Below, piece after piece: positions 1 to 64,000 of a stretch of 64,000 nt of DNA. The position numbers were made by a program, and so were the translations under genes. The stretch covers positions 91,947 through 155,946 of the forward strand of contig JBGARZ010000009.1 in the NCBI GenBank assembly GCA_044229975.1, in the 5' to 3' direction. A model generated the notes under the pieces. It made no database searches. It saw nothing but the letters and a program-made list of their open reading frames with translations, and was not told the DNA's origin. This stretch comes from Polyangiales bacterium. Its GTDB lineage: Bacteria > Myxococcota_A > Polyangia > Polyangiales > Ga0077539. The stretch's first letter is position 1, and the number at the start of each line of letters is the position of its first letter.

Positions 1-186
1 CTGCTCGCGTGATCCGCGGCGCTTCGCGTGGTCACCCGTGACCGAGCTGCTCGCGCACGCGGCGGAGGTGATCGAAGACCGCGGCGAGTGGTTCGTGACG
101 TCCGCGGGGTGGACGTATCAGGTGGGCGAGCGCTGGCGGGGATTGTCCGTCGCGCCGCTCGGGTGGGTGCCGCGGGCGGCGGTGCG

Positions 187-1002
187 TTAGGACACCGGGG
201 CGACGACGGTGCGCATGGCGACCGGGCGAGCGGGGCCGGGGAAGCCCGCGAGCGTCGTGGCGATGAGCTTGTTGGTGTCGAAATAGACCTGCCAGTAGTG
301 GTCGTTGTGGCAATAGGGGCGCACGCAGAGCACGGGGCCAAACTCATTGAACTCGATGATCTCCACGTCGGGCCCGGAGGTGAGCTGGACGTTGGGGATC
401 TTCTTGATGCCTTCCTTCAGGAGGGTGATGGCCTTCTCGAAGTCGGCGCCGCTCGCGAGCTGGGCCTTGAGGTCGACGCGGCGGTTCTGGTTGGTGTTGA
501 AGTTGAGGATGTCCCCGCCGAAGACCTTGTTGTTGCCGACGAAGGTGCGGACGTTGTCGGGGGTGTCGATGGCCGTCACGAAGAGGCCGATCTCTCGCAC
601 GGTGCCCGTGAGGCCCGCGATGGTGACGAAGTCGCCCACCTTGAAGGGCCGCAAGATCACCATGAACGCCCCGGCGGCGAAGTTGGCGAGCATGCCGGCC
701 CAGGCGGTTCCGATGGCGAGGCCGGCGCCGGCGAGGAGGGCTGCGAAGGAGGTGGTCTCGACGCCGAAGCGGCCGAGGATGGCCATCGCGAGGAAGATGT
801 TGAGGGCCACCACCAGGGTGTTGATGACGTAGGTGGTGATGGTGTGGTCGATGTGCCGGGCGTTGAGGGCGCGCCGCAGCAGCGAGCTCACCGCGGTGAT
901 GAGCCACCGGCCGATGACCCAGATGGCGATGGCGCTCAGCGCCTTCAATCCGAGCGATAGGAAGGCGATCTTTATGGTGTTGAGGAGGTTGGTGACGTCC
1001 AC
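187..1002 (-). CDS. Small-conductance mechanosensitive channel (MscS family)
   Basis: 271 aa with N-terminal TM helices and the conserved MscS beta-domain (FVGNNKVFGGDILNFNTNQNRRVDL...). GTG start at 1002 with AAGGGA about 9 nt upstream. Confidence 0.85.
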   Translation of the reverse strand: MDVTNLLNTIKIAFLSLGLKALSAIAIWVIGRWLITAVSSLLRRALNARHIDHTITTYVINTLVVALNIFLAMAILGRFGVETTSFAALLAGAGLAIGTAWAGMLANFAAGAFMVILRPFKVGDFVTIAGLTGTVREIGLFVTAIDTPDNVRTFVGNNKVFGGDILNFNTNQNRRVDLKAQLASGADFEKAITLLKEGIKKIPNVQLTSGPDVEIIEFNEFGPVLCVRPYCHNDHYWQVYFDTNKLIATTLAGFPGPARPVAMRTVVAPVS

Positions 1003-1081
1003 GGCGCGTTCCCTTTCAAAAGGTGTGTGACCCCGAAACGTCGCGACGCTACGCCTCCGTGCGGCTGAGGTGATAGCGGAT

Positions 1082-1945
1082 TCAGGCTCGCGCGATGTCG
1101 CCCGCCTCGCGACGGTTCTTCCAGGCTTGCGCGGCGTCGATGCCGAGCGCCTCGAAGCGCGGGACGATCACCTCGGTCACCGTCTTGTAGAAGAGCGAGC
1201 GGGCGTCTTCGCCTTCGCACATCCCGACGGCCTCGCGCTGCGCCCGCAGCTCCGACGGGATGGCGGGCGGCGTGAGCGGGAGCAGGTCGACCTCGCGGCG
1301 TTCGAGGTAGGCGAAGGCCACGCGGAGGTAGCGCTCCATGCGCGCGACGGCGCCCGCTTCGAGGCGCGGGAGGTTGTGCGTGAGGTAGAGCCAGCCGAGG
1401 CGGGCGTGGGCGACCTCGTCGGGGAGAATGCGGTCGAGCGTGGCGCGCACGAAGGGCTCGTCGGCGAGCTCGCGCTCCTCGGCGATGAGGGCGACGGCGA
1501 CGGTCTCCGAGAGGCAGCCGACGAAGGTGACGTTGCGCACGGCGCGCTCCAGCGCAGAGAGACCCTCGTGTTCGGGCATGCGCACGAGCGTGGGTTCGGC
1601 AGTCGCAGAGGCGTCGCCGCCGAAGGCGCGCACCACGTCGCCGCAGAGGGTCGCGTGGTAGATCTCGTCCGTCGCGGCGCGGAGGGCCACGGTCTGCACG
1701 TCGATGGTGGAGCTCGCCTCGATGAGCTGCGGAACCAACGACGCAAACACCGCCGCCGACCGGTGCTCGTTGACCATGCGGTCGCGCCAGGTGTGCACCG
1801 CGGCCTCGCGCACGGTGTCGTCGTAGCGCTCGCGGAGCACGTCACCCGCTGGGAGCTCGACGGGGCCCTTCTCCAGACCGCGGACGATGCGCGCGTGGTC
1901 GGCGCGGAAGGGCGAGGCGGAGACGTCCATGGTGAGCGTTCGCAT
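1082..1945 (-). CDS. Ferritin-like domain protein (hypothetical)
   Basis: 287-aa coherent ORF with paired EExxH-like helices (LIAEERELADEPF, LPDEVAHARLGW). Its start overlaps the stop of the upstream lipoprotein gene, which suggests an operon. Confidence 0.55.
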   Translation of the reverse strand: MRTLTMDVSASPFRADHARIVRGLEKGPVELPAGDVLRERYDDTVREAAVHTWRDRMVNEHRSAAVFASLVPQLIEASSTIDVQTVALRAATDEIYHATLCGDVVRAFGGDASATAEPTLVRMPEHEGLSALERAVRNVTFVGCLSETVAVALIAEERELADEPFVRATLDRILPDEVAHARLGWLYLTHNLPRLEAGAVARMERYLRVAFAYLERREVDLLPLTPPAIPSELRAQREAVGMCEGEDARSLFYKTVTEVIVPRFEALGIDAAQAWKNRREAGDIARA

Positions 1946-1948
1946 GGC

Positions 1949-2368
1949 TCAGGCGGCCTCGCCGTGCATCGACGGCGGCATGAACGGCCCCCACGCCTGA
2001 CACCCACGCCGCCAGTCCCAGTTGATGCGCTCGCAGCACTCCGACCACGACAGCGCGGCGTCGCCCTCGTTGCTGCACACCTCGCCGAGGTCCCCGGCCA
2101 CCTCGCTCGCGTCGACCATATCGACCGCGTCGACGGGGGCGCCGGCGTCGACGGCGAGGGCGACGTCCACGGCGGCGGGCGTATCGGCGGTGGCGACGGG
2201 GGTGTCGACGGCGGGTGCGACGTCGGCGGCGACGACACTGCCGTCGACGGTGGAGGCGCAGCCGGCGAGGACGGCGGTCATGGTGAGGGTGACGGCGCGG
2301 GCGGCGCGGAGGGCGCGCTCCTGGGCGCGACGGACTCGCTCAACGGACTCGGGGGCGGTGCTGCGCAT
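1949..2368 (-). CDS. Small lipoprotein (hypothetical)
   Basis: Internal ATG at 2368 gives MRSTAPE...LTMTAVLAGCAS, a signal peptide with lipobox L-A-G-C. Mature part is Ala/Val/Asp-rich and ends in a Cys/Trp-rich module. The upstream part of the track ORF (1949..2602) is judged non-coding. Confidence 0.5.
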   Translation of the reverse strand: MRSTAPESVERVRRAQERALRAARAVTLTMTAVLAGCASTVDGSVVAADVAPAVDTPVATADTPAAVDVALAVDAGAPVDAVDMVDASEVAGDLGEVCSNEGDAALSWSECCERINWDWRRGCQAWGPFMPPSMHGEAA

Positions 2369-2510
2369 GGCGGTGGGTCTCCGGCGGACGAGAGGGAAGA
2401 TCGGTCGGCTCGAAGACCATGATGAGCGTGTGGCGGAGCGTTGAGAATCGGTATGTCGTGTATGCGATTGTATCGAATCGGTTGATGGTGAGGCGACTGC
2501 GACAGGAGAC

Positions 2511-2634
2511 GGGCCGCAAGGGCGCAAGGGTCGCAAGGTCTGAAATGAAAGAGGGAATGGGCTTGGACACGCTTCGCCGAAGCCCAACCAATCATCATTC
2601 ACTTCTGACCCCTGCGCCCCTTGCGCCCTTGCGG
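2511..2634. repeat. Long imperfect hairpin; 18-bp arms GGCCGCAAGGGCGCAAGG (2511-2528) and CCTTGCGCCCTTGCGGCC (2617-2634)
   Basis: Exact reverse-complement arms separated by an AT-richer loop of about 88 nt. The same 27-nt motif family recurs at 39893-39988. Confidence 0.7.
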
Positions 2635-2683
2635 CCGTCGTCTCTCCGCGGCCGTCGTCTCTCCGCGGCCGTCGTCTCTCCGC
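2633..2683. repeat. 17-bp perfect tandem repeat x3 (GGCCGTCGTCTCTCCGC)
   Basis: Three contiguous identical copies at 2633-2649, 2650-2666 and 2667-2683, directly abutting the right arm of the hairpin above. Intergenic. Confidence 0.9.
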
Positions 2684-2695
2684 GGCTGGCGGGTG

Positions 2696-3451
2696 TCAGC
2701 GGATGGCGCGGCGGATGACGGCGGGGTCCCAGCGGTCGGCGGCGATGTCGTCGAGGGCCTCGCGCAGCGGGAGGTCGGCGCTCGCGGCGGCGGCGACGCG
2801 CACGCGGGTGCGGCCGTCGTCACCGCCCGCGGCGAGGGCGATGGCGGCGGCGACGCGCAGCTCGGGGGTGGCGTCGCGGGCGGTGACGGCGCGTTCGAGG
2901 TCGGTGAGGTCGACGGCGGCGTCGCGGTAGGCGGACGACCCGACGGCCAGCGCGCGGAGGGCGTCGCGCCACTCGGTGACGTCGCGGTTGCGGCGCTGGA
3001 GGGCGGCCAGCGCGGTGCTCGGCGCGTCGGGCGGATGGGCGATCTCGGCGCGCAGGTCGGCGACGAGGCGGCGGTCGCGCGCGGGCTCGGGGCTGCTCAC
3101 GCGGAGGGTGACCTGCTCGCCGGAGTGGAGCGTGAGGGCGATGTCGAAGCGCACCTGCTTCACCGCGCGAACGAATCGCCACGGGATGAAGCGCGGCCGA
3201 CGACCCGAGAGGATGGTGAGCCCGTCGTGGCCGAGCAGCAGCTCCACGGGAGCAAACGCGCGCATCGACTGGAGCAGGATGAGCGCCGACGCGAGCATGA
3301 TGACGAGCACGACGACCCACGGGGTCTCGCGGAAGAGCAGCAGCGTGAGCGCGACGATGGGGGTGAGCTGGAGGCCGAAGAAGGCCAGCGCGAGGAGGCC
3401 GCGGAGGGGTCCGTGCCAGGGGGTTCCGAGGAGCACGCGGCGGAGGGTCAA
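2696..3451 (-). CDS. Hypothetical membrane protein (2-3 TM helices plus Ala/Arg/Asp-rich soluble domain)
   Basis: The C-terminal ~250 aa of track ORF 2696..4042 is protein-like (GLLALAFFGLQLTPIVALTLLLF...). Upstream of it the ORF is Arg-rich frame noise. Probable TTG/GTG start near 3436-3451. The next gene ends at 3490. Confidence 0.4.
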   Translation of the reverse strand: MTLRRVLLGTPWHGPLRGLLALAFFGLQLTPIVALTLLLFRETPWVVVLVIMLASALILLQSMRAFAPVELLLGHDGLTILSGRRPRFIPWRFVRAVKQVRFDIALTLHSGEQVTLRVSSPEPARDRRLVADLRAEIAHPPDAPSTALAALQRRNRDVTEWRDALRALAVGSSAYRDAAVDLTDLERAVTARDATPELRVAAAIALAAGGDDGRTRVRVAAAASADLPLREALDDIAADRWDPAVIRRAIR

Positions 3452-3489
3452 GGCGTCGGAGCTGGGCGGGTCGGAGGGCGGCACCGGGT

Positions 3490-4482
3490 CTATCGGGTCG
3501 CGGGGCGGAGGGCGGTGGGGACGCCGTAGCGGTGGTCGAGCGCATCGAGCGCGCGGGCCCAGCGGGAGCCGGAGAGCCCGCGGGCGCGGTCGATGCGGAG
3601 CTGCGCCTGGTGCCACGCGACGACGTGACGGAAGGGCGGGCGGGCGACGTGGCGCGCGAGCAGCGAGGCGTGGTGGAGGGCGTCGAAGGCGCGCTGGTCG
3701 GCGCGTGTCCAGGGGAGCTCGAAGGCGTCGCGCCAGCGCGGTGGGAGCAAGCCCGCGGTGACCACGCGCTCGAAGGGCGTGTGGGAGAGCGGCGTGTCGA
3801 GGAGGGCGCGAGCGACGGTGCGCGCGTGGCGGCCGACGTAGAGATCGGGGTCGTCGAGGGCAGCATCGAACCACGCGTCGAAGGCGGCGCGGTCGACGGG
3901 CCAGCGATCGGGACGAACGCCCGACAGCGCGGAGCTGAGGACGAAGTCGTCGTAGTCGCGCTTGGACTCGGCGGAGGTGAGCGGTCGGACGAAGATCTCG
4001 AAGGCGGCGGTGGAGCCGACGCGCACGGTGGCGGCGACCCAACGCAGGAGGTGCTGGTCGTTGGCGCGGTAGGGGCGACCGTGGAGGGGGCTCTCGGGGG
4101 CGTCGATGGTTCCGCGCACGCGGCAGTGGATGTGGTGCAGGCGGCGGGCGGCGGCGAGGGCCTGGGAGGTGGTTCCGAAGATGAACTCGTAGAGGGTGGC
4201 GGAGGTACGGCGCGCGCGGCCGGCGAGGTCTTCGATGAAGTTGCTGTGCTCAGCGACACCCGTCGCGATGGCGGGATGCGCCATCTGGAGGAGCACCGCC
4301 GCGAAGCCACCCGCGAGGAGCGCGGGCTCGCGGACCTTCACCCACGCGAGGCTGCCGGGCCCGAAGACCCCTTCGACCTCGCTGGCACCGTGGGCGCGCA
4401 CGTAGTCCATGCAGTACGCGAAGTCCTCGGCGTCGAGCGCGTCTTCGGCGGAGCGTGGGTCCACGGCAGCGCGAGCGTACAT
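3490..4482 (-). CDS. DUF2236 / MpaB-like (ER-bound oxygenase family) protein
   Basis: 330 aa from the ATG at 4482 (MYARAAVDPRS...). Conserved DUF2236 features are present (FGPGSLAWV, LLAGGFAAVLLQMAHPAIATGV, RLHHIH). The track ORF is extended 5' by frame noise. Confidence 0.7.
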   Translation of the reverse strand: MYARAAVDPRSAEDALDAEDFAYCMDYVRAHGASEVEGVFGPGSLAWVKVREPALLAGGFAAVLLQMAHPAIATGVAEHSNFIEDLAGRARRTSATLYEFIFGTTSQALAAARRLHHIHCRVRGTIDAPESPLHGRPYRANDQHLLRWVAATVRVGSTAAFEIFVRPLTSAESKRDYDDFVLSSALSGVRPDRWPVDRAAFDAWFDAALDDPDLYVGRHARTVARALLDTPLSHTPFERVVTAGLLPPRWRDAFELPWTRADQRAFDALHHASLLARHVARPPFRHVVAWHQAQLRIDRARGLSGSRWARALDALDHRYGVPTALRPATR

Positions 4483-4584
4483 CGCCCGGCGCGGGAGCGT
4501 CCTCCCGGACGATGACCGCAGCGCGCAGGCCACCGTCCCGCTCGCGCCCGGCGCCGCGACGCGGTAGAGCCCTCTGCGCAACCG

Positions 4585-5469
4585 ATGACCGACACCGACC
4601 CCGCCGAGCGCCTCGCCCGATGGAGCCTCGCCACGGGCGTCGCGGTGCTGCTCCTCAAGGGCTTCGCGTGGCGCCTCACCGGCTCGGTGGCGCTGCTCTC
4701 CGACGCGCTGGAGTCCATCGTCAACGTGGTGGCCTCGCTCGCGATGTTCGTCGCGCTGCGCGTGGCCCGCCTCCCGGCCGATCGCAACCACCCCTACGGC
4801 CACGGCAAGGCGGAGTACCTCTCGGCCGTGCTCGAAGGCGTGCTCATCGCCGTCGCCGCCGTGATGAGCCTCCTCGTCGCGTCGGGACGGCTGCTGCACC
4901 CGCGAGCGCTCGTGGACGTCGGCGCGGGCCTCGGCGTGTCCGTCGCCGCCAGCGCGCTCAATGGTCTGCTCGCGTGGCGGCTCATCGTCGCCGGCAAGAA
5001 GCACCGCTCGCCTGCCCTCGCGGCCGACGGGCAGCACATCCTCTCCGACGTGGTCACCACGGCGGGCGTGCTCGTGGGCGTCGGGCTCGCGCGGCTCACC
5101 GGCTGGTGGCGGCTCGACCCGATCCTCGCGTGCGTGGTCGCGGTGAACATTCTCTGGATGGGGTGGAAGCTCGTTCGCCGCTCGGTGGGTGCGCTGATGG
5201 ACGAGGTGCTCGACGAGGACGAGGTCGCCCACGTGCGCGCCGTCGCCGAGCGCGTCGCCCGCGAGGGCGGGGCCGTCGGCGTGAAGGGCTTCCGACTCCG
5301 GCGCACGGGGGCGTCGGGCCAGTGCGACATGACCCTGGTGGTGCCCGGCGAGATGACCGTGCGGGCAGCCCACACGATCTGCGACCGCATCGAGGACGCG
5401 CTGCACACCGATGAGCCTGCGCTCGGGGTGGTGGTGCACGTCGAGCCTGAGCCCGGCAGCGGGGCATAG
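4585..5469 (+). CDS. Cation diffusion facilitator family transporter (CzcD/FieF-like)
   Basis: 294 aa with 6 TM helices, SDALESIVNV, the HPYGHGKAEY motif and a C-terminal cytoplasmic metal-binding domain (HVEPE). Confidence 0.9.
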   Translation: MTDTDPAERLARWSLATGVAVLLLKGFAWRLTGSVALLSDALESIVNVVASLAMFVALRVARLPADRNHPYGHGKAEYLSAVLEGVLIAVAAVMSLLVASGRLLHPRALVDVGAGLGVSVAASALNGLLAWRLIVAGKKHRSPALAADGQHILSDVVTTAGVLVGVGLARLTGWWRLDPILACVVAVNILWMGWKLVRRSVGALMDEVLDEDEVAHVRAVAERVAREGGAVGVKGFRLRRTGASGQCDMTLVVPGEMTVRAAHTICDRIEDALHTDEPALGVVVHVEPEPGSGA

Positions 5470-5491
5470 TCGCTCGCGGCGGCACGCCTCT

Positions 5492-6034
5492 TCAGGACCG
5501 CAGCGCGAGTCTCATGTGCACGCGCGTCGACCAGTCGAGGCCCTCGGCCGTCTGGTCGCGCTCGATGGCCCGCAGTCCCTCGCCGCACTGATCGCGCGGA
5601 ACCACCACGAAGCCGTGACGCGCGTACCACGGGGCGTTCCACGGGACGTCGACCTGCGTGTTGAGCACGATGGACGCCTCACCGTCGCCGCGCGCCCGCT
5701 CGATGACGGCGCGTAGCAACGCGTCGCCCACGCCGCGTCGCCCATGCGCGATGGCCACGCTGATCTGCCCGAGGCACGGCTCTCCGTCGACGCGGCCGAC
5801 GTAGGCCCAGCCCGCGAGCTCGCCGCCCACCTCGGCGACGGTGACGCAGCCCTTCGCGATGAGCCGGCGCGCCACGTCGAGCGGGATGCCATCGCCGTCC
5901 GCGAGCTCGGGGTGCCCCACCGCGGCGAAGCGGGTGTCGGCGTCGAGCGCCACGCGAACGATCTCCGCGATGTCTTCGTCGCGCGCGAGGCGCAGCGTGA
6001 GGGAGAGACGCTGTGGGTCGGGGCGTTGGTCCAT
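5492..6034 (-). CDS. GNAT family N-acetyltransferase
   Basis: 180 aa from the ATG at 6034. Acetyl-CoA binding motif QISVAIAHGRRGVGDALL; C-terminal YARHGF. Confidence 0.8.
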   Translation of the reverse strand: MDQRPDPQRLSLTLRLARDEDIAEIVRVALDADTRFAAVGHPELADGDGIPLDVARRLIAKGCVTVAEVGGELAGWAYVGRVDGEPCLGQISVAIAHGRRGVGDALLRAVIERARGDGEASIVLNTQVDVPWNAPWYARHGFVVVPRDQCGEGLRAIERDQTAEGLDWSTRVHMRLALRS

Positions 6035-6050
6035 GGTCGGGTGCTGTGTC

Positions 6051-6377
6051 CTACGCCTCGGCGATGCCCCGCTCGCGGCGCGCCTTGAGGCAGTCGTCGG
6101 ACCCTGCCTCCACCCGTCGGCACGGCGCCGGGCGCAGCGCGTAGATCTCGCAGCGCACCTTGCGCCCGAGCTTGCCCGAGAGCGCGGTGCACCGCTGGCC
6201 CGCGTCGAGCTTGAGGTGCGCCTTCCCCTCGGCGTCGCGCGTGACGTACCGCTGAACGAGCTTCTGGTGTCGCCAGAGGCCCTCGCGCTCGGACACGTCG
6301 ACATAGGCGACGTAGCCTTCGGCGCGGTTCTCGTCGGGGTTGGTGCAGCATGCGCCGCAGCGGGTGCAATCGAGCAT
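6051..6377 (-). CDS. YkgJ-family cysteine-cluster (zinc/iron-chelating, CxxCxxCC) protein
   Basis: 108 aa MLDCTRCGACCTNPDE...LSGKLGRKVRCEIYALRPAPCR. Typical of the UPF0153/YkgJ family. Confidence 0.75.
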   Translation of the reverse strand: MLDCTRCGACCTNPDENRAEGYVAYVDVSEREGLWRHQKLVQRYVTRDAEGKAHLKLDAGQRCTALSGKLGRKVRCEIYALRPAPCRRVEAGSDDCLKARRERGIAEA

Positions 6378-6494
6378 CGATCGCGAACCATAATCCCAAA
6401 CGCAGCGCTTCTCGCGGGGTCGTACGTCCCACCGGTTGGGACTTCGCGACGACCGATGACGATTTCCGGTCACGAAACACACCCCCACCCGAAC

Positions 6495-7067
6495 ATGCGA
6501 GACGACCCGATGGGAGCCGAAGCAGCAGTGGTCTGGGACACCGATCCGATTGGTCAGGCGCTCGCGGCCGGCGACCCTCGCACCGCCATCGCCCTCTGCG
6601 CGCGCCGACACGGCGCGTCCATCGGGCGCCTGTGCATGGGCTGGCTGGGCTCTCAGACCGAAGCCGAAGAGGCCGTGCAGGAGACCCTCCTCGCGGCCTT
6701 CGACGGCGCGGCCAACTATCGTGCGGAGGGCAGCATCACCGCGTGGCTGTACGGCATCGCGCGGCGGGTGTGCGCCCGTCGCGTCGAGGTGCGCGGCCGA
6801 CGAGAGCGCCAGCTCCGGCTGGTGGGCCCGGAGGTCGACCACGCCGACGGGGCCGACGTGCTGCTCGCCGCCCGACGCCGCGGGGAGCGGGTGCGCGTGG
6901 CGCTGGAGCAGCTCAAGCCGTCGGAGCGCGATGCGGTGGTGCTGCGCTACGAGGGGGAGCTGTCGTTTCGTGAGGTAGGGGAGAGCTGTGGCATCGACGA
7001 GGCCACCGCGCGCAAGCGGGTGAGCCGCGCCCTGGAGAAGCTGCGGTCGACGCTCGTCGACGAGTGA
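6495..7067 (+). CDS. ECF (sigma-70 family, group IV) RNA polymerase sigma factor
   Basis: 190 aa with region 2 (EEAVQETLLAAF...ITAWLYGIARRV) and a region 4 HTH (LKPSERDAVVLRYEGELSFREVGESCGIDEATARKRVSRALEKLR). Directly followed by the anti-sigma gene. Confidence 0.85.
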   Translation: MRDDPMGAEAAVVWDTDPIGQALAAGDPRTAIALCARRHGASIGRLCMGWLGSQTEAEEAVQETLLAAFDGAANYRAEGSITAWLYGIARRVCARRVEVRGRRERQLRLVGPEVDHADGADVLLAARRRGERVRVALEQLKPSERDAVVLRYEGELSFREVGESCGIDEATARKRVSRALEKLRSTLVDE

Positions 7068-7076
7068 GGACATCCA

Positions 7077-10000
7077 ATGATCAACCGATATGACTGCGCG
7101 CGGGTTCAAGAAGAGCTCGCGGCGCTGGCCGATGACGCCATCCCGGAAGAGGCCGCCGCGCACCTGGCCGGGTGCGACGACTGCCGCGACCTGCTCCACG
7201 ACGCGCGCATCGCCGCCCAGACGCTGCGAGGCGGAGCGGGCGCGGACTTCGTCGCGATGGACGGCGACGCGCTCGCCGCGAAGGTGCTCAGTGCCATCGA
7301 CGGGCGGATGTCGAAGGCGACGCCCGTGCACGGGACGCCGATGGCGGTGACCGTCGCGCAGACCTCACCCCCCAGCCCTCTCTCCCTGGCAGGAGAGGGG
7401 GAGCCGAAGGGAGAGGCACCTCTTCCCGTCGCTGTTCCTACGGCCGTTGCCTCTGCCTCTGGCTCCCCCTCTCCTGCCAGGGAGAGGGGGTTGGGGGGTG
7501 AGGTCTCGCCCCCAAAGGCGAGAGGTGAGGTCGCCCGTCGACGCATCGGCGCGTCCATCTGGGGCGCGGGGTTGTTCGCGGCGGCGGCGTCCGTGGCGGT
7601 CGTGGTGGTCGCGATGCGCGGCCCGTCGACGACACCCGCCAACGCGCCCGATGGCTCCTCGCCCGAGACGCCGCGCGGCCCCGTCGGGCCGTGGCACGCG
7701 ACGCTCGGCCGGGCGCTCGGCGCGGGCGTCGAGGTGAAGGCCGCGGGCGCGTCGGACTTCGCCGCGCTGCGTGAGCGCGGGGTCATCGGGCAGGGAGCGA
7801 CGGTACGCACCGACGCCCGCACCCGCGCCCGCATCGACCTCGACGACGGCACCGTGCTCGTCCTCGATCGCGCGACCACGCTGGTGCTCGACCCGAGCGC
7901 GCCACGCCACGCCCGCATCGTCGAGGGAACCCTCGTCGCCGACGTCGCCCACCGCGACGACGCCCCGCCCGCGGTGCTCACCACGGCGCAGGGAGACGTG
8001 CGGGTGCTCGGGACGAAGTTCGCCGTGAGCGCGTCCAACGATCACACCACCGTGCAGGTCACCCGCGGCGTGGTGCGGCTCGGCCAGGCGTCGAGCGACG
8101 GCGTCGAGGTGAAGACCGGCCAGGAGGCCGTGCTCGCCCGCGGTCAGGTGAGCGTGTCGCCGGCCGTCAACCTGGGCGGTCGCGTGGCGTGGTCGGAGCT
8201 CAACGCCCCCGACGACACCACCACCAGCTCCGGCCTCGGTGAGCTGCGCGCGCGCCGCCCCGGCAGCACCGCCGAACGCGATCAGGCCGTGCACCTCGCC
8301 GAGCATCAGGTGCGCGTTCGCATCGTCGGCAACGTGGCGCGCACCGAGATCGAGGAGGTGTTTCGCAACGACACGGGCAGCGAACTCGAAGGGCTCTACC
8401 GCTTTCCGCTGCCGCCCGAGGCGCAGGTGGAAGAGCTCGCCCTCGACGTCGACGGTCGCATGGAACCCGGCGCCTTCGTCGACCGCGACCGCGCGGCGGC
8501 CATCTGGCGCGGGGTCATCCACCACGCGGCGCCCAACACGCCGCCGCCGAGGGAGGAGTACGTCTGGGTGCCTGGTCCGTGGCGTGATCCGGCGCTGCTG
8601 GAGTGGCAGCGGGGTGGGCGCTTCGAGCTGCGGGTGTTTCCCATCCCGGCACGCGGCGCGCGGCGCGTGCGCATCGCGTACACGCAGACCATCGCGCCAT
8701 CGGGCGGCGGACTGCGGCGCTACGTCTACCCGCTGCCCCACGACCCGGGGGGGAGCACCCGCGTCGATCACATGAGCATGGACGTGCAGGTGCTCGGCCA
8801 CAGCGGGACGCAGCCCGCCCGCGTGCTGGGCTACCCCTTCGCGGCCGCCGACACCTCCGCCGCGGCCTCGCGGTGGACCTTCGCGCGCGACAACTTCACC
8901 CCGTCGGGCGACGTGGTGATGGAGTACGCGCTCGGCGACGCGACCGTGCCGGTGACGGCCTGGGGCTACGCCGAGCCGACCAACACCGAAGGGGCGTACG
9001 TGGCCCTCGCGCTGCGACCGCAGCTCCCGCGCTGGGGCGAGGCGAGGCCGCGGGACTACGTCTTCGTGGTCGACGCGAGCCGCTCCATGGTGGGCGAGCG
9101 CTACGCCCGCGCGACCCGTCTGCTCAGCTCCATCGTCTCGGAGATGGACCGCCGCGATCGGCTCACGGTGCTCGCCTGCGACGTTCGGTGCGTGGCGATG
9201 CGGGAGGGGATGGTCCCGGCGAGCGCGGAGGTGTCGCGGCAGGTGAGCGGGTGGTTGCAGGCGCGCGAGCCCGCCGGCGGGAGCGACCTCGGCGCGGCGG
9301 TGCGGGCGGCGGCGAGCGCGACGCGTTCGACCCCGGACGACCGCGACGTGCGCGTGGTGTACCTGGGCGACGGCGCGTCGACGGTGGGCCACCGGCGCCC
9401 GACGACGCTGGCGCTGGAGGTGACGACGGCGCTGCCCGCGCGCAAGGCGACGTTCACCGCGGTGGCGGTAGGAGCAGAAGCGGACACCACGACGCTCGCG
9501 GCGATGGCGCGGGCGGGTGGTGGGGTGGTGGTTCCGTACCTGCCGGGCGAGGCGAGGACGGGGGCGGCGCTCTCGGTGCTCGAAGCGACGTATGGGGCGG
9601 TGCTGCGCGACCCGGAGGTGACGCTGCCGTCGGGGCTGGTGTCCATGGCGCCAGCGCGACCCGACAACCTGCGCGCGGGCTCCGAGGCCGTCATCACGGC
9701 GCGGATGCTCCCCGGCGTGCGCGAGGTCGAGGGCGAGGTGGTGCTCCGCGGAACGGTCGCCGGCGAAGCCTTCGAGGCGCGCTACCCGATCACGGTGCGG
9801 GCGACGGAGGACGCGGGGAATGCGTTTGTTCCGCGGCTGTTTGGCGCGGCGCGCATCGCTGATCTCGAAGCGGGCGGCGAGCCCGGCGCGCGGGCCGAGA
9901 TGGTGGCGCTGTCGCAGCGGTTTCACCTGGCGAGCCGGTACACGTCGCTGCTGGTGCTGGAGAGCCCGGCGATGTTTCGCGCCTTCGGGGTGGAGCGCAC

Positions 10001-11450
10001 GGCGGGCGGCGTGACGTGGACGGGCGAGACCGAGGCGCTCGCGACGGGCGCCACGGCGACCACGGCCGATGCGAGCGGCGAGGAGGAGCAGCGCACGGCC
10101 GCGGAGGACAACGCATCGACCGAGGCGCTCGGCGGCCTGGCGGCGGCGCACGGCCGCGGAGGCGCGGCGAGCGAACGAGCGTCGACGGAGCCGGAGCCCG
10201 ACATGGTCGAAGCGCCCCGTCGGGAGAACAGCGCGGGGTACGGCCATGTCCAGCAGGTGCCGGCGACGACGACGACGATGCCGCGGCCCGCGCCGGTGGT
10301 CGCGGCGGCGCCGGCCGCGCCTGCGGCGATCTCACAGGCCAACAGCGGGATGCTCGACAACGACGACCTCCAGCGGAGAGGTCCGGCGGCGGCGGCGACC
10401 CGGATGCGTCGCGACGTGGCGGTCGATCGACCGTGGGCGGGAGGCGGTCGCTGGATGCGACGGACGTGGGTGCGTCACGCGGCGGTGAGCGCGCCGGTCG
10501 TGTCGGCGGAGTCGCTGCGGACGCGCATCGAGGCGGCGCGGCGCGCGCTCGGGGAGAACCCCAACAGCCGCGATCGTCACCGGGAGTTGTTCCGGTGGCT
10601 GTCGCTGGCGGGCGAGCTCGACGAGGCGGCGCGGGTGGCCGAGGCGTGGATCGCGCGCGACCCGCTGGACGCCGACGCGCTGATGCGGCTGTCGGACGTG
10701 GCGGCGCGGCGGGGCGATCGTCTGCGGGCGATGCGCTGGCTGGGCGGCGTGGCGGACGTTCGGCAGGACGACGCGCTGCTGCTCGACCGGCTGGCGATGA
10801 TGCACGCGCGGGCCGGGGACGCCGAGACGGCGTGCGCGTACCGGGTGGCGTCGGCGGAGTCGCGGAGCAGCGACGCGACGAAGGTGGCCGAGGCGGTGCG
10901 GTGCGAGCGGGCGCTGGGGCGCGAGATGTTCGCGGGGCGGATGCTCGATCTGTTGACGGACGCGGCGCAGCGATCGCGGGCGGAGTCGCTGGCGATGGGC
11001 AGCGGGGCGGACGTGTTCGCGAGCGTGCGCGGCGAGCTGCTGGCGCAGGCGACGTGGGACGTGGGGGTCGACCTCGACGTGGTGTTCATTGATCCGAACG
11101 GGGTGCGCGTGTCGTGGCAGGGCGGCCGCGCGGGGACGACGGTCAACGAGCCGATGGGCAACGGGCGCGAGTCGCTGGCGCTGGGTCGGCTGGCGACGGG
11201 CGACTGGCGGGTGGAGGTGGTGCGCACCGACCGCGAGGTGACGGGCGCGCAGGACGAGGACGACGCGACGCCGCGGACGGTGGTGCGCGGGAGCGTGACG
11301 CTGACGGCGCTGGGCGAGCGGCGGGTGCTGCCGTTTACGCTGACGGGGACGCGCGCACCGGTGGGCCGCGTGGTGGTGACGCGGGAGGAGCAGCTGGTGC
11401 CAGCGGGTCCGCCGCCGCCGGGCGCGCAGTTGGAGATGAGGCGCTGGTAG
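7077..11450 (+). CDS. Giant anti-sigma factor: zf-HC2, TM, FecR, VIT, vWA and TPR-like C-terminal region
   Basis: 1457 aa. N-terminus has the zf-HC2 motif (C..HLAGCDDC). A TM helix (IGASIWGAGLFAAAASVAVVVVAM) follows. Then a FecR domain (GATVRTDARTRARIDLDDGTVLVLDRAT), a VIT domain (VRIVGNVARTEIEEVFRNDTGSELEGLYRFPLP), a vWA domain (DYVFVVDASRSMVG...VVYLGDGASTVG), and helical repeats plus a beta-rich tail. Confidence 0.8.
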   Translation: MINRYDCARVQEELAALADDAIPEEAAAHLAGCDDCRDLLHDARIAAQTLRGGAGADFVAMDGDALAAKVLSAIDGRMSKATPVHGTPMAVTVAQTSPPSPLSLAGEGEPKGEAPLPVAVPTAVASASGSPSPARERGLGGEVSPPKARGEVARRRIGASIWGAGLFAAAASVAVVVVAMRGPSTTPANAPDGSSPETPRGPVGPWHATLGRALGAGVEVKAAGASDFAALRERGVIGQGATVRTDARTRARIDLDDGTVLVLDRATTLVLDPSAPRHARIVEGTLVADVAHRDDAPPAVLTTAQGDVRVLGTKFAVSASNDHTTVQVTRGVVRLGQASSDGVEVKTGQEAVLARGQVSVSPAVNLGGRVAWSELNAPDDTTTSSGLGELRARRPGSTAERDQAVHLAEHQVRVRIVGNVARTEIEEVFRNDTGSELEGLYRFPLPPEAQVEELALDVDGRMEPGAFVDRDRAAAIWRGVIHHAAPNTPPPREEYVWVPGPWRDPALLEWQRGGRFELRVFPIPARGARRVRIAYTQTIAPSGGGLRRYVYPLPHDPGGSTRVDHMSMDVQVLGHSGTQPARVLGYPFAAADTSAAASRWTFARDNFTPSGDVVMEYALGDATVPVTAWGYAEPTNTEGAYVALALRPQLPRWGEARPRDYVFVVDASRSMVGERYARATRLLSSIVSEMDRRDRLTVLACDVRCVAMREGMVPASAEVSRQVSGWLQAREPAGGSDLGAAVRAAASATRSTPDDRDVRVVYLGDGASTVGHRRPTTLALEVTTALPARKATFTAVAVGAEADTTTLAAMARAGGGVVVPYLPGEARTGAALSVLEATYGAVLRDPEVTLPSGLVSMAPARPDNLRAGSEAVITARMLPGVREVEGEVVLRGTVAGEAFEARYPITVRATEDAGNAFVPRLFGAARIADLEAGGEPGARAEMVALSQRFHLASRYTSLLVLESPAMFRAFGVERTAGGVTWTGETEALATGATATTADASGEEEQRTAAEDNASTEALGGLAAAHGRGGAASERASTEPEPDMVEAPRRENSAGYGHVQQVPATTTTMPRPAPVVAAAPAAPAAISQANSGMLDNDDLQRRGPAAAATRMRRDVAVDRPWAGGGRWMRRTWVRHAAVSAPVVSAESLRTRIEAARRALGENPNSRDRHRELFRWLSLAGELDEAARVAEAWIARDPLDADALMRLSDVAARRGDRLRAMRWLGGVADVRQDDALLLDRLAMMHARAGDAETACAYRVASAESRSSDATKVAEAVRCERALGREMFAGRMLDLLTDAAQRSRAESLAMGSGADVFASVRGELLAQATWDVGVDLDVVFIDPNGVRVSWQGGRAGTTVNEPMGNGRESLALGRLATGDWRVEVVRTDREVTGAQDEDDATPRTVVRGSVTLTALGERRVLPFTLTGTRAPVGRVVVTREEQLVPAGPPPPGAQLEMRRW
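7361..7506. repeat. MITE-like element with ~41-bp near-perfect terminal inverted repeats, inserted inside the anti-sigma CDS
   Basis: Left arm gacctcaccccccagccctctctccctggcaggagaggggg (7361-7401). Right arm ccccctctcctgccagggagagggggttggggggtgaggtc (7466-7506) is its reverse complement with about 3 mismatches. The ORF reads through it as a Pro/Ser/Gly/Glu-rich linker. Confidence 0.75.
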
Positions 11451-11466
11451 ACGGGCGGGTGGGGAC

Positions 11467-11487
11467 GGGGACGGTTTCAGCTTTTCA
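11467..11487. repeat. Left copy of a 21-bp inverted repeat (ggggacggtttcagcttttca) bracketing a ~3.5-kb insertion
   Basis: Its reverse complement occurs at 15011-15032 (gtgaaaagctgaaaccgtcccc), 21/22 identical. A 21-mer match is not expected by chance in 64 kb. Confidence 0.75.
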
Positions 11488-11571
11488 ACTTGTTAGGGCG
11501 CCGCAGCAAAGTGCTCGGGCTGAACGGGCGTAGGGTGTCCAGCGCTCGCCAGAGCTCCCAGGCAGTCGGGC

Positions 11572-12084
11572 ATGCAACTCGCGACCAACGTGACGAAGGT
11601 GTTGAAGGAGACGGCCGCCGCCTTGAAGGGCAGCGAACGTCGGCGGTTCATGGCGCGGACGGTGCGCGACCTGTTCGACGGCGTGATGAACCGAGCCGTT
11701 CGCGCGCTCGACTGGGACGAGCGGACGTTGCGCAAAGGCAAGAACGAGCTGCGCTCCGGGATCGAGTGCCTCGACGGTCGCTCCGGCGGCGGACGTCCGA
11801 CGGCGCAATCGCGACTGCCGAACCTGATGCGGGATCTGCGCGACCTCGTCGATGGTCAGAGTCAGACCGATCCGCGCTTTCAAACGCAGCGGCTCTACAC
11901 ACGCATCACGTCGGCCGAAGTCCGTCGGCAACTCATCGCGCAGAAGGGGTACACGGACGAGGAGTTGCCGTGTGAGGAGACGATCCGCGTCAAGCTCAAC
12001 GACCTGGGATATGGGCTGCGCGCCGTGGCCAAGACCAAGCCGAAAAAAAGGTCGCCGCGACGGACGCCATCTTCGAACAGATGA
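11572..12084 (+). CDS. Transposase orfA (N-terminal part of frameshifted ISAzo13-like transposase)
   Basis: 170 aa. Ends 3 codons after an A7 run (12043-12049, cgAAAAAAAgg). Confidence 0.6.
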   Translation: MQLATNVTKVLKETAAALKGSERRRFMARTVRDLFDGVMNRAVRALDWDERTLRKGKNELRSGIECLDGRSGGGRPTAQSRLPNLMRDLRDLVDGQSQTDPRFQTQRLYTRITSAEVRRQLIAQKGYTDEELPCEETIRVKLNDLGYGLRAVAKTKPKKRSPRRTPSSNR

Positions 12085-12794
12085 GTCGTGAGCGGGCGAC
12101 GGCCGCGCGTTCGCCCAACGTGCTGGAACTGTCGATGGACGCCAAGGCCGTCATCAAGGTGGGGGAGTTCTCTCGGTACGGCGTCAGTCGCGTGCTGGTG
12201 TTTGCGCTCGATCACGACCACGGGGCCGAGGCGAAGGTGACGCCGTACGGCATCCTGCTCACAGCCCACAACGAGCTGACGGTGTCTCTGGCGACGGGGC
12301 CCGTCACGGCGGACTTCATCGTCGATCGGATCGAGGCGTGGTGGTGCGCTCACCGGGCGCGCTTTCCGGAGGTCGATACGCTCCTTTTGCTTCAGGACAA
12401 CGGGCCCGAAAACCAGAGCCGTCGCACACAGTTTCTGTCGCGGATCGTGGCCTTTGCGCAGGCCCATCGGATCAACGTACGCCTCGCCTACTACCCGCCG
12501 TACCACAGCAAGTACAACCCCGTGGAGCGCTGCTGGGGCGTCCTCGAACAGCACTGGAATGGGAGCATCTTGGACACCGTGGAGACGGTCGTGAACTTCG
12601 CTCAGACCATGACCTGGAAAGGGGTCGCGCCCGTCGTGCAACTGGTCACCACGACGTACGCCAAGGGGATCTCGCTCACGCGTGCGGCGATGGCGAAAGT
12701 CGAGGCGCAGGTCCAGCGTCTCGCGGGCTTGGAAGCGTGGTTCGTGGAGATCCTCTGCGCGCCGAAGGCCGTGCGGGGCGACGGAGCGCACTGA
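12081..12794 (+). CDS. Transposase orfB (DDE catalytic part, in -1 frame relative to orfA)
   Basis: 237 aa with DHDHGAEAKVTPYG...LLLQDNGPEN...YYPPYHSKYNPVERCWGVLEQHWNG. Overlaps orfA by 4 nt. The -1 frame is open from the A7 run, so orfA and orfB together give about 400 aa. Confidence 0.6.
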   Translation: MSRERATAARSPNVLELSMDAKAVIKVGEFSRYGVSRVLVFALDHDHGAEAKVTPYGILLTAHNELTVSLATGPVTADFIVDRIEAWWCAHRARFPEVDTLLLLQDNGPENQSRRTQFLSRIVAFAQAHRINVRLAYYPPYHSKYNPVERCWGVLEQHWNGSILDTVETVVNFAQTMTWKGVAPVVQLVTTTYAKGISLTRAAMAKVEAQVQRLAGLEAWFVEILCAPKAVRGDGAH

Positions 12795-12835
12795 ACGCAC
12801 CAGCACCCCGACGAGAAAACTGCGACGCCCTTACT

Positions 12836-13131
12836 GGGAGCACCGGGTCTCGCCCGCGGATGGACTCCAGGTCGCCGATGAGGTCGCTGCCTCCGTAGAG
12901 GCCGATGCCGTAGAGGTTCTCGCCGCCGCGGTTGCGGAAGAGCGTCCCGCGCGCGGCGTTGACCAGCAGCCCGAAGCGCTCGCTCGCGGAGACCTCGTTT
13001 TCCACGAACTGCGTGTCGCCGCGGGTGCCGTTGAGGTGCATCCCGTCAGCCATGGTGACGCTCCCGCTCGACGTCACCAGGCGTGCCCATGAGGGTCCGC
13101 GAAATCGCTGTCGACAGTGACCATGGCGCAT
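12836..13131 (-). pseudogene. Possible 5' remnant of a gene truncated by the IS insertion
   Basis: Minus-strand ORF (MADGMHLNGTRGDTQFVENEVSASERFGLLVNAARGTLFRNRGGENLYGIGLYGG...) reads protein-like and has high GC. It runs uninterrupted into the right end of the IS, so its original C-terminus is missing. Confidence 0.3.
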
Positions 13132-13227
13132 GCGCCCACCATCAAGGCGTCACCCACCGGACCGCTGGTGACCGTAGCGAGAAGCGTTCTGGCGAGCGAG
13201 GCGGGGCGCGGCTCGATCAGGTGAGCG

Positions 13228-14541
13228 TTACCGAACCCGGATGATCCAATTCACGCTGGCGTTCAGGGGACGACTCTCGCCGCCACCCGCAGCCTGGACT
13301 GACACCGTAACGGGAAGGGGATGACGCGAAACACCCGCGTTACCGTTGTCGTGAAAGTTTCCGCCGGTCGAAAATCCATTTCGCATCTCGCTATTTCCAA
13401 TCGCTGTGCTCGAAAACGGATTTCCTCCCATCACCGCTGACGCCCCATGGTTGTGTGACCCGACCGCGCCAGACTGAACCGTGCCGACCGCGTCACCGCT
13501 CCGTCCTCCCGCTGCCATCGACGTGCGCCCGCCGCGATCTGGGTCACGTCCTGCGTTTAGATCTGCGCCGCGCAGGAAGTAGCCTCGGTAGTCAGGAAGG
13601 TTGAAGGTCAGAGCGTCTGGGGTGCCATGCGCGGTACCGATGGCCGTAAAAAGCCCAGGATAGCCGGTTCGAGAGAGGGGTCGGCCGTCGCAAAGCAACC
13701 AGCCCGAGGGAGGCGTGTCGCCCGCAAACGCAACAACTCCCCCGATCGGTGTCGTGACAGGTGGAGGCGCATCAACCTCCGCCGCCTCTGGGATGATAGT
13801 CACTAGAGCCCCACCCCCGGTCGAAACGACCAACTGCGCAGGGGGGGCAAAGATCCGCCGTCCTGGCGCAGCGCTCGGCGAACTTGCTACGCGTCGGCGA
13901 CACGACATTGACAGAAAGGAGTTGCCGATCATGGTCAGCTGACTCCTGGGTCCGGTAGGTTGATTCCGGCGCGCGTCCCAAAGTTCGCCAGCACACTGGA
14001 ATGCGTCATCGGGAATCACGCGAACGTCCTGAAGGCCGATGCCCGAAGTACCCGGGCCGTTATATGACAGAGCAAGCGTGACCAGATCCGATTCGCTCCC
14101 TGAAATGGTGCGCCTGAAGTGTAGTCCTTGTCGCTCCGCCTCGACGCAAGCTCGATAAGCTTGCATCGCATCAGGCGAGATGGTTTGGGTGAGCAGATCC
14201 TGCTCTTGCGCGGACATACTACGAGTGTCCGAGTTGGTGCACAGCGATCGCGCCAATGTCTCCAACTGAGCATACGACATACGAGCATCGACTCCGAAAA
14301 ACGGAGCGTCGACCATCACGCTTGCAGCGACGTTGGTTTGCGATAGTGACTGGTACGTCGAGCACATCGACTGCACCGCGGAGGAAGCTTGCTGCGCCGT
14401 ACTGCGGGTTCGGACGGAGTTGTACACCCCGAGCCGGAGTTGATCGACGCACGATGTATTGAGATTGTTTTGCGCACAGACCTCCACTGAGGAGATGAAT
14501 AGTGCCAGAGCTGTTACTATGGCGATTCCGAACTTGTTCAT
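13228..14541 (-). CDS. Secreted protein with C-terminal phage tail-collar domain (MdpB / tail-fibre-like)
   Basis: 437 aa. Signal peptide MNKFGIAIVTALALFISSVEVCAQ. C-terminus has the tail-collar motif (FAGDTPPSGWLLCDGRPLSRTGYPGLFTAIGTAHGTPDALTFNLPDYRGYFLRGADL...GSHNHG). GC is markedly lower than the flanks (many AT-rich stretches between 13.2 and 14.9 kb). Confidence 0.7.
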   Translation of the reverse strand: MNKFGIAIVTALALFISSVEVCAQNNLNTSCVDQLRLGVYNSVRTRSTAQQASSAVQSMCSTYQSLSQTNVAASVMVDAPFFGVDARMSYAQLETLARSLCTNSDTRSMSAQEQDLLTQTISPDAMQAYRACVEAERQGLHFRRTISGSESDLVTLALSYNGPGTSGIGLQDVRVIPDDAFQCAGELWDARRNQPTGPRSQLTMIGNSFLSMSCRRRVASSPSAAPGRRIFAPPAQLVVSTGGGALVTIIPEAAEVDAPPPVTTPIGGVVAFAGDTPPSGWLLCDGRPLSRTGYPGLFTAIGTAHGTPDALTFNLPDYRGYFLRGADLNAGRDPDRGGRTSMAAGGRSGDAVGTVQSGAVGSHNHGASAVMGGNPFSSTAIGNSEMRNGFSTGGNFHDNGNAGVSRHPLPVTVSVQAAGGGESRPLNASVNWIIRVR

Positions 14542-15010
14542 TCGCTACTCCGAAGATTGAGTGTTGCACTGGGAGCTTTGATCAGAGACCGACGCTAGTT
14601 GGTCGTCGCACAGGAGTCTTCAGCCGAGCGCACGGAATGTGATGTTGTGTGCACCGAAGTCGAGCACCATGCCTTTGGTATGGACTCAGCAGCCACCCGT
14701 AGCTCGGTGGTAGTCCGCTACGGGCTTCGCCGTCAAGTCCTCAAGTGAGCACGCGACCATCGCTCCTGACAAGCGAAAGTACCAAGTGCGTCTGAGCTTC
14801 TGGCGATACGTCGCAGCCGCAATGCTTCGCCCCCGCCACGCGCCACCTTCCCCCTACCTACGCGACAGCGACGATCGGCTCTTCGCCAACGTAACCCTAC
14901 CCATGTGCCCGCTTGGCGACGGCCGCTCCACGACACAATGATCGCTCTACCATTGGGTCTGGCGAGGCCGCGAAAACAGGTTCAGCTTTTCGCCTCTGCC
15001 CCAGCACAAC

Positions 15011-15032
15011 GTGAAAAGCTGAAACCGTCCCC
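15011..15032. repeat. Right copy of the 21/22-bp inverted repeat. A partial third copy (ggttcagcttttc, 14969-14981) forms a local hairpin with it
   Basis: gtgaaaagctgaaaccgtcccc is the reverse complement of 11467-11487. 14969-14981 can pair with 15013-15026 to give a 13-bp stem. Confidence 0.7.
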
Positions 15033-15038
15033 TCCCCC

Positions 15039-16268
15039 TCACCCGTACATCCACCGCCCGCGTTCGCCCGCCCGCCACTCGGCCATCCGCTCGCTCCCGA
15101 CCCTCATCAGCTCCTCCACGCTGGCCCCTGCGTCGATCCCCTCGCGCACCCGTTCGTCGCCGGTCAGCAGGTCCACCGCGGGCACGTCGTCGACGAACTC
15201 ATACCGCTCCGTCCGCCACCCGAAGCCCTCCATCCGTCGGCACGCCCGCAGCGCCGCCAAGTACGCCCGATACGGCGCAAACGCCCGCTCGTCCGTCACG
15301 TGCACCTGCACCCCCTGGCACGTCGCCCCCGCGTGCTTCTGGAACATCGGCCGGAAGCTCATCGCCCGCGCCGTCATCCCGCCACCGCCCTCGCTCATCA
15401 ACGCCGCCGCCAGCACCGCACCGTCCACCCACGGCGCGCCAAACACCTCGAACGGCCGCGTCGTCCCCCTGCCCTCCGACAGATTCGTCCCCTCCAACAA
15501 GCACCCGCCCGGATACACCACTGCCGTGTCCGGCGTCGGCATGTTGGGCGACGGCAGCACCCACAGCAGCCCCGTGTCCGCCCAGCGCATCGACCGCGCC
15601 CACCCCTCCATCGGCACCACCGTCACGTTCGCGAGCGACTCCTCCCGCGCGCGCCACGCCACCACCTCACCCAGCGTCAGCCCGTGCCGCACCGGAACCG
15701 CCTCCAACCCCACGAACGACCGCAACTCCGCCCGTTGCGGAGAGCCCTCCACCACGTCGCCACCCAGCGGGTTGGGCCGATCGCACACCAGCACCTCCAC
15801 TCCCTTCGCCGCGCACGCCCGCGCCATCAGCACGGCCGTCCACACGAAGGTGTAGTACCGCGAGCCCACGTCCTGGAGGTCGATGACCACGGCGTCCAAC
15901 CCGTCCAGCCACTCGCTCCGCGGCGTCAGCGACGAATACTCCGCCCCGTAAAGCGAGTACGCCCGCACACCGACTCCACCGCCGCCGTCCGCGACGCCCT
16001 CCATGTCCTGCGCCTCGCCGCCCACGCCGTGCTCCGGCCCGAAGAGCGCCGTCACCCGCGCGCCCGCCGCCGTCAGCACCTCCCGCGCGTGCCGCAGCTC
16101 CGACGTCACGCTCGCCGGGTGCGCCAGCAGCCCCACCGCGCGACCCCTCACCCGCCCGGTCTGCGCGGTCGCCAGCACCTCCAGGCCCGTTTGTACGCGC
16201 GCGCCCATCACAGCAACCCGTCGAGGATGCGCGTCAGCCGCTCGTCGCCGCCCGCGGGCGGTTCCCAC
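15039..16268 (-). CDS. DUF1343 family protein (NamZ-like exo-beta-N-acetylmuramidase family)
   Basis: About 400 aa. LQDVGSRYYTFVWT matches the DUF1343 'DIQDVGxRFYTY' signature. N-terminal extent is uncertain; an internal Met at residue 21 is possible. Confidence 0.55.
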   Translation of the reverse strand: MGTARGRRRAADAHPRRVAVMGARVQTGLEVLATAQTGRVRGRAVGLLAHPASVTSELRHAREVLTAAGARVTALFGPEHGVGGEAQDMEGVADGGGGVGVRAYSLYGAEYSSLTPRSEWLDGLDAVVIDLQDVGSRYYTFVWTAVLMARACAAKGVEVLVCDRPNPLGGDVVEGSPQRAELRSFVGLEAVPVRHGLTLGEVVAWRAREESLANVTVVPMEGWARSMRWADTGLLWVLPSPNMPTPDTAVVYPGGCLLEGTNLSEGRGTTRPFEVFGAPWVDGAVLAAALMSEGGGGMTARAMSFRPMFQKHAGATCQGVQVHVTDERAFAPYRAYLAALRACRRMEGFGWRTERYEFVDDVPAVDLLTGDERVREGIDAGASVEELMRVGSERMAEWRAGERGRWMYG

Positions 16269-16404
16269 GCCACTACCATCACGGCCACGCCCTCCGAGCG
16301 CGGCCCCTCCGCCAACGCCTCCAAGCCCAACTGAACCACTCCCGCTCTTACACCGAAGGTCCCGTACGCGTCCTGCTCGTGCTCGTCGTCTCTGCTCACG
16401 TCGC

Positions 16405-17946
16405 TCACCCTTCCTCCGGCAGCAGCGCCAGCGCCGCCGTCACCGCGGACGTGTGGTCGGGCATCACGTTCACCCCCAGCGCCGTGAGCGCCGCCACCAC
16501 CGTCGACCGCCGCTGCACGTCGTCGTCCGTCCCCACCACCACGGCCACCACCGAGATCTCGCCGCCTCGCGAACGCGATCGCTCCTTCACCGCCGTCAGC
16601 GCGTCGCGCATCGCGCCCACCGGGTCGGGCTGCGCGCCGTAGCCCAGCACCACGTCGAGCAGCAGCACCGCCACCGCCTCGTCGTTGGCCGCGTTGTAGA
16701 TCGCATCGACGCGCAGCGACGGATCCATCGCCGCCGGCGCGCGACCGCGCGTGTACTCCGCGTCGCCGAGGTCGAGCAGGTGGTGGCCCGCCATGCGGAA
16801 GCGCGAGCTGCGGGCGACGCCCTCTACGGACAGGTTCGTCGTCAGCGGCGCGAGGTGACGGCAGCGCTCGACGGCCTCCGCGCAGAGCGTTCCGCCCACG
16901 TACAACGCCCGCAGCCACCGTTGCGACGGCGCGTACGCCGGGCGCACCACCGACGGCATCACCCACGGTTCGACCCGCACGCCCGACGCCTCGGCCGCCC
17001 GCCACGCCGCGTCCGCGATGGACGTCGCCCAGGTCACACCCGCCACCGCTGGGAGCTTCGTCTCGCCCAACAGACACGCGACCACCGGCCGCCCCGTCGC
17101 CCCGGCCCGCTCCACCGCCCGCAGCGCCACCTCGCGCGAACACCGCCGCGCCAGCAGCACCAGCACCTTCGTCGATGCGTCGCTCGCGAGGCGATCGAGC
17201 GCCGTCAGCGTCGTGCGTCCGCCCACCGCCTCCGTGAGGTCGCGATCGCCCGTCCCGACCGCGTGCGACACGCCGGCGCCCAATCGGTGCAGCAGCGTGG
17301 TGAGCTCCTGCATGCCCGTCCCCGAGGCCGCGACCACGCCGACGTCCCCGCGCCTCAACGCGTTGGCGAAGCCCAGCGGAACCCCATCCAACAACGCCCC
17401 ACCACACTCCGGTCCCATCACCATCAACCCGCGCGCGTCGGCCAGGGTCTTGAGCGAGACCTCCTCCTCCACCGTCACGCCGTCGCTGGTCAGCAGCACC
17501 GAGAGGCCGTGCTCCAGCGCGCGCTTCGCCTCTCGCGCCGCGAAGGGACCCGGCACCGACACCACCGCCAGCCGACTCTCGGGCTGCCGCGCCAACGCCT
17601 GCGACAGCGTCCGCGGCGCGTCGTCCGACGGGACACCGTGACCCGCCAGCGCCCCTGCCACGGGGCGCGCCGAGAGCCACGCGTCGCAACGCTCGATGGC
17701 CGCCGTCGCCGCGGCGTCGTCGCGGGCCGTCAACAACACCAGCAGGTCGCCCGGCTTCGGCGTCGTGGGCCAATGGTCGGGCGCCATGCCCATCTTCCGC
17801 AGCACGTCCTGGTTGCCCGCCGTCCCCATCATCGCGACCACCCGCTGAACGCCGTCCAGCGTCTCGATGTGTCGGGTGAGCGCCAGCAGCGTTCCCGCGT
17901 CGCGGTACTCGCTCGCGCGAATCATCGCCCGCCGCGTCGCGCTCAT
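16405..17946 (-). CDS. FdrA family protein (CoA-binding, succinyl-CoA synthetase alpha-like)
   Basis: About 514 aa from the ATG at 17946 (MSATRRAMIRASEYRDAGTLL...). CoA-binding and ligase-CoA domains are present (VVAASGTGMQELTTLLHRLGAGVSHAVGTGDRD). Confidence 0.75.
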   Translation of the reverse strand: MSATRRAMIRASEYRDAGTLLALTRHIETLDGVQRVVAMMGTAGNQDVLRKMGMAPDHWPTTPKPGDLLVLLTARDDAAATAAIERCDAWLSARPVAGALAGHGVPSDDAPRTLSQALARQPESRLAVVSVPGPFAAREAKRALEHGLSVLLTSDGVTVEEEVSLKTLADARGLMVMGPECGGALLDGVPLGFANALRRGDVGVVAASGTGMQELTTLLHRLGAGVSHAVGTGDRDLTEAVGGRTTLTALDRLASDASTKVLVLLARRCSREVALRAVERAGATGRPVVACLLGETKLPAVAGVTWATSIADAAWRAAEASGVRVEPWVMPSVVRPAYAPSQRWLRALYVGGTLCAEAVERCRHLAPLTTNLSVEGVARSSRFRMAGHHLLDLGDAEYTRGRAPAAMDPSLRVDAIYNAANDEAVAVLLLDVVLGYGAQPDPVGAMRDALTAVKERSRSRGGEISVVAVVVGTDDDVQRRSTVVAALTALGVNVMPDHTSAVTAALALLPEEG

Positions 17947-19178
17947 CGCAGGCCCCGCTCGGACGCGAAATGCTCGATGGCCTTGGTGAAGCACTCCAGC
18001 GGAACCCTCGTGAGCCCCGCCCCCACGCCCGCCCGCCCCGCCTCGCGGTGCGCGATGGCCGCCCCGATCACCGGAAGTATCCCCGTGTCGAGCACCCGCC
18101 GCGCGTCGACGCCCACCGGCGCTCCCGCGGAGTCCAACGCCGCCACCGTGTACCGCGGGTGCCTCGCGACCGTGATCTCTCCCATGTCGAGCGTGACGCG
18201 CATCCCGTCCGCGTGCCGGGTGCCAAAGCGGGCATGCAACGCCGGCGCGCCCGCCAGCACGAAGGCCCCGAGCCCCGCCGTCTCGCCGATGGCCGAGTCA
18301 CCCACGTCGCCTCCCGCGTCGTCCCCCTCGACCCCGTCGGCGAGTCGTCCCCGCACCGTCGGCGCCAGGGCCGTAAACCAACGCTCGCCCGTCCCCGACA
18401 GCCGCACCCCGCAGCGCGCCCCGTTGCGGCTCATCGCCGTCACCACCGTGCTGTCCTCTACGCCGTGCGCCGCGTCGCACGCCAGTTTCGCCGCCGCCAG
18501 CGAGAGCGCCTGCGAGAGACCGCTCGCCGGGCCCTCGGCCCGCGCAAGGGCCGCCAGCGTCCCCGCGTGCGACAGCGCCGCGAGCAACCGCCCGTCCGCC
18601 GCCTGCGTGCGGTGCACCAGGTCGTCCCCCTCGTGCAGCGCCTCGGTCACCACGTCGTCGAAAAACACCCCGCCTCCCCGTCGCAGCGCGTCGTCCACGG
18701 CCGGCGCGAGGTCGTCTCGCCACGCGCGCCTCCGCCCCACGGCCTCGTCGTCGAAGGCCCCGAGGTCGGTGCGCGGCGACTCGATCAGCGCCCACGCCGT
18801 CGCCCCCTGACGCGTACCCGGCTCCCACTCCTCCACCACGCACACCGGGGTGTTGGGAGACCCGACGCCCGCGAGCGCGCCAACACCACCCGCGTGGTGG
18901 TTGGGACGCAGCGTGACCTCGGCCCGATCGAGCATCGCGCGCGCCTCGGCAGGCGTCGCGGCCCACCCCTCGAAGAGCACCGCGGCGAGGACCGCGCCCT
19001 GCTGCGCGCCGCCCATCTCCCGCCAGAGAATCGGCGGCCCGCTGTGGGTCAGCTCGTACGCTCCGAGGTCGAGCACCACGTCGCGCAGCGCACGTACACC
19101 GACCCAGCGGGCGCGGCTCGCCGTGAGCCGCCGGACGGCCTCGGCGTTGGCGTGGTCGATGCGATCGGCGAGCCTCAT
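17943..19178 (-). CDS. DUF1116 domain protein (YlbE/AllG-like partner of FdrA)
   Basis: About 412 aa. Stop overlaps the fdrA start by 4 nt. Likely start is MRLADRI (19178) with GGAG 10 nt upstream. Colocation with FdrA is typical. Confidence 0.65.
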   Translation of the reverse strand: MRLADRIDHANAEAVRRLTASRARWVGVRALRDVVLDLGAYELTHSGPPILWREMGGAQQGAVLAAVLFEGWAATPAEARAMLDRAEVTLRPNHHAGGVGALAGVGSPNTPVCVVEEWEPGTRQGATAWALIESPRTDLGAFDDEAVGRRRAWRDDLAPAVDDALRRGGGVFFDDVVTEALHEGDDLVHRTQAADGRLLAALSHAGTLAALARAEGPASGLSQALSLAAAKLACDAAHGVEDSTVVTAMSRNGARCGVRLSGTGERWFTALAPTVRGRLADGVEGDDAGGDVGDSAIGETAGLGAFVLAGAPALHARFGTRHADGMRVTLDMGEITVARHPRYTVAALDSAGAPVGVDARRVLDTGILPVIGAAIAHREAGRAGVGAGLTRVPLECFTKAIEHFASERGLR

Positions 19179-19293
19179 GGTGGGGCTCCGGGGGCTCTGA
19201 CTCATACGGATCCTTGTAAGCAATGGGCGGGCGGCGGGGCGGCGCCGCGATGGTACCCGAAACTCACGCTCCACCTGTGGTACCGGTTGAGCC

Positions 19294-20439
19294 ATGGGCT
19301 ACCTGTTCGAGACCGACGAGCACCGGGAGCTGCGCGCCCAGATGGAGCGCTTCGCCTCAGCGGAGATCGCGCCACACGCCGACGCGTGGGAAGAGGCCGA
19401 GGAGTTTCCGCGCGAGCTCTACACGAAGGCCGGATCGCTGGGGCTGTTGGGTCTCGGCTACCCCGAGGCGTACGGCGGCGGCGGGGGCGACCTCTCTCAC
19501 GTCGTCGCCGCGAGCGAGTCGATGGTGCTCGCGGGTCGCTCGGTGGGCGTCACCGTCGGCCTCGGGAGCCACGGCATCGCGCTGCCTCCCATCCTCCGAT
19601 CGGGGACGGAGGCGCAGAAGCAGCGGTGGGTTCCGCCGGTGGTGCGCGGGGAGAAGATCGCGGCGCTCGCCATCACGGAGCCCGGCGGCGGCAGCGACGT
19701 GGCCAACCTGAAGACGCGCGCCGAGCGGGTCGGCGATGAGCTGGTGATCAATGGGAGCAAGACGTTCATCACGTCGGGGGTGCGGGCCGACCTGGTGACG
19801 GTGGCGGTGCGAACGGGCGGCAGCGGGCACGGCGGCGTGTCGCTGGTGGTGGTCGAGCGCGGCACCCCGGGGTTTACCGTGGGTCGTAAGCTGAAGAAGA
19901 TGGGCTGGTGGGCGTCGGACACGGCGGAGCTGCACTTCGAGGACTGCCGCGTGCCGATGGAAGACGTCGTCGGCGAGGTCGACCAGGGCTTCGTGACGAT
20001 CATGCAGAACTTCGCGACGGAGCGGGTGTTTCTCGCGGCGCAGTGCGTGGCCATCGCGACGCTCGCGTACCAGGAGTCGGTCGCGTACGCGCGGGAGCGG
20101 GTGGCGTTTGGGAAGCCGCTGAGCGGCTTTCAGGTGACGCGGCACAAGCTGGCGGAGATGGCGACGCGCATCGCGGCGGCGCGGGCGCTGACGGGCGAGG
20201 TGGTGACGCGGGTGATGGCCGGCGACGTCGCGGCGACGGGCATGGCGGCGATGGCGAAAAACGTCGCGACGGACATGTGCAGCGCGGTCTGCGACGAGGC
20301 GGTGCAGATACACGGCGGGTACGGCTACATGCGCGGCTACCTGGTCGAGCGGCTCTACCGCGACGCGCGGCTGTACCCGATTGGGGGTGGCACGCGCGAG
20401 ATCATGAATGAGATCATCGGCAAGCTCGAAGGGTATTGA
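19294..20439 (+). CDS. Acyl-CoA dehydrogenase
   Basis: 381 aa with canonical ACAD N-terminal, middle and C-terminal domains (ALAITEPGGGSDVANLKTRAERVGDELVINGSKTFITSG; catalytic region IHGGYGYMRGYLVERLYRDARLYPIGGGTREI). Confidence 0.9.
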   Translation: MGYLFETDEHRELRAQMERFASAEIAPHADAWEEAEEFPRELYTKAGSLGLLGLGYPEAYGGGGGDLSHVVAASESMVLAGRSVGVTVGLGSHGIALPPILRSGTEAQKQRWVPPVVRGEKIAALAITEPGGGSDVANLKTRAERVGDELVINGSKTFITSGVRADLVTVAVRTGGSGHGGVSLVVVERGTPGFTVGRKLKKMGWWASDTAELHFEDCRVPMEDVVGEVDQGFVTIMQNFATERVFLAAQCVAIATLAYQESVAYARERVAFGKPLSGFQVTRHKLAEMATRIAAARALTGEVVTRVMAGDVAATGMAAMAKNVATDMCSAVCDEAVQIHGGYGYMRGYLVERLYRDARLYPIGGGTREIMNEIIGKLEGY

Positions 20440-20468
20440 GCACAACGGCTGAGGGAGACAGTGACGAC

Positions 20469-21416
20469 ATGAGCAAGAAGATCATCGCGGTGACCGGCGC
20501 CACGGGCGCGCAGGGCGGCGGCCTCGCCCGCGCCATTCTCGACGACGCCTCCGGGGAGTTCACGCTGCGCGCCATCACGCGCAAGCCCGACAGCGACAAG
20601 GCTCGCGCGCTCGCCGACCGCGGCGCCGAGGTGGTGGCCGCCGACCTCGACGACCAGGCCAGCCTGGAGAGGGCCTTCGCGGGCGCGTATGGGGCGTTCT
20701 GCGTGACCAACTTCTGGGAGCACTTCTCGGGCGAGAAGGAGACCGCGCAGGCCCGCTCGCTCGCGGCGGCGGCGAAGGCCGCGAAGGTCTCGCACGTGAT
20801 CTGGTCGACCTTCGAGGACACGCGCGACCTGGTGCCCCTCTCCGACGACCGGATGCCGACGCTCCACGGGAAGTACAAGGTCCCGCACTTCGACTCGAAG
20901 GGAGAGGCGAACAGCGCCTTCACCGGGTCGGGCGTGCCCACGACGCTGCTGCTCACGTCGTTCTATTGGGACAACCTGATCCACTTCGGGATGGGGCCGA
21001 AGAAGGGCGCCGACGGAAAGCTGTCGTTCGTGCTGCCGATGGCCGACAAGAAGCTCCCGGGCATCGCCGCGGGCGACATCGGCGGCTGCGCCTACGGCGT
21101 CTTCAAGCGGGGCACCGAGTTCCAGGGGAAGACCGTCGGCGTGGCGGGCGAGCACCTCACCGGCGACCAGATGGCGGCGGCGCTCTCGCAGGCGCTGGAG
21201 CAGCCCGTCTCCTACGCGTACGTCCCGCCGGAGGTGTACCGCACGTTCGGGTTCCCGGGCGCCGACGACCTGGGCAACATGTTCCAGTACAAGCGTGACT
21301 TCGAGACGCAGTACTGCGGCGCCCGCGACGTCGCCCTCTGCCGCTCGCTCAACCCGGGCCTCCAGACCTTCGCGCAGTGGCTCTCGCGCCACAAGGCGCA
21401 GATCACGGTCGGCTGA
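20469..21416 (+). CDS. NmrA-family NAD(P)-binding protein
   Basis: Start MSKKIIAVTGATGAQGGG (Rossmann GxxGxxG) with GAGGGAGA upstream. NmrA/HSCARG-like fold throughout. Confidence 0.8.
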   Translation: MSKKIIAVTGATGAQGGGLARAILDDASGEFTLRAITRKPDSDKARALADRGAEVVAADLDDQASLERAFAGAYGAFCVTNFWEHFSGEKETAQARSLAAAAKAAKVSHVIWSTFEDTRDLVPLSDDRMPTLHGKYKVPHFDSKGEANSAFTGSGVPTTLLLTSFYWDNLIHFGMGPKKGADGKLSFVLPMADKKLPGIAAGDIGGCAYGVFKRGTEFQGKTVGVAGEHLTGDQMAAALSQALEQPVSYAYVPPEVYRTFGFPGADDLGNMFQYKRDFETQYCGARDVALCRSLNPGLQTFAQWLSRHKAQITVG

Positions 21417-21460
21417 CAGAGAGCCCTCTCATTCAAGCGGGCGGTGATGTTGTCCGCCCG

Positions 21461-21707
21461 GACGCCGGAGTTCGCGTGCCCCCATGAGGCGGGGTGCAGT
21501 CGCTCACTCCGGGCTATTTCAGGTCGTCACCCCGCGACGCGGGGTTGCAGAGAATCCGCTCGTCTTCACGCCTGTGATGGGTTTGTTGAGTGAGTGGCCG
21601 CGGACACGACCCTGACCCTGCAACCCCGCGTCGCGGGGTGACGACCTGAAATAGCCCGGAGTGAGCGACTGCACCCCGCCTCATGGGGGCACGCGAACTC
21701 CGGCGTC
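21461..21707. repeat. 247-bp near-perfect palindrome (about 90-bp arms, about 67-bp loop); family copy 1
   Basis: Arms 21461-21550 and 21618-21707 are exact reverse complements (gacgccggagttcgcgtgcccccatgaggcggggtgcagtcgctcactccgggctatttcaggtcgtcaccccgcgacgcggggttgcag). Lies between the convergent genes ending at 21416 (+) and 21736 (-). Confidence 0.9.
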
Positions 21708-21735
21708 CACCGGACGAGATCACCAACCACTCAAA

Positions 21736-22383
21736 TCAGGGCACCACCGACACCGTCCGCCGGGCCACCACGTGGCCGTCCCACTCCAGCACCAGCCGAT
21801 ACTCTCCGGGCGCGGGCATCAGCGCTTCGATGATGGTTCGCGCGTCGCGCACGACGTGCCCAGCCGGGAGATCGAACCACTCGTTGACCCGCGGCCCGTT
21901 GCCAAAGGCCAGGTCGAACACCTGCGACGGAACCCCGTTGACCAGCAGCCGCAGACGATCGCGCTCGGGCTGCACCACACCGGATGAATTGTTGGTCGCG
22001 GAGATCTCCAGGCGGGTCGTCGCTCGCGCGCTCATGCGGATGCCGTCGGAGAGCGTGAGGTGCCACGTAAGCAGCGCCACCGCGGGCGGCAACGGAGTGG
22101 GGCGCGGCCGCGGCGGAGCGCCGTACGGAGCGACGATGGCGGGGTGCGCTTCGACGTACGCATCGGCGCGCGGCGGCGGGTTGGCGAGGGCCGCGCCGCG
22201 CTCGCATCCGGTGAGGGTGAGCGACGCCCCGAGGGCGACGAGCGCCGCACGCGACGCCCCGCGGGGAAGCTCCAACGACGGTGCGTCGTGAGTCACCACA
22301 AGCGCCGCGCAGAAGGGGCACCGCGCGTCCGTGGAGCGCACGTGCCGCGAGCATCCGACACACACCACCAGCATCGTCGACAT
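21736..22383 (-). CDS. Hypothetical protein with N-terminal zinc ribbon (CxxC...CxxC), a TM segment and a Pro-rich linker
   Basis: 215 aa from the ATG at 22383 (MSTMLVVCVGCSRHVRSTDARCPFCAALVV...). The upstream part of the track ORF is noise. Confidence 0.45.
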   Translation of the reverse strand: MSTMLVVCVGCSRHVRSTDARCPFCAALVVTHDAPSLELPRGASRAALVALGASLTLTGCERGAALANPPPRADAYVEAHPAIVAPYGAPPRPRPTPLPPAVALLTWHLTLSDGIRMSARATTRLEISATNNSSGVVQPERDRLRLLVNGVPSQVFDLAFGNGPRVNEWFDLPAGHVVRDARTIIEALMPAPGEYRLVLEWDGHVVARRTVSVVP

Positions 22384-22449
22384 GGCGGGCGATGATACGC
22401 GAGGGCCCGGTGGCACCACCCGATTCAGCGTGATAGTCGGACACCGGTC

Positions 22450-23154
22450 ATGGGGATTCCGTCGCTCGACAGCCCGGAGGTGCAGCGGCTCTCCATCCGG
22501 GAGGCGATCCAGCCGCAGCTCGCGCGGCTGCTGCTTCTCGTGGGTGGAGTCACCGACGCGAAGATGAAGCTCGCCATCGGTGGAGCGGTCGCCGCGCGTG
22601 ACGCCGGGTGGAGGCGCTACACCGACGACCTCGACGTCTTCGCCCGCCCCGTGAGCGCGAAGCGGCTCGTGCGCGCGCTGGCCGCCGAGGGGATGAAGAC
22701 CTTCTGGATCACCGACTCCCACGGCGTCGCGTGGCTCGAAGAGGACAACGCCGCGACCACCGCCAAGGGCGAGGCGCCCGCCGTCCGCATCGACGTGGTC
22801 AGCACCATCACCGAGCTCGAAGCCAGGGCGATCCGCACGGCCGTTGAAGCGCGCACCCTCGGCGTGCCGGTGAAGGTCTTTCGCCCCGACCATCTTGCGG
22901 CGATCAAGTTCCTCGCCGGGCGGCCGCTCGATCTCATCGACTTCGATGAGCTCATCCGACTCGGCGTCGACCTCGAACGGGTGCGCTTCATCGTCGCCAC
23001 CGCCGACGAGACCCGGGTGGCCGCGGTGATGTCCCGCGGGCGCCGTGCGCTCAAGCCGCCAGGAGTGCGAGAGAAGCAGGTCCCCTATCTCGGTCGCGCG
23101 GCCCTCGATGAAGCGTGGAAGGCGACCGCCGCCACCCGTCAGCGCTCTTCGTAG
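22450..23154 (+). CDS. Nucleotidyltransferase-fold protein (MNT/AbiEii-like motif), hypothetical
   Basis: 234 aa. KLAIGGAVAARDAGWRRYTDDLDVF fits the G[GS]x9-13Dx[DE] minimal nucleotidyltransferase signature. Family assignment is tentative. Confidence 0.4.
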   Translation: MGIPSLDSPEVQRLSIREAIQPQLARLLLLVGGVTDAKMKLAIGGAVAARDAGWRRYTDDLDVFARPVSAKRLVRALAAEGMKTFWITDSHGVAWLEEDNAATTAKGEAPAVRIDVVSTITELEARAIRTAVEARTLGVPVKVFRPDHLAAIKFLAGRPLDLIDFDELIRLGVDLERVRFIVATADETRVAAVMSRGRRALKPPGVREKQVPYLGRAALDEAWKATAATRQRSS

Positions 23155-23688
23155 TCAGGCCGACCCGCGCCCTTCCAGCACCGCGCAGTCGTCCATCGCG
23201 TCGACCATGATCGCGACCTCCTGCATCAGGTAGCGCCCCGGCCCCTGCGTCCCGCACGAGCCACACCCCGCCATCGCCGCCTGCGACGCCGCGTACATCT
23301 CCCTTGCGCGCCGCGGGTCGCCCGCGCACGCCTCGGCCAGCACCGCCAGCGCCGCCGTCTCGCCGCACCCGCCGTCGAGCGTGCGGGCCGCCTCGGCCAG
23401 CGCCGGAAGCGCGTCGTAGCGCTCCACCCGCGCGGCCATCACGGCGAGTGAGACCACGGCGTTTTTCCGTCGCAGCGTCGCCGGGTCGACGTCGTCGAGC
23501 AGCGCGTCGAGCGACGAGCGCGCCGCGGCCGGATCTTCGCCGAAGCCGAAGCCCTCCCACGCGGCCTCCACCCGCTCGTCGGCGGTGGGTCCATCGGTCG
23601 CCTTCTTGTGGTCGTGGCGCTTGTTGATCCACGACACGACCGCGGTCAGCAGCACCAACCCCATCACCAGCGCGACTGCGTTTTCCAT
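23155..23688 (-). CDS. Hypothetical single-pass membrane protein with C-terminal CGSCG motif
   Basis: About 177 aa from the ATG at 23688 (MENAVALVMGLVLLTAVVSWI...). A short TPR-like helical region follows. Confidence 0.4.
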   Translation of the reverse strand: MENAVALVMGLVLLTAVVSWINKRHDHKKATDGPTADERVEAAWEGFGFGEDPAAARSSLDALLDDVDPATLRRKNAVVSLAVMAARVERYDALPALAEAARTLDGGCGETAALAVLAEACAGDPRRAREMYAASQAAMAGCGSCGTQGPGRYLMQEVAIMVDAMDDCAVLEGRGSA

Positions 23689-23764
23689 GATGTCTGGCGG
23701 CGTTGGTACCACGAGCGATGGCGCTGTTGGCGGCCGCCACCTCCGGTACTCTCGCGGGCTCGTG

Positions 23765-24451
23765 ATGCGATCCACCCTGGTCCGTTGGCTCACCCCAGAG
23801 CGCCGCCGCGTACTGTGGGTGCTGCTCGCCTCGGTGGTGTTTCGCTACCTGTGCGTGAAGCTGATGATCGCCCTGTCGCTCTGGGCCGAGCGGCAGCCCG
23901 CGCCCACGTTGGCCGACGCCCTCGTCGACCGCATCCCGCTCGTCCCGTGGATGGACAACGTCAACTACCTCGTGTGGGGTCTCGGGTTTGTTCCGGTGTC
24001 GCTGGTGATGCTCTTCACCGACCCGTCGCGCTACGCCCGCTACTCGGTGACCGACGGCATCCTCTCCGCCGTGCGCGGGTGCTGCGTGGCCGTCACCAGC
24101 CTCGGCCCCGTGCGCGGGATGAACCACGCCGCGGCGGTCGCAGCCAACACCAACGGCCTCACCATGGCGGCGGCGCCGGTCAACGGTGCGCTCGCGGAGT
24201 CCAGGCAGCTCTTCCTCACGCACGACATGTTCTTCTCGGGTCACACGGCGACGACGTTCTTGCTGCTGCTGTACGTGATGCGCGCGCCACGGCTGCGGGC
24301 GGCGATGGTCGTCACGCACGTCGCGGTGGTGGTGACGCTGCTCTTCGGTCACATGCACTACACCATCGACATCATCGGGGCGTGGGCGGTGACCTTCACC
24401 GTGTTCTGGCTGCGCGAGGGCGACGTGCGGGCATTCCTACGCGGCGGGTGA
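23765..24451 (+). CDS. PAP2-superfamily membrane protein (sphingomyelin-synthase-like PAP2_C)
   Basis: About 228 aa, multi-TM. Catalytic motifs FFSGHTATTFLLLLY and HYTIDIIGAW (SGH...HxxxD). 3' end overlaps the convergent kinase gene by about 15 nt. Confidence 0.6.
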   Translation: MRSTLVRWLTPERRRVLWVLLASVVFRYLCVKLMIALSLWAERQPAPTLADALVDRIPLVPWMDNVNYLVWGLGFVPVSLVMLFTDPSRYARYSVTDGILSAVRGCCVAVTSLGPVRGMNHAAAVAANTNGLTMAAAPVNGALAESRQLFLTHDMFFSGHTATTFLLLLYVMRAPRLRAAMVVTHVAVVVTLLFGHMHYTIDIIGAWAVTFTVFWLREGDVRAFLRGG

Positions 24452-26395
24452 CCGGCGGGCGCGCAGCCAGCCGAAGTACATCCCCAGGAGGATCATCCCG
24501 TTGGTCCCGACGCCGTACCAGAGGAGCGCGCGGGCGGGCACCAGCACGGTGGCGACGGAGCACAGGCCCGTCCACACCGCGAGCCAGCCGAGCCACGGGC
24601 GGATGGTCACGGCGCCGATGGTGTTGAGGGCCGCGAGCACCACGAGGTCGCCCCCGATCACGGTCGGGATCGACGTCTGCCCCGTACGCCACGCCACCAG
24701 GCGGTGCGCGAGGGTCGTCACGACGCACACCGCCGCGAAGGCCGCGAACTGCCGGCTGATGCGGTTGACCATCAGTCCGCGCCTTCCGACGAAGAGCCCC
24801 AGCAACACCAGCGACGCCATCCCGGCGTTGACGAACACGAGGTGCCCGATGCCCGCCCGGTCGGCGCTCGGCGCCCAGAGGCGCACGAGCACGGTCACCA
24901 CCGACCCGGCCATGACCACGCCCAACAGCGGCGCCCGCGCGCCGAGTCCCTGGGAGATGTCCGTCTCCCTCGCCTCTTCGACGGCGGCGGCCTCGCGTTC
25001 GCGGCGCAGTCGTAGCGCCTCGGCCAGCGCGGCGAGGCGCTGCTCGGTCGACGCGTCGCGGTCGCCGAGCTCGTCGGCGAGGGCGCGGGCGGCGTCGAGG
25101 TTCTCGCGCGCGAGCTCGTGCTCCAGGAGGAGCCGCAGGGTGTGCCCGAGGCCGTCGCGCGCGCGGATGTTGCCGGGCCAGACTTCGAGCGCCTGCGCGA
25201 AGCCGAAGCGGCACTCGATGGCGAGGCGGTGGATGCGCGCCGGGTCCGGCCCCGACGCGCGAGCGGTGAGGTCGCGGAGCACCGCGAGGCGCACCGTGGC
25301 GGAGGCGGCCAGCGTGAGGCTGGCGCGGTGGCGGACGTACTCGGTGAGGCGACGACGAAACTCCAGGGCGCTCTGCGGGCGGCGCTCGGGGTCGGGGTGC
25401 GTCGCCTGGTTGCAGAGCTCGGCGAGCTCGACCGGGACGTCCGCGCCGTACTCCACCGGCTGCGAGAGGTGCGCCGCGAAGAGCACGGCGTAGATGGTCG
25501 CCCCGAGGTGGCGATTGGTACCGGTGAGAACGGCGTGGAGCGTCGCGCCCAGGAGGTACACGTCGGTGCGCGCGTCGACCTTCGACACATCCCCCGCGAC
25601 CATCTCCGGAGCCATGAACGCCGGGGTCCCGCGGATGGACGGAGCCTTCCCCTCTGGGCGCTCCGCGGGGCGATCGCGGTCGAGCCGCGCGGCGATGCCC
25701 CAGTCGACGAGGTAGACCTCGCCGAAGGCGCCGACCATGACGTTTTCGGGTTTGATGTCGCGGTGCACGACGCGGCGCGAGTGGGCGTAGTGGACCGCGT
25801 CCGCGACCCGGATGAGCACCTCGATGTTGGCCGTGGCGCGATCACCGTGGGCGTCGAGGAGGGGCGTCCACGCCGGGTGGTCGGGGCTCTCCAGCAGGGT
25901 GCACCAGCTCGTCCCCTCGACGCGCTTCATCACGAGCACGGGCCGGCCCTGGTCGTCGCGCCCGAGGGCGTGCACCGGGACGATGTTGGGGTGCTCGACG
26001 CCGCCCATCACCACCGCCTCGCGGAGCAGCGCGAGCGCCCCGTCGTGGTCGGCCGTCTCGGGCCGGAGCACCTTCACCGCGACGTCGCGGGCGAGCGAAC
26101 GCTGGCGCGCGAGCAGCACCTTGCCCATGCCGCCTTCGCCGAGGGTTCCGACGACGCGGAGGTCGTGCGTGCCGGGGTCGCCGTCGACCGCATCGCCGAC
26201 AGCGTCACCGCTCGTCGAGAGGTCGAGGGAGATGGAGGGCAGCGGCGGCGGCGTGAACGAGGCCGCCGGAACAACGGGCGGCGCGGCGGTGGCGGCGAAG
26301 GTGCGCGCGGTGACCGTCTGCCCGAAGGCCACCACGTCCTTGATCTGGTCGAGGTGGTGCTCCTGCCAGAGGGTCTCGAAGTCGTCGGTGGACAT
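24437..26395 (-). CDS. Ser/Thr protein kinase with C-terminal polytopic membrane domain
   Basis: 652 aa from the ATG at 26395 (MSTDDFETLWQ...). Kinase motifs GEGGMGKV, VAVKVL, HRDIKPENVMV, DWGIA and APE are present. Six or more TM helices follow after residue ~480. Confidence 0.85.
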   Translation of the reverse strand: MSTDDFETLWQEHHLDQIKDVVAFGQTVTARTFAATAAPPVVPAASFTPPPLPSISLDLSTSGDAVGDAVDGDPGTHDLRVVGTLGEGGMGKVLLARQRSLARDVAVKVLRPETADHDGALALLREAVVMGGVEHPNIVPVHALGRDDQGRPVLVMKRVEGTSWCTLLESPDHPAWTPLLDAHGDRATANIEVLIRVADAVHYAHSRRVVHRDIKPENVMVGAFGEVYLVDWGIAARLDRDRPAERPEGKAPSIRGTPAFMAPEMVAGDVSKVDARTDVYLLGATLHAVLTGTNRHLGATIYAVLFAAHLSQPVEYGADVPVELAELCNQATHPDPERRPQSALEFRRRLTEYVRHRASLTLAASATVRLAVLRDLTARASGPDPARIHRLAIECRFGFAQALEVWPGNIRARDGLGHTLRLLLEHELARENLDAARALADELGDRDASTEQRLAALAEALRLRREREAAAVEEARETDISQGLGARAPLLGVVMAGSVVTVLVRLWAPSADRAGIGHLVFVNAGMASLVLLGLFVGRRGLMVNRISRQFAAFAAVCVVTTLAHRLVAWRTGQTSIPTVIGGDLVVLAALNTIGAVTIRPWLGWLAVWTGLCSVATVLVPARALLWYGVGTNGMILLGMYFGWLRARRSPAA

Positions 26396-26614
26396 CGTCG
26401 GCGCGCGAGTGTGCACGAAGCCCGCGGGCCACCGCCACCTGCCGCTGCCACACCATTGGCGCCCACCTCCTCACCTCGTAGCGTCGGGCAGCGGAAGTTC
26501 CCCCTCCCCTCCTTCGACGGCTCTGCCTCGGACCTCTCTCGCTCAACAGCCGCCATCGGTAGCTCGCCGTCGCCGCCGTACTCGCGCTCACCATCACCAC
26601 GCAGGTCGGCTTGA

Positions 26615-27112
26615 TTCTCTGGCCGGTGTTCGGGGCGTTTCGCGGACACCATCGCTGCCGGCAGCCCGGGCACACACGTCTCGTATCTCGACGGTGCCTT
26701 CCCCTTCGGCGGTCTGCCGCTGCTCCCGCACCTCTCCCACGGCGACGGGCGCAAGCTCGACCTCGCCCTCTTCTACGTCGATCGCGAGGGTCACCCATTG
26801 GAGGTCGGCGGATCGCCGCTCGGCTACTTCGGCTACGTCCAACCGCCCCGCCCGCGAGACGCCGCGTGTCCGTCGCGCTGGTTCGATCTCCGCTGGGACC
26901 TCTCCGCGCTCCAGTCGTGGCTCATGCCCGACGCCCTCGATCGTGGGCGAACCCGTCGCCTGCTCACGGCCGCGCTGCGCCACCCCGCGATCGATCGCGG
27001 CCTCATCGAGCCGCACCTCCAACGAACGCTCGGTGTCCGCTCTCCGCGGCTGCGCTTCCAGGGCTGTCGCGCGGCCCGTCACGACGACCACGTGCACCTC
27101 CAGCTCCGTTAG
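26615..27112 (+). pseudogene. Protein-like ORF without a canonical start (possible gene remnant or TTG-initiated small protein)
   Basis: Frame is open from 26615 and translates to GSPGTHVSYLDGAFPFGGLPLLPHLSHGDGRKLDLALFYVDREGHPLEVGG...HDDHVHLQLR. The only in-frame start is TTG at 26798. It lies in a 960-bp gap with no other convincing gene. Confidence 0.25.
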
Positions 27113-27384
27113 AACCCTCAATCGACATCATTTTCGATATCTTTCATTGACGGCCATTTCGACATGGCGTACAAGCAGACCGTCGCCATGTCGCTCTCGT
27201 CATTCACCTTCGCTGCCCTCACCACCCGTCGCCTGCTGGGCGCACGGGGAGGGCGCGGTCGCGGTACCGGCCTCGGGCGTTAGAACCCTCCAGGGGTTCA
27301 CGTCCGAGGACGACCGGAAGGTTCGACGCTGACATTGCGGGAGTGAATCGCTGGAAACGGCGGTTTTTCCCGATGTCCGCGCGC

Positions 27385-27459
27385 GCGGGAGTAGCTCAAT
27401 GGTAGAGCGCCTGAGTGCCCCTCAGGCTGTTGCGGGTTCAAGTCCCGTCTCCCGCTCCA
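27385..27459 (+). tRNA. tRNA-Gly (anticodon GCC)
   Basis: Cloverleaf read by eye: acceptor GCGGGAG/CTCCCGC, D arm GCTC-AATGGTA-GAGC, anticodon stem CCTGA/TCAGG with loop GTGCCCC (GCC), T arm GCGGG-TTCAAGT-CCCGT, encoded CCA. Confidence 0.85.
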
Positions 27460-27481
27460 CGGCAGCGATGCCGTGTCCGTT

Positions 27482-27552
27482 GCGGCGCTGGTCTAGTGGC
27501 TGGGCCTCAGGCTTCCAACCTGATGAGGTCGGTTCGATCCCGACGCGCCACA
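27482..27552 (+). tRNA. tRNA-Gly (anticodon UCC); 3' CCA not encoded, one C.A mismatch in acceptor stem
   Basis: Acceptor GCGGCGC/GCGCCAC, anticodon stem TCAGG/CCTGA with loop CTTCCAA (UCC), 4-nt variable loop, T arm GTCGG-TTCGATC-CCGAC. Lies 22 nt after tRNA-Gly(GCC). Confidence 0.6.
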
Positions 27553-27726
27553 CTTCGTTCATCGATGACGGTCTTCATCCATGTACCGTTGGTGCCAATG
27601 GTCACATTGGTGTGCTTTATCAGGGTTGAGTGGCTGAGCTGAGCGCCGCTTCGCCCGCAGCGTATCAACCGCCAGCGTGCCGTCGCCCCTCTGGACGGGA
27701 GCTCCGGGATTCTGTAGTCGCAGCCT

Positions 27727-28077
27727 ATGAGCGACGCCGCCACCGACGTGCCGAGTCCCGACGGCCTGACGATCAAGCAGGCCCGAATCCTGGAGAGCTA
27801 CTACTCGCTCCGACAGCGCCTTCCCGGTCCGAGCATCGGGAGCCACGAGGTCTTGCAGGAGCTTCGGCGCAAGGGCCCGCTCGTCGACCTTCCGAGCGAG
27901 GCGTTGATCCGAGACGTGCTGGCCTCTCACGACCTACCGCGTCGACGGGGCGGGCGACCGCGCCTGTCGTCCAAGGAGGTCGCGCCGCCGGACGACCCTT
28001 TGGTCGCGTCGGCGAGCGGGGCGCCGACGAGCCCCGCATCGAGCAGTCGGTCGGGACGCTCCTCCTCCCGGCGCTGA
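27727..28077 (+). CDS. Transposase N-terminal (HTH) ORF of the IS
   Basis: MSDAATDVPSPDGLTIKQARILESYYSLRQRL... (frame 1). Continues into the frame-0 ORF around 28000-28077 via a probable -1 frameshift. Confidence 0.5.
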   Translation: MSDAATDVPSPDGLTIKQARILESYYSLRQRLPGPSIGSHEVLQELRRKGPLVDLPSEALIRDVLASHDLPRRRGGRPRLSSKEVAPPDDPLVASASGAPTSPASSSRSGRSSSRR

Positions 28078-29558
28078 TCGCAGGACCGTTGCAGGCGATC
28101 GCGGCGCAGGTCGCGTCGTCGCCGCGCGAGGTCGCACGAACGACGACGATCCTGAGCGCGTTGGCGGGTCGCTTGCTGACACGAGGAGGGCTCGCCGCCG
28201 CGTCGCGTGACGCGGGCGCAGAGACCCTGTTCACGGGGCGAGCGCGCCCGTACAGCGAGGCGTGGCTGCGGCAGGAGGCCGAGCGAATCGAGCAGGCGGG
28301 CGGCGCGATCGCGTGTGCGCAACAGGTGTTCGCGCAGGTGACTACCGCGGCTCGGGGCCACGTGGTCACGGCGTTCACCGACATGTTCGATCAGGTGTGG
28401 TGGACCAAGCGGCCCGCGCACGCCGGTCCCATCGGCCGTCTGGCCAACCGGTGCCTGGGGGCGGTGTACTTCGGCGTGACGACGGTGCACATCGCGCTCG
28501 ATACGTCGCCCGGCCTCACGCTCGGACTGCACCTCTCGGCGCACAAGCCCGCGACGCCGCTGTACGACGCCATCGAAGACCTGTCTGCCGACGAGGAGCG
28601 TCGGCGCTGGCTCCAGTCGGTGCATCACTTCGTCGTCGATCGCGGCGGCAACGGGAAGCGAACGCTGCGCTTCATGCACGACGCGCGCTTGCCGTACCTG
28701 ACGATGGCCCAGCGATCGACCGAGCTCCCCGCCGTCGCCGAGGCCACCGACTTCACCGAGTCGGGGTTGCCGTTGCGGGTCACCCCCGACCTCGACCTCG
28801 CGGGCGACGTGGCCCCGAACGCCGACGAGCCAGGCCCGCGTCGGATCGCCTTTCCCGCGAACCCTGATCGCGGCGCCGCGTGTGAGACGGCGATCGTGTA
28901 CCTCGTGGACGCCACGCTCACGCCCGACGAGCTGCGCAACCTCGACGCGGTTTACAAGGGTCGCTGGGGCGGCGGGGAGAACGTGCTCAAGGCGTGGCAG
29001 GCGGTGGGCTTCGGCGTCAATCGCAGCCGCCGCATCGAGCTCGCGTGCAGCCGCGGCGACGACGGCAAGTTGGAGCGCAGCGCGGCGCGGTACGAGGCAC
29101 TGGCCGAGACCCTTCAGTCGATCAACCACCGTGGGAGCCCGAAGGAGGCCCGGCACTTCGATCGAACGTTGATGAAGATCGGCGCCGAGACGCTCAAGGC
29201 GCAGCAGATTCGTGACAAGCCCACGACGAAGCACGTCCGCGTGGTCGATGGCACCGGCGAGATGCTGGCCAAGTGGCTGATGCTGCTGCTCACCAACGCG
29301 CTCGCGATCACGCTGGGTTGCAGTCGCATCCCGGCGGTCCGCACGATGACGCCCGCGCGCCTGAACGAGTTGCTGCTCGGACGAAGCACCATCGCGGCGA
29401 TCGGCGCGGCGGAGATCGCTCTCTACCTGGAGCCCATCCACGAATACCGAGATCGCGAACATCAGCGAGAGTTGGTGAGGGTCTTCGACGAGGCCGCCCT
29501 CACGCTGAGGGGGCGAACGTTACGCCTGCGCCTGCGCAAAACCCGAGGGATCGGCTGA
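28020..29558 (+). CDS. Transposase catalytic ORF (DDE, YREK-like motif YKGRWGGGENVLK)
   Basis: Frame-0 reading from about 28020 (RIEQSVGTLLLPALIAG...) to the stop at 29558. Candidate acidic residues HFVVDRGG and IVYLVDATL, plus Y-x2-R-x4-E-x3-K, resemble IS4/IS701/IS1634-type transposases. The upstream part of track ORF 27630..29558 is noise. Confidence 0.5.
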   Translation, partial: GADEPRIEQSVGTLLLPALIAGPLQAIAAQVASSPREVARTTTILSALAGRLLTRGGLAAASRDAGAETLFTGRARPYSEAWLRQEAERIEQAGGAIACAQQVFAQVTTAARGHVVTAFTDMFDQVWWTKRPAHAGPIGRLANRCLGAVYFGVTTVHIALDTSPGLTLGLHLSAHKPATPLYDAIEDLSADEERRRWLQSVHHFVVDRGGNGKRTLRFMHDARLPYLTMAQRSTELPAVAEATDFTESGLPLRVTPDLDLAGDVAPNADEPGPRRIAFPANPDRGAACETAIVYLVDATLTPDELRNLDAVYKGRWGGGENVLKAWQAVGFGVNRSRRIELACSRGDDGKLERSAARYEALAETLQSINHRGSPKEARHFDRTLMKIGAETLKAQQIRDKPTTKHVRVVDGTGEMLAKWLMLLLTNALAITLGCSRIPAVRTMTPARLNELLLGRSTIAAIGAAEIALYLEPIHEYRDREHQRELVRVFDEAALTLRGRTLRLRLRKTRGIG

Positions 29559-29774
29559 TGCTGGCGGTTTTCGAGGCCCACCACTCAACCCTGTTTATCT
29601 GACGAGCATCCGTCTTCGCCACGACCGTTGAGGTGAAGCGCGCGCTGGTGCGAGTCGATCGCGACGGCGGCACGGGATCATCCTCGGACCGATGAATGCT
29701 GGTCGGATTCGCGGCACCTGCTGGCGTTGCGCGCGGGGAGCGGGTGTAGCCTCGCGCGGAAGGGTAGCGGGGCC

Positions 29775-32390
29775 ATGACATTCAACCGACGAGCAGTGGG
29801 ATGGGCGACGCACGGACTCGCAGCGCTCGCGCTGGTGGGGTGCAGCGCACCTGCGACCGGTCCGATCGATGCGGCGCGGACATCGGACACGCCGACGACG
29901 GACCTCTCGGGCGACGACGCGACGGCGCGCGAAGTGCTGACAGGAACCATCGGCCCCGCAGGAGGTGAGCTGCGGGGCGCGGGGGTGGTGTTGCGCGTCC
30001 CGGAGGGGGCGCTCGACCGAACGGTGACCCTGCGCGCCGAGGACACGGGGCTCTCCCCGCCGCCTCCCTACGACGGCTACAGCAACGTCTGGCGATTCAC
30101 CCCCGAAGGGCTGACGTTCGCGCGCCCGGTGACCGTCTCGCTGCGCTTCCGTCGCGGCCCCGACCCGGCCGTCGCGTGGTCACGCGCGGGAGCCGAAGGT
30201 TACGAGTGGCGGTCCAGCGAGGTCGCGGGCGACGTCATCAGCGCCTCGGTCGACCACTTCAGCACCGGCTTCGTCGCGGCGCGCACGCCCGTCGACGCCG
30301 CGGTCCCGGACGCCGCGGCCGATGACCGCGCGGCGCTCCCCGACGTGCCCGACATGACCGATGCGCCCGATGTGCTCGATGTGCCTGCTCGCCCTGACGC
30401 GAGCTCCAGCGACGCCGCCCCGAGCGTTGATGCCTCCACCGATGCCGACGTGACGACCGATGTGCCCGCTCGTGAGGACGTTCCGATCGACAGTCCCCCA
30501 CCGACCTTCGACGCACCCATCGTCGACGTCGGTGCGACCCCTGACGCTGGCGTCGCCGAGGACGTCATCGCCTGCCGCTCCGGCGACGTCGGACCCGACG
30601 GCGGCGGCGACCCCGACCTCTTCCCGGGCGCGGAGATCATCCCTGACGCCCCCGCCTTGACCGTCGACTTCGATCGCGTGCGCACCGGCCTCAACGCGGG
30701 CCTGACGTGCCTCTCGGACACTACGGAGTCGCGAGACGCCGTGCTGCACTTCCGGCTGACCGAGTCCCGCGACGTGACCTTCAGCGTCACCGCCGAGATG
30801 AGCACCCAGTACACCTACGTGCAGCTCCAGCGCTCGTGCGTCCCCGGCGCGCCGACCCTCGGTGCGTGTCGCGTCGGGCGGGCGCAGACCAACTTCCGCC
30901 GAGCGCTCCCGGCCGGTGACTACTACCTGGTGCTGGGAGCGTTCGGGCCCCGCCAGAGGCACGCGGTGCAGGTCCGAACCGCTCCGCCGACCACGCCGCC
31001 GCCGGGGGACACCTGCGGCAACCCGATGGAGGTCACACCCAACGGCCCTCCCTCGGCTCTCCCTCCCACCAACCTCGGCCTCGACGCCGACGTCGGTCTG
31101 GCTTGCGCGACGCCCGCCGACCACTACGAAAACACCGACGGCGTCTGGCACTTCCGCCTCGACACCACCAGCAACCTCACCGTCACCACCACCGCCGGGC
31201 CCTCCCAGGTGTGGTGGCGACTCCAGCGCTGGGGTTGCGCCGTGGACAGCACCGCCGTCGGCTTCTGCACCGCCACCGGCGCGACCTCGATTCGCACCTT
31301 CGCGGGGCAGACGCCCGGCGACTACTACCTCATCGGCGAGTGGCGATCGGGCTACACGGGCAGCGTCGCGGTCTCCGTGGCGACCTCTCCCGTGACGGGG
31401 CGCCAGCGGGGCGACCTCTGCTCCGATCCGCTCGTGGTGACACCTGACGGGCCGCCTGTGAGCATCCGCCGCGACCAGCTCGCGGCGGGCGACGACCACG
31501 GGCTGCGCGGCAACTACACCGAGAGCAACGCCTCCACTCGTCGCGACGCCGACTTCGTCTACACACTCTCGGAACCACGCGACGTCGTGGTGACCGTCGA
31601 GGACACCGAGGGCACCGGGTCGACCTACTTCGAGGTGCACCGCCGCTGTGGCGAGTGGCCGCCCGACCTCGGCTTGAGCCGCCTCGACACGCGGGACTCC
31701 ACGCGCGAGCTGGTCATCCCGCGACAGGCAGCGGGGACGTGGTTCATCGCCGCGTCACTGGCCAATGGGTCCGTCGTCGCGACGGCTCGCGTGCGCACCT
31801 TCCCGGCTGGGACCTTCAACACGTACAGCCTGTCGCAGCCGACCTCGGTCGTGTGGACGCCTGCGTGCGGCGTCCCGGGCTCGACGGTGCTCATCGCCCC
31901 GGCGAGCGGGTCGACCGCGCAGATGCCGCTGCCCTTCGCGCTCCGGTATTGGGGCGTCGACATCCCGGCGGGCTTCTCGGTGAACGTCTCGCGCTACGGC
32001 CACCTGAACCTCGACGGCATCGTCACCTCGGGGGGCGGGACGCTGCCCTCCCCGACTGCCCCCAATGGCATCGTCGCGCCGGCGCCGCGCAGCGACTGGC
32101 GGGTGCGCGCGCCCGGCCTCTGCACGGTGGTGCTCGGCACAGCGCCCAACCGTCGCTGGGTCATCCAATGGAACAGCTCCACGGCGCCGCTGGTCGGGAC
32201 CGGCATTCCCGCCGACTACGAGGTGATCGTGAGCGAGGGGACCAACACCCTCGACTTCGTGTACGGCGTCAGTGCTGGAGTCGGTGCAGCGGGTCGCCCT
32301 GGCATCGAAGACCTGTCGGGTACCAACGCGGTGACCTGGGACTATGGCATCGACGAAGGCACGCGCATCCGCTTCACGCCGACGCGTTGA
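29775..32390 (+). CDS. Large secreted lipoprotein with ZU5-like N-terminal domain and repeated beta-rich modules
   Basis: 872 aa from the ATG at 29775 (MTFNRRAVGWATHGLAALALVGCSAPA; lipobox LVGC). N-terminus GELRGAGVVLRVPEGALDRTVTLRAEDTGL...YSNVWRFTPEGLTFARPVTVSLRF is ZU5-like. A Pro/Asp/Ala-rich linker follows, then two similar Cys-containing modules (...DYYLVLGAF... / ...DYYLIGEW...). Confidence 0.6.
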   Translation: MTFNRRAVGWATHGLAALALVGCSAPATGPIDAARTSDTPTTDLSGDDATAREVLTGTIGPAGGELRGAGVVLRVPEGALDRTVTLRAEDTGLSPPPPYDGYSNVWRFTPEGLTFARPVTVSLRFRRGPDPAVAWSRAGAEGYEWRSSEVAGDVISASVDHFSTGFVAARTPVDAAVPDAAADDRAALPDVPDMTDAPDVLDVPARPDASSSDAAPSVDASTDADVTTDVPAREDVPIDSPPPTFDAPIVDVGATPDAGVAEDVIACRSGDVGPDGGGDPDLFPGAEIIPDAPALTVDFDRVRTGLNAGLTCLSDTTESRDAVLHFRLTESRDVTFSVTAEMSTQYTYVQLQRSCVPGAPTLGACRVGRAQTNFRRALPAGDYYLVLGAFGPRQRHAVQVRTAPPTTPPPGDTCGNPMEVTPNGPPSALPPTNLGLDADVGLACATPADHYENTDGVWHFRLDTTSNLTVTTTAGPSQVWWRLQRWGCAVDSTAVGFCTATGATSIRTFAGQTPGDYYLIGEWRSGYTGSVAVSVATSPVTGRQRGDLCSDPLVVTPDGPPVSIRRDQLAAGDDHGLRGNYTESNASTRRDADFVYTLSEPRDVVVTVEDTEGTGSTYFEVHRRCGEWPPDLGLSRLDTRDSTRELVIPRQAAGTWFIAASLANGSVVATARVRTFPAGTFNTYSLSQPTSVVWTPACGVPGSTVLIAPASGSTAQMPLPFALRYWGVDIPAGFSVNVSRYGHLNLDGIVTSGGGTLPSPTAPNGIVAPAPRSDWRVRAPGLCTVVLGTAPNRRWVIQWNSSTAPLVGTGIPADYEVIVSEGTNTLDFVYGVSAGVGAAGRPGIEDLSGTNAVTWDYGIDEGTRIRFTPTR

Positions 32391-32442
32391 CCCGAACGTC
32401 GAAGGCGGCCGCGCACCACGGGCGCAACGTCGCTCGCATCGG

Positions 32443-33330
32443 TCAAAGACCGAGCGCGCGCAGGTCGAGGCGCCCGCCCGTCACCGGCGGGCACCAGTAG
32501 TACGAGCCCGTCACGGGTCGCGAAAACGTGAACAACCCATCGGCGGTTCCGTCTTCGAGGCCCAGCATGCGGGACATCACGCGCTCGAAGCGGTCGAGCG
32601 ACTCGCCGAACGCGATGAACTCCAACCCCTGCTCACGCGCGCCCGCCCACGGCATCGACCGCCGCAGCATGAACGCCGCCGGCTCGAAGCTCTCCTGCGC
32701 GCTGCGCTTCACGTGCGCCGACACGGGCGCCTCGTCGTACTCCTCGTTGGTCTCCAGCCGCCGACCGAACACATCGTCGCGCTCGCCGTGCGCGAACCCG
32801 CGGAGGCGCGTGAGGTCGTGCACCCAGCGCTGCACCGCGACGAAGCTCGACCCCGCGAGCCCGTCGCCCTCCGCCACGATCGCCGCCTCGACGGCTTCGT
32901 CGCCGTCGGGGTTTTCGGTTCCGTCTTCGTAGCCGGAGAGGTCGTGGCCGGTGCGGTAGCGAAAGGTGTCGATCGCGTCGTCGAGGATGAAGCCATCGCC
33001 CAGCAGGTCGTGGACGGTGTTGCCCAGGTCGAAGAGGTCGCCGCGGGTGTCGTGACGGAGCTGCACCCAGAGCGCCTGCTGCGTGCTCGGCACCGCGCAC
33101 CCGACGCCCGCGAGGCCCGGAAACGCCCGCAGCCCCGCGAGGCGCACGCCGAGCGCGAGGGTGAGCGGCGCGCCGAGGCCCACGATCGCCCGCTCGGGCG
33201 AGAGGGCGTCGCGCAGACGACGGAGCGGCTCCGCGGGACGGCACCCCGGCGCGAGGCGAAACGTGAGCGCGCGAGCGATGGAAGGAACCGACTGGAGGAT
33301 GGCGGGCTGCGCCCGGTCAGCGATGGACAT
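32443..33330 (-). CDS. Dyp-type peroxidase
   Basis: 295 aa. Dyp family motifs present (GxxDG region FGYEDGTENP, distal Asp/Arg, C-terminal haem-binding region). Confidence 0.85.
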   Translation of the reverse strand: MSIADRAQPAILQSVPSIARALTFRLAPGCRPAEPLRRLRDALSPERAIVGLGAPLTLALGVRLAGLRAFPGLAGVGCAVPSTQQALWVQLRHDTRGDLFDLGNTVHDLLGDGFILDDAIDTFRYRTGHDLSGYEDGTENPDGDEAVEAAIVAEGDGLAGSSFVAVQRWVHDLTRLRGFAHGERDDVFGRRLETNEEYDEAPVSAHVKRSAQESFEPAAFMLRRSMPWAGAREQGLEFIAFGESLDRFERVMSRMLGLEDGTADGLFTFSRPVTGSYYWCPPVTGGRLDLRALGL

Positions 33331-34276
33331 GGGCCGCGGACGCTACCATCGGCCGAGCGCGGCGAAGGGAGCTGAAGACGAAGGCCGCCGCGGCGAGGCA
33401 GAGGCCCGCGCAGACGTCGATGAGGTAGTGCCAGCGGAGGTACATCGTCGCGACGATGATCTGCGACGCGACGAAGGCCACGACCGGCCACGTGTAGCGG
33501 AAGGGCCGCTCGCGGCGATGGTGAAACGAGAAGAGCGCGAGGAAGGTCGGCGCCGCCGTGTGCAGGCTGGGGAACACGTCCGCGCGCGCCCCGCCCGAGG
33601 CCACGATGCGGCGCATGAGGGGGTACCAGAAGGGGCCGTCGAGGTCGTGGGAGAAGGTGTTGGCGAGGTGCACGTAGGGCCCGTAGGCGGGGACGATGAC
33701 GTAGAGCATCTGGCCCGCGCAGTAGAGTGTGGCGATGCCGAGGGTGAACTCCGCGACGATGTGTCGCCGCCGCTCGACGAACACGATCGGGACGAGGTGC
33801 ACCGCCAGCAGCGCGAAGTAGCTGAGGTAGAAGAACGACAGCCACTCCGTCGCGGCCGTGGTCACGTGGGCGTCCCAGGCGACGGATGGTTCGTAGCGTA
33901 GCCAGCGCTCATCGAAGCCCAGGAGCCGGTCATCGAGACGCCGCCACCGCGTCGCGGCCGGCAAGATGAGGTGGAGCTGCGTGAAGGTCGAGAGCACCGG
34001 CATGCACGCGGCGATGCGGTACGCGCGCGGCGAGGCCCGCGTGGGGGCGTCGCCACGAGACACCGCGACGGCACAGCAGAAGAGCACGAGGTCGAACGAG
34101 AGCCACGCGAGGGCCGCGCCGCGGGTGGACCCGGCGCCCTGGGCGACCGCGAGCAGGAGGAAGAGCAGGTAGGCGATCTGGATGCGCTCGATGAGAGGCG
34201 TCGCACGGAGCGCGTCGAGCGTGGGGATGCCGACGAAGCGGCCATTCGGGCCGTCGATGGTGCCAGGGGTGTTCAT
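33317..34276 (-). CDS. PAP2-superfamily membrane protein (AUR1/inositol-phosphorylceramide-synthase-like)
   Basis: 320 aa from the ATG at 34276 (MNTPGTIDG...). Six TM helices. Catalytic motifs FPSLHTAAPTF and WHYLIDVCAG. Confidence 0.65.
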   Translation of the reverse strand: MNTPGTIDGPNGRFVGIPTLDALRATPLIERIQIAYLLFLLLAVAQGAGSTRGAALAWLSFDLVLFCCAVAVSRGDAPTRASPRAYRIAACMPVLSTFTQLHLILPAATRWRRLDDRLLGFDERWLRYEPSVAWDAHVTTAATEWLSFFYLSYFALLAVHLVPIVFVERRRHIVAEFTLGIATLYCAGQMLYVIVPAYGPYVHLANTFSHDLDGPFWYPLMRRIVASGGARADVFPSLHTAAPTFLALFSFHHRRERPFRYTWPVVAFVASQIIVATMYLRWHYLIDVCAGLCLAAAAFVFSSLRRARPMVASAAHVHR

Positions 34277-34514
34277 GCGGTCGCTTCCTCGCCGACGGTG
34301 GAGCGCGTCGGATGGCGGGTCGCGAAGTCCTTGAGCAAGGCACGCGCCGCAAGGCGAAGACCCGCGGCTGCCACGCATCGGATGGCGCAAACGCGGTCGA
34401 CGAAGAGGACGTGCGTGTGGGGCGCGCGGCGAGCGCCGTGGTCACCTCACGCGCCGGTGGCGTGCGCGCTGGCCACCTGCGGAGGTGCGTCGTTGGGGTG
34501 GCGGTGTGAAGAGC

Positions 34515-35423
34515 TCAGTCGTCGGCGAAGACGGCGTCGAGGGAGACGGCGTCGAGGGCACGGTCGGCCCAGCGCTCGATGCGCGCGACGTCGGTCGTCG
34601 CGAGCAGACGCGCCTCGACGTCGGCAGTCACCGCGAAGCCCCTACGTCGGAGGATGCGCATGAGCAGTCGGGCTTCACCGCGGGCTTCACCGCGGGCTTC
34701 ACCGCGAGCCTCGCCCTCGGCGCGGAGGTCAGCCTTCCACTGCTCCAGCGCCGGGTTCTTGGGGAGTTGATTGATGTCGATCATCGCGGCTCTCCTCACC
34801 TGCTCCAACACCGACGGGTGCAGCACAGACATGATGCCTTCCTGCGTCGCCCGTCGCAATCGTTCGTCCTCTACCGCGTCGCTGCGATCGAGCGCACGTC
34901 GCGCCAGGTCGAGCGCGCGGCGACCCTTGCGCCCCTGCGTCACCCACGCGGCGAACACCGCCATCTCGGGCGGTCCCTTCGCGAGGATCACCTCCGCTTC
35001 GGCGAGCCCCAGGAGCAGCACGGTGGGCACGACGCCCCAACGGGTCGTTCCCTTCTTGTGCATCGCCACGCGCTGAGCCCAGCGCGCGACCGCCGCTGCA
35101 GCCGTGATGACGATGAGCTCTCCGTGGGGCCCGAAGCGATCGCCCATGATCGCCATCGCGAGCGGCCATCGCCGCGCCTTCTCCGCGTCGCGCTGCCGCT
35201 GCACCTCGATGATGACCCAGCGGCGCACCTTGCGAGCGTCCGGGCTTCGCAGCACCAGGTCGGGCGCCACATCGACGGTCAGCGCCGTGCGCAGCACCGA
35301 GTCCTCCACCTCCAACTGCGAGGGGCACGGCGCGTGACCCGTGAGGTCGAGCAGCGTGCGGAGCTGCGACGGATCGTCCCGCAGCCACAGGAGCACCGAT
35401 TCGTGGATCGTCGTAGGTGGCAT
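34515..35423 (-). CDS. Rpn/YhgA-like family protein (PD-(D/E)XK recombination-promoting nuclease / putative transposase) with C-terminal DUF4351-like region
   Basis: About 302 aa from the ATG at 35423 (MPPTTIHESVLLWLR...). Core VIIEVQRQRDAEKARRWPLAMAIM. C-terminal LRILRRRGFAVTADVEARL. Contains an in-frame (EARG)x4 repeat. Confidence 0.65.
   Translation of the reverse strand: MPPTTIHESVLLWLRDDPSQLRTLLDLTGHAPCPSQLEVEDSVLRTALTVDVAPDLVLRSPDARKVRRWVIIEVQRQRDAEKARRWPLAMAIMGDRFGPHGELIVITAAAAVARWAQRVAMHKKGTTRWGVVPTVLLLGLAEAEVILAKGPPEMAVFAAWVTQGRKGRRALDLARRALDRSDAVEDERLRRATQEGIMSVLHPSVLEQVRRAAMIDINQLPKNPALEQWKADLRAEGEARGEARGEARGEARLLMRILRRRGFAVTADVEARLLATTDVARIERWADRALDAVSLDAVFADD
34670..34717. repeat. 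12-bp tandem repeat x3 plus a partial copy (gggcttcaccgc), in-frame inside the Rpn-like gene
   Basis: Copies at 34670-34681, 34682-34693 and 34694-34705, then a diverged copy. Encodes AEGEARGEARGEARGEAR on the minus strand. Confidence 0.85.
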
Positions 35424-35531
35424 GCGACGCAGACATCGCAGCGTGCATGCCACGCGTATTCATCGAAAAACAAAGCATCGCCGGGGTGGCGGCGGGGTGG
35501 CGGCGAGGGGTGGCGGTGACGTGCCGCGAGC

Positions 35532-36086
35532 CTACACCGTCCCGATGAGGCGCTCGCGCTCCCGATCGATAGCTTGCTTGATCTCGTGCGCGGCCCAGGC
35601 CGGTCCGAGCTGCACGTCGACGTGCGGTGTCTTGTCTCCTGGAGCGGGATTGAAGATCAGGGCGCAGTTCTCCGGCGCGGGCCACCAGGCATCGTCGCCG
35701 AAGTCGTCGGGATGGACGTCGATATGGGCCTGCGCCGCGGGCATCTTCCGCCGCCACCACGGAACACCCAGGAAGCGACGCGACAGGACGAAGAGTCCGT
35801 CCTCCCAACGCAGGTCGAAGGTCAGCGTCAGGCGGAAGAACGCCCACCCCACTGGCACCCATGCCGCCATCTTGAGTGCCGACCGTGGCGCCTCGAAGAG
35901 AAGCGGGAGGCACAAGTAACCGGACAGGAGAAAGAGCGCGAGACCCAGGCTGATGAGCGCCCATTGGTCGTAGCCGCCGACCGCGAAGCCCGATGGCATC
36001 GACCGCATCCACACCTGTCGCGCGAGACGCACCCGACGGCCCGTCGGCGGTGGGGGCGGCTCTGGTGATCGAAACGGGTGGTCCAT
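35532..36086 (-). CDS. Hypothetical membrane protein
   Basis: 184 aa with two central TM helices (WALISLGLALFLLSGYLCLPLLF; MAAWVPVGWAFFRLTLTF). No recognisable family. Confidence 0.45.
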   Translation of the reverse strand: MDHPFRSPEPPPPPTGRRVRLARQVWMRSMPSGFAVGGYDQWALISLGLALFLLSGYLCLPLLFEAPRSALKMAAWVPVGWAFFRLTLTFDLRWEDGLFVLSRRFLGVPWWRRKMPAAQAHIDVHPDDFGDDAWWPAPENCALIFNPAPGDKTPHVDVQLGPAWAAHEIKQAIDRERERLIGTV

Positions 36087-36446
36087 GGGTGGGTATCAGA
36101 GGGAGACCATGGGACGGTGTTCGTGTCGATCCAGGAGGCGATCGACGAGCTCCCTCGGCGTCCCGTCATCGCACCACCCGTCCGCCGTCCATACACCCCG
36201 CACCGGAATCCGTGCATGACTGTTCGATAGGACCATCGCGGCAGGGGGCCGCACCATGTCTCGATCGCCACGATCGTGTGTCGCGCCCCCCGCGCTCAAC
36301 GCTGGGAAAGCGCCGATTCTCGGCGCGCATGCACGGGCACGTCTCGTGGATAGGGCGGCCACGCCTCGGTCGCCGGTGCCGCCGGGGTCGCGTCGCCGTG
36401 CGTCGGCGGCGCTTCATTCGACCGATGGCGGAAGGGGAGTCATCCA

Positions 36447-36971
36447 ATGGGCGTGTGGGATTCGGTCTTGAACACCGTGAGTCGCATCACGGGCAGCGCG
36501 GCGGACGTGACGATGCGCTTCGGGCCACACGGCGTGATGCCAGGCGAGGACGTCAAGGTGGAGATCGAGGTGATCGGGGGGAAGACCGCGGTGGAGGTGC
36601 GAGAGATCATCGTCGACATCGAGGCCAACGAGCACGTCACGCTCAAGAGCGTCGAACGCACGCTCGATGAGCTCGCGGGCGCGCTCGACCAGCACGGGCG
36701 ATCGCGACCGACGTCGCGACCGGCGAGCTTCTCGCCGCACACCGTCAACGTGTTTCGCCAGAAGGTGCGAGTGGCTCAACCGTTCACGCTCGGAGCCGGA
36801 GAGAAGAAGTCGTACTCCGGCCGCTTCCGCCTGCCCGACAACGCACAACCCACTTACGAGGGGACCAACGTTCGCCACTATTGGCAGATCCGCGCTCGTC
36901 TCGACATCCTGGGCGCCGACCCGACTAGCGACTGGTGCGCCCTGGCCGTCGGGCGCCGCGTCACGGGCTAA
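36447..36971 (+). CDS. Spo0M-like (arrestin-N-like fold) protein
   Basis: 174 aa. MGVWDSVLNTVSRITGSAADVTMRFGPHGVMPGEDVKVEIEVIGGKTAVEVREIIVDIEA matches the start of the SpoOM family. Confidence 0.6.
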   Translation: MGVWDSVLNTVSRITGSAADVTMRFGPHGVMPGEDVKVEIEVIGGKTAVEVREIIVDIEANEHVTLKSVERTLDELAGALDQHGRSRPTSRPASFSPHTVNVFRQKVRVAQPFTLGAGEKKSYSGRFRLPDNAQPTYEGTNVRHYWQIRARLDILGADPTSDWCALAVGRRVTG

Positions 36972-37086
36972 CGGTCGCGGCCACCCACGTTGCCAGTGGC
37001 TCTTCCACGGGCCGACGACGATGCGCGTCCGCGCGGCTGTTTCATCGAGCCTCCAAGCGGCACGCAGGATGCGTTGATGGCTGCCC

Positions 37087-37587
37087 ATGTCGTTCGCCAA
37101 CATTGCATCGCAGTTCAGGGCGATGCGCTGGCGGCTCTGCACTTTGCTCGTCTTCGCGGCGCTCGCGGTCGTCGCGTGGCAGCGCCACTACTCTCTCGTC
37201 GTGGTCAGCGCCGACGTCCCCGCCGTCGACCCGTTTCAGCTCTTCTGCGCAACCTGGGACTGCACGCCGCTGCCCCGCAGCGCACCCGACCCCTACGTCA
37301 TGGTGACGCCCTGGGCGCGCGGCGTCCGCGACTCCCACACCTCCACGCGCCGCGACACCTTCGCTCCCCACTGGAACCAGGTGGTGATCGAGAACGAGAC
37401 CGCCGACGTGCTCATGCAGCCCATCGCCCTCCACGTCGTCGATCAGGACGACGAGACCTTCAACGTCGACGACACCATCGCGCGCTTCCAGCTTCGACTC
37501 ACGCGCGAGCAGCTCCGACCCGGACGCATCGTGCTGACGACCCCGGTAGGTGCCCGCACCGCGACGCTGACCCTCGAAGTGCGCTGA
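37087..37587 (+). CDS. Hypothetical secreted/membrane-anchored protein (possible C2-like beta-sandwich)
   Basis: 166 aa. N-terminal hydrophobic anchor LCTLLVFAALAVVAW, then beta-rich DQDDETFNVDDTIARFQL. Confidence 0.4.
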   Translation: MSFANIASQFRAMRWRLCTLLVFAALAVVAWQRHYSLVVVSADVPAVDPFQLFCATWDCTPLPRSAPDPYVMVTPWARGVRDSHTSTRRDTFAPHWNQVVIENETADVLMQPIALHVVDQDDETFNVDDTIARFQLRLTREQLRPGRIVLTTPVGARTATLTLEVR

Positions 37588-37648
37588 GCCGGAGGTGCGA
37601 CAGTCGCCACCCGGAGCGAGGGAGAGAGCTCGCGCCGCGGAGCGCTGG

Positions 37649-37993
37649 TCAGTCGGCCACGCGCTCGGCGGCGTCGAAGAGCGGTTGGTAGAACTCGAGC
37701 CGCTCGCGCCCGATGCGCTCGGCGAGCACGGCCCAGGGGACAGGACGATCGGCGTCGTCCAGGCCGACCGCGTCGACGAGGAAGAAGTGGCCCGCGTACA
37801 TGCCGCGCGGCTGATCGGCGGACTCGCGGATGTCGTAGAAGGCCGTGATCGCCTGGACGAAGTGCGCCACGATGGCGTCGCGGTCTTCGCCGAGGGCGGG
37901 CAGCGCATCGACGAACCAGGCGCCGAGGCGATCGAGCAGACGTTCGCGGCCGTCGGACGTCGTGAGCTCGTCGGGGTCGATGGGAAACGCCAT
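37649..37993 (-). CDS. Hypothetical small acidic protein
   Basis: 114 aa coherent ORF with no recognisable motif. Immunity-protein-like composition. Confidence 0.4.
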   Translation of the reverse strand: MAFPIDPDELTTSDGRERLLDRLGAWFVDALPALGEDRDAIVAHFVQAITAFYDIRESADQPRGMYAGHFFLVDAVGLDDADRPVPWAVLAERIGRERLEFYQPLFDAAERVAD

Positions 37994-38099
37994 CGCCGGA
38001 CGCTACGAGCGCACCGACCGACGCCGCAAGGTCGCGAGCCGGCGTCGCAGCGCGGCGGTCGCTTGCCCGGCCCGCAGGCAAACGCCCAACCCCCGTCCG

Positions 38100-39356
38100 T
38101 CAGCGTCCCGTCGCCCCCCGCTCACGCACCTCGGGCACCCGCGGCCACCACAGCCACGCCAGCGTCCCCGGAATCACCCACGCCGCGAGCACCAGCAGCA
38201 CCTCGCGGTACCCGCTGTGGGCCTCCACCCCGCGCCCGATCAGTGGGTTCGCCACCGTGAACGCCAGCGCCTGCGCCGACGCGCACCAACCGCCCGCCGT
38301 CGACACACCCCGCGCCGGAATGCGCGCCAGCATGTCCGAGGTGATCATCGCGTAGGTCCCGCCGCCGCCGAACATCGCCACGCCCGCGAAGCCCATCGCC
38401 ATCCACGCCGACGTGGCCGTCGTCATCGCCGCCGTCCCGCCCGCCGCCAGCGCGCCGCTCAACACGATGAGCCCAGGGTGCGTCCCGCCGCGCACGTTGC
38501 TCGCGTGACGCGCGAGCCGCGCCGACACATCACCAAACACCACGCTCCCCAGGTCGAACATCAGCGGCGGCAGCCAGATGAACGCCGCCACCCCCTTCTG
38601 CGTCACCCCCCACGTCCGCACCAGGTACTTCGCGCTCCACGTGAGCACGAGCCCGATGGCGGGCGACGACGCCACGATGAGCGCCAGCGTCCGCACCACC
38701 GCGGGCGACCGCCACGCGCTCCACCGCTCCGTGACCTCGCCCTCGGCCACCGTCTCGGGTGCCGCGTCGAGCACCTCGCGCCCCGGCGAGCGCCACGCCA
38801 CGCCCATCCACAACGGAACCCACACGAGCCCCGCCAGCGCCGACACCAGCAGCGCCCCGCGCCACCCGAACGCCCCCATCAGCCCCACCGCGATGGGCGG
38901 CGCGATCATCGACCCGATGGAGCTTCCGGTGAACAGCACCCCGACCCCTCGCGGCCGCTCGGACGGCGGCAGCGCGCGGTGCACCGTCTGCGACGCCCCC
39001 GGAAACGACGGCGACTCCGCGAAGCCCAGCAGCACGCGAAACACCACCAGCGCTCCGAAGCCCGGCGCCAGCGCGTGGAGGGCCGACGCGACGGTCCACA
39101 CCAGCACCGCCGCCAGCAGTCCGCGGCGGGCGCCGACGCGGTCGATCCACCGTCCCGCGAAGGGCGCGCCGATCAGGTACGCCAGCGAGAACGTCGACAT
39201 CATCAGCCCGTACCGCGTCTCCGAGATGTGCAGCTCGCGGGTGATGGTGGGCGCCAGCACCGCCAGCGCCTGCCGGTCGACGTAGCTGATGGTCATGGTG
39301 AAGGTCGCCGCCAGCACCAGCATCCACGACTGTCCGCGGGTCAGCGTCGACGTCAT
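38100..39356 (-). CDS. MFS transporter
   Basis: About 418 aa from the ATG at 39356 (MTSTLTRGQSWMLVLAATFT...). 12 TM helices; MFS motif GRWIDRVGARRG. Confidence 0.85.
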   Translation of the reverse strand: MTSTLTRGQSWMLVLAATFTMTISYVDRQALAVLAPTITRELHISETRYGLMMSTFSLAYLIGAPFAGRWIDRVGARRGLLAAVLVWTVASALHALAPGFGALVVFRVLLGFAESPSFPGASQTVHRALPPSERPRGVGVLFTGSSIGSMIAPPIAVGLMGAFGWRGALLVSALAGLVWVPLWMGVAWRSPGREVLDAAPETVAEGEVTERWSAWRSPAVVRTLALIVASSPAIGLVLTWSAKYLVRTWGVTQKGVAAFIWLPPLMFDLGSVVFGDVSARLARHASNVRGGTHPGLIVLSGALAAGGTAAMTTATSAWMAMGFAGVAMFGGGGTYAMITSDMLARIPARGVSTAGGWCASAQALAFTVANPLIGRGVEAHSGYREVLLVLAAWVIPGTLAWLWWPRVPEVRERGATGR

Positions 39357-39838
39357 CGGGGCTGCGTCCGCTCGAAGTCGGCGAGGGTCATCCGCTCGAC
39401 GCGACCCTTGAGCGCCGACGCCGGGATGAGATCGCCCGCGAGGTAGCGCCACCCCACGCCGTCGTGCGCGAAGTACGAACGCTCCACGAAAGACCGGTCG
39501 CTCTTCCCTTCTTGAATGCGCGCGTAGAAGAGCACCTCGGCGAGGCCGTCGCTCCCTGTGGGACGACGGTCGAGCACCCGCAGACCCTGGTAGCGGTACA
39601 CCCGAAACGTCTGCTTCAACGACCGCCGCACCGCCTCGACCCCACCCTCCAGGTCGGCGTGATCGGCGTGCATCGTTCGCAACAGGTACGAGTCGTCACC
39701 GCGCGCGAAGGCCACGTAGCGCGAGCGCATCAGCGCCTCGGCGTCGGGCGCCTCGCGCTCACCCCGGTGGTACGGACCGCAGCAGCTCTCGTAGTCCCGC
39801 CCGGTGTCGCACGCGCACCGCCTGTCGTCGGTTGGCAC
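39353..39838 (-). CDS. YchJ family protein (UPF0225) with SEC-C metal-binding motif
   Basis: 161 aa. N-terminal CACDTGRDYESCCGPYH and C-terminal nuclear-transport-factor-2-like domain. Confidence 0.7.
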   Translation of the reverse strand: MPTDDRRCACDTGRDYESCCGPYHRGEREAPDAEALMRSRYVAFARGDDSYLLRTMHADHADLEGGVEAVRRSLKQTFRVYRYQGLRVLDRRPTGSDGLAEVLFYARIQEGKSDRSFVERSYFAHDGVGWRYLAGDLIPASALKGRVERMTLADFERTQPR

Positions 39839-39892
39839 CGTCGGAGTCCTCTCGGCTAGTACTGCTTCGCCAGCGTTCTGACGGGTTGGAGA

Positions 39893-39988
39893 GGCCGCAA
39901 GGGCGCCAGGGTCGCAAGGGAGGAACGAACAGCGCGACTCATCAACACCTCATCTCATCTTGTCCTTGCGACCCTGGCGTCCTTGCGG
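39893..39988. repeat. Hairpin of the same motif family as 2511-2634 (arms ccgcaagggcgccagggtcgcaagg / ccttgcgaccctggcgtccttgcgg, about 38-nt AT-rich loop)
   Basis: About 25-bp arms, 24/25 complementary. Shares the CGCAAGGGCGC[AC]AGGGTCGCAAGG core with 2511-2538. Confidence 0.7.
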
Positions 39989-39991
39989 CTT

Positions 39992-41074
39992 TCAACCGTT
40001 CAGAACTCTTGCGATGCGACCCCAGGCGGGCTTCATCGCCGCGTCGACGCGCGCGCGCAGTTCGCCCTGTCGGTCGATCACGCTCTTCGCCAACGACCAC
40101 TGCCCGCGCGCTCGCACCAGGTTGTGCCCGCCGCGCGTCGCGTGACGTGACGGGTCCCATCCGAAGTAGCGCTCGTTGAGGGCGTCCGCCGCGAAGCGCG
40201 CCGCGAGCTCCGTGCAGATCGTCGCCAGTCCGTCGACGAGGGCATCCGTCTCCTCGGGCGTCACGAGCTCGCCCGCCGTGCTCGCGTAGCCCGCTACCGC
40301 CCGGCCCAGGCGCTCGGCGTCGACCGCGCAGTCCGTCGCGTCCTCGCCCGACGGGTTGCACCACGAGCGCAGCGCATCACCCAGCTCGAAGGGCAGCACC
40401 ATCCGGCCGACGGTGTCGAGGTCGACGAGGCACACCCCGCGCAGATGCTCGTCGAAGAGCAGGTTGGAGAGCTTCAGGTCACCGTGCGCATGACGCAACG
40501 GAAGCGCCCCGAAGGTCGGCAGCGCCGCACCCGCGCGCTCGATGTCATCGGCCAGGGGCGCGACCTGCTCATAGAGCGCGTGGGCGCGACCGTCGTCGAC
40601 GGCCTGCGCGAGCGTCGCGAGGTGCGCGCGGGTGTCGTGAACGCCCGGCCGCGTGAAGCGGTACGCGTGGTCGAGGTCGCCGAGCGCGCGGTGAAACGAA
40701 CCCACCAGCGCGCCGGCCGCGAAGACGTGATCGGCGCTCACCGGTCGGTCGAAGGTCTGCGCGTCGGGGACGAAGGTCTGCGCGCGCCAGATCTCGGTGC
40801 GCTCACTCGTCGGGCGTTCGACCCAGAGGGCGCCATCGCGCGTCGGGAGGAGCCGCGGCGTCACCATCGCCTTCGCCGCGAGGTGCGCGGTGACGGCCTC
40901 GATGTCGTGGTGCACCGCCGCGCCAAACACCGGGTGCAGTCGCTGGAGCACACACCGCCGACCGTCCGCTTCGAGCAGGAACGTATCGTTGATGAGCCCC
41001 CGCCCATACGGTTTCGCGGCGGCGCCCTCGAAGCCCTCGAAGCGCGCGAGCACCTCCGGGGGAGGTGAGGTCAC
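39992..41074 (-). CDS. Phosphotransferase enzyme family protein (APH/choline-kinase-like)
   Basis: 360 aa. Brenner motif HGDLKLSNLLFDE and VDLDTVG (DxD) typical of the APH fold. Confidence 0.75.
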   Translation of the reverse strand: MTSPPPEVLARFEGFEGAAAKPYGRGLINDTFLLEADGRRCVLQRLHPVFGAAVHHDIEAVTAHLAAKAMVTPRLLPTRDGALWVERPTSERTEIWRAQTFVPDAQTFDRPVSADHVFAAGALVGSFHRALGDLDHAYRFTRPGVHDTRAHLATLAQAVDDGRAHALYEQVAPLADDIERAGAALPTFGALPLRHAHGDLKLSNLLFDEHLRGVCLVDLDTVGRMVLPFELGDALRSWCNPSGEDATDCAVDAERLGRAVAGYASTAGELVTPEETDALVDGLATICTELAARFAADALNERYFGWDPSRHATRGGHNLVRARGQWSLAKSVIDRQGELRARVDAAMKPAWGRIARVLNG

Positions 41075-41853
41075 GGATCGACCGGCAGCGGCGGAGCCTC
41101 GAAGGGCAGCGTCACCTCGCCCACCTCACCCGCCGTCACCTCGGCTTCGGCGTTGAGGGTCTGGAGGACGGTTCCGTTGCCGTTCATGACGCGGTAGATG
41201 CGGCCGACGACGGCGTAGCGACCGGGCTGCACGCCCTCCATCTCGGGCGCCGGGATGCCAGTGCCGCGGGTCGGCCCATTGAACGTGATGACCCCGGAGG
41301 TGCAGTTGGCCTGCCGCGACCCGAGCAGCCGCACATCGACCTGGACCACCGACGCGGTGGTGGTCGGGCACGTCGGGCGGGCGACCTCGCCGTTGACGGT
41401 CCAGCGCACGGAGAGGCGGCCGGGCGGCGAGAAGTCGACGACGGCGTTGGTGGTGGTGTCGGAGGTGACGCTGGCCTCGACGGCGTAGCGGTAGATGGCC
41501 GTGCCGTTGGCGCGCAGGAGGTTGGCGCCGATGTTGTAGTTACCCGCCGGAACCGACGGCTCCATGAACGACCCCTTCGTGCACGGGAAGGTCATGCTGC
41601 CGCCGAAGGAGAGCTGGAGCTCGACGCGATCGGCGCCCACGGCGGCGCAGGCCGCGGCGGGCGACATGCCGTTGATGGTCCACGTCACGTTGAGGGACCC
41701 GGGGCCCACGAAGAGCGGGATATCCCCGGCGTCGGTGCCCGCGTCGACCCCGGCGTCGACCGGGGTGATTCCGGGCGCGGCCGTTGAACAACCGAGCGCC
41801 CCGAGGAGACAAAGCGCGGCAAACGAGCCCTTCACGAGACGTTGAACCTCCAT
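41071..41853 (-). CDS. Lipoprotein with two homologous beta-rich modules
   Basis: 260 aa from the ATG at 41853 (MEVQRLVKGSFAALCLLGALGCSTAA; lipobox LGALGC). Internal duplication (LNVTWTINGMSPAAAC... / LSVRWTVNGEVARPTC...). Confidence 0.55.
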   Translation of the reverse strand: MEVQRLVKGSFAALCLLGALGCSTAAPGITPVDAGVDAGTDAGDIPLFVGPGSLNVTWTINGMSPAAACAAVGADRVELQLSFGGSMTFPCTKGSFMEPSVPAGNYNIGANLLRANGTAIYRYAVEASVTSDTTTNAVVDFSPPGRLSVRWTVNGEVARPTCPTTTASVVQVDVRLLGSRQANCTSGVITFNGPTRGTGIPAPEMEGVQPGRYAVVGRIYRVMNGNGTVLQTLNAEAEVTAGEVGEVTLPFEAPPLPVDP

Positions 41854-41971
41854 CGCGGCGCATGAAGCACTGCGACCCCGGTCAGTGTCAACGACGCCCG
41901 CCGCGGGGCCCTTGCGTCCAGAGCGGGAGTGCGGTTGAACCCCGCGCGCAGTTTCTACGTCGGAGCCACCC

Positions 41972-43093
41972 ATGCACTTGAACCTCTCCCCTCGCGGGAC
42001 CCTCGTCACCCTCCTCGGCCTCTCCCTCTTCGCGGTCTCGACCGGCCACGCCCAGCACCATCGGCGCGGCCCAGCGGCCCCGGCCTGCACGGTCGCCCAG
42101 CACCCCTCCGACGGCCACTGCTGCGACGGCGGCGAGGAGTGGGTTCCAGCCCGCGCGCGCTGCATGTGCGTCGATGGTGTGGACATCTGCCAGCGCCTCG
42201 CGGCCGCTGCCGCTGCCGCTGCTGCACCCCCGCCTGCACCGCCGCCGGTGGTGGTCGTCGCCCCGCCGCCGCCTCCCCCGTCGCGCTGCGGCCCGGACAT
42301 GGTGCTGGTGGAAAACGCCATCTTCAACATGGGCGCCGCCGCGGGTCAGCCGGGCGACCGCAATGAGACGCCCGCCCACCGCGTGTCGCTCTCGCCGTAC
42401 TGCATCGACCGCACGGAGGTGAGCGTTCATCGCTACCAGGAGTGCACCACCTGCGCCTCGACCAGCACCGTGCAGTTTCCTGCCATCCCGGCCGCGCAGG
42501 TCCCGGCCTGGAACCAGCTCTGCAACGCCAACCGCGCCGACCGCGCCGACCATCCGATGAACTGCGTCGACTGGGCGCAGGCCAACGCCTACTGCCGCTC
42601 GCGCGGCGCCCGTCTCCCCACCGAGGCCGAGTGGGAGTTCGCCGCCCGCGGCGCCGAGACGCGCACCTACCCGTGGGGCGAGGCCGCTCCGTCTCCCGAC
42701 CGCGTCAACGCCTGCGACGCCGACTGCGTGGCGCTGCTCACCCGCAGCAACATCCCGCGCCCGACCGGGGTCTTCCCCGGCAGCGACGGCCACGGCGGAA
42801 CCGGCCCGGCGGGCGCGTACATCAGCGGCGCCTCGCCCCTCAACCTCCTCGACATGGCGGGCAACGTGATGGAGTGGACCGCCGACTGGTTCGGCCCCTA
42901 CAACGCCGCCCCGGCCATCGACCCGACGGGCGCGACCGCGGGCACCGACCGCATCGCCCGCGGCGGCCACTGGTTCTCCAGCGCCCCGACCGCGCTGCGC
43001 ACCACCGCCCGTGTCCCGGCCAACCCGAGCTTCCGCCTCGCCACGCTGGGCTTCCGCTGCGCCAGCGCGCCGCTCCCCGCGCCGCCGCGCTGA
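41972..43093 (+). CDS. Formylglycine-generating-enzyme (FGE/SUMF1) sulfatase-modifying domain protein
   Basis: 373 aa. Signal peptide, Cys-rich module, poly-Ala/Pro linker, then FGE domain (HRVSLSPYCIDRTEV...MNCVDWAQANAYCRSRGARLPTEAEWEFAARG...GNVMEWTADWF...ARGGHWFS...RVPANPSFRLATLGFRC). Confidence 0.8.
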   Translation: MHLNLSPRGTLVTLLGLSLFAVSTGHAQHHRRGPAAPACTVAQHPSDGHCCDGGEEWVPARARCMCVDGVDICQRLAAAAAAAAAPPPAPPPVVVVAPPPPPPSRCGPDMVLVENAIFNMGAAAGQPGDRNETPAHRVSLSPYCIDRTEVSVHRYQECTTCASTSTVQFPAIPAAQVPAWNQLCNANRADRADHPMNCVDWAQANAYCRSRGARLPTEAEWEFAARGAETRTYPWGEAAPSPDRVNACDADCVALLTRSNIPRPTGVFPGSDGHGGTGPAGAYISGASPLNLLDMAGNVMEWTADWFGPYNAAPAIDPTGATAGTDRIARGGHWFSSAPTALRTTARVPANPSFRLATLGFRCASAPLPAPPR

Positions 43094-43097
43094 CCCG

Positions 43098-43439
43098 ATG
43101 CGCGTCCTCACACCACTCGCCGTCGTCGCCCTGCTGGGGTGCTCGTCTGGCCCCACGCACCACTTCCACGTGCTCAATGTTCGGCACACCGCGCGGCCGA
43201 CGCCGTGCGTCCCGGCCGAGGTGCAGGTGCACACCGACCGCGGCCCGTCGACGGCGCGCGAGATCATCGCCGTGCTCACCGCCGAGTGCGACAACGACCA
43301 CCCCGATCAGTGCCGCAGCGCCCTCCAGCGCGCGGCCTGCGAGGTCAACGCCGACGCGGTGGTGACGGCGCTCGCCCGCCCGCTACCCCGCAGCCGCCTG
43401 CGCCTCATCGGCGACGCCGTGGAGTGGCAGGCGCCGTAG
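43098..43439 (+). CDS. Small lipoprotein
   Basis: 113 aa from the ATG at 43098, which overlaps the FGE stop. MRVLTPLAVVALLGCSSG (lipobox LLGC). Confidence 0.5.
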   Translation: MRVLTPLAVVALLGCSSGPTHHFHVLNVRHTARPTPCVPAEVQVHTDRGPSTAREIIAVLTAECDNDHPDQCRSALQRAACEVNADAVVTALARPLPRSRLRLIGDAVEWQAP

Positions 43440-43450
43440 CCCCGCCCGAG

Positions 43451-43710
43451 GCCGCTGCGCCCGCGGGCCGGAGTTCGCGTGACCCCATTGCGGGTGCGTG
43501 CAGTCGCTCACGCCGGGCTATTTCACGGGGTCACCTCGCTGCGCGAGGTTGCAGGAACTCTCGATCGGCGATGGACGAGGCGACGGGTTGCTCGTTGAGA
43601 CCAGAGCTGCAACCTCGCGCAGCGAGGTGACCCCGTGAAACAGCCCGGCGTGAGCGACTGCACGCACCCGCAATGGGGTCACGCGAACTCCGGCCCGCGG
43701 GCGCAGCGGC
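43451..43710. repeat. 260-bp near-perfect palindrome; family copy 2 (same family as 21461-21707)
   Basis: Arms share the blocks ccggagttcgcgtg, tgcagtcgctcac and ccgggctatttca with copy 1. The inner stem differs (cacctcgctgcgcgaggttgcag versus caccccgcgacgcggggttgcag), but each copy remains self-complementary. Lies between the convergent genes ending at 43439 (+) and 43716 (-). Confidence 0.9.
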
Positions 43711-43715
43711 CCTCC

Positions 43716-44591
43716 CTATCCCCCGGCGGTCGCCTCGTGAGCCCACGGGTCGCGCCCGTTGGTGCGATCGATCACCGACTCGCCCCGCAGCTCGCGCACC
43801 ACCACCGAGGCCGCCACGAGTCCGAAGGTGCCCGTCACCCACGCGGCGCTGCCGTCGATGCGCGCGCGCTTCTCACACGTGTGCATCCCGTTGTCGGACT
43901 GCGGGCACACACACTGGAACCCGTGGTCGTGGTCGTACGCGAGCTCCGTCGGCGCGATGGGCGTCTCCTCACTGAACACACACGGAACCCCCGTCGGCAT
44001 CGACGGGCGCAGCCGCCAGCCGTGCTTGGTGCGCATGATCTCGCGGAAGTGGTGGGCCATCGGGTCGTGCCGGGTGCGCGCGAGGTCGTCGACCCGGACC
44101 TTCGTCGGATCGATGCGGGCCGCCGCGCCCATCACGCTCACCACCGGGATTCCCCTCCGACGGCAGGTCGCCACGAGGTGGGCCTTGGCGGTGAGGTTGT
44201 CGATGGCGTCGACGACGTAGTCCACCCCCTCGCCCAGCACCGCCTCGCTGTTGTCCACGTTGTAGAACTCCGCCCTCGCCGTGACGCTCCCCGTCGGGTG
44301 GATGAGTCGCAGTCGCTCGGCCACGACCTCCACCTTCGGGCGCCCGATGTTGCCGCGCATCGCGTGGAGCTGGCGGTTGGTGTTGGTCACGCACACGAGG
44401 TCGAAGTCGACCAGGGTGATGTTGCCCACCGCCGTGCGTGCGAGCGCTTCGGCGGCGAAGCTCCCGACGCCGCCGAGGCCGACGACCATGACCTTTGCGC
44501 TCGCGAGGGTGCGCATCGCGGGCTCGCCGAGGAGCCTCGCCGCGCGGTCGAAGCGACGGTGGGTGCGGTAGCTCTCGTCGACGTCTGCCAT
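43716..44591 (-). CDS. ThiF/MoeB-family protein, tRNA threonylcarbamoyladenosine dehydratase (TcdA/CsdL)-like
   Basis: About 292 aa from MADVDESYRTHRRFDRAARLLGEPAMRTLASAKVMVVGLGGVGS (E1-like Rossmann). TcdA-type C-terminus. Confidence 0.8.
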   Translation of the reverse strand: MADVDESYRTHRRFDRAARLLGEPAMRTLASAKVMVVGLGGVGSFAAEALARTAVGNITLVDFDLVCVTNTNRQLHAMRGNIGRPKVEVVAERLRLIHPTGSVTARAEFYNVDNSEAVLGEGVDYVVDAIDNLTAKAHLVATCRRRGIPVVSVMGAAARIDPTKVRVDDLARTRHDPMAHHFREIMRTKHGWRLRPSMPTGVPCVFSEETPIAPTELAYDHDHGFQCVCPQSDNGMHTCEKRARIDGSAAWVTGTFGLVAASVVVRELRGESVIDRTNGRDPWAHEATAGG

Positions 44592-44671
44592 GGCCGTCGG
44601 GTCTTCTACCGTATGCCGCAACATTTAGCGCCCTTGCCGGTGCTGCGGCGTGAGCGTATGTCGCCCGCACC

Positions 44672-46588
44672 ATGGCAGCGCGCTTTCTTGAGGCCCTTCG
44701 CGATCACCCCCTCGTGGCCGACGGCGCCATGGGCACCCAGCTCTACGAGCGCGGCGTGCTCTACACGCAGAACTACGAAGAGATCTGCGTCACCCGCCCC
44801 GACCTCATCAAGAACATCCACAAGGAGTACCTCCGCGCCGGCGCCCAGGTGATCGAGACCAACACCTTCGGGGCCAACCGCTATCGGCTCGCGAAGTTCA
44901 ACCTGGAGAAGCGCGTCGCGGAGTTCAACGAGGCGGGCGTTCGCATCGCGCGCGAGGCCGTCGCCGAGGCGGGCCCCGCAGCCGCGGGCGCTTGGGTCGC
45001 GGGCAACATCGGCCCCACCGGATTGCCCACGCTCAAGGGCCTCACGCAGCGCGACTTCGCCGACATCCGCGCGGCCTTCGAGGAGCAGGTCGCCTCCCTC
45101 ACATCGGCCGATCTGCTGGTCATCGAGACGATGCGCTCGCCCGAGGAGATGCGCCTCTGCATCGAGGCGGTGCGCGCCACCACCGACCTCCCGCTCGTAG
45201 CCATGGTGAGCTTCGACGCCTTCGGAACCATGGCCGACGGAACCACGCCCGAGGTCATGGCCGAGCGCCTCGCGCAGTGGGGCGCCGACGTCATCGGCGT
45301 CAACTGTGGCGACGGCCCGGCCGGCGTCTTCGACACGCTGGAGCGCATGCGCGGCGTCGGGCTCCCGCTGGCGGCGATGCCCAACGCGGGCATCCCCCGG
45401 CGCATCGAGGGCCGCATGCTCTACATGGCCAACCCGGAGTACTTCGGGGTGTATGCGCGGCGCCTCATCAAGCTGGGCGTTCGCCTCGTGGGCGGCTGCT
45501 GCGGCACGACCATGGACCACATCCGACGCGCGGCCAACGCCGCCCGGATGCACGCCCACGAGGGCGCTGCGACGCCCATCGACGGCGGCTCGGTGAGCCT
45601 GTCGATGCCCCCGACGCCAGCCGGAACCACGCAGGAGCCCAACGACCCGACGCTCTCCATCGTGAGCCTGGAGCCTGCGCCGGGGGTGCGGGTGGTCCCG
45701 CTGGCGGAGCGCAGCCCCTTCGCGTCGAAGCTGGGCAAGGAGTTCGTGGTGAGCGTGGAGGTCAACCCTCCCGCCGGGATGGACCCGTCGAAGGCCGTCG
45801 CCGCGGCGAAGCACCTGCTGGCCCACGGCGTCGACGTCATCAACATCGCCGACGGTCCGCGGGCGAGCGCGCGCATGGGCAACCTCGCGCTGGCGGTGAA
45901 GCTGTTGCGCGAGGGCGTCGAGCCGCTGCTCCACGTCTGCTGCCGCGACCGCAACACCCTGGGTCTCGTCGGCCACGTGATGGCGGCGCACGAGCTCGGT
46001 GTTCGCAACCTGGTGGTCATCACGGGTGATCCGCCGAAGATGGGCGACTACCCCGACTGCACGGCCGTCTACGACCTCGACTCCATCGGGCTGTTGCGGC
46101 TCTTGCGCGGGCTCAACCACGGGCGCGACCCCGGCGGAAAGGCACTGGGTGGCGTGACGGAGTTTGCGCTCGCGACCGGGGCCGAGCCCGCGGCGATGGA
46201 CTACGCGCGGGAGATCGCGCGGCTGCGAAAGAAGATCGAAGCGGGCGCCGAGCTGGTGATGACGCAGCCGGTGTACGACCCGGCGGTGCTCACGCGCTTC
46301 CTCGACGACGTGGCGCCGTGGGGGGTTCCGGTGATGGTGGGCATCCTGCCGCTGGCGAGCTACCGCAACGCGGAATTCCTGCACAACGAGGTGCCCGGGA
46401 TGCGCGTGCCCGACGAGGTGCGCGAGCGTATGAGACTCGTCGGCAGCGGGCCGCAGGCGCGGCAGGAGGGCGTTCGCATCGCGCGCGAGATGCTGCTCGC
46501 GGTGAAGCACCGGGTGGCGGGCGCGTACGTGATGCCGCCGCTCGAACGCTGGGAGATGGCGCTCGAAGTCATCGACGGCGTGAAGTAG
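44672..46588 (+). CDS. Bifunctional homocysteine S-methyltransferase / methylenetetrahydrofolate reductase (YitJ-like)
   Basis: 638 aa. N-terminal Hcy S-methyltransferase domain (VADGAMGTQLYERG...IETNTFGAN...GGCCGTT). C-terminal MTHFR domain (FVVSVEVNPP...VINIADGPRA...LHVCCRDRN). Confidence 0.85.
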   Translation: MAARFLEALRDHPLVADGAMGTQLYERGVLYTQNYEEICVTRPDLIKNIHKEYLRAGAQVIETNTFGANRYRLAKFNLEKRVAEFNEAGVRIAREAVAEAGPAAAGAWVAGNIGPTGLPTLKGLTQRDFADIRAAFEEQVASLTSADLLVIETMRSPEEMRLCIEAVRATTDLPLVAMVSFDAFGTMADGTTPEVMAERLAQWGADVIGVNCGDGPAGVFDTLERMRGVGLPLAAMPNAGIPRRIEGRMLYMANPEYFGVYARRLIKLGVRLVGGCCGTTMDHIRRAANAARMHAHEGAATPIDGGSVSLSMPPTPAGTTQEPNDPTLSIVSLEPAPGVRVVPLAERSPFASKLGKEFVVSVEVNPPAGMDPSKAVAAAKHLLAHGVDVINIADGPRASARMGNLALAVKLLREGVEPLLHVCCRDRNTLGLVGHVMAAHELGVRNLVVITGDPPKMGDYPDCTAVYDLDSIGLLRLLRGLNHGRDPGGKALGGVTEFALATGAEPAAMDYAREIARLRKKIEAGAELVMTQPVYDPAVLTRFLDDVAPWGVPVMVGILPLASYRNAEFLHNEVPGMRVPDEVRERMRLVGSGPQARQEGVRIAREMLLAVKHRVAGAYVMPPLERWEMALEVIDGVK

Positions 46589-46650
46589 CCGCGGGCCCAC
46601 GCCGCGGCGTCAGCGCGGCGCGTGGAGGTCAGGCCCGCAGTAGCCCACAC

Positions 46651-47976
46651 CTACAGCCGATAGCGCACGATCACCACGCCGCTGCCGCCCGCCGCGTCGC
46701 CGCCGCCCCCGCCGCCCGTGTTCGCCGCCCCCGCCCGCTCCGGCCCGCCGCCACCGCCCGCCCCCGCGCTGCCGTTGCTGCCCTCGCCGCGGCCGGCGCC
46801 GCCGCCACCGCGCGTGACCATCATGCCCGTGATGTCCGACGCCAGGCCCGCTCCGCCGTTGCCGCCGGTGCCCCGATCGCCGCCGCCGTTGGTGCCCGCC
46901 GCGCCCGCGCCGCCGCCACCACCGCCCGCCGTGTAGTTGCCGTCGCGCGACGCGCCGCCCGCGTTGCCCTGCCCCGCCGTGCCCGCGGTGCGCCCGATGA
47001 GCTTGAACCCGCTGCCGCCGCTCGACCCTCCGACGAGCCCCGCCGTGCCGCGCCCCCGATCGCCGAAGCCGCCACCGCCGCCGCCAAGCGCCATGATCGC
47101 GCCCAGCGAAGACGGACCGCCCGTCACGCCCACCGCACCGCCGCCACCGACCGCCGTCGCCGTCGCGCCGACCTGCACCACCAACGACCCGGTGAGGTAT
47201 CCGCCCGCGCCGCCGCCGCCACCGTTGCGACCGCCGCCACCGCCACCACCGCCGCCGCCGATGACGAGGTAGTCGACCGTTCCGGCCGTGGCGCAGGTCA
47301 GCGCCGACGCGCCCATCGCCGTGAAGACGTGAACCCGATAGCTGGCTGCGCCGACCATGATGTCCGCGGTCGTTCCGCCCGTGCATCCCGTCGGCGCCAC
47401 CGCCACGCACGCGCCGCCCACGCAGCCCTGCCCCACGGCGCACGCCGTCCCGCACGCGCCACAGTGCTGCGCGGTGTTGAGCGCCGCCTCGCAGCCGTTC
47501 GCAGCATCACCATCGCAGTCCGCGAAGCCCATCGTGCAGACCGACCCGCAGCGCCCCGCCGCGCACGTCGCAGCAGCGTTCGCCGACACCGCGCAGACCG
47601 TCCCGCACGCGCCGCAGTGGGCGACGTCGGTGCTCGTCTCGACGCAGCGACCGCCGCACTCGGCGCTCCCCGTCAGGCACCCGCATCGACCTGCGACGCA
47701 GCTCAGCCCCGCCGCGCACACCGCGCCCGCGTCGGCGGCGCAGCAGTCTTCGCCGGACATCCCGCACACCACCGGAGCGACGTCCGGAACATCGACGGCG
47801 GCGACGTCCTCGGGCGTCACGCCGAGGTCCGGCGGCGCGACGACCACGTCATCGACGCTGACGTCGGCCGTGGTGCCACCACCGTCGGGCGACACGATGA
47901 CGGACGGATTGCCGAGCTCGCACCCGCACACGAGCAGTGACGTGATGGACAGGACTCGTCGAAGACCGTGGCGCAC
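46651..47976 (-). CDS. Lipoprotein with myxobacterial cysteine-rich repeats and long glycine-rich C-terminal region
   Basis: 441 aa. MRHGLRRVLSITSLLVCGCE (lipobox). Repeats of the CGACG..C......C..GFADCDGDAANGCE type. The C-terminal half is poly-Gly (GGGGGGGGGGRNGGGGGAGGYLTGSLVV...) ending VVIVRYRL. Confidence 0.6.
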   Translation of the reverse strand: MRHGLRRVLSITSLLVCGCELGNPSVIVSPDGGGTTADVSVDDVVVAPPDLGVTPEDVAAVDVPDVAPVVCGMSGEDCCAADAGAVCAAGLSCVAGRCGCLTGSAECGGRCVETSTDVAHCGACGTVCAVSANAAATCAAGRCGSVCTMGFADCDGDAANGCEAALNTAQHCGACGTACAVGQGCVGGACVAVAPTGCTGGTTADIMVGAASYRVHVFTAMGASALTCATAGTVDYLVIGGGGGGGGGGRNGGGGGAGGYLTGSLVVQVGATATAVGGGGAVGVTGGPSSLGAIMALGGGGGGFGDRGRGTAGLVGGSSGGSGFKLIGRTAGTAGQGNAGGASRDGNYTAGGGGGGAGAAGTNGGGDRGTGGNGGAGLASDITGMMVTRGGGGAGRGEGSNGSAGAGGGGGPERAGAANTGGGGGGDAAGGSGVVIVRYRL

Positions 47977-48215
47977 GCCGCGACTCTACCGAAGAACCAC
48001 CCGCGATCGATCCCGCCGTCACGCCCTTCGTCAGTGCGACAAACCGAGCGCACTCCATCCCGGCGGCGTCTGGAAGCGCCGCACCTGTCGGCACACCCTC
48101 GCGCCACGGCCCCACATCGCGCCTGATTCATACATTGCCGAGCGTTTCGCGATCGCGGAAGGATGGTTCGTCCAGTTCCACCATTGCCCTTGATCACCTC
48201 CACAGGGAGCCTTCG

Positions 48216-49958
48216 ATGAACGCCCAACCCGGAGCGCGCAGATCTTCTCCCCCGCCCGCTGGCCCGACGCGCATCGGCCGCTACGACCTCCTCACCGAGC
48301 TCGGCCGCGGCGGCATGGCCAGCGTCTTCCTCGCGCGCGGCTTCGGCAGCGCCGGGTTCGAGCGCCTCGCCGCCGTGAAGGTGCTCCACCGAGAGCTCTG
48401 CCTCGACCCGGACTTCGTGGAGATGTTCCTCGATGAGGCGAGGGTCGCGGCGCGGCTGCACCACCCCAACGCGACGGCCATCATCGACCTCGGGGCCGAG
48501 GGCACGCGGCTCTACATGGTGATGGACTACGTCGAGGGCGACACGCTCCACGCCGTGCAGACGGCGGCCTCGGCGCTGCGTCGCGCGGTGCCGTTGGGCA
48601 TCGCGCTGCGCATCGTGCTCGACGCGCTGGAGGGCCTCGACGCCGCGCACGAGCTGAAGGACATCGACGGCGCCACCCTCGGTCTCATCCACCGCGACGT
48701 CACGCCGCACAACGTGCTCGTCGGGGTCGACGGCTCGGCGCGCCTGGTGGACTTCGGCATCGCGCGCGCGGCCTGTCGCACGGGCATCACCACCGTCGGC
48801 GTCGTGAAGGGGAAGGTGCCCTTCATGGCCCCCGAACAGATCCGCGGGAAGCCCGTCGACCGCCGCGCCGACATCTTCGCGATGGGCGTCACGCTCTGGG
48901 AGACCATGGCCCTGCGACGGTGCTTCCCGATGCGCGAGGGCGCCCCGTTGTCGCGCCTCGCCAACGAGGCGTACCGCCCGCTCATCGAGGTCGCGCCGCA
49001 GGTGCCCGCGGCGCTCGACGACATCTGCCGCCGCGCGCTCGCGTTCGACCCGGCCGACCGCTTCCCCACCGCCGCGGCCTTCGCCGAGACGCTGGAGAAC
49101 GACTTCCGCGGCCACGTCGCGACCCAGCGCGAACTCGGGCAGTTCATGTCCGTGGTGGCGGCCGACAAGGTGCGCCGCGAGCGCGAGGCCGTCCGCACCT
49201 CCGCGTACCCGATGCCCAACCGAACCGTTCCGCCGTCGGCGCTGCGGGACATCTCTCGCACGGTCTCCGTCCGCGAGCCCAGGCCCTCACACGCGCGCGG
49301 GACGCCCGTCCACTCGCTGCGCGCCCCGATGGGCGACGGCCTCTTCGACGGCGAAGACCTCACCGCCGTCGCGCCCTCCAAGCAGCCGCCCTCCATGGCC
49401 CCGTCGCGGCGCCCCGTGACGCTCCCTCCGCTGCCCGAGCGCTCGCCGAGCTCCATCGCCCCGCCGCCTGCCGCGGTCGACCCGTCGTCGGTCTACGAGG
49501 TGGCGACGCAGGCCTTCACGCTCCAGCGCTCGCGCCCGCCGCCCGTCTCCCCGAAGGCCGAGCGCCCCAACACGTTCTGGCCGGCCGCGCCCGTGCGCCC
49601 CGCCAACGACGTCGCGCGCGCATCCGTCGTGCCGCCGCCGTCGCCCCCGGCGCGGAAGCCCGTCGCCGAAGCGCCATCGCCGCCGCCCGTCGTGGTCGCC
49701 GAAGCGCCCGCGGCTCCCGTCGCCGAGGCGCCCGCCCCGGTCGTCGAGGAGCCCGCTCCCGAGCCCGCGGTCCTCGTCGAGCTGACCGTGCACTCCCTCG
49801 CCCCGCCGGCGCTCCCTGCGCTCGTCGTCGAGGCGCCCGTCGTCGTCGAGGCGCCCGTCGTCGAGGCGCCGACCGCTCTCGCCCTCTCGGAGCCTCCCGC
49901 CCCTCCGCGCGGGCTGCTCGCCCTCCTCCGTCGCTGGTGGTCAATGCTCGTGGGCTGA
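48216..49958 (+). CDS. Ser/Thr protein kinase with Pro/Ala-rich C-terminal region
   Basis: 580 aa from the ATG at 48216. Kinase motifs GRGGMASVF, AAVKVL, HRDVTPHNVLV, DFGIA and APE. C-terminus is low-complexity (PAPVVEEPAPEPA...). Confidence 0.85.
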   Translation: MNAQPGARRSSPPPAGPTRIGRYDLLTELGRGGMASVFLARGFGSAGFERLAAVKVLHRELCLDPDFVEMFLDEARVAARLHHPNATAIIDLGAEGTRLYMVMDYVEGDTLHAVQTAASALRRAVPLGIALRIVLDALEGLDAAHELKDIDGATLGLIHRDVTPHNVLVGVDGSARLVDFGIARAACRTGITTVGVVKGKVPFMAPEQIRGKPVDRRADIFAMGVTLWETMALRRCFPMREGAPLSRLANEAYRPLIEVAPQVPAALDDICRRALAFDPADRFPTAAAFAETLENDFRGHVATQRELGQFMSVVAADKVRREREAVRTSAYPMPNRTVPPSALRDISRTVSVREPRPSHARGTPVHSLRAPMGDGLFDGEDLTAVAPSKQPPSMAPSRRPVTLPPLPERSPSSIAPPPAAVDPSSVYEVATQAFTLQRSRPPPVSPKAERPNTFWPAAPVRPANDVARASVVPPPSPPARKPVAEAPSPPPVVVAEAPAAPVAEAPAPVVEEPAPEPAVLVELTVHSLAPPALPALVVEAPVVVEAPVVEAPTALALSEPPAPPRGLLALLRRWWSMLVG

Positions 49959-50657
49959 CGGCCCTCGCCGTCGCAACCGCATCGCGATGTCTTCGAGGTC
50001 GACCTGCTCGCCGACGAGCAGCGGGAGAAACTCCGCCGACGGGCACGCCCCGTAGCGCTGGCAGCGCGGTCGCCCGGCGTTCGACGCGTCGACGACGGCG
50101 AGCGACTCACCGCAGCCGAGGGTGATCATCAGGCGACCGGCCGACGAGCGCACCGCGACGCCCGCCTCGCGCGGATCGCGGTGGATGAAGGGCGTCACCG
50201 TGGAGCGCGTCGCGACGAAGTCGAGGGAGCTCCCGGTGACGGGGTACGGCCCCCAGACGTCGGAGTCGGGCTCCGTCTGCGTCTGCGCGAAGTCGACGTC
50301 GTCGAGGGTCTCACAGTCGAGCAGGGCGCCCGCGCGCGACGCCTGCTGGTACGCCGCGCGGGCCTCGACGACGTGGGCCCTGAGCCGGTCAGCGTCCCCG
50401 CGAACGATCCCCAGCGGCGACTCCGCGACGGCGACGGCGACGCGGTCGGCGAGGGTGAGCGCGCGCAGCAGCGAGCGCATGCCGGGGGTGGAGGCGATCC
50501 AGCGGGCGGGCGCGACGGGGCGGGCGCGCGAGGCCATGGTCGGCACCGCGGGGCGCGACGAAGCACAGCCCGAAGCGGCGAAGAGCACGAGCATGACCGA
50601 CGCGAGCACCGTGGTTCGCACGGCGGACGTGTCCACCGTCCGGGGCGGCGATGTCAA
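49941..50657 (-). CDS. Hypothetical lipoprotein
   Basis: 238 aa. VLASVMLVLFAASGCASS (lipobox). 3' end overlaps the convergent kinase gene by about 18 nt. Confidence 0.5.
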   Translation of the reverse strand: MTSPPRTVDTSAVRTTVLASVMLVLFAASGCASSRPAVPTMASRARPVAPARWIASTPGMRSLLRALTLADRVAVAVAESPLGIVRGDADRLRAHVVEARAAYQQASRAGALLDCETLDDVDFAQTQTEPDSDVWGPYPVTGSSLDFVATRSTVTPFIHRDPREAGVAVRSSAGRLMITLGCGESLAVVDASNAGRPRCQRYGACPSAEFLPLLVGEQVDLEDIAMRLRRRGPSAHEH

Positions 50658-50746
50658 CGCGGTCGCGGCGATGGTGCTTGCCGGGGCGTCGGGCGGGAGC
50701 TTAGCGTCCTCGCCGCCTCGAACGAGCCGCTGGCAGGGAGAGACCG

Positions 50747-51553
50747 ATGATTCCGATCGACCCGGGGATCAAGGCGCGCGTGGAGCGTGTCGCGCTGCCC
50801 TTCAACCGCTACGGCTACGACCCCTACGGCATCTCCAAGCGACACCTCGCGGAGATGTTCACGGCCTTCGGGTTCTTCTACCGCAACTACTTCCGGGTGT
50901 CGGTACACGGCATCGAGCACGTCCCCACCGCCGGGCGCGTGATGCTCATCGGCAACCACTCGGGCGGTTACGCCATCGACGGCGCGATGCTCATCACGTC
51001 GATGTTCATGGAGCTCGACCCGCCGCGGCTCGCGCAGGGCATGGCGGAGCGCTTCATCAACCGGGTCCCGTTCGCGTCGCTGTGGTCGTCGCGCACGGGG
51101 CAGTTCACCGGCCTCCCCGAGCACGCCGAGCGCCTGCTCGAAGACGACCGCATGCTCATGGTCTTCCCCGAAGGCGCGCGCGGCACGGCCAAGCTCTACT
51201 GGGAGCGCCACTCGCTGGTGGAGTTCGGCACGGGCTTCTTGCGGCTCGCGATGAAGACCCGCACGCCCATCGTCCCGGTGGGCATCCTCGGCGGCGGCGA
51301 GGCGATTCCGTCCGTCGCCAACTCGGCCACGCTGGGCAAGCTCGTGGGCGCGCCGTACGTGCCCATCACGCCGTACCTCCTGGCGCTCCCGCTGCCCGCG
51401 AAGATGGAGCTGCGCTTCGGCGAGCCGATGTTCTTCGACGGAACGGGCAACGAAGAAGACGAGGCCATCCACGAGGGCGTCGAGTCGGTGAAGTCGCGGG
51501 TCGCATCGCTCATGGCCGACGGGCTCCTCGCCCGCGAAGGGGCGCAGCGATGA
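50747..51553 (+). CDS. Lysophospholipid (1-acyl-sn-glycerol-3-phosphate) acyltransferase family protein
   Basis: 268 aa. Acyltransferase blocks HSGGYAIDG (HX4D variant) and FPEGARG. Confidence 0.75.
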   Translation: MIPIDPGIKARVERVALPFNRYGYDPYGISKRHLAEMFTAFGFFYRNYFRVSVHGIEHVPTAGRVMLIGNHSGGYAIDGAMLITSMFMELDPPRLAQGMAERFINRVPFASLWSSRTGQFTGLPEHAERLLEDDRMLMVFPEGARGTAKLYWERHSLVEFGTGFLRLAMKTRTPIVPVGILGGGEAIPSVANSATLGKLVGAPYVPITPYLLALPLPAKMELRFGEPMFFDGTGNEEDEAIHEGVESVKSRVASLMADGLLAREGAQR

Positions 51554-52476
51554 AGGTCCTCCTCACGGGCGTCGCGTCGCCGGTGGCGCAGGTCGTCGCG
51601 CACAAGCTCCTCGCCGAAGGTCACCAGGTCATCGGCGTCGACCGTCGCCCTTGGTTGGGCGCGCCGGCCAGCATCGAGATGCACGCCGTCGACATCCGCA
51701 AGCGCGCCGCCGAGGACATCTTCCGCAAGTCACGCCCCGAGGCCGTGGTGCACATGGCAACGGTCACGCACCTGCGCTTCCGCAGCGAGGAGCGCTACCG
51801 CATCAACCTCGGCGGCACCCGCGCGATCCTCGAATACGCGCAGCAGTATGGCGCCTCGCAGGCCATCTTCGTCGGACGCCACACCTACTACGGCGCCGGC
51901 GCCGACCACGCGCTCTACCACCAGGAGGACGATCCTCCGATGGCGGTGACGACCTTCCCCGAGCTCGCCGACCTCGTGGCCGCCGACCTCTACGCGTGCA
52001 CGTCGCTGTGGCGCGTTCCGACGCTCACCACGTCGGTGCTGCGCATGTGCTACGTGCTCGGCCCCACCGGGCAGGGGACGCTCGCCGCCTTCCTCAAGGG
52101 CAGGCGCGTGCCGGCCATCCTCGGCTACGACCCGCTCTACCAGTTCATGCACGAGGAGGACATCGCGACGGCCATCGTGAGCGCCCTCGACCACAAGCTG
52201 CGCGGGGTGTTCAACGTCACCGGGCCGCAGCCGCTCCCGCTCTCGGTGCTGGTGCGTGAGTGCGGGCGCGAGCGCGTGCCGATGCCGGAGCTGGCGTTCC
52301 TCGCGCTGACGGGGCGCTTCGGTCTGCCGAAGCTGCCGCCGGGCGCCGTCGCGCACATCAAGTACCCCGTGGTGGTCGACGGCCGCGCCTTCGCGAAGGC
52401 CACCGGCTTCCAGCACGCGCACGACGAGCTCGGTTGCATCGCGGACTTCCGCGCGGCCTATCCAGTGCCCCGCTGA
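51550..52476 (+). CDS. NAD-dependent epimerase/dehydratase (SDR family)
   Basis: 308 aa from the ATG at 51550, which overlaps the upstream TGA (ATGA coupling). [20 protein letters not shown] (Rossmann). The upstream 1.4 kb of track ORF 50122..52476 is noise. Confidence 0.8.
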
Positions 52477-52779
52477 AGCAGTGACAGCCTACGTCACACA
52501 CCCGTTGGACTCCGCGCCGCCGCGGGTGTGAGCTGACACCCATGAACAACGTGCGAGCGGTGCGTCTCGAAGTGTGGCGGCGTGGGGTGACGGTGACCGT
52601 GGCGCTGCGGGCGGTGGGCAGCGGCCGCGTGGTGTACCGCGCGTCGCGGCGCAGCGAGCGCGGCACCGAGGCGGCGGTGCTGGGCGCCGAGCGGTACTGC
52701 GTGGCGGAGGGCTGGGTGCTGGTGATGCCGCCGGCCAACGACGGCGCGGTCGACGCGGCCGACGTGGCGTAGCGACTGG

Positions 52780-53517
52780 TCAGCGCTTGGGGAGGCCGGG
52801 GAGCTCGATGCGCTCCCAGACTTCGAGCGGTAGGCGGACGTCGACCTCGGCGCCGTGCTCACGGCGCGAGGCCACGAGGCGCGTGTGCACGACGGTGGCG
52901 AGGTCGCGGCGGGCGCGCCAGCGCTTCTCGACGGCGGTGAAGCGGCGCTTCTCGTCGGGCGTGGTGGTGAACCCGCGCGAGCGCTTGCCCTGCTTGGCGC
53001 CGCGCACCAGGCGAAAGCTGCGCGCGGCCTCGCGCACCTCGGCGGCGGTCGCCCCGCGCACCACCAGCTTGCCGCCCGTCGGAAGCTGGAGCGTCGCGTC
53101 GAGGAGGTTGAGCGGCCGGTCGTCGGCCGGGACGGCGTCGACGAGGGCGAGGAGGGCGCTCGCCCGGTCGCGACCGAGGTCACGTTCGAGGTCGTGGGCG
53201 ATGCGATCGGAGAGCGAGATCATGGCGTCGACGGTGGACTCGGTGAGGTCGAGGTCGCGCGCACAGACGTCGTCGAAGTCGGCCCGCCCGAGGGCCTCGA
53301 ACATCCCTTCGCTCTTCAACACGCGCAGCGCCTCGCCGACGTCGAGGAAGTCGTCGGCCAGGGTCGCGCGACGCTTGCGGATGAGGGAGATCGCGGCGCG
53401 GCCCTTCTCGCGGAGGCGCTGCGAGCGGGGCTTCTGGACGGACTTCACCTTCGGGGCACCAACGGGCGCGGGCTTCTTCTTCGGGGCGGGAGACTTCGAC
53501 TGCTTCGCTCGTGCCAT
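52780..53517 (-). CDS. Hypothetical protein with Lys/Pro-rich histone-H1-like N-terminal tail
   Basis: 245 aa. MARAKQSKSPAPKKKPAPVGAPKVKSVQKPRSQRLREKG... followed by an Asp/Leu/Arg-rich helical body. Divergent from hcp. Confidence 0.5.
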   Translation of the reverse strand: MARAKQSKSPAPKKKPAPVGAPKVKSVQKPRSQRLREKGRAAISLIRKRRATLADDFLDVGEALRVLKSEGMFEALGRADFDDVCARDLDLTESTVDAMISLSDRIAHDLERDLGRDRASALLALVDAVPADDRPLNLLDATLQLPTGGKLVVRGATAAEVREAARSFRLVRGAKQGKRSRGFTTTPDEKRRFTAVEKRWRARRDLATVVHTRLVASRREHGAEVDVRLPLEVWERIELPGLPKR

Positions 53518-53823
53518 GCGGCGAGCTTACCGGAGAGCGTACGCGGGGGGGAAGCGCCTTCGCGCTTGCGAATACCTGACCGTGTATTCGAGGCGACGCC
53601 CGGCGCGACGTCGCGGTCGTGCGAAGGCGTTGGGACAACCGTCCAACGCCATGGCGTCGTGTCCAACCCTCGGGCGGGAAAGCTCAAAGAGGGTCGCGCC
53701 CGCAGCGACGACGGCTCCGAAGTCGCGACGTGTGTGCAGGGAGTCCAAACGGCGAAGGGCGATCCCAGACGCGAAACGCCGGTCATCGGCGAAGAATCGC
53801 CTTCGAGGCGATCTGCGCTGGTA

Positions 53824-53840
53824 CTGGCACGGACGCTGCT
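53824..53840 (+). promoter_or_regulatory. Candidate sigma-54 (-24/-12) promoter upstream of hcp
   Basis: cTGGCACGgacgCTGCTct. The GG and GC elements are spaced exactly as in the TGGCACG-N4-TTGCW consensus, with one mismatch in the -12 box. About 85 bp upstream of the hcp ATG. Confidence 0.55.
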
Positions 53841-53922
53841 CTAGCGTTCTGCGCCGAACGCAGCGGGCAGCAGGTGCCCAGCGATCGAAAAAACCCTCAC
53901 CCCACCTGCACGAGAGACCACC

Positions 53923-54414
53923 ATGGCCGAAACCGTACATCTCTATCTCAAGGCGAACGGCACCGAGATCAAGGGCGACAGCACGCAGACCAGCCTGGGT
54001 CGCGAGGGCTCCATCGAGTGCGTCTACTACGAGCAGGCCGTGAAGACCGCCCGCGAGTCGGGCTCGGCCCTCGCCACCGGCCGCCGCCAGTACGAGCCGC
54101 TGCTCATCCGCAAGCGCATCGACAAGGCGACCCCGCTCCTCGCCAAGGCCCTCTGCAACAACGAGGTCATCGAGGGCAAGTTCAAGTTCTTCCGCCCGAA
54201 CCCCAACGGCGACGGCACGACGGAGCAGTTCTTCACGGTCGAGATCAAGCAGGGCCGCATCAACTCGCAGAAGCAGATCGTGCCCGACACGATCGTCCCC
54301 GCCACCTCCACCGAGCCCCCCTTGGAGGAAGTGACCTTCGTGTACCACTCCATCAACTGGACGTACACCAACGGCGGCATCACCCACGAGGACACCTGGG
54401 ACGCCCAGCGCTGA
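53923..54414 (+). CDS. hcp: Hcp (TssD) type VI secretion system tube protein, orphan copy
   Basis: 163 aa. MAETVHLYLKANGTEIKGDSTQTSLGREGSIECVYYEQAV...KATPLLAKALCNNEVIEGKFKFFRPNP aligns to Hcp1 family (PF05638) signatures: N-terminal beta strand, K/SSP.L...C..G..I at the matching position, size about 160 aa. Confidence 0.7.
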   Translation: MAETVHLYLKANGTEIKGDSTQTSLGREGSIECVYYEQAVKTARESGSALATGRRQYEPLLIRKRIDKATPLLAKALCNNEVIEGKFKFFRPNPNGDGTTEQFFTVEIKQGRINSQKQIVPDTIVPATSTEPPLEEVTFVYHSINWTYTNGGITHEDTWDAQR

Positions 54415-54544
54415 TCGAGCGCTGACACCAGCCGACTCAACGCGCGGCCCCGCAGCACCGAAAGGCGCTGTCGGGGCCGTCGCCCATTTACGTCCCCAGC
54501 GATCGGTTTACACCGCGCTCCGCGACGGTCTAGCCTGCGGGCCG

Positions 54545-56221
54545 ATGCTCACCTTCAGCGATGATCCGCGCGCCGCCGAGCAGCAGATGCAGGCGATCAT
54601 CTGGTACCTCACGGCCATCGGGCACCTCGACGGGGACTTCGACGAGAGCGAGCGCGAGTACGTCCGCGACCACGTCGCGCAGCTCGTGATGCGCCGGGCC
54701 AACGCCGCCCTCGCCCACGACGCCGAGCTCCGCCACAGCGTGGTGGAGAAGTGGACGGGGCACTTCCACGAGATCGCCGACAGCGTGGCCGCCGAGGTCG
54801 GCGCGTACTTCACCGAGTCGGTCTCCGAAGGCGAAGACACCCACCAGTTCGTGACGGCGAAGCTCAAGCTCCGGTGCTTCGAGCTCTTCCAGCGCTTCGA
54901 CGCGCCGGGGCGCCGGCAGCTCATGACCGTGGCCGACGCGATGATCGAGGCCGACGGCGTGGTGCACCCGGCCGAAGCTGAGTTTCGCCGCGAGCTCGCC
55001 GCGCTCCTCGACGCGCCCGAAGAGCTTCCCGACATCGACGTCGAGCCCATCACCGACGGCATGACCCTCATCGAGGCCACCGAGGTTCGCGTCCCCCGAC
55101 AGGACGATCACCCCTTCCTGCAATCGTTCGAGCGCGACTGGGACCGTAATCCCTCAGCGTTCGCGACGCAGGCCGAGGCCGACCTGCGGCTCATCCAGGC
55201 CGTGCACGAGCGCCTCGACAAGATGCGCGTCGAGGGTCGCGGTCGCCTCGACGGCAAGAAGGACGTCGGCGAGTTCGCCGGGCAGGAGCCCTTCCTCGAC
55301 GGGCACGTCCACGTGCTGCCGCCGAAGCCCGGCGCGGAGTACGAGCTGCTGGTCATCGGCGACCTCCATGGTTGCTACTCGTGCCTCAAGGCCGCGCTGC
55401 TCCAGGCCGACTTCTTCGCGAAGGTCGAGGCCCACCGCAGCAATCCGACGAAGAACCCCGCGATGAAGCTGGTGCTCCTCGGCGACTACATCGACCGCGG
55501 GCGCTTCAGCTACAACGGCATCCTGCGGGCGGCCATGTCGCTGTTCCTCGTCGCGCCCGAGGACGTCTACATGCTGCGCGGCAACCACGAGTACTACGTC
55601 GAGCTCAACGGCCGCGTGCTCGCGCCGGTGCGGCCCGCCGAGGCGATGACGTCGCTCCAGGGCATCGCGACGCAGGAGGTGTTCGGCGCGTACATGAAGC
55701 TCTTCGAGGCGCTGCCCAACATGCTGCTCTTCGATCGCACCATCTTCGTGCACGCGGGCATCCCCCGCGATGACAGCTTCGCCGAGAAGTACAAAGACCT
55801 CTCGTCGCTCAACGACAACGACCTGCGCTTCCAGATGCTGTGGAGCGACCCGAGCACCTCCGACGTGGTGCCCGCCGAGCTCCAGAACGCCAACGCGCGC
55901 TTCCCCTTCGGCCGCAAGCAGTTCCAGCGCTTCATGAGCGCGCTCGGGCTGCGGACGATGGTGCGCGGCCACGAGCGCGTCATCGAAGGCTTCAAGAAGG
56001 TCTACGGCGAGGGCGACGCCATGCTGCTGAGCCTCTTCTCGGCGGGCGGCAAGACCAACGACGACCTGCCCGAGACCAGCAACTACCGCGAGGTCACGCC
56101 GATGGCGCTGACCATCCGCCACCGCCATGGCGTGAGCGAGGTGGTGCCCTTCGCCATCGACTACGCCCGGTACAACGACCCGAAGGTCAACCAGTTCTTC
56201 CAGACGCAGATCGCGGTCTGA
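54545..56221 (+). CDS. PPP-family Ser/Thr protein phosphatase (metallophosphoesterase) with N-terminal TerB-like domain
   Basis: 558 aa. C-terminal half has the PPP motifs GDLHGCY, GDYIDRG, GNHE and HAG. N-terminal ~150 aa has the TerB-like DGDFDESEREYV and a second D/E-rich repeat. Confidence 0.8.
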   Translation: MLTFSDDPRAAEQQMQAIIWYLTAIGHLDGDFDESEREYVRDHVAQLVMRRANAALAHDAELRHSVVEKWTGHFHEIADSVAAEVGAYFTESVSEGEDTHQFVTAKLKLRCFELFQRFDAPGRRQLMTVADAMIEADGVVHPAEAEFRRELAALLDAPEELPDIDVEPITDGMTLIEATEVRVPRQDDHPFLQSFERDWDRNPSAFATQAEADLRLIQAVHERLDKMRVEGRGRLDGKKDVGEFAGQEPFLDGHVHVLPPKPGAEYELLVIGDLHGCYSCLKAALLQADFFAKVEAHRSNPTKNPAMKLVLLGDYIDRGRFSYNGILRAAMSLFLVAPEDVYMLRGNHEYYVELNGRVLAPVRPAEAMTSLQGIATQEVFGAYMKLFEALPNMLLFDRTIFVHAGIPRDDSFAEKYKDLSSLNDNDLRFQMLWSDPSTSDVVPAELQNANARFPFGRKQFQRFMSALGLRTMVRGHERVIEGFKKVYGEGDAMLLSLFSAGGKTNDDLPETSNYREVTPMALTIRHRHGVSEVVPFAIDYARYNDPKVNQFFQTQIAV

Positions 56222-56283
56222 CCGTGGCCGCCGCGGGTTGAAAACCCACGGCAGCCGGGCGCGACGTCAAGACGACAGGGAGA

Positions 56284-58176
<1,893 letters not shown>

Positions 58177-58207
58177 TCAATCGGCGACGTCCGACCGACT
58201 GCCCATC

Positions 58208-59908
58208 TCACATGCAGCCGTAGAAGCCGCCGCCCTGGTTGCGGCAGAACGTCCCGCCCCGGCACAGCGCCCCGACGTTGGCCGCGTTGCACTGCTCGCA
58301 CCCGCCGGCGCGGCACACCTCGGAGCAGAAGGAGCCGCACGAGCCGCAGTTGTTGGGGTCGTTGGAGATCGCGGTCTCGCAGCCGTTGCCGACCTCGCCG
58401 TCGCAGTTGCCGAAGCCCGTGTCGCAGGTCCCGATCTCGCACACGCCGCTGCGGCACGCCGGCGTCGAGCGCGGGGGCCGGCAAGGGCTGTTGCAACCGC
58501 CGCAGTTGTTGATGTCGGTCTGGCGGTTGACCTCGCAGCCGTCAACCGGGCTGCCGTTGCAGTTCTCGAAGTTGGGCGCGCACGACCCGACGGCGCAGTG
58601 ACCCTCGTCGCAGACGTTGACCGCGTTGGCCAGGGAGCAGCGCACGTTGCAGCCGCCGCAGTTGTTCACCGAGGCGCCGGTGTTGACCTCGCAGCCGTTG
58701 GACTCGTTGCCGTCGCAGTTGGCCGAGTCGAGGTCGCAGCGAAGGATGTGGCAGGTGCCGCTCGTGCACGTCGCCGTCGCGCTGTCGAACTCGCACACGG
58801 TGCCGCAGGTGCCGCAGCTCGCCACGTTGCTGCTCGTCTGCACCTCGCAGCCGTTGGCCGCGTCGCCGTCGCAGTTGCTGAAGCCCGCCGTGCACGTCCC
58901 GAGCGAGCACACGGCGTCGCGGCACACGCCCGCCGCGTTGGCGTAGGTGCAGCGGGTCGGGCAGGTGCCGCAGTGGGTCGCGTCGGTGCGGAGGTTGACC
59001 TCGCAGCCGTTGCTCGGCTCACCGTCGCAGTCGGCGAAGCCCGCGTCGCACGACCCCACCGTGCACGCGCCCGCCGCGCACGCGCCCGTCGCGTTGGCCG
59101 GGGCGCAGCGGGTCCCGCACGCGTTGCAGTTGGCCGCGTCGGTGCGGGTGTTCACCTCGCAGCCGTTGGCCGCCATGCCGTCGCAGTCGGCGAAGCCGGC
59201 GGTGCAGCTCGCGACCGTGCACGCGCCCGCCGCGCACGCCCCCGTCGCGTTGGCCGGAGCGCACGCCATCCCGCAGCCGCCGCAGTGGCTGAGCGTCGTC
59301 GCGAGAACCGTCTCGCAGCCGTTGCTCGCCATGCCGTCGCAGTCGCCGAAGCCCGCGTTGCAGGTGCCCACCACGCACATCCCGCCGGCGCAGGCGGCGG
59401 TCGCGTTGGCCACGGTGCAGCGCGTCCCGCACGCGCCGCAGTTGTTCACGTCGGCGCGCGTCTCGACCTCACAGCCGTTGGACGCCGTCACGTCGCAGTC
59501 GGCGAAGCCCGCGTTGCAGGCGCCCATCGCGCACGCGCCCGCGGCGCAGATCGCCGTGGCGTTGGCGGAGATGCACGGCGCACAGCTCGCGGCCCCGCAG
59601 CCGGTCGACGGGTCGGTCAGCGCGACGCAGCGATCGCCGCACACCCGCTCGCCCGCGGCGCAGCGGAGGCAGGGGCCGCCGTCGAGCTGTGTTCCGCCGT
59701 CGCAGTTGTCGACGACCACGTCGACCGCGTCGATGGCCGGGACGTCGGGCGTGTCGAAGCCCACGTCGAAGCCCGCGTCGAAGCCGATGTCCGTCTCGAC
59801 CTGGACGTCGGCGGTGGCGGCGTCGGGCATCGCGGCGGGGTCGCTGCTGCACGCGGAGAGCGAAGCAAGGGTCGCGACGAGGGTGACCTGGAGGGCGCGT
59901 CGGTTCAT
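58208..59908 (-). CDS. Lipoprotein composed of about 12 tandem myxobacterial cysteine-rich repeats
   Basis: 566 aa from the ATG at 59908 (MNRRALQVTLVATLASLSACSS). Repeating unit is about 38 aa: CxxGFADCDGxxxNGCEVxxxxDxxNCGxCGxxCxxANAxxxCxxGxC. Confidence 0.7.
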   Translation of the reverse strand: MNRRALQVTLVATLASLSACSSDPAAMPDAATADVQVETDIGFDAGFDVGFDTPDVPAIDAVDVVVDNCDGGTQLDGGPCLRCAAGERVCGDRCVALTDPSTGCGAASCAPCISANATAICAAGACAMGACNAGFADCDVTASNGCEVETRADVNNCGACGTRCTVANATAACAGGMCVVGTCNAGFGDCDGMASNGCETVLATTLSHCGGCGMACAPANATGACAAGACTVASCTAGFADCDGMAANGCEVNTRTDAANCNACGTRCAPANATGACAAGACTVGSCDAGFADCDGEPSNGCEVNLRTDATHCGTCPTRCTYANAAGVCRDAVCSLGTCTAGFSNCDGDAANGCEVQTSSNVASCGTCGTVCEFDSATATCTSGTCHILRCDLDSANCDGNESNGCEVNTGASVNNCGGCNVRCSLANAVNVCDEGHCAVGSCAPNFENCNGSPVDGCEVNRQTDINNCGGCNSPCRPPRSTPACRSGVCEIGTCDTGFGNCDGEVGNGCETAISNDPNNCGSCGSFCSEVCRAGGCEQCNAANVGALCRGGTFCRNQGGGFYGCM

Positions 59909-59958
59909 GGCGACCGCGAGCCTATCCCGACCAGCGCACCAACCGGAACCCCTCAACA

Positions 59959-61896
59959 TCACGGCCTGCGCCGCGCCGCCTCCCGCGCCGCCGCTGCCGC
60001 ACCCTCCCGATCACCCAGCGACCGCAGATACTCCGACAGGTTGCGCCACGCCCTCGGGCGCTCGGGCTCCAGGTCGAGCGAGCGCCGCGTCATCACCACC
60101 GCCTCGCGCAGCCGCCCGGCCCGCGCCTCCGCCACCGCGAGGTTGGTCCAGGCCGCGGGGTGATCGGGCCACACGCCCAGCGCAGCCCGCCACAACGGAA
60201 CCGCCCGCTCCAGCGCCCCCCTCCCCTCGCGCGCCCCGGCGGCGAAGAGCGCGGTCGCACCGAGCCGCTGCGCGCCCACCCCGGCAACCTCCATCGGCGG
60301 CAGCCGCGGCAGCACCCAGCGCAGGGCCTCGCGGTCGATCGAAGCGTCCCCCACGGGCGCCCCGATGCGCGCGAACACCGGCGTCTCCCCGGCGCTCAAG
60401 CGCAGCCACGGAAACGCCCGCCCGTCGCCCTCCCAGCGCACACGATCGCCTGCTCGCTCCAGCAGCCAGCGCAGTCGCCCGTCCGCCGTCGACGGCGCTT
60501 CTTCCCTTCGCAGGAGGGAGCGCCGGGCGTCGATCCGTCGCCACGTCGTCGGCTGGTGCAGGTCGCCTTGCGGCAGCACCGTCACGTCGGGGCGTTCGCC
60601 TTCGACCCACTGCGCGTACATCGATCCGCCGCAGGCGTCGTCCGAGCCGCACAGCACCACGGCACGCGACGGAACCTCACCCAGCGCACCGGCACCACCG
60701 GGGATCTCGCTCGCCGCCCACCCGTCCGCCGCGCCCGACCAGTGCGCATCGACGCGCGCCAGCGTCGCGATCACGGCAGCGACAGCGACCACGAGCGAGA
60801 GCTCCGCGCGACGACGATCGGGGAGGCGCGTGAGCAGCGACCCGAGGGCCAGCGCGGCGAGCACCGCCATCCCTGCTTCGGTGACGAAGAGGGTCTGGCG
60901 GTCGGTGGTTCCCATGGGGTTGATGGCGACGGCGTAGGCGAGGTCGACGATGGTCACCGCGAGCAGCGGCCACGCCGCGCGACGACGCGCCGCAAGCGCA
61001 GCGCCGACGAGGGCGAGCAGCGACAGCGGGATGCCCAGGTCGTCGACGAGGACACGCAGCGCGGCGCCGAGGTCTTCGGGCAGGCGCCACGCCACCATGA
61101 TGCGATCCGCGTAGCTGGCGCGGATGGAGCGCGCGGTCAGGTGTTCGATGAAGCGCGCGGGCGTCTGCGGATCGCCCCAGTCGATGGGTCCATCGCGGAG
61201 GGAGGCGAGCGGGAGATAGGCCACCGTGAGGGCGCCCACGAAGGCGAAGGCTACGAGCGCGGCGACGGTTCGCGGGCGGCGGAGCGAGGGCCACGCGACG
61301 AGGCAGAGGGCGACGAGTGCGGCGGGTCGACTGGTGGTGTGGGTGGCGAGTGTGAGGCCGAGCGCGAGCGCGGCGAGGCGCGCACGAACGGGCGCGGGTG
61401 CAGCGCCTTCGGTGAGGGTGAGCGCCACGAGGCCGAGGAGGAGTGAGCCCGCATAGACCTCCATGGCGGTGGCCGCGCGCAGCACCGTGGACGAGGCCAT
61501 GAGCGCGGCGGCGGGGAGCGCCGAGACGGCGAGGCGAGCGGACGGAGCGAGGCTCGGGAGAAGACGGAAGGCGAGGACCGAGGCGCATCCGCACGCGAGG
61601 GCCATGAGGGCGGCGACGGCGAGGTTGGCGCGGAAGGCGAGGTCGCCGATGGGGACGAGCATCGCGAGGCGGACGACGAGGAGGTCGCCGGGGAAGCCGG
61701 TGGGGTGCGCGACGTCGAGGAGGAAGGAGGCGGCGGTGAGCTCACCGGCGTCGCGGAAGGCGACGGAGGGGGCGGCGCGGAGGGTGAACCAGAGCGCGGC
61801 GGGGATCGCGCCGAGGGCGAAGGCCCGCTGCGACACCCTACAGGGCGCAGTTGGTGAGGATGAGGTTGACGTCGGCCTCGATGACGCGCGAGTCAC
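59959..61896 (-). CDS. DUF2723-family polytopic membrane protein (glycosyltransferase-like) with C-terminal TPR repeats
   Basis: About 645 aa. N-terminus LGAIPAALWFTLRAAPSVAFRDAGELTAASFLLDVAHPTGFP matches the DUF2723 start; about 11 TM helices. C-terminus ERAVPLWRAALGVWPDHPAAWTNLAVAEARAGRLREAV is TPR-like. Start codon uncertain (GTG at 61896). Confidence 0.65.
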   Translation of the reverse strand: MTRASSRPTSTSSSPTAPCRVSQRAFALGAIPAALWFTLRAAPSVAFRDAGELTAASFLLDVAHPTGFPGDLLVVRLAMLVPIGDLAFRANLAVAALMALACGCASVLAFRLLPSLAPSARLAVSALPAAALMASSTVLRAATAMEVYAGSLLLGLVALTLTEGAAPAPVRARLAALALGLTLATHTTSRPAALVALCLVAWPSLRRPRTVAALVAFAFVGALTVAYLPLASLRDGPIDWGDPQTPARFIEHLTARSIRASYADRIMVAWRLPEDLGAALRVLVDDLGIPLSLLALVGAALAARRRAAWPLLAVTIVDLAYAVAINPMGTTDRQTLFVTEAGMAVLAALALGSLLTRLPDRRRAELSLVVAVAAVIATLARVDAHWSGAADGWAASEIPGGAGALGEVPSRAVVLCGSDDACGGSMYAQWVEGERPDVTVLPQGDLHQPTTWRRIDARRSLLRREEAPSTADGRLRWLLERAGDRVRWEGDGRAFPWLRLSAGETPVFARIGAPVGDASIDREALRWVLPRLPPMEVAGVGAQRLGATALFAAGAREGRGALERAVPLWRAALGVWPDHPAAWTNLAVAEARAGRLREAVVMTRRSLDLEPERPRAWRNLSEYLRSLGDREGAAAAAREAARRRP

Positions 61897-62335
61897 CGGT
61901 GGCGCGAACGCCCGTGCAACGGGTGACGACGTGCAGGCTGTCGCTGGTCGTGGTGGTGGTGTCGACGCAGGTTCCGCTGGCGGCGAAGGTGGTGGCGCCG
62001 ATGTCGAAGGTGGCCTGCGGGGACTCGCGGGCCTGGCCGAGCGCAGGGATCGGGATGCTCAGGTGGAGGTGCTTGAACTCATCGGCGCCTGGAGACTCGC
62101 GGGCGATGTCGACCTCCCAGCGGTTGGCCACCTGGATGCAGCTCCCGTTGAAGCCGGAGCCTGCTTCGAGGGTGGTCGAGCGGGCGCTGAAGTCGAAGCC
62201 CATCCGGGTGGGGGTCTGGCCGGCGATGGTCGAGGTCAGGATCGCCGTCCCCTGAGCGCTCAACGCATCGCTGGCACAACCAGAGAGCAGCGCCAGAGAG
62301 GCGGCGAGAAAGGTCGGGGCGGAGAAGTTCTTCAT
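61838..62335 (-). CDS. Hypothetical lipoprotein
   Basis: About 166 aa from the ATG at 62335 (MKNFSAPTFLAASLALLSGCAS), with GGAGAGG 9 nt upstream. 3' end overlaps the start of the DUF2723 gene. Confidence 0.5.
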   Translation of the reverse strand: MKNFSAPTFLAASLALLSGCASDALSAQGTAILTSTIAGQTPTRMGFDFSARSTTLEAGSGFNGSCIQVANRWEVDIARESPGADEFKHLHLSIPIPALGQARESPQATFDIGATTFAASGTCVDTTTTTSDSLHVVTRCTGVRATGDSRVIEADVNLILTNCAL

Positions 62336-62385
62336 GGGGTTCATCCTCTCCGTGAGCGCGAGGCACGGAGCGAGCCACTGTTGCG

Positions 62386-63168
62386 ATGTGCTGGGATGCC
62401 GAGGGTTGTAGCAGAGATCGCGCGGTCGGCGTGGGAGGGGGTTCGCGGTCGGGGGTGTCAACGGCCGTGCACGGTGGGCGGTGGTTGGCGCTACCTTCCG
62501 CCGCAGTGCCCACGCCGAGGTCTCAGCTCGCCGCCCGCCTTGGTCTGGTCGTCGTGGTGGCGGTGGTGCTGCTGGTCGCGCAGCGGATGGGGTTGCTGGC
62601 GCAGTTCGCCGACCTTGGGAGGGCGAGGGCGACGCTGGTGGGGCTCGGGGTGTGGGGCTACGTGGCCTTCGTCGCGGCGTACGCGATGTTCCAGCCGTTC
62701 GGGGTTCCGGGGACGGTGTTTGTCTGGGTGGCGCCGCTGGTGTGGCCTTGGCCGGTGGCCTTCGCGCTGTCGATGACCGGGACCATGGCCGCGAGCGTGG
62801 TGGGGTTCTCGTTCGCGCGCTTCGTGGCCCGCGACTGGATCGCGCCGCGCATCCCGGAGAGGTTCCGCCGCTACGACGAAGCGCTGGCGGAGCGGGGGTT
62901 CCAGACGGTGGCGTTGTTGCGGTTCATCTTCTGGATGCCGCCGCTGCTGCACGCGTTCTTCGGGGTGTCGAAGGTGCGCTTCGCGACGCACTTCTGGGGA
63001 TCGCTGGTGGGGTATCTGGTTCCGCTGTTTCTGGTGAGCTACTTCGGGCAGCGGCTCTTCGACCTGGCGAAGCGGGTGCCGGTGGCGGGGTGGGTCGGGC
63101 TCGGCGCAGCGACGGTGGTGGTCGGGGTCGCGGTGTGGCTGGTGCGACGGCGGCGAAACCAGGGTTGA
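62386..63168 (+). CDS. TVP38/TMEM64 (DedA-like) family membrane protein
   Basis: PFGVPGTVFVWVAPLVW...AFALSMTGTMAASVVGFSFARFVARDW...ALLRFIFWMPP is typical of the SNARE-associated/DedA fold. The true start is probably an internal GTG/ATG near 62560-62600. Confidence 0.65.
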   Translation: MCWDAEGCSRDRAVGVGGGSRSGVSTAVHGGRWLALPSAAVPTPRSQLAARLGLVVVVAVVLLVAQRMGLLAQFADLGRARATLVGLGVWGYVAFVAAYAMFQPFGVPGTVFVWVAPLVWPWPVAFALSMTGTMAASVVGFSFARFVARDWIAPRIPERFRRYDEALAERGFQTVALLRFIFWMPPLLHAFFGVSKVRFATHFWGSLVGYLVPLFLVSYFGQRLFDLAKRVPVAGWVGLGAATVVVGVAVWLVRRRRNQG

Positions 63169-63171
63169 CCC

Positions 63172-63312
63172 TGGGGAGGGGGGTGGGTTGACCGTGGGGG
63201 CGGGGGTGGGTTGAGGCTGGGGAGGGCAGAGGGTCGAGGGTGGGGACGGGGGTGGGTTGAGGGTGGGGACGGGGGTGGGTTGACCGTGGGGAGGGTAGAG
63301 GGTTGAGGGTGG
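63172..63312 (+). repeat. G-rich ~23-bp tandem repeat array, about 6 copies (consensus cgggggtgggttgasggtgggga)
   Basis: Six successive units with G-tracts of 3-5 on the plus strand, immediately after the DedA-like stop. C-rich on the minus strand. Confidence 0.85.
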
Positions 63313-63506
63313 GGTAGCGGTCAATCGATCTGGTAGCGTCGACCCCATGCGGGTCGCGTGCGTGGTCGTGGTCGCCTTGAGCGCGTGGGGATGCGCCGGC
63401 ACGGCGACGAGCCGGGGCGCCGACGCGGGGGACGACGGGCCGGGTCTCGACGCGCCCGCCGCCGCGTGGAGCTGCGTCGTCGGGCCGCTGCCCCGCGCGC
63501 CGTCCG

Positions 63507-64000
63507 CTACTTCCCCCTGAGCTGTCGCCGCTTCAGGTCGACCAGGTCGCGCGCCACCCGGTACACGGTGCGCCATCCCGCGCTCTTGCTCTGCCCCGCG
63601 CGCCGCGGAACACACTCGATGGTCACCACCTTCGAGCGCACCCCGCGTTGCATCGCCCTGATCGGGAACTCGAAGTTCAGGAAGAACGTATCCGGCACCA
63701 GCTCGCGCGCGCTGAACAGCTCCCGCTTGAACAGATACGGCCCGTCGGAGCGCATCGTCACCCCGTGCACCGCGCGGATGAGCCCGCGCACGCCCGCCGA
63801 GAACACCTTCCGCAACAGCCCATCATCCCGGTCGCGGTACACCGAGAACACCACGTCGGCGTCCCCCTCCCCCGCCGCCGCCAGCAACACGTCGAGCTCC
63901 CCCGGCGGAATCTGCCCATCACACGGCAGGAACGTCACCCAAGGCCGCGTCGCCGTCGTCACGCCCGCCTTCAGCGCCCCGCCGATGCCGCGGTTGGCAC
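63507..64000 (-). CDS. Glycosyltransferase family 2 (dolichyl-phosphate/polyprenyl-phosphate sugar transferase-like), 5'-partial at window edge
   Basis: The C-terminal half of a GT2 fold is visible (VVFSVYRDRDDGLLRKVFSAGVRGLIRAVHG..., FKRELF). The N-terminal DXD region would lie beyond 64000. Confidence 0.55.
   Translation of the reverse strand, partial: ANRGIGGALKAGVTTATRPWVTFLPCDGQIPPGELDVLLAAAGEGDADVVFSVYRDRDDGLLRKVFSAGVRGLIRAVHGVTMRSDGPYLFKRELFSARELVPDTFFLNFEFPIRAMQRGVRSKVVTIECVPRRAGQSKSAGWRTVYRVARDLVDLKRRQLRGK

Follow-up and report, generated by a model that had tools for sequence, protein, structure and literature searches.

What is a long hairpin doing directly behind the stop codon of a minus-strand gene, and why does a second hairpin with the same core lie in an equivalent position elsewhere in the same 64-kb stretch of DNA (hereafter the window)? 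The initial annotation had described a core common to both hairpins, and this is borne out: CGCAAGGGCGCMAGGGTCGCAAGG, a 24-nt core searched with up to three mismatches, has exactly four matches in the window, which are both arms of both hairpins, whereas 100 dinucleotide-preserving shuffles yielded none. Looser two-heptamer matches at 18543, 34925 and 38025 lie inside GC-rich coding sequence and are chance matches; the GC content of the window is 71%. An inverted-repeat scan recovers both hairpins, but their dimensions had been given slightly differently: for hairpin 1, described with 18-bp arms and a loop of ~88 nt, the scan finds arms of 27 nt at 2512-2538 and 2610-2636 that are 93% complementary and have 71 nt between them, and for hairpin 2 it finds arms of 26 nt at 39894-39919 and 39964-39989 that are 96% complementary and have 44 nt between them. 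In both hairpins, the arms are made up of three tandem units of 8-9 nt, CCGCAAGG, GCGCMAGG and GTCGCAAGG, which are CGCAAGG-type heptamers. The parts of the two copies are as follows.

2489..2695: whole inserted palindrome of copy 1, ~205 nt, ends good to ~5 nt, from alignment to empty sites (L116, L115, L118) and the fold
2512..2538, plus strand: left core arm of copy 1, GGCCGCAAGGGCGCAAGGGTCGCAAGG, three tandem heptamer units
2539..2609: spacer of copy 1, AT-richer than the arms, partly self-complementary (inner stem), with a small apical hairpin
2610..2636, plus strand: right core arm of copy 1, CCCTGCGCCCCTTGCGCCCTTGCGGCC, complementary to the left arm with 2 mismatches
2631..2686: 17-nt tandem repeat GCGGCCGTCGTCTCTCC, 3.3 copies, 100% identical, which triplicates the outer arm of copy 1 locally
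39858..40024: whole inserted palindrome of copy 2, ~167 nt, from alignment to empty sites (L108, L114) and the fold
39894..39919, plus strand: left core arm of copy 2, GCCGCAAGGGCGCCAGGGTCGCAAGG
39920..39963: spacer of copy 2, ending in CTCATCTCATC
39964..39989, plus strand: right core arm of copy 2, CCTTGCGACCCTGGCGTCCTTGCGGC

The predicted folds are very stable, with minimum free energies of -126 to -129 kcal/mol for positions 2480-2700 (copy 1) and of -93 to -99 kcal/mol for positions 39860-40030 (copy 2), and with z-scores of -6.9 to -9.9 at both loci. The predicted stems run inward as well as outward past the core, each locus thereby forming a hairpin of ~165-205 nt, and at locus 2 the predicted outer stem reaches ~30 nt into coding sequence. 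The left outer arm of copy 1, GGAGACGGGCC, finds its pairing partner in just one unit of the GCGGCCGTCGTCTCTCC repeat; slippage expansions like this one are also found in the family members L005, L006, L030 and L058. As judged by its asymmetric outer ends, copy 2 has the opposite orientation to copy 1. A pairwise comparison shows that the two copies are alike in their 27-nt arms only, with differing spacers and outer stems. There is no ORF inside either insert, and at the Rfam gathering threshold the window contains two tRNAs only, with no match in four family loci.

Gene placement by a codon-usage gene call together with Pfam agrees with the earlier observation that the hairpins sit 3' of the stops of minus-strand genes and before the next gene in the same direction:

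1949..2368, minus strand: locus 1 downstream gene, hypothetical protein, start at 2368
2696..3484, minus strand: locus 1 upstream gene, hypothetical protein without Pfam match, TGA stop at 2696-2698
39353..39838, minus strand: locus 2 downstream gene, YchJ-like protein (PF17775), start at 39838, with an MFS transporter gene next
39992..41074, minus strand: locus 2 upstream gene, APH-family phosphotransferase (PF01636), stop at 39992-39994
39992..40027, minus strand: C-terminal tail of the APH-family protein, ...PAWGRIARVLNG, its last ~11 codons and the stop being read from the outer arm of copy 2

Both hairpins are insertions and not terminators that evolved locally. This follows from empty sites with the same gene pairs in close relatives of 92-93% protein identity. 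In case of locus 2, the site is empty in L108 (APH-family protein P0001, the closest homologue, 92% identical), where the YchJ-like gene starts 12 nt past the APH stop, and also in L114 (82% identical), and an alignment that tolerates gaps locates the insert, of 167 nt, at 39858-40024. In case of locus 1, L115 and L116 (93%) as well as L118 (78%) are without the ~205-nt insert, the flanks align base for base, and the insert starts immediately past the TGA of the upstream gene; the leader and promoter region of the downstream gene (2369-2488) is conserved in the element-free relatives. GCTGA is present at the stop codon in both target sites, and the inserts lie at or adjoin this sequence. The best candidate for a target-site duplication, CTGAC/CTCAC at locus 1, is weak, locus 2 offers no convincing one, and neither a clean duplication nor a terminal motif can be defined from the empty-site alignments of the two loci, as the relatives have diverged by 7-8% at the protein level and the insert junctions are therefore blurred. 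An independent assembly, L107, is identical to locus 2 over its right arm and a portion of its spacer. The fact that two recent insertions resemble each other only in their arms suggests that several source lineages are active, and that propagation depends on the arms.

At locus 2, the insertion has not left the neighboring gene untouched. Copy 2 has given the upstream APH-family protein a rewritten C-terminus: protein and DNA alignments show a tail read from the element, by which the protein exceeds each of the nine orthologues in the comparison by ~10 residues, and no more than 2 nt lie between its stop codon and the core arm.

The core belongs to a large multicopy family that extends across phyla. 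A pattern scan of species-representative genomes found at least 106 genome loci with the core, and a metagenome scan with the core added 41 further loci; a metagenome pattern with a GG prefix gave no matches. In the 147 loci that were fetched, there are at least 121 paired hairpins, whose spacers have a median length of ~49 nt. Among the matches listed, the genome loci are mainly from seven chromosomes of Sorangium, where So ce375 and So ce513 have dozens of copies, and other sources among these matches are Polyangiaceae, Byssovorax and other Myxococcota MAGs, MAGs labelled Acidobacteriota and Thermoanaerobaculales, and two low-GC Bacteroidota MAGs (L084, L089). The reverse complement of the window arm 39964-39989 agrees in 25 of 25 bases with an arm in L089, an AT-rich Cyclobacteriaceae MAG contig. 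Next to the low-GC Bacteroidota copies and next to the arm clusters, the genes are ordinary ones for fn3, TPR/SpoIIE, rhomboid and PLP decarboxylase proteins, and no transposase was found among them. The arms follow the consensus (A/G)(A/G)C-(CGCAAGG)x3 ... (CCTTGCG)x3-G(T/C)(T/C), and the conserved flanks (...GAGAAAC preceding CGCAAGG..., and GTTTCTC... following ...CCTTGCG) add ~8 bp of in-register pairing past the core. Since the loci were retrieved by exact core match, which brings an ascertainment bias, the conservation of the core itself is partly given by construction, but the recurrence of the whole architecture is not.

Among the matches listed, the copies are strictly intergenic and biased towards gene 3' ends. 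None of the 75 classifiable genome copies among the matches listed is inside a gene, and the core thus is not common in coding sequence. These 75 copies are distributed over 31 convergent, 34 tandem and 10 divergent gene pairs, and 30 of the 34 tandem copies are closer to the upstream stop than to the downstream start. Of the gene 3' ends facing a hairpin, about half either overlap with its outermost predicted stem or are at most 20 nt away from it. For a sequence that is multicopy, extragenic and biased towards 3' ends among the matches listed, the term REP-like intercistronic element, which the initial annotation had used, is a fair label. The Sorangium copies form a subfamily of their own, a homogeneous 241-bp unit with the hairpin in its middle, terminal inverted repeats of ~22 bp (CTAGAACACCGATCACGTTGGA and TTCAACCTGTTCGGCGCTCTAG) and CTAG at both ends. 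These units occur in both orientations, with no bias relative to transcription (10 same, 7 opposite), and they often abut stop codons. Such terminal repeats or CTAG ends are not found in the window copies and in most non-Sorangium copies, and the part that is conserved across subfamilies and phyla is the central arms, not the termini.

Relatives with long spacers point to a possible origin of these hairpins. Five of the six elements that have 400-700 nt between the arms enclose a gene of the GxxExxY family, which is intact in L120, L131, L138 and L160 (the latter from Sorangium So ce375) and frameshifted in L148; the sixth element, L044, has no GxxExxY ORF and contains a nested hairpin of another heptamer type instead. 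The ORFs of the full-length relatives score 132-140 bits with TIGR04256 (cut-off 35) and 130-141 bits with PF13366 (PDDEXK_3; cut-off 22, E ~1e-38), and the GxxExxY protein has ~125 amino acids and a PD-(D/E)XK nuclease fold. An AlphaFold2 model with a mean pLDDT of 88 is closest to the BpuSI nuclease domain and to lambda-exonuclease-like proteins, and a search of solved structures by the nuclease sequence gave no match. The family is large, with 17,356 clusters at 50% identity (E up to 0.001), and a survey of PD-(D/E)XK proteins lists the function of GxxExxY/PDDEXK_3 as unknown (PMC3424549).

Further arrangements link this gene to heptamer arms. In L086, a GxxExxY gene is bracketed by CGCAAGG-type arms, and an AAA_21 ATPase gene of this locus also lies between arms. 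Inverted arms of a CGCCAAG type (AACCGCCAAGACGCCAAG... and ...CTTGGCGTCTTGGCGGTT) stand on either side of the gene in L002 (Sorangium So ce134) and in L163 (a Deferrisomatales MAG), and in L163 the element occupies precisely the gap that separates two genes of the same strand. In L162, the GxxExxY gene is followed by an array of CGCAAAG-type hairpins. The arms even leave traces in predicted proteins: 19 of 22 close homologues begin with the peptide (T/A)AR(A/T)(Q/P)G(S/A)QG, which is the arm read in frame and of which the variant ARAPGSQG corresponds to the CGCCAGG arm of the window, and about half of the 26 distant representatives with N-terminal extensions carry analogous tails (NRQDAKDA, NRQGRQGRQ, AKDAKDAK, NHEGHEG). 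Moreover, the ends of the spacers in short copies are similar to those of the interiors in full-length elements, with GACCAGA... past the left arm, ...CATCTC(C)ATCTCTTCC ahead of the right one, and the CGTGAGAC leader motif, and CTCATCTCATC is common to the copy 2 spacer, the Sorangium copies and the 3' interior of the full-length element L160. The outer region of the Sorangium copies likewise resembles the 5' outer region of L160. Literature searches with GxxExxY, PF13366 and TIGR04256 found no paper on flanking repeats or on a repeat-gene association, and searches with the repeat sequence and on REPs and MITEs of Sorangium or myxobacteria did not bring up the repeat either.

As the same arms bracket GxxExxY genes elsewhere, the hairpins of the window look like miniature derivatives of nuclease cassettes. 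We consider it likely, with a probability of about 0.65, that both are gene-less, non-autonomous copies of a mobile palindromic element that has tandem-heptamer inverted repeats and GxxExxY-bearing relatives. Internal deletions within GxxExxY cassettes would produce such short copies, in the way that MITEs derive from insertion sequences, and the conserved arms would be the cis-acting part needed for propagation. The GxxExxY nuclease might then promote the spread in trans, probably by acting on the arms when these form a hairpin or cruciform; of all the steps, this one is the least certain. The 64-kb window contains no GxxExxY gene, and a trans-acting partner in this genome is thus assumed and not seen. 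The L131 protein is only ~41% identical to other proteins from CGCAAGG-type elements, whereas the L163 protein, from a CGCCAAG-type element, is 66-68% identical to them. In this pattern, a co-evolution of heptamer type and nuclease sequence is not seen; that the heptamer type does not track the protein phylogeny argues against a tight co-evolution of enzyme and site, and the ORF may be cargo. A putative binding or cutting of the arms by the nuclease as the mobility step is the weakest part of the model. Also counting against the model are L044 with its lack of the ORF, the ATPase gene between arms in L086, the failure to define a clean target-site duplication or terminal motif, and the 241-bp unit of Sorangium, which a DDE transposase could move. 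For the host, the window copies most likely are selfish passengers. When transcribed along with the upstream gene, the copies would form a very stable RNA stem-loop, which, in analogy to REPs and to the intervening sequences of 23S rRNA, could serve as an RNase III site, as a 3' stabiliser or as a partial barrier causing polarity.

A more far-reaching idea, which we put forward only tentatively and would not favor as it stands, is that GxxExxY proteins in general are the mobility enzymes of an unrecognised class of palindromic elements, characterized by AAC(CRCNNNG)n inverted repeats, insertion at or beside stop codons and gene-less hairpin derivatives across phyla. Derivatives of this class would be present in Myxococcota, Acidobacteriota and Bacteroidota, riding host operons as transcribed hitch-hikers, and excision might occur by a structure-specific, resolvase-like cut of the extruded cruciform. 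If true, the two hairpins of the window would be footprints of a GxxExxY-driven system.

Which other explanations have to be considered for the two hairpins? They could be host-selected terminators, attenuators or mRNA-stabilising stem-loops that are kept for the benefit of the flanking genes, and the strong 3'-end bias and the very stable predicted stems would suit such a role. REP elements in E. coli modulate mRNA stability, and also translation when they are near a stop codon. On the other hand, neither stem is followed by a T run, promoter and terminator scans were blank at both loci, and both copies are recent, lineage-specific insertions that are missing from close relatives. Copy 2, moreover, splits the 12-nt junction of an apparent operon, whose APH-family and YchJ-like genes are presumably co-transcribed, and it leaves the downstream RBS and ORFs intact; with these intact ORFs and the 12-nt junction in the relative, copy 2 is probably no efficient terminator, unless the genes behind it are now silent. 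A strand-specific function is not apparent either, as the sense strand folds better in 11 of the 34 tandem contexts and the antisense strand in 23 (p = 0.22), and as the orientation of the Sorangium copies is unbiased as well. The 3'-end bias, finally, is equally expected from purifying selection against insertions into promoters and genes. The terminator or attenuator role suggested by the initial annotation thus is not supported, with no U tract, no strand bias, recent insertion and the position of copy 2 within an apparent operon all speaking against it, and a host-selected function is improbable in our view. That the hairpins merely reflect GC-rich low complexity or an assembly artefact might be considered, as the arms are simple tandem heptamers in a genome of 71% GC, but four matches in the window are opposed to zero expected, more than 120 independent loci, among them ones on complete Sorangium chromosomes, show this architecture again, and the independent assembly L107 agrees exactly with a part of locus 2, which makes this explanation practically negligible.

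The remaining alternatives accept that the hairpins are mobile and differ in the enzyme that moves them. The copies could be ordinary MITEs that are moved by a classical DDE transposase, e.g. an IS630/Tc1-like enzyme with a TA or CTAG target, with the hairpin and GxxExxY being passengers. The 241-bp unit of Sorangium, with its own ~22-bp terminal repeats, its CTAG ends and its occurrence in both orientations, might indeed be moved by such a transposase, and the lack of co-variation between heptamer type and nuclease sequence points in the same direction. The terminal repeats and CTAG ends are, however, absent from the window copies and from most copies outside Sorangium, the conservation across subfamilies and phyla lies in the central arms and not in the termini, no transposase ORF is found beside or between the arms in any locus, and the outer region of the Sorangium unit is similar to the 5' outer region of the GxxExxY-bearing element L160, so that we regard a DDE-driven spread as unlikely. 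Alternatively, the hairpins could be REP/REPIN elements spread by a single-copy RAYT (HUH-Y1) transposase. Two inverted conserved sequences of ~26 nt with a variable spacer, the extragenic position and the many copies would agree with this, as would the lack of a clear target-site duplication, which is expected for HUH enzymes, and Y1 transposase classes with 'atypical' REP-like structures have been reported in Acidobacteria, Planctomycetes and Bacteroidetes (PMC6006769). The arms lack, however, an adjacent GT[AG]G or CnGA foot, their flanks being (A/G)(A/G)C and G(T/C)(T/C), and the tandem-heptamer sequence is not in the REP tables of that study. A six-frame scan of the ~150 loci revealed no HUH...Y ORF within them, and the gene between the arms encodes a PD-(D/E)XK protein and not a Y1 transposase, which renders a RAYT-dependent spread very improbable. 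An invertible promoter is rejected because many spacers have only 22-30 nt and because the copies are positioned at 3' ends, and a CRISPR, retron or attC identity is ruled out on architecture. The miniature-cassette reading accounts best for the two hairpins.

With the assignment proposed here, two unexplained hairpins become members of a defined repeat family that crosses phyla. Their recent insertion reshapes operons, as it has created a new protein C-terminus and placed a stem of -90 to -130 kcal/mol between presumably co-transcribed genes. For GxxExxY/PDDEXK_3, the apparent role as coding core of hairpin-bounded selfish cassettes is the first concrete functional context found, and the link between GxxExxY and tandem heptamers appears to be without prior description in the searchable literature. 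There are also practical aspects: the palindromes break short-read assemblies, with L107 ending within the spacer and many homologue contigs being just ~1 kb long, and the arms mislead gene callers, so that these add arm-encoded N- or C-terminal tails such as TARAQGSQG.

How do these hairpins compare with known systems? Like MITEs such as Correia/NEMIS, ERIC and RUP, they are short (~170-240 bp), non-coding, multicopy inverted repeats that form long hairpins, they are intergenic and often next to stop codons, they can extend or alter neighboring ORFs, they show presence/absence polymorphism between close relatives, and there are longer, gene-bearing relatives that have these arms. The 167-nt and ~205-nt inserts are palindromic almost from end to end and non-coding, two copies are present in the 64 kb analysed here and dozens in single Sorangium chromosomes, empty sites are known, and L120, L131, L138, L148 and L160 share the arms and encode the GxxExxY PD-(D/E)XK protein, which has a putative role in transposition. 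The differences from MITEs are that the gene of the long relatives encodes a ~125-aa PD-(D/E)XK GxxExxY protein and no recognised transposase, that the best-conserved part is the internal block of tandem heptamers and not the extreme termini, that no clear target-site duplication was found, and that the core recurs across phyla. With REP/REPIN elements, the hairpins have in common the inverted ~26-nt doublet that forms a hairpin, the variable spacer, the extragenic position, the many copies per genome and the weak self-complementarity of each arm (GCGC...GCGC), but they lack a GTAG-type foot, no RAYT is found in the ~150 loci, the arms are tandem heptamers, and the gene associated with them is from another nuclease superfamily.

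The integron attC sites share with the hairpins the imperfect inverted repeats, the variable length, the position directly 3' of a gene and the single-strand fold; the hairpins differ from them in having no GTTRRRY core and no cassette array beside an integrase, and in that the window copies lie 37 kb apart in ordinary operons. The closest architectural parallel of the full-length relatives is the intervening sequence (IVS) of 23S rRNA. In Coxiella burnetii, the IVS with S23p is a small ORF within long-stem inverted repeats, and the stem is cut by RNase III (PMC4990558). The full-length relatives likewise appear to be selfish, horizontally acquired cassettes of ~0.4-0.7 kb with a small ORF within long-stem inverted repeats, which would be transcribed within a host transcript. 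The window copies, in contrast, are in intergenic regions of mRNAs and not in rRNA and have lost the ORF, the ORF family has the nuclease fold of GxxExxY and not the four-helix bundle of S23p, and while the IVS stem is cut by RNase III, such a processing of the hairpin element would be expected by analogy only. Taken together, the element behaves like a MITE, is REPIN-like in shape, and has full-length relatives that are IVS-like in their architecture.

The hairpins built from tandem heptamers are hot spots for tandem duplication, and several expansions point the same way: the GATGAGA expansions within spacers, arms of four units (loci L030, L001 and L079), stacked arms (L058, L084 and L086), and the triplicated 17-mer (2631-2686) in the outer arm of the first hairpin copy of the window. 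The heptamer GATGAGA is greatly expanded in the spacers of some Sorangium hairpins (L005:5926-6150; L006:4418-4510), reaching about 30 units in the L005 spacer. Long tandem repeats without relation to the hairpins also occur within apparent coding sequence of the window (58679-59577 and 63162-63314); they comprise repeats with about 75% identity at periods of 156, 312 and 468 nt, as well as 6.7 copies of a 23-nt unit.

Different heptamer “dialects” appear to coexist, namely CGCAAGG, CGCCAAG, CGCAAAG, CRCAGAT and CACGAAG. In a MAG labelled Thermoanaerobaculales, the 470-nt spacer of the hairpin at L044:1241-1750 contains a nested, different tandem-heptamer block, CCGCAGATCACACAGATCGACGCAGAT. 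Tandem arrays are also present on low-GC, Bacteroidota-like contigs (L129 and L156, GC 0.40; L089:3520-3846), where a GC-rich CGCAAGGACGCCAGGGTCGCAAGG arm alternates with its A/T-shifted partner CTTTGCGTTACTTTGCGCTCTTTGCG. The mismatches between these alternating arms are G-T wobbles on one strand, which hints that pairing in this lineage may be strand-specific, i.e. that it may take place in single strands or RNA.

In a Myxococcales MAG contig (L086:1333-6630), arms are interspersed through a defence-like gene row, in which a PglX-like methyltransferase, whose C-terminus is encoded by an arm, is followed by an AAA_21/AbiEii-like ATPase that is flanked by arms on both sides, then by a gene for the small PD-(D/E)XK-fold protein GxxExxY, and finally by the stacked arms.

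Short-read assemblies seem to be broken by the hairpin palindromes. Logan contig SRR28480386_622460 (L107; matches window 39950-41...), the sole other assembly with the exact APH protein encoded upstream of the second window hairpin, terminates within the hairpin spacer, and the contigs of many GxxExxY homologues are just about 1 kb long.

The window contains further palindromes, including two copies of a separate and far longer family:

43450-43711, long palindrome, arms of 105 nt, 99% complementary, just beyond the 3' end of gene 43716-44624 (-)
21460-21708, long palindrome, arms of 91 nt, 100% complementary, just beyond the 3' end of gene 20469-21416 (+)
7360-7506, third palindrome, arms of 59 nt, 92% complementary, with abundant CCCTCTCC/GGAGAGGG, close to the 5' end of a long ORF at 7077-11450

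The two long palindromes have the sequence GGAGTTCGCGTG(A/C)CCCCAT...GCAGTCGCTCAC...GGGCTATTTCA in common, and presumably they represent the “first hairpin family” of the initial annotation.

In Sorangium, the hairpin forms the middle of a unit that is 241 bp long and homogeneous between copies (L004, L010, L040, L048 and others; e.g. L048:4861-5103). This unit frequently abuts or overlaps stop codons, and at L019 it takes up the entire gap between convergent genes. With its terminal inverted repeats of ~22 bp and a CTAG at each end, it looks like a classical MITE with an IS630- or IS5-like target.

Follow-up and report, generated by a model that had tools for sequence, protein, structure and literature searches.

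A conserved ECF sigma factor/anti-sigma factor pair combining a FecR domain with a predicted inter-alpha-inhibitor heavy-chain-like unit in Polyangia-type myxobacteria

Pairs of extracytoplasmic function (ECF) sigma factors and anti-sigma factors form a major route of transmembrane signalling in bacteria, and to our knowledge few such pairs have a known input. In E. coli FecR and Pseudomonas FoxR, a Gly-Thr bond is the site of self-cleavage, which proceeds via an N-O acyl shift (PMC12036975). The Myxococcus xanthus protein DdvA is a zinc-type anti-sigma factor with a periplasmic sensor of ~900 residues and is controlled through RseP (PMC11506125). [quoted passage not shown] 2021, NAR; bioRxiv supplement). 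In addition, ECF289-type anti-sigma factors carry a vWA domain and DUF3520, i.e. vWA-bearing anti-sigma factors exist.

Here, we analysed a 64,000-nt stretch of DNA from a Polyangiales bacterium (the window; all positions are counted from its first nucleotide), for which a preliminary description had reported an ECF sigma factor paired with a giant anti-sigma factor. We confirm this pair as a real two-gene module. New points are a Gly-Thr pair aligned with that of FecR (G312-T313), a predicted fold resembling that of inter-alpha-inhibitor heavy chains (ITIH) and a conserved upstream motif, while the sigma group itself has probably been catalogued already as ECF267.

The gene pair, its family and its surroundings

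The sigma gene (6510–7067, + strand) encodes an ECF (group 4) protein of 185 aa that consists of regions sigma-2 and sigma-4 only and matches the profiles Sigma70_r2 (E = 4.8e-12), Sigma70_r4_2 (E = 5.3e-13) and TIGR02937 (E = 1.3e-20). Its closest solved relatives are SigE, SigK, SigW and CnrH; BLASTP against E. coli FecI (E = 0.24) revealed no similarity. The start codon originally proposed, an in-frame ATG at 6495, falls within a conserved non-coding motif (see below), and gene callers choose 6510, in agreement with the recorded 185-aa form.

After a gap of 9 nt, and with a GAGGA ribosome-binding site overlapping the sigma stop codon, follows the gene for a giant single-pass transmembrane anti-sigma factor of 1457 aa (7077–11450, + strand). 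Its reading frame is uninterrupted, with a coding-type codon-position composition (GC1/2/3 = 0.76/0.57/0.91). An undetected frameshift around 8.2 kb, raised earlier as a possible objection, is excluded because this region encodes a linker, GLGELRARRPG (residues 386–396; 8232–8264, + strand), that joins the FecR to the VIT domain and is invariant and unbroken in all 30 homologues (1370–1590 aa in length) of our alignment. More generally, more than 100 homologues of 1370–1620 aa are collinear across all domains and a record from a separate sequencing run contains an identical protein, leaving a negligible chance that assembly or annotation joined at least two genes through a missed frameshift or stop codon; we consider such an artefact ruled out.

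Far from being rare, the fusion belongs to an extensive, conserved protein family in Polyangia-type myxobacteria: more than 1000 homologues were found, a relative is encoded in 414 species genomes, and the best 80 relatives are all myxobacterial, mostly Polyangia-type. Complete genomes each appear once in the homologue list, which suggests one copy of the family per genome. In 63 of 81 loci, the sigma gene immediately precedes that of the giant protein, in the same orientation. It is adjacent in 60/60 loci that have an anti-sigma domain and enough upstream DNA, and absent in 7/7 whose protein lacks the domain. This pattern strengthens the original pairing and suggests that anti-sigma domain and sigma gene are gained and lost together, which supports the predicted sigma binding indirectly. 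The products of the seven loci are the same periplasmic protein, with neither anti-sigma domain nor adjacent sigma gene, implying that the periplasmic module serves, or formerly served, an independent function.

Apart from the sigma gene, no partner gene is conserved across the 81 loci, and ligand and regulon are therefore unreadable from context. Deduction of the regulon from gene neighbourhood was accordingly rejected. Clade-specific neighbours comprise a Ser/Thr kinase, a MarR regulator and housekeeping genes (for G6PD, 6PGD, 3-hydroxyacyl-CoA dehydrogenase and fatty-acid hydroxylase). Neither a MoxR ATPase, whose absence next to the pair had been noted before, nor a TonB-dependent transducer was found among the window neighbours or the conserved neighbours of the 81 loci. 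A scan of positions 6000–12000 for sigma-70-type promoters and terminators yielded nothing useful, and no convincing inverted repeats flank the downstream transposase.

Two genes upstream of the pair, for a cation-efflux (CDF) transporter (4585–5469) and a divergent CxxCxxCC (PF03692) protein (6051–6377, – strand), could point to metal homeostasis, with a cation sensed by the zinc site or by the metal-ion-dependent adhesion site (MIDAS) of the vWA domain, which looks intact, and with both neighbours in the regulon. However, the CDF gene adjoins the pair in 1/81 loci and has no promoter-like motif in front of it, and the CxxCxxCC gene does so in 6/81 loci. As the latter is conserved beside the pair in the closest relatives only, the similarity to which ends at 6056, it probably does not belong to the system. 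With these neighbours not conserved, we rejected the link to metals through them and judge a role in metal homeostasis highly improbable.

The conserved motif upstream of the sigma gene is bipartite (GGTCACGAA-N14-GAACATG; 6468–6497, + strand) and represents a putative ECF promoter. Family-wide it reads GGTCAC(G/A)AA-N~15-CAC, comprising a –35-like GGTCAC(G/A)AA and a –10-like (G/C)CAC element, the position and spacing of which suit an ECF promoter. GTCAC was found ≤120 nt from the sigma start in 51 of 57 loci, compared to 7–13 of 57 in control windows, and an anchored alignment revealed both blocks to be followed by a Shine-Dalgarno-like GAGG and then the start codon. Of 28 strict matches across 1.0 Mb of locus sequence, 25 are situated just upstream of the sigma gene. 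TGTCACA(A)-type –35 elements have been described for ECF41, ECF103 and ECF288. As judged from this conservation, the GGTCAC...CAC motif is probably the sigma gene's own, autoregulated promoter. The window holds one good copy and no second one of comparable quality, and a motif-based search for the regulon, covering the window and the locus flanks, gave no further site that was convincing.

Domain architecture of the anti-sigma protein

The cytoplasmic N-terminus (residues 1–80; 7077–7316, + strand) constitutes a predicted zinc-type anti-sigma domain, in which C7 and H29-x3-C33-x2-C36 are nearly invariant in the 30-homologue alignment; the zinc motif was present in 102/116 homologues. As for its initial assignment to zf-HC2, the zinc-type motif and a match of the family profile to RsiW (E = 1.3e-3) lend support, but Pfam zf-HC2 itself gave no match in the window protein at E ≤ 0.1 (4 of 30 relatives did match, best E = 3.9e-5). 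An Ala/Pro/Gly/Ser-rich linker extends up to residue 156 and, preceded by a basic ARRR, leads into the transmembrane helix (residues 157–180; 7545–7616, + strand). This is the sole Kyte-Doolittle peak above 1.6 in the whole protein, in line with the single helix claimed before. Clues to the topology come from the basic residues N-terminal of the helix and from conserved cysteine pairs being confined to the C-terminal part. The cell being diderm, the sensor would reside not at the cell surface, as first assumed, but in the periplasm, with its anchor in the inner membrane.

Some sigma factors of the SigW, SigE, SigK and RpoE type pair with zinc-type anti-sigma domains, and in most membrane-bound zinc-type anti-sigma factors, e.g. 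RsiW, zinc is structural. The conserved C7/H29/C33/C36 set and the resemblance of our sigma factor to SigW, SigE, SigK and also Rhodobacter sphaeroides RpoE (2q1z) would be compatible with cytoplasmic redox or thiol sensing by the zinc motif, as in RsrA or ChrR, the periplasmic domains being separately adhesive or structural; a combined mode of this kind has been discussed for DdvA (PMC11506125). Against this stands the mostly structural role of zinc at membranes, and the fact that ~90% of loci conserve the 1270-residue periplasmic part along with the anti-sigma domain speaks for an outside input. We thus regard redox sensing as improbable.

The periplasmic part begins with a FecR domain (residues ~208–375; 7698–8201, + strand), detected by Pfam at residues 242–334 (E = 9.5e-14; 52 bits vs. 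a cut-off of 24) and by matches of the family profile to PupR (6ovk_R, E = 1.3e-4) and 4m0n. In a BLASTP alignment with E. coli FecR (E = 1e-6), an LGT motif falls on FecR G181-T182. The corresponding G312-T313 (8010–8015) is invariant in 30/30 aligned homologues, and a regular expression for the GT motif matched 114/116 homologues. The FecR domain thereby appears to keep the predicted self-cleavage Gly-Thr, a conserved pair that is required for FecR-type cleavage but may not suffice for it here. Missed in the preliminary description, this site is the most mechanistically informative feature of the protein. No Pfam match to FecR_C, the STN-binding, receptor-binding C-terminal subdomain, was obtained in the window protein, and a Tat twin-arginine motif as in FecR was dropped as a candidate, since the aligned homologues do not conserve it.

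Directly after the FecR domain comes an ITIH-like unit (8286–10001, + strand), composed of a VIT domain (residues ~404–560), a vWA domain with MIDAS (~660–830) and a C-terminal beta/helical region reaching to ~975 and ending TSLLVLES...MFRAFG. Pfam recognised VIT at residues 408–535 (E = 8.5e-14; 52 bits vs. a cut-off of 26.5) and VWA_3 at residues 662–817 (E = 7.5e-14; 52.5 bits vs. 27), so that FecR, VIT and vWA, all three named from the outset, each score about twice their cut-off. TIGR03788 matched partially (E = 2.4e-31, with 109 bits far under its 552-bit cut-off), and profile comparison retrieved ITIH4 (E = 3e-18) and ITIH1 (E = 8e-10). An AF2 model of the unit (pLDDT 84, pTM 0.82) matched ITIH1 (6fpy) in Foldseek with E = 1e-28 over 611 columns and a target-normalised TM-score of 0.59; BatB was also among the structural matches. 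Based on this model, residues ~400–985 are predicted to fold like an entire inter-alpha-inhibitor heavy chain.

Within the unit, the MIDAS signature of ITIH4, DxSxS...T...D, has its aligned counterparts in D666, S668, S670, S735 and D765, where S735 replaces Thr. The impression of an intact MIDAS is thus borne out, and the site of the window protein is apparently functional. It is degenerate (DxGx[A/T/S]) in 30/116 relatives, so metal-dependent binding, one of the gating modes suggested earlier, cannot be a universal trigger. C701 and C705 are invariant across the 30-homologue alignment. The VIT domain contains an insertion that represents the most conserved segment of the family (residues 491–513, ...VWVPGPWRDPALLEW...; 8547–8615, + strand). 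It has invariant columns from W497 to W510 and was modelled at low confidence (pLDDT <50, model residues 297–319).

An Ala/Gly/Thr-rich low-complexity linker (residues 976–1125; 10002–10451, + strand), variable in length and sequence among homologues, connects this unit to a beta strand with a WMRRTW motif (1127–1138) and ten TPR-type helices (1144–1307; strand and helices together 10455–11006, + strand), the latter region harbouring the invariant C1253 and C1276. TPR similarity was weak by Pfam and clear by profile and structure, vindicating the helical repeats assigned to the C-terminus. Strands in the AF2 model delineate a final beta-sandwich domain (residues ~1321–1442; 11031–11405, + strand), for which Pfam gave sub-threshold PPC similarity in some relatives only and no match to DUF2135. 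A conserved C-terminal aromatic residue as protease or PDZ signal was considered and dropped, as, among 116 homologues, 40 end in R, 23 in W and 18 in F.

A model of ligand-triggered sigma release

We propose, at a probability of roughly 55%, a self-cleaved anti-sigma factor that is destroyed by regulated proteolysis upon ligand engagement by its periplasmic adhesion module. In the resting state, comparative genomics suggests, the zinc-type cytoplasmic domain holds the sigma factor. Because the FecR domain keeps the Gly-Thr cleavage pair of FecR and FoxR, the protein is probably made as two non-covalently associated fragments, 1–312 and 313–1457. The larger fragment would present the ITIH-like unit, the long flexible linker, the TPR array and the beta-sandwich in place of the classical FecR receptor-binding C-terminus. 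By binding or pulling, a ligand in the periplasm or envelope, most likely a protein and possibly bound via the metal site or the TPR groove, would loosen or remove this fragment and expose the membrane stub to a site-1 protease and an RseP-type site-2 protease. The released sigma factor would then transcribe its own operon from the GGTCAC...CAC promoter, plus a further regulon.

By analogy, the system might even be a counterpart of adhesion GPCRs and Notch, in which an autoproteolytic juxtamembrane FecR domain would non-covalently hold a MIDAS-bearing, integrin/ITIH-like ectodomain that is stripped by a ligand or a mechanical pull, with intramembrane proteolysis freeing the sigma factor. On this reading, as the pair apparently occurs once per genome across social and predatory Polyangia, it could report contact with other cells, matrix or prey, and loop 491–513, invariant and apparently unstructured, could together with the C-terminal TPR form an internal lock opened by the ligand. 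This extension is speculative and, in our estimation, rather unlikely.

Alternatively, the periplasmic part may be a scaffold tied to peptidoglycan, outer-membrane or matrix partners, whose damage or unfolding would free the sigma factor non-specifically, as a checkpoint of envelope integrity or assembly. Versions without an anti-sigma domain, the apparent single copy per genome, the presence of the family in 414 species genomes, long flexible linkers that could span the periplasm, and the lack of a ligand or partner gene conserved nearby are all consistent with such a function. Yet the retained self-cleavage site and the MIDAS, intact in most members, suggest a specific, switch-like mechanism, and the invariant surface loop 491–513 looks like a specific docking element. 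We therefore see the checkpoint as a credible but doubtful alternative to ligand-triggered proteolysis.

In this family, which is maintained across an entire class of soil bacteria with large genomes and social behaviour, the self-cleaving FecR module apparently works without a TonB-dependent receptor, its receptor-binding domain being replaced by a TPR array, a beta-sandwich and a eukaryote-like VIT-vWA adhesion unit that includes a metal site. If true, the ligand-triggered model would provide a bacterial example of outside-in signalling of the adhesion type that lends itself to testing, with a defined cleavage site (G312/T313) and a candidate promoter motif that permits regulon prediction in complete Sorangium or Labilithrix genomes. 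If false, the pair would still be a correctly annotated member of a catalogued, uncharacterised family.

Relation to described systems

The searchable literature contained no experimental study of any member. Matched by its published description, the pair probably belongs to the catalogued group ECF267. That description agrees with our family in the FecR-like anti-sigma factor fused to TPR and in that some related loci carry a Ser/Thr kinase; as to the G/D/E-rich sigma C-terminus, Sorangium orthologues end in ...LGEE and the window sigma factor in ...TLVDE. In contrast to our findings, the description mentions neither VIT nor vWA and reports no conserved promoter motif.

With FecR, FoxR and PupR of E. 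coli and Pseudomonas, the window protein shares a place in the inner membrane, a single transmembrane pass and the role of controlling an ECF sigma factor, and its periplasmic FecR domain (PF04773) carries the Gly-Thr pair at the corresponding position. The downstream steps (site-1 protease, then RseP) are expected to be the same. Unlike them, it comes without FecR_C, a nearby TonB transducer or a FecI-like sigma factor, and it has ~1100 extra residues (ITIH-like unit, TPR and beta-sandwich). Its cytoplasmic domain is of the zinc HxxxCxxC type.

DdvA-DdvS of M. xanthus is similar in its zinc-type anti-sigma domain, single transmembrane helix, large TPR-containing periplasmic sensor and myxobacterial host, as well as in the proposed self-proteolysis followed by RseP. 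The DdvA sensor, however, is a TPR-CHAT caspase-like protease, whereas ours combines FecR, VIT-vWA, TPR and beta-sandwich, shows no Pfam match to CHAT and has an ITIH-like predicted fold. DdvS controls a CBASS/CRISPR island, while no defence genes flank the window pair; since PADLOC returned no matches, a DdvA-like link to defence islands was rejected.

As in ECF289 and BatA/BatB-MoxR systems, the vWA domain is periplasmic and part of a membrane protein, but the window protein lacks a DUF3520 match and a MoxR partner and differs in overall architecture. Finally, ITIH1, ITIH4 and the bacterial VIT-vWA proteins that are sortase targets (TIGR03788) share with our protein the succession of VIT, vWA and C-terminal region and, by prediction, the same overall fold. 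Whereas those proteins serve adhesion in secreted or wall-anchored form, the unit described here is tethered to an anti-sigma factor instead, and its VIT domain bears a family-specific invariant insertion.

The anti-sigma reading frame and its domains

In DNA of ~73% G+C, the anti-sigma gene (7077–11450, + strand) forms one unbroken frame of 1457 codons, whose G+C by codon position (0.76/0.57/0.91) follows the pattern of a real gene. An independent assembly carries the identical protein with the same neighbours. The preliminary description had named a frameshift around 8.2 kb, and hence two genes, as what would refute it; this did not hold, as the region encodes the invariant peptide GLGELRARRPG, unbroken in all 30 aligned homologues. 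The continuous frame and the conservation of this peptide in 30/30 homologues leave an assembly or annotation artefact with a negligible probability.

Pfam searches support all three domains claimed for the extracytoplasmic part at about twice their cut-offs, namely FecR (residues 242–334; E 9.5e-14), VIT (residues 408–535; E 8.5e-14) and VWA_3, i.e. the vWA domain (residues 662–817; E 7.5e-14). Exactly one hydrophobic helix was found (residues 157–180, with ARRR just before it), in agreement with the single transmembrane (TM) helix proposed earlier. The N-terminal zf-HC2 assignment stood only in part: the window protein itself gave no Pfam match, but C7, H29, C33 and C36 are present and nearly invariant in the 30-homologue alignment. 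Pfam zf-HC2 matches 4 of the 30 relatives, and the family profile matches RsiW (E 1.3e-3, residues 17–77). That this zinc site might itself sense thiols or redox state in the cytoplasm appears improbable to us.

Sigma factor, upstream motif and distribution

The upstream gene (6510–7067, + strand) matches Sigma70_r2 and Sigma70_r4_2 in Pfam as well as the ECF superfamily model. A gap of 9 nt separates it from the anti-sigma start codon, with a GAGGA overlapping its stop codon, which bears out the suggested ECF sigma/anti-sigma pairing. Its start required correction, since gene callers take ATG 6510 and not ATG 6495; the latter sits within a non-coding motif that is conserved, and several relatives have the equivalent ATG in another frame or lack it altogether.

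Across related loci, the sigma gene is the sole broadly conserved neighbour (directly upstream, same strand, 50–87% identity in most loci). Upstream DNA sufficed for a comparison in 67 loci; in 60 of them the zinc anti-sigma domain and the adjacent sigma gene occur together. In the remaining seven (L014, L021, L024, L036, L066, L072 and L073), the protein begins shortly before the TM helix, and both the anti-sigma domain and a neighbouring sigma gene are missing; these loci still encode a TM-FecR-VIT-vWA-TPR protein, so the periplasmic protein can exist alone. In two such proteins within the alignment (P0066 and P0093), the MIDAS is degenerate (DAGRS) and a further domain of ~90 aa is present at the C-terminus. 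The perfect co-variation of domain and gene, the strongest evidence available, suggests that sigma binding is the task of the N-terminal domain.

GTCAC lies within 120 nt of the sigma start codon in 51 of 57 loci, compared with 7–13 of 57 in control windows. Alignment anchored on this pentamer revealed the layout GGTCAC(G/A)AA, ~15 variable bases, (G/C)CAC(A)(T)G, a GAGG-like ribosome-binding site and the start codon. A strict version of the pattern gave 28 matches in loci of ~16 kb totalling 1.0 Mb (both strands), 25 of these just upstream of a sigma gene. The window copy spans 6468–6497 (+ strand), with its CAC block at 6491–6497, and no second comparable copy exists in the 64 kb; the sole other loose match (GTCACGCCCCGAGGCCGTGGTGCACATG; 51729–51756, + strand) lacks the GAA after GTCAC. 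Boxes of the TGTCACA(A) type are known as –35 elements for ECF41, ECF103, ECF250 and ECF288, and the two blocks here are spaced as in TGTCACA-N16-CGTC. Judged by sequence, the motif is a putative autoregulated promoter of the sigma/anti-sigma operon.

A search of 5.8 billion proteins (E <= 1e-5) returned more than 1000 matches to the anti-sigma protein. Nearly all of the best 120 measure 1370–1620 aa and carry FecR and VIT, usually with vWA; those with a name bear a generic one ('FecR domain-containing' or 'VIT domain-containing') and belong to genomes of Polyangiales, Polyangiaceae or 'Myxococcales'. The proposed survey of the architecture's phyletic distribution, run with one genome per species, found a relative in 414 genomes and showed it to be widespread in myxobacteria: the best 80 of the 414 are all myxobacterial and include Sorangium, Polyangium, Byssovorax, Labilithrix luteola, Sandaracinaceae and many MAGs, with each complete genome among them listed once. 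The closest relatives of the window locus are MAGs (75–78% identity), and the similarity to them is confined to 6056–11453, ending exactly at the anti-sigma stop codon.

Neighbours other than the sigma gene are clade-specific and mostly housekeeping; as stated previously, no MoxR ATPase was found near the pair. Divergent from the sigma gene is a small CxxCxxCC gene (PF03692; 6051–6377, – strand), which shares with it the 130-nt intergenic region holding the promoter-like motif and is kept beside the pair in the six closest loci only. A metal-homeostasis switch tied to this gene and the neighbouring cation-efflux (CDF) gene could be envisaged, but neither neighbour is conserved and we regard it as highly improbable.

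Immediately downstream of the anti-sigma gene, in DNA of lower G+C, lies an ISAzo13-family DDE transposase split into overlapping ORFs in different frames (11572–12084 and 12081–12794, + strand). A search for terminal inverted repeats around it gave nothing convincing, and the element may therefore represent a decayed insertion sequence. Beside it, between ~12000 and ~15000, G+C falls from ~73% to 58–66%; this stretch, which encodes a 437-aa phage tail collar domain protein (13228–14541, – strand; E 6.5e-19) and gave no PADLOC match, is possibly horizontally acquired. Further afield, two Ser/Thr kinases (Pkinase; 24437–26470, – strand, E 1.9e-34; 47946–49958, + strand, E 9.9e-31) are encoded 13 kb and 36 kb away from the pair; loci of the sigma group ECF267 have been described as kinase-rich. 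Two long ORFs of coding-type composition (29637–32390, + strand, 917 aa; 58208–60010, – strand, 600 aa) matched neither Pfam at E <= 1e-5 nor PADLOC, and one ORF (44654–46588, + strand) combines homocysteine S-methyltransferase and methylenetetrahydrofolate reductase domains.

The periplasmic part and a model of signalling

BLASTP against Escherichia coli FecR (E 1e-6) aligned 'VRVLGTKF' with 'LTALGTEF', so that G312-T313 falls on G181-T182 of FecR. The latter bond is the site at which FecR cleaves itself, as FoxR does, by an N-O acyl shift; the fragments remain associated until a signal arrives and brings on a site-1 cut and proteolysis by RseP (PMC12036975). The homologue alignment shows no variation at G312 or T313 (30/30), and the GT cleavage motif is present in 114 of 116 long homologues.

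An AlphaFold model of residues 195–985 (pLDDT 83.9, pTM 0.82) matched the crystal structure of inter-alpha-inhibitor heavy chain 1 in Foldseek over ~610 columns (E 1e-28; target-normalised TM-score 0.59), and the likeness thus extends beyond the two Pfam domains to the whole heavy-chain fold. The MIDAS, previously described as intact-looking, aligns with that of the heavy chain ITIH4 at D666, S668, S670, S735 and D765, with S735 standing where ITIH4 has Thr. The family's most conserved stretch, residues 491–513 (8547–8615; VWVPGPWRDPALLEW), is inserted into the VIT domain and, though invariant, is not placed confidently by AlphaFold (pLDDT <50). Towards the C-terminus follow a variable low-complexity linker of ~150 residues, a beta strand, a TPR array and a beta-sandwich without convincing family assignment. 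The conserved cysteine pairs C701/C705 and C1253/C1276 are consistent with an oxidising compartment.

The evidence shows or strongly supports the parts themselves: an ECF sigma factor with its cognate anti-sigma factor, which crosses the membrane once and has a zinc-type domain at its N-terminus, and, in the periplasm, FecR with its cleavage residues, an ITIH-like MIDAS unit, the TPR array and the beta-sandwich. As to how they act together, we propose that the anti-sigma factor cleaves itself at G312/T313, that a ligand would cause loss of the 313–1457 fragment, and that site-1 and RseP-type proteolysis would then free the sigma factor to activate its own operon; to this model as a whole we assign a probability of roughly 0.55. 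Gating by a MIDAS ligand is limited as an idea, because 30 of 116 relatives have a degenerate MIDAS and versions without the anti-sigma domain exist. A non-specific checkpoint of envelope integrity is an unlikely reading of the same parts, and a switch triggered by pull or contact, in the manner of an adhesion receptor, a slightly less likely one.

Comparison with known systems

Compared with studied regulators, the ligand-released, self-cleaving protein proposed here works most like FecR and FoxR, yet by definition it falls outside their system. It lacks the receptor-binding C-terminal subdomain (no Pfam match), a TonB-dependent transducer is missing both among the window neighbours and among the conserved neighbours of related loci, and the sigma factor is not FecI-like (BLASTP to FecI, E 0.24), its closest solved relatives being SigE, SigK and SigW. 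By analogy, the closest functional counterpart among studied proteins is DdvA of Myxococcus xanthus, likewise a protein with one TM helix and a zinc anti-sigma domain; its periplasmic TPR-CHAT sensor comprises ~900 residues, and self-cleavage followed by the action of RseP has been proposed for DdvA (PMC11506125). The fold of that sensor differs from the one here.

Anti-sigma factors with vWA have already been catalogued, e.g. in ECF289 (vWA and DUF3520). The present family is probably ECF267, a small group from Sorangium and Chondromyces in the 2021 ECF classification that lacks a FecA-like receptor and a conserved promoter motif and is described with nearby kinases and a sigma C-terminus rich in G/D/E, because the Sorangium orthologues of our sigma factor end in LGEE and some related loci contain a kinase. 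The published description of ECF267 includes neither VIT nor vWA, and no account of the FecR-VIT-vWA combination, or experiment on it, was found in the literature searched.

The finding is real and its domain-level reading correct. New in the present analysis are the alignment of the self-cleavage site, the ITIH fold over the whole chain together with its aligned MIDAS, the co-variation of anti-sigma domain and sigma gene, the relatives without that domain, and the conserved promoter-like motif. The pair is not peculiar to this genome and does not amount to a categorically new system; it is a widespread, unstudied and probably already catalogued variant of the self-cleaving FecR-type/zinc-type anti-sigma design, equipped with an unusual adhesion-type sensor.

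Follow-up and report, generated by a model that had tools for sequence, protein, structure and literature searches.

The window, by which we mean the whole 64-kb stretch of DNA analysed, contains a gene for a 1457-aa anti-sigma factor (positions 7077–11450, + strand), whose product comprises a zf-HC2-like N-terminus, a membrane helix, FecR, VIT and VWA domains and a C-terminal TPR-like region. The zf-HC2 match at residues 7–37 lies below threshold, with 21.0 bits for a cut-off of 22.2. The cognate ECF sigma-70 family gene (6510–7067, + strand) precedes the start codon of the anti-sigma gene by 9 nt, and the gene order CxxCxxCC, sigma, anti-sigma is kept in all of the orthologous loci. A palindrome of 147 nt (7360–7506), exactly 49 codons in the frame of ORF 7077–11450, sits in the linker that joins the zf-HC2-like domain to the membrane helix. 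An earlier note on this DNA had placed an inverted repeat of about 146 bp here, with 41-bp arms and three mismatches. The repeat and its location are real; the arms were underestimated, measuring 59 nt each (7360–7418 and 7448–7506), with complementarity at 54 of 59 positions and a spacer of 29 nt. The open frame that it described through the linker holds, as do the peptide-like motifs in the antisense ORFs: the gene-frame translation is TSPPSPLSLAGEGEPKGEAPLPVAVPTAVASASGSPSPARERGLGGEV, in which the left arm encodes TSPPSPLSLAGEGEPKGEA and the right arm ASASGSPSPARERGLGGEV, and the antisense frame yields peptides near-identical to the sense ones. About 49 residues, rich in Pro, Ser, Gly and Glu, are added to a variable cytoplasmic linker, which is presumably disordered, and most likely the element gives the anti-sigma protein linker length only. 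The GC3 value is 0.66 inside the element and 0.92 outside, with rare codons retained; thus, its codon usage is not adapted to the host gene.

The calculated RNA folding energy of the palindrome is −143 kcal/mol, compared with −78.5 ± 4.5 kcal/mol for shuffled sequences (z = −14.3; 0 of 200 shuffles equal), and that of the DNA is −72 kcal/mol (z = −12). A search of Rfam with the element returned only sub-threshold matches to generic hairpins (miRNA precursors), so it represents none of the known RNA families. An assembly artefact can be excluded, because the protein encoded by an independent Logan assembly (L001) is 100% identical and the element occurs at the same position in six more assemblies of independent origin.

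Palindrome analysis, folding and a triplex-motif (TM) test describe the whole element, which has no strand of its own, as an inverted doublet of two TM (BoxC-type) units. In the left arm (7360–7418), where the C-rich strand is the + strand, the TM unit occupies 7363–7400 on the − strand. Read along the + strand, this arm consists of the complement of the third-strand block, CCTCACCCCC (7363–7372), loop-2, CAG (7373–7375), a block with one mismatch, CCCTCTCTCC (7376–7385), loop-1, CTGGCA (7386–7391), a further block, GGAGAGGGGG (7392–7401), and an extended arm (7402–7418). The spacer (7419–7447, + strand) encodes a Pro/Ala/Val-rich linker, and among the orthologues it varies both in length, from 29 to 95 nt, and in sequence. 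In the right arm (7448–7506) the G-rich strand is the + strand, which also carries the TM unit (7466–7503). Here, the C block CCCCCTCTCC (7465–7474) is followed by loop-1, TGCCAG (7475–7480), the G block GGAGAGGGGG (7481–7490), loop-2, TTG (7491–7493), and the third-strand block GGGGGTGAGG (7494–7503), and all ten triads are of allowed types (G.G-C, T.A-T and A.A-T). The terminal 9-mer GGTGAGGTC is present in a second direct copy at 7524–7532 (+ strand), 27 nt after the first copy (7497–7505), a duplication of the slippage type that affects the right terminus. In the orthologues L003, L004 and L005, the right arm runs directly into GTCGCCCG.

BoxC, PIT and TM repeats have been known since the 1990s and are abundant in many bacteria. 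We know of no transposase, established function or spreading mechanism for this family. BoxC elements are the same as PIT (potential intrastrand triplex) elements (Hoyne/Maher 2000) and as TMECO or G/C-rich triplex motifs (Holder et al., NAR 2015, PMC4666352). In each unit, a loop of 3–6 nt separates a pyrimidine block from its purine complement, and a second loop, of 3 nt, leads to a mirror copy of the purine block (PMC4666352). In the TM test, a pyrimidine block must be followed by its reverse complement and then by the purine block in mirror copy, with G.G-C, A.A-T and T.A-T as the allowed triads; both arms have this three-block structure. The right arm (7466–7503) shows no hairpin and no triad mismatches, and the left arm (7363–7400, − strand) shows one of each; the arms of L003, L004 and L005 pass too, and 20 shuffled windows gave no hits. 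With blocks of 10 nt, the loops TGCCAG (6 nt) and TTG (3 nt) agree with the rule of 3–6 nt for the first loop and 3 nt for the second. Judged by its sequence, therefore, each arm is one unit of the BoxC/PIT/TMECO G/C-rich intrastrand triplex motif, and the two form an inverted doublet. The published TMECO pattern CCCTCNCCC N3-6 GGGNGAGGG N3 GGGNGAGGG is not matched by the blocks CCCCCTCTCC / GGAGAGGGGG / GGGGGTGAGG, because the register of the arm blocks is shifted (C5TCTC2 / G2AGAG5 / G5TGAG2 compared with C3TCNC3) and the blocks measure 10 nt rather than 9. On these features, we therefore place the element in the G/C-rich TM class as a sister variant, rather than in TMECO sensu stricto.

The likeness to the family extends further. 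The three-block design, the mirror block with GTGAG and the 8-nt cores CCCTCTCC, GGAGAGGG and GGGTGAGG are identical to those of the TMECO sequences in Table 1 of PMC4666352. Inverted pairs are also reported in E. coli, with loops less conserved than stems, and TM-associated hypervariability has been reported among relatives (PMC4666352); the present element likewise combines an inverted pair with variable loops and a hypervariable locus, and in neither case were associated mobile-element genes found, which for the present family refers to loci of up to 8 kb around 120 copies. The differences concern pairing, host and location. In E. coli, a type A unit is always paired with a type B unit, whereas the arms described here are near-perfect mirrors, loops included. 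TMECO has been reported in proteobacteria and G/C-rich TMs in cyanobacteria (PMC4666352), whereas this element resides in a high-GC Myxococcota-like genome. Regarding location, TMECO copies are reported to be always intergenic in E. coli K-12 (PMC4666352), whereas the element lies in-frame in ORF 7077–11450 and is translated. Triplex formation has been shown for TMECO in vitro on single strands only and was undetected in vivo in E. coli (PMC4666352). A literature search for later work on TMECO/BoxC or on in-frame copies, which covered few subscription papers, gave only the Holder 2015 study and a 2008 stem-loop survey.

A hairpin-only scan found at least 120 loci across many phyla, with multi-copy contigs among those listed, and the flank ACCTCACCCCCC, which was unspecified in the query, is present in nearly all of the listed hits. 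In at least 120 loci the match to the element extends over about 40 nt and includes the terminal ACCTCACCCC, the lengths of both loops and all three blocks. At least eight in-gene copies of units in other phyla were verified with Pfam, lying in-frame between domains of UvrA, TilS, PurL, PKS, an AddA-like helicase-nuclease and others. For example, the UvrA copy corresponds to about 53 extra residues, located exactly at the unit, relative to solved structures. Conservation of the unit DNA extends to intergenic copies and, in either orientation and in other reading frames, to the genes of unrelated proteins; single units, unable to form the long stem, are also found inside genes. This behaviour resembles that of the Rickettsia palindromic elements (RPEs), palindromes of about 100–150 bp that occur in-frame in unrelated genes, where the added peptide is compatible with the function of the protein, and also intergenically (Ogata et al. 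2000, reviewed in PMC10969869). As with RPEs, units occur in-frame in unrelated coding genes and the host protein is retained. However, the likeness is one of behaviour only: the AT-rich RPEs occur only in Rickettsia and its relatives and lack the triplex-motif architecture, whereas the family described here spans many phyla. Closer to the locus, a second doublet in the clade is intergenic (L008, 14440–14555), with identical termini and an AT-rich, foreign-looking spacer. In the 64-kb window no further copy of the arm was found at up to three mismatches or with a generic TM finder, and in about 120 kb of related loci there was only one further copy. A metagenome scan for more alleles gave two loci only, the new allele L148 and an unrelated copy.

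The element is present at the same site and in the same frame in seven of the ten orthologous alleles (the window, L148, L146, L002, L003, L004 and L005). It is missing from L006, L007 and L008, a distribution at odds with the tree built from 4-fold sites, and also from P0009 and all more distant homologues; empty sites, as expected from the insertion that the earlier note proposed, therefore exist. The linkers of the orthologues range from about 35 to 110 residues. Carriers span the deepest splits of the orthologue set, at a 4-fold divergence of about 0.33, and the element is thus ancient at the anti-sigma locus and has been lost or replaced in some lineages. Up to the ends of the palindrome, the alleles L003 and L007 agree at about 97%, but between these ends their sequences are unrelated; the gene tree is reversed in the linker segment only. 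Allelic recombination would have explained a regain of the element in L003 if its extended arm, GAGCCGAAGG, were locus-specific; the arm is not, since the same extension is found at the unrelated locus L147. For the same reason, de novo re-insertion in L003 is possible.

The blocks and loops of the element evolve differently. The triplex blocks differ by 4.8% between genomes, compared with 28–36% at 4-fold sites, and the loops differ by 38% between genomes, yet match between the arms within one genome. Differences between the arms of the same genome total 10, whereas the permutation mean is 27.3 and only two of 720 permutations are as low; at least five independent mirrored events were counted. 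Unstable alleles were also observed: L146 contains a 30-nt triplication, and the L002 copy is decaying. Non-palindromic divergence among orthologues, which the earlier note had taken as an argument against a mobile origin, is limited to this decaying copy. The note's picture of a dispersed palindrome in a linker survives, but a simple insertion does not describe an element that is ancient at its locus, conflicts with the gene tree and has arms that evolve in concert.

We consider it probable that the element is a passenger repeat that the host gene tolerates and whose palindromic form is maintained through correction templated by the hairpin. We infer a single ancestral origin, in which a doublet would have entered the linker-coding part of the anti-sigma gene in the ancestor of a Polyangiales-like clade. 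It would have been tolerated because its length is a multiple of three, because in the arms each strand has two reading frames, out of three, without stop codons, and because the linker from zinc finger to membrane helix accepts almost any flexible sequence. During replication or repair, the palindrome may extrude or fold back, such that one arm templates the other, and loop changes would for this reason appear in both arms, as observed. Lovett and others have studied this kind of mutagenesis, quasi-palindrome template switching (the Ripley model), in E. coli; it concerns how mutations arise and does not define a class of elements. Under this model, a change arising in either arm of an imperfect palindrome would be transferred to its partner, multi-base changes in a single step included. 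This is the pattern that we observe; however, the model does not account for the constancy of the blocks between lineages. The same structure makes the locus unstable, as seen in terminal duplications, a triplication, spacer turnover, the decay in L002 and whole-patch replacement. The three blocks would be kept nearly invariant by a constraint at the nucleic-acid level; since unbiased arm-to-arm conversion cannot alone slow block evolution, selection, biased repair or refreshment from other copies is needed. Some observations weigh against this proposal, namely the scarcity of copies in the window and the related loci, the unmatched strict TMECO pattern and the restriction of demonstrated triplexes to single strands in vitro, and selection for an mRNA or DNA hairpin predicts identical mirrored changes.

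Such selection would act on a functional mRNA hairpin, whose 59-bp stem could be cleaved by RNase III or could stall ribosomes and so lower the output of anti-sigma relative to sigma, with mirrored changes arising from selection on the stem. The RNA fold (−143 kcal/mol, z = −14) and the maintenance of palindromy over long divergence with mirrored substitutions are consistent with this, and the 9-nt distance between the end of the sigma gene and the anti-sigma start suggests a single transcript. In the window, all three transition mismatches between the arms are also G.U wobbles on the sense strand; however, the mismatches over all alleles comprise six wobble transitions, three non-wobble transitions and 15 transversions and thus hold no RNA-specific signal. 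In addition, three orthologues work without the hairpin and the L002 copy is decaying, while conservation is strongest in the triplex blocks, including the third-strand block, whose sequence is needless for a simple stem. Genes elsewhere also contain single units without a long stem, and PIT elements showed no promoter or terminator activity in E. coli. We therefore regard a selected mRNA hairpin as unlikely. A classical MITE or REPIN, mobilised in trans by either a DDE transposase or a Y1 enzyme of the RAYT/IS200-IS605 type through independent and possibly repeated insertion, seems slightly less likely again. The element has terminal inverted repeats and, at 147 nt, the size of a MITE (<300 bp), and its family is dispersed. 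Two inverted short palindromic units with a spacer, forming one long hairpin of non-coding origin, also recall a REPIN. The exact coincidence of the L003/L007 difference with the element ends, the extended arm at L147, the AT-rich spacer of the L008 intergenic copy and the presence of the core on 17 viral contigs all fit mobility. Against this, and against the MITE label of the earlier note, no target-site duplication is consistent: CGC flanks both ends in the window, whereas the flanks of L146, L003 and the L008 intergenic copy are inverted, without a direct repeat. No transposase or Y1 family recurs in the loci of up to 8 kb around 120 copies; an all-against-all BLAST of 2411 ORFs from these 120 loci gave only histidine kinases, ABC transporters, DUF1800 proteins (from related genomes) and TPR proteins. 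No RAYT gene was found among the neighbours of the 120 copies, although a lone RAYT gene per genome would be expected mostly outside such loci. The third (mirror) block is absent from REPs, and REP/RAYT systems are lineage-specific, whereas the blocks here are near-identical across phyla. Holder et al. also saw no link to mobile elements (PMC4666352), and in-situ evolution is expected to yield spacers such as those at this locus, which are in-frame, host-like and rich in Pro and Ala.

Two further explanations were weighed. Selection of the peptide TSPPxPLSxxGEGE ... SPSPxxERGxGGEV as a functional linker or interaction motif would account for the conservation of peptide motifs in seven alleles, but it is improbable: the arms encode different peptides and yet their DNA is conserved symmetrically, third codon positions and rare codons are conserved (GC3 0.66, compared with 0.92 outside), and intergenic copies, as well as copies in unrelated proteins in either orientation and in other frames, show the same conserved DNA. 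The element is also missing from three orthologues. A local accident, that is, an inverted duplication of the linker with a chance likeness to the repeat family, has the least chance of all. Low-complexity GC-rich linkers can produce repeats, but no chance matches to the 22–23-nt arm core are expected in the window, and the agreement in blocks, loop lengths and terminal sequence throughout the family, together with the TM test, effectively refutes it.

Returning to the probable passenger repeat, the locus has a wider meaning for the family. A translated copy has persisted through substantial divergence, and the 4-fold sites of the same gene provide an internal yardstick, by which the blocks are about six-fold more conserved, whereas the loops change at the neutral rate but together in both arms. 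Such a comparison gives direct evidence for something acting on the DNA or RNA sequence itself. It is conceivable, though we would not yet lean that way, that BoxC/triplex-motif repeats are a class of cross-phylum, coding-competent repeat DNA that has repeatedly entered, in-frame, the interdomain linkers of genuine and in part essential proteins (UvrA, TilS, PurL, PKS, anti-sigma factors), with blocks held nearly invariant in these genes, too, by a sequence-specific process at the nucleic-acid level; a binding, repair or copying activity is a candidate. On the practical side, BoxC/PIT/TM repeats break assemblies, and their open antisense frames can add spurious ORF calls in high-GC genomes. 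The in-frame units in UvrA, TilS, PurL, PKS and the helicase-nuclease suggest a general, RPE-like route to protein linker sequence. If the wider reading is true, a 30-year-old orphan repeat would become a tractable system, for which the anti-sigma locus offers alleles that occur naturally in intact, decaying and replaced states.

The palindrome in the anti-sigma gene consists of two 59 nt arms, the left at 7360-7418 and the right at 7448-7506, which are complementary at 54 of 59 positions and have 29 nt between them. The earlier note had recognized this inverted repeat, with arms of 41 nt that prove too short. The calculated RNA fold of the region is one long stem of -143 kcal/mol (-78.5 +/- 4.5 kcal/mol for dinucleotide shuffles, z = -14.3), and DNA parameters give about -70 kcal/mol on both strands (z about -12). 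In shuffled windows, the 22-23 nt arm core is never matched by chance. The element occupies exactly 147 nt, or 49 codons, in the frame of the ORF at 7077-11450 and translates to TSPPSPLSLAGEGEPKGEAPLPVAVPTAVASASGSPSPARERGLGGEV, which bears out the in-frame position claimed earlier. The host protein (1457 aa) shows a zf-HC2 match at residues 7-37 just below threshold (21.0 bits against a cut-off of 22.2), an ARRR followed by a hydrophobic helix, and FecR, VIT and VWA domains. The ECF sigma gene (6510-7067) ends 9 nt 5′ of the anti-sigma start codon; therefore, the proposed anti-sigma context is right. The palindrome is no artefact of assembly, since L001, an independent assembly, encodes an identical protein, and six others, also independent, have the element in this position. 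The arms are unusually well suited to coding: their G-rich strand has a stop in one frame only (the TGA in GGGTGAGG) and their C-rich strand has none.

Each arm holds a small hairpin of its own, and the right arm reads CCCCCTCTCC-TGCCAG-GGAGAGGGGG-TTG-GGGGGTGAGG. A scan with this hairpin alone (CCCCTCTCC-N6-GGAGAGGGGGAG), using one genome per species, matched at least 120 loci; those listed span Chloroflexota, Armatimonadota, Desulfobacterota, Bacteroidota, Cyanobacteria, candidate phyla radiation (CPR) lineages, Myxococcota and others. In nearly all matches listed, the flank ACCTCACCCCCC plus 3 nt, which lies outside the query, stands directly 5′ of the hairpin as in the window, and in many a second, inverted unit ending GGGGGTGAGGT adjoins. 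The hairpin core also occurs in 17 IMG/VR viral contigs (L129-L145). The repeat family is already known: Holder et al. (2015; PMC4666352) described a G/C-rich intrastrand 'triplex motif' (TM), with the earlier names BoxC in E. coli and PIT elements (Maher's group). A TM unit comprises a pyrimidine block, a 3-6 nt loop, the complementary purine block, a 3 nt loop and a mirror purine block, which can sit in the groove as a third strand (PMC4666352). The element is an inverted doublet of two such units. It shares identical 8 nt cores (CCCTCTCC, GGAGAGGG and GGGTGAGG) with TMECO, the BoxC repeats of E. coli, and all ten triads of the right arm are of an allowed type. Our TM finder (9 nt blocks, at most one hairpin mismatch and one triad mismatch) recovers exactly the two arms in the 64 kb window and nothing in 20 shuffled windows. 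However, the strict published TMECO expression does not match, the register being C5TCTC2 in the element and C3TCNC3 in TMECO; thus, among the G/C-rich TMs, we class the element as a sister variant. The family match excludes a chance local duplication, and an Rfam search of the region returned generic hairpin noise only. In E. coli, the 23 TM copies are always intergenic and include five inverted pairs, with stems more conserved than loops and with loci unusually variable between strains; neither promoter nor terminator activity nor a link to mobile elements was found, and the triplex formed only in vitro (PMC4666352). In the orthologous locus L005, CCCCTCGCC replaces CCCCTCTCC in both arms (8772-8809 and 8890-8927), so that the first A of GAGAG faces a mismatch inside the hairpin, the same mismatch that defines the commonest E. 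coli TMECO 'mm' type.

The window holds other hairpins. Two near-perfect elements of about 250 nt (21460-21708 and 43450-43711; arms of 91 nt at 100% and 105 nt at 99% complementarity, respectively) share CCGGAGTTCGCGTG..CCCCAT..GTGCAGTCGCTCAC.CCGGGCTATTTCA and look like a separate MITE-like family. A third family (2512-2636 and 39894-39989) has arms GGCCGCAAGGGCGC[AC]AGGGTCGCAAGG and AT-richer spacers, and its first copy is followed by three tandem copies of the 17 nt repeat cgtcgtctctccgcggc (2636-2680).

We compared the anti-sigma locus among orthologues, the close ones all having the arrangement CxxCxxCC/ECF sigma/anti-sigma. The element lies at the same site and frame in L148 (44 nt perfect arms), L146 (gene 94% identical to the window gene at the nucleotide level), L003 (arm match 49/49), L004 (48/51), L005 (44/48) and L002, where it is decaying (31/36). 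Orthologues that lack it, which the earlier note had proposed to look for, also exist: L006, L007 and L008 have no palindrome there, and neither do the homologue P0009 (59% identity) and more distant ones. By 4-fold-site divergence, L003 groups with L007 (0.11) and then with L006 (0.22), L005 groups with L008 (0.18), L004 stands at about 0.28, and the window and L002 are each about 0.33 from everything. The presence of the element therefore spans the deepest splits and conflicts with the tree near the tips; it is both old and patchily distributed. The sequences of L003 and L007 agree at about 97% of positions as far as GCGGCGACCTC on the left side and again from GGTCGCCCG rightwards; the stretch between these points is unrelated, and there L007 instead shares the linker of L006 (about 90% identity). 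In a sliding-window comparison, the tree is reversed only in the 200 nt window with the linker (0.33 for L003-L007 against 0.10 for L006-L007); elsewhere, L003 and L007 differ by 0.005-0.06. Thus, the patch that the palindrome ends delimit, no longer than about 250 nt, has its own history: either L003 acquired the element again or recombination moved the patch. The extended arm GAGCCGAAGG is not specific to this locus, since the unrelated L147 (soil metagenome contig Ga0247825_10014875) carries it in a single TM unit that fills a gap of about 70 nt between two genes (about 3700-3790). Directly 3′ of this unit come GGAGGTG and an epimerase-like gene (ILITGGLGFIG) that starts with GTG; an overlap of the unit with the ribosome-binding region is thus possible.

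The linker locus is structurally unstable: spacer lengths run from 29 to 95 nt among orthologues, and spacers of different lineages do not align. The right arm's terminal 9-mer, GGTGAGGTC, is present in two direct copies (7497-7505 and 7524-7532, 27 nt apart), a slippage-type duplication; the window, L146 and L002 have in common a further stretch of 27-33 nt that separates the arm from GTCGCCCG and is missing from L003, L004 and L005. In L146, the closest relative, the left terminus GGAGACCTCACCC... forms a 30 nt tandem triplication (about 10181-10270), which adds ETSPFGDLPT and ETSPSAALST to the protein. One 785 nt ENA contig, P0121, covers part of a close orthologue and stops inside the left arm (...ETSPPGPLSLIHI). 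Short-read assemblies therefore seem to break at the palindrome, which calls for care when the element is scored as present or absent in fragmented MAGs.

The two arms evolve in concert. Among four intact, well-separated alleles, the triplex blocks differ by 4.8% between genomes (18/372) and by 1.6% between the arms of one genome, and the loops by 38% and 11%; 4-fold sites of the same gene in the same genome pairs differ by 28-36%. When the left and right arms of six intact alleles are paired as they occur, they show 10 differences; the permutation mean is 27.3, and just 2 of the 720 permutations give so low a value. Changes mirrored between the arms arose in five or more independent lineage events: loop-1 GCA versus AAT between subclades, CTGTCG in both L146 arms versus CTGGCA in both window arms, TACG in L003, GGCGAG in L005 and CTGGCG in L002. 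The constraint acts on nucleic acid and not on protein, since GC3 is 0.66 within the element versus 0.92 in the remaining gene, codons nearly unused elsewhere in the gene (TCT, TCA, CCT, GGA, CTT and TTG) are kept, and the arms encode different peptides, yet conservation is symmetric. By the same codon and symmetry evidence, selection on the encoded peptide is highly improbable. Of the mismatches between arms, 6 are G.U wobbles on the mRNA strand, 3 are other transitions and 15 are transversions; wobble is thus not preferred, and there is no positive evidence for RNA as the selected molecule.

The earlier note had also proposed a search for other copies. Within the window, the arm core is confined to the two arms; beyond it, the intergenic DNA that closely follows the anti-sigma gene in L008 holds another TM doublet of this clade (14440-14555), whose termini are identical (AGACCTCACCCCC ... 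GGGGGTGAGGTCT) and whose spacer is AT-rich; it is nested in a larger palindrome (14395-14610). Tandem repeats of about 60 nt (cgcaacgcccatcgttgtagccgcagt...) lie upstream of this doublet (14180-14380) and at the same place in L005 (12800-13130, with an N-gap). Among the cross-phylum matches listed, 38 of 142 TM units are flanked by at least 60 open codons on both sides. All eight checked with Pfam are in genuine genes, mostly between domains: a Desulfamplus polyketide synthase (aa 1478-1492, between DH and methyltransferase domains; L025), a Falkowbacteria AddA-like helicase-nuclease (between UvrD_C and PD-(D/E)XK nuclease domains; L070), Dehalococcoidia TilS (between PP-loop and TilS_C domains; L010), Ferruginibacter UvrA (aa 278-292, just after UvrA_inter; L066), a Fimbriimonadales PurL-like protein (aa 610-624; L062), a CoA-enzyme activase (aa 1009-1023; L111), a type IIG restriction-modification enzyme (aa 328-342; L080) and a PMT_2 glycosyltransferase (aa 110-124; L102). 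In most of these eight, translation yields the two peptides known from the window, TSPPxPLSxxGEGE on the C-rich strand and SPSPxxERGxGGEV on the G-rich strand; the exceptions are L070, in a different frame, and L066 and L010, which start at LPLS. The UvrA has about 53 extra residues relative to solved UvrA structures, exactly at the TM units, and the TilS has about 40 between its domains. An Anaerolineae MAG contig (L032, JAGPFT010000377.1, 1471-2393) carries five units in tandem (period about 209 nt) plus a sixth inverted; this MAG is also the source of many other matches, so some genomes can hold very many TM copies.

Most probably, the doublet would be a passenger in the anti-sigma linker, tolerated because the linker accepts any flexible sequence (about 35-110 residues among orthologues). 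The earlier idea of a mobile palindrome tolerated in a linker was right in spirit, but its label of MITE is not supported. A classical MITE or REPIN/RAYT element would account for the terminal inverted repeats and their dispersal, but the element has no consistent target-site duplication, and no recurrent enzyme was found among the neighbours at the 120 loci listed, making this origin quite unlikely. The geometry also makes it plausible that the mRNA hairpin is regulatory, fixing the sigma:anti-sigma ratio as an RNase III site or as a roadblock to ribosomes. However, three orthologues live without it, the L002 copy is decaying, conservation peaks in block sequence and not in pairing, and single units lie in genes elsewhere; we therefore consider such a role unlikely.

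In the same most probable account, the arms would stay matched through templating: when the palindrome folds back or is extruded, one arm guides the repair or synthesis of the other. This process, quasi-palindrome template switching, is an established mutational mechanism. The same structure would cause duplications, spacer turnover, decay and patch replacement, which fits the instability reported by Holder et al. (PMC4666352). Unbiased conversion does not slow substitution; therefore, the fact that the blocks barely vary, whether at this locus or across phyla, needs more than template switching, namely selection, biased repair or a sequence-specific activity.

As far as the searchable literature shows, a translated, long-lived TM copy is new, as is the comparative evidence for nucleic-acid-level constraint and arm-to-arm concerted evolution. 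The recurrence of in-frame TM copies in real genes across phyla is likewise new; Rickettsia palindromic elements also lie in-frame in genes, but the TM family is far more widespread.
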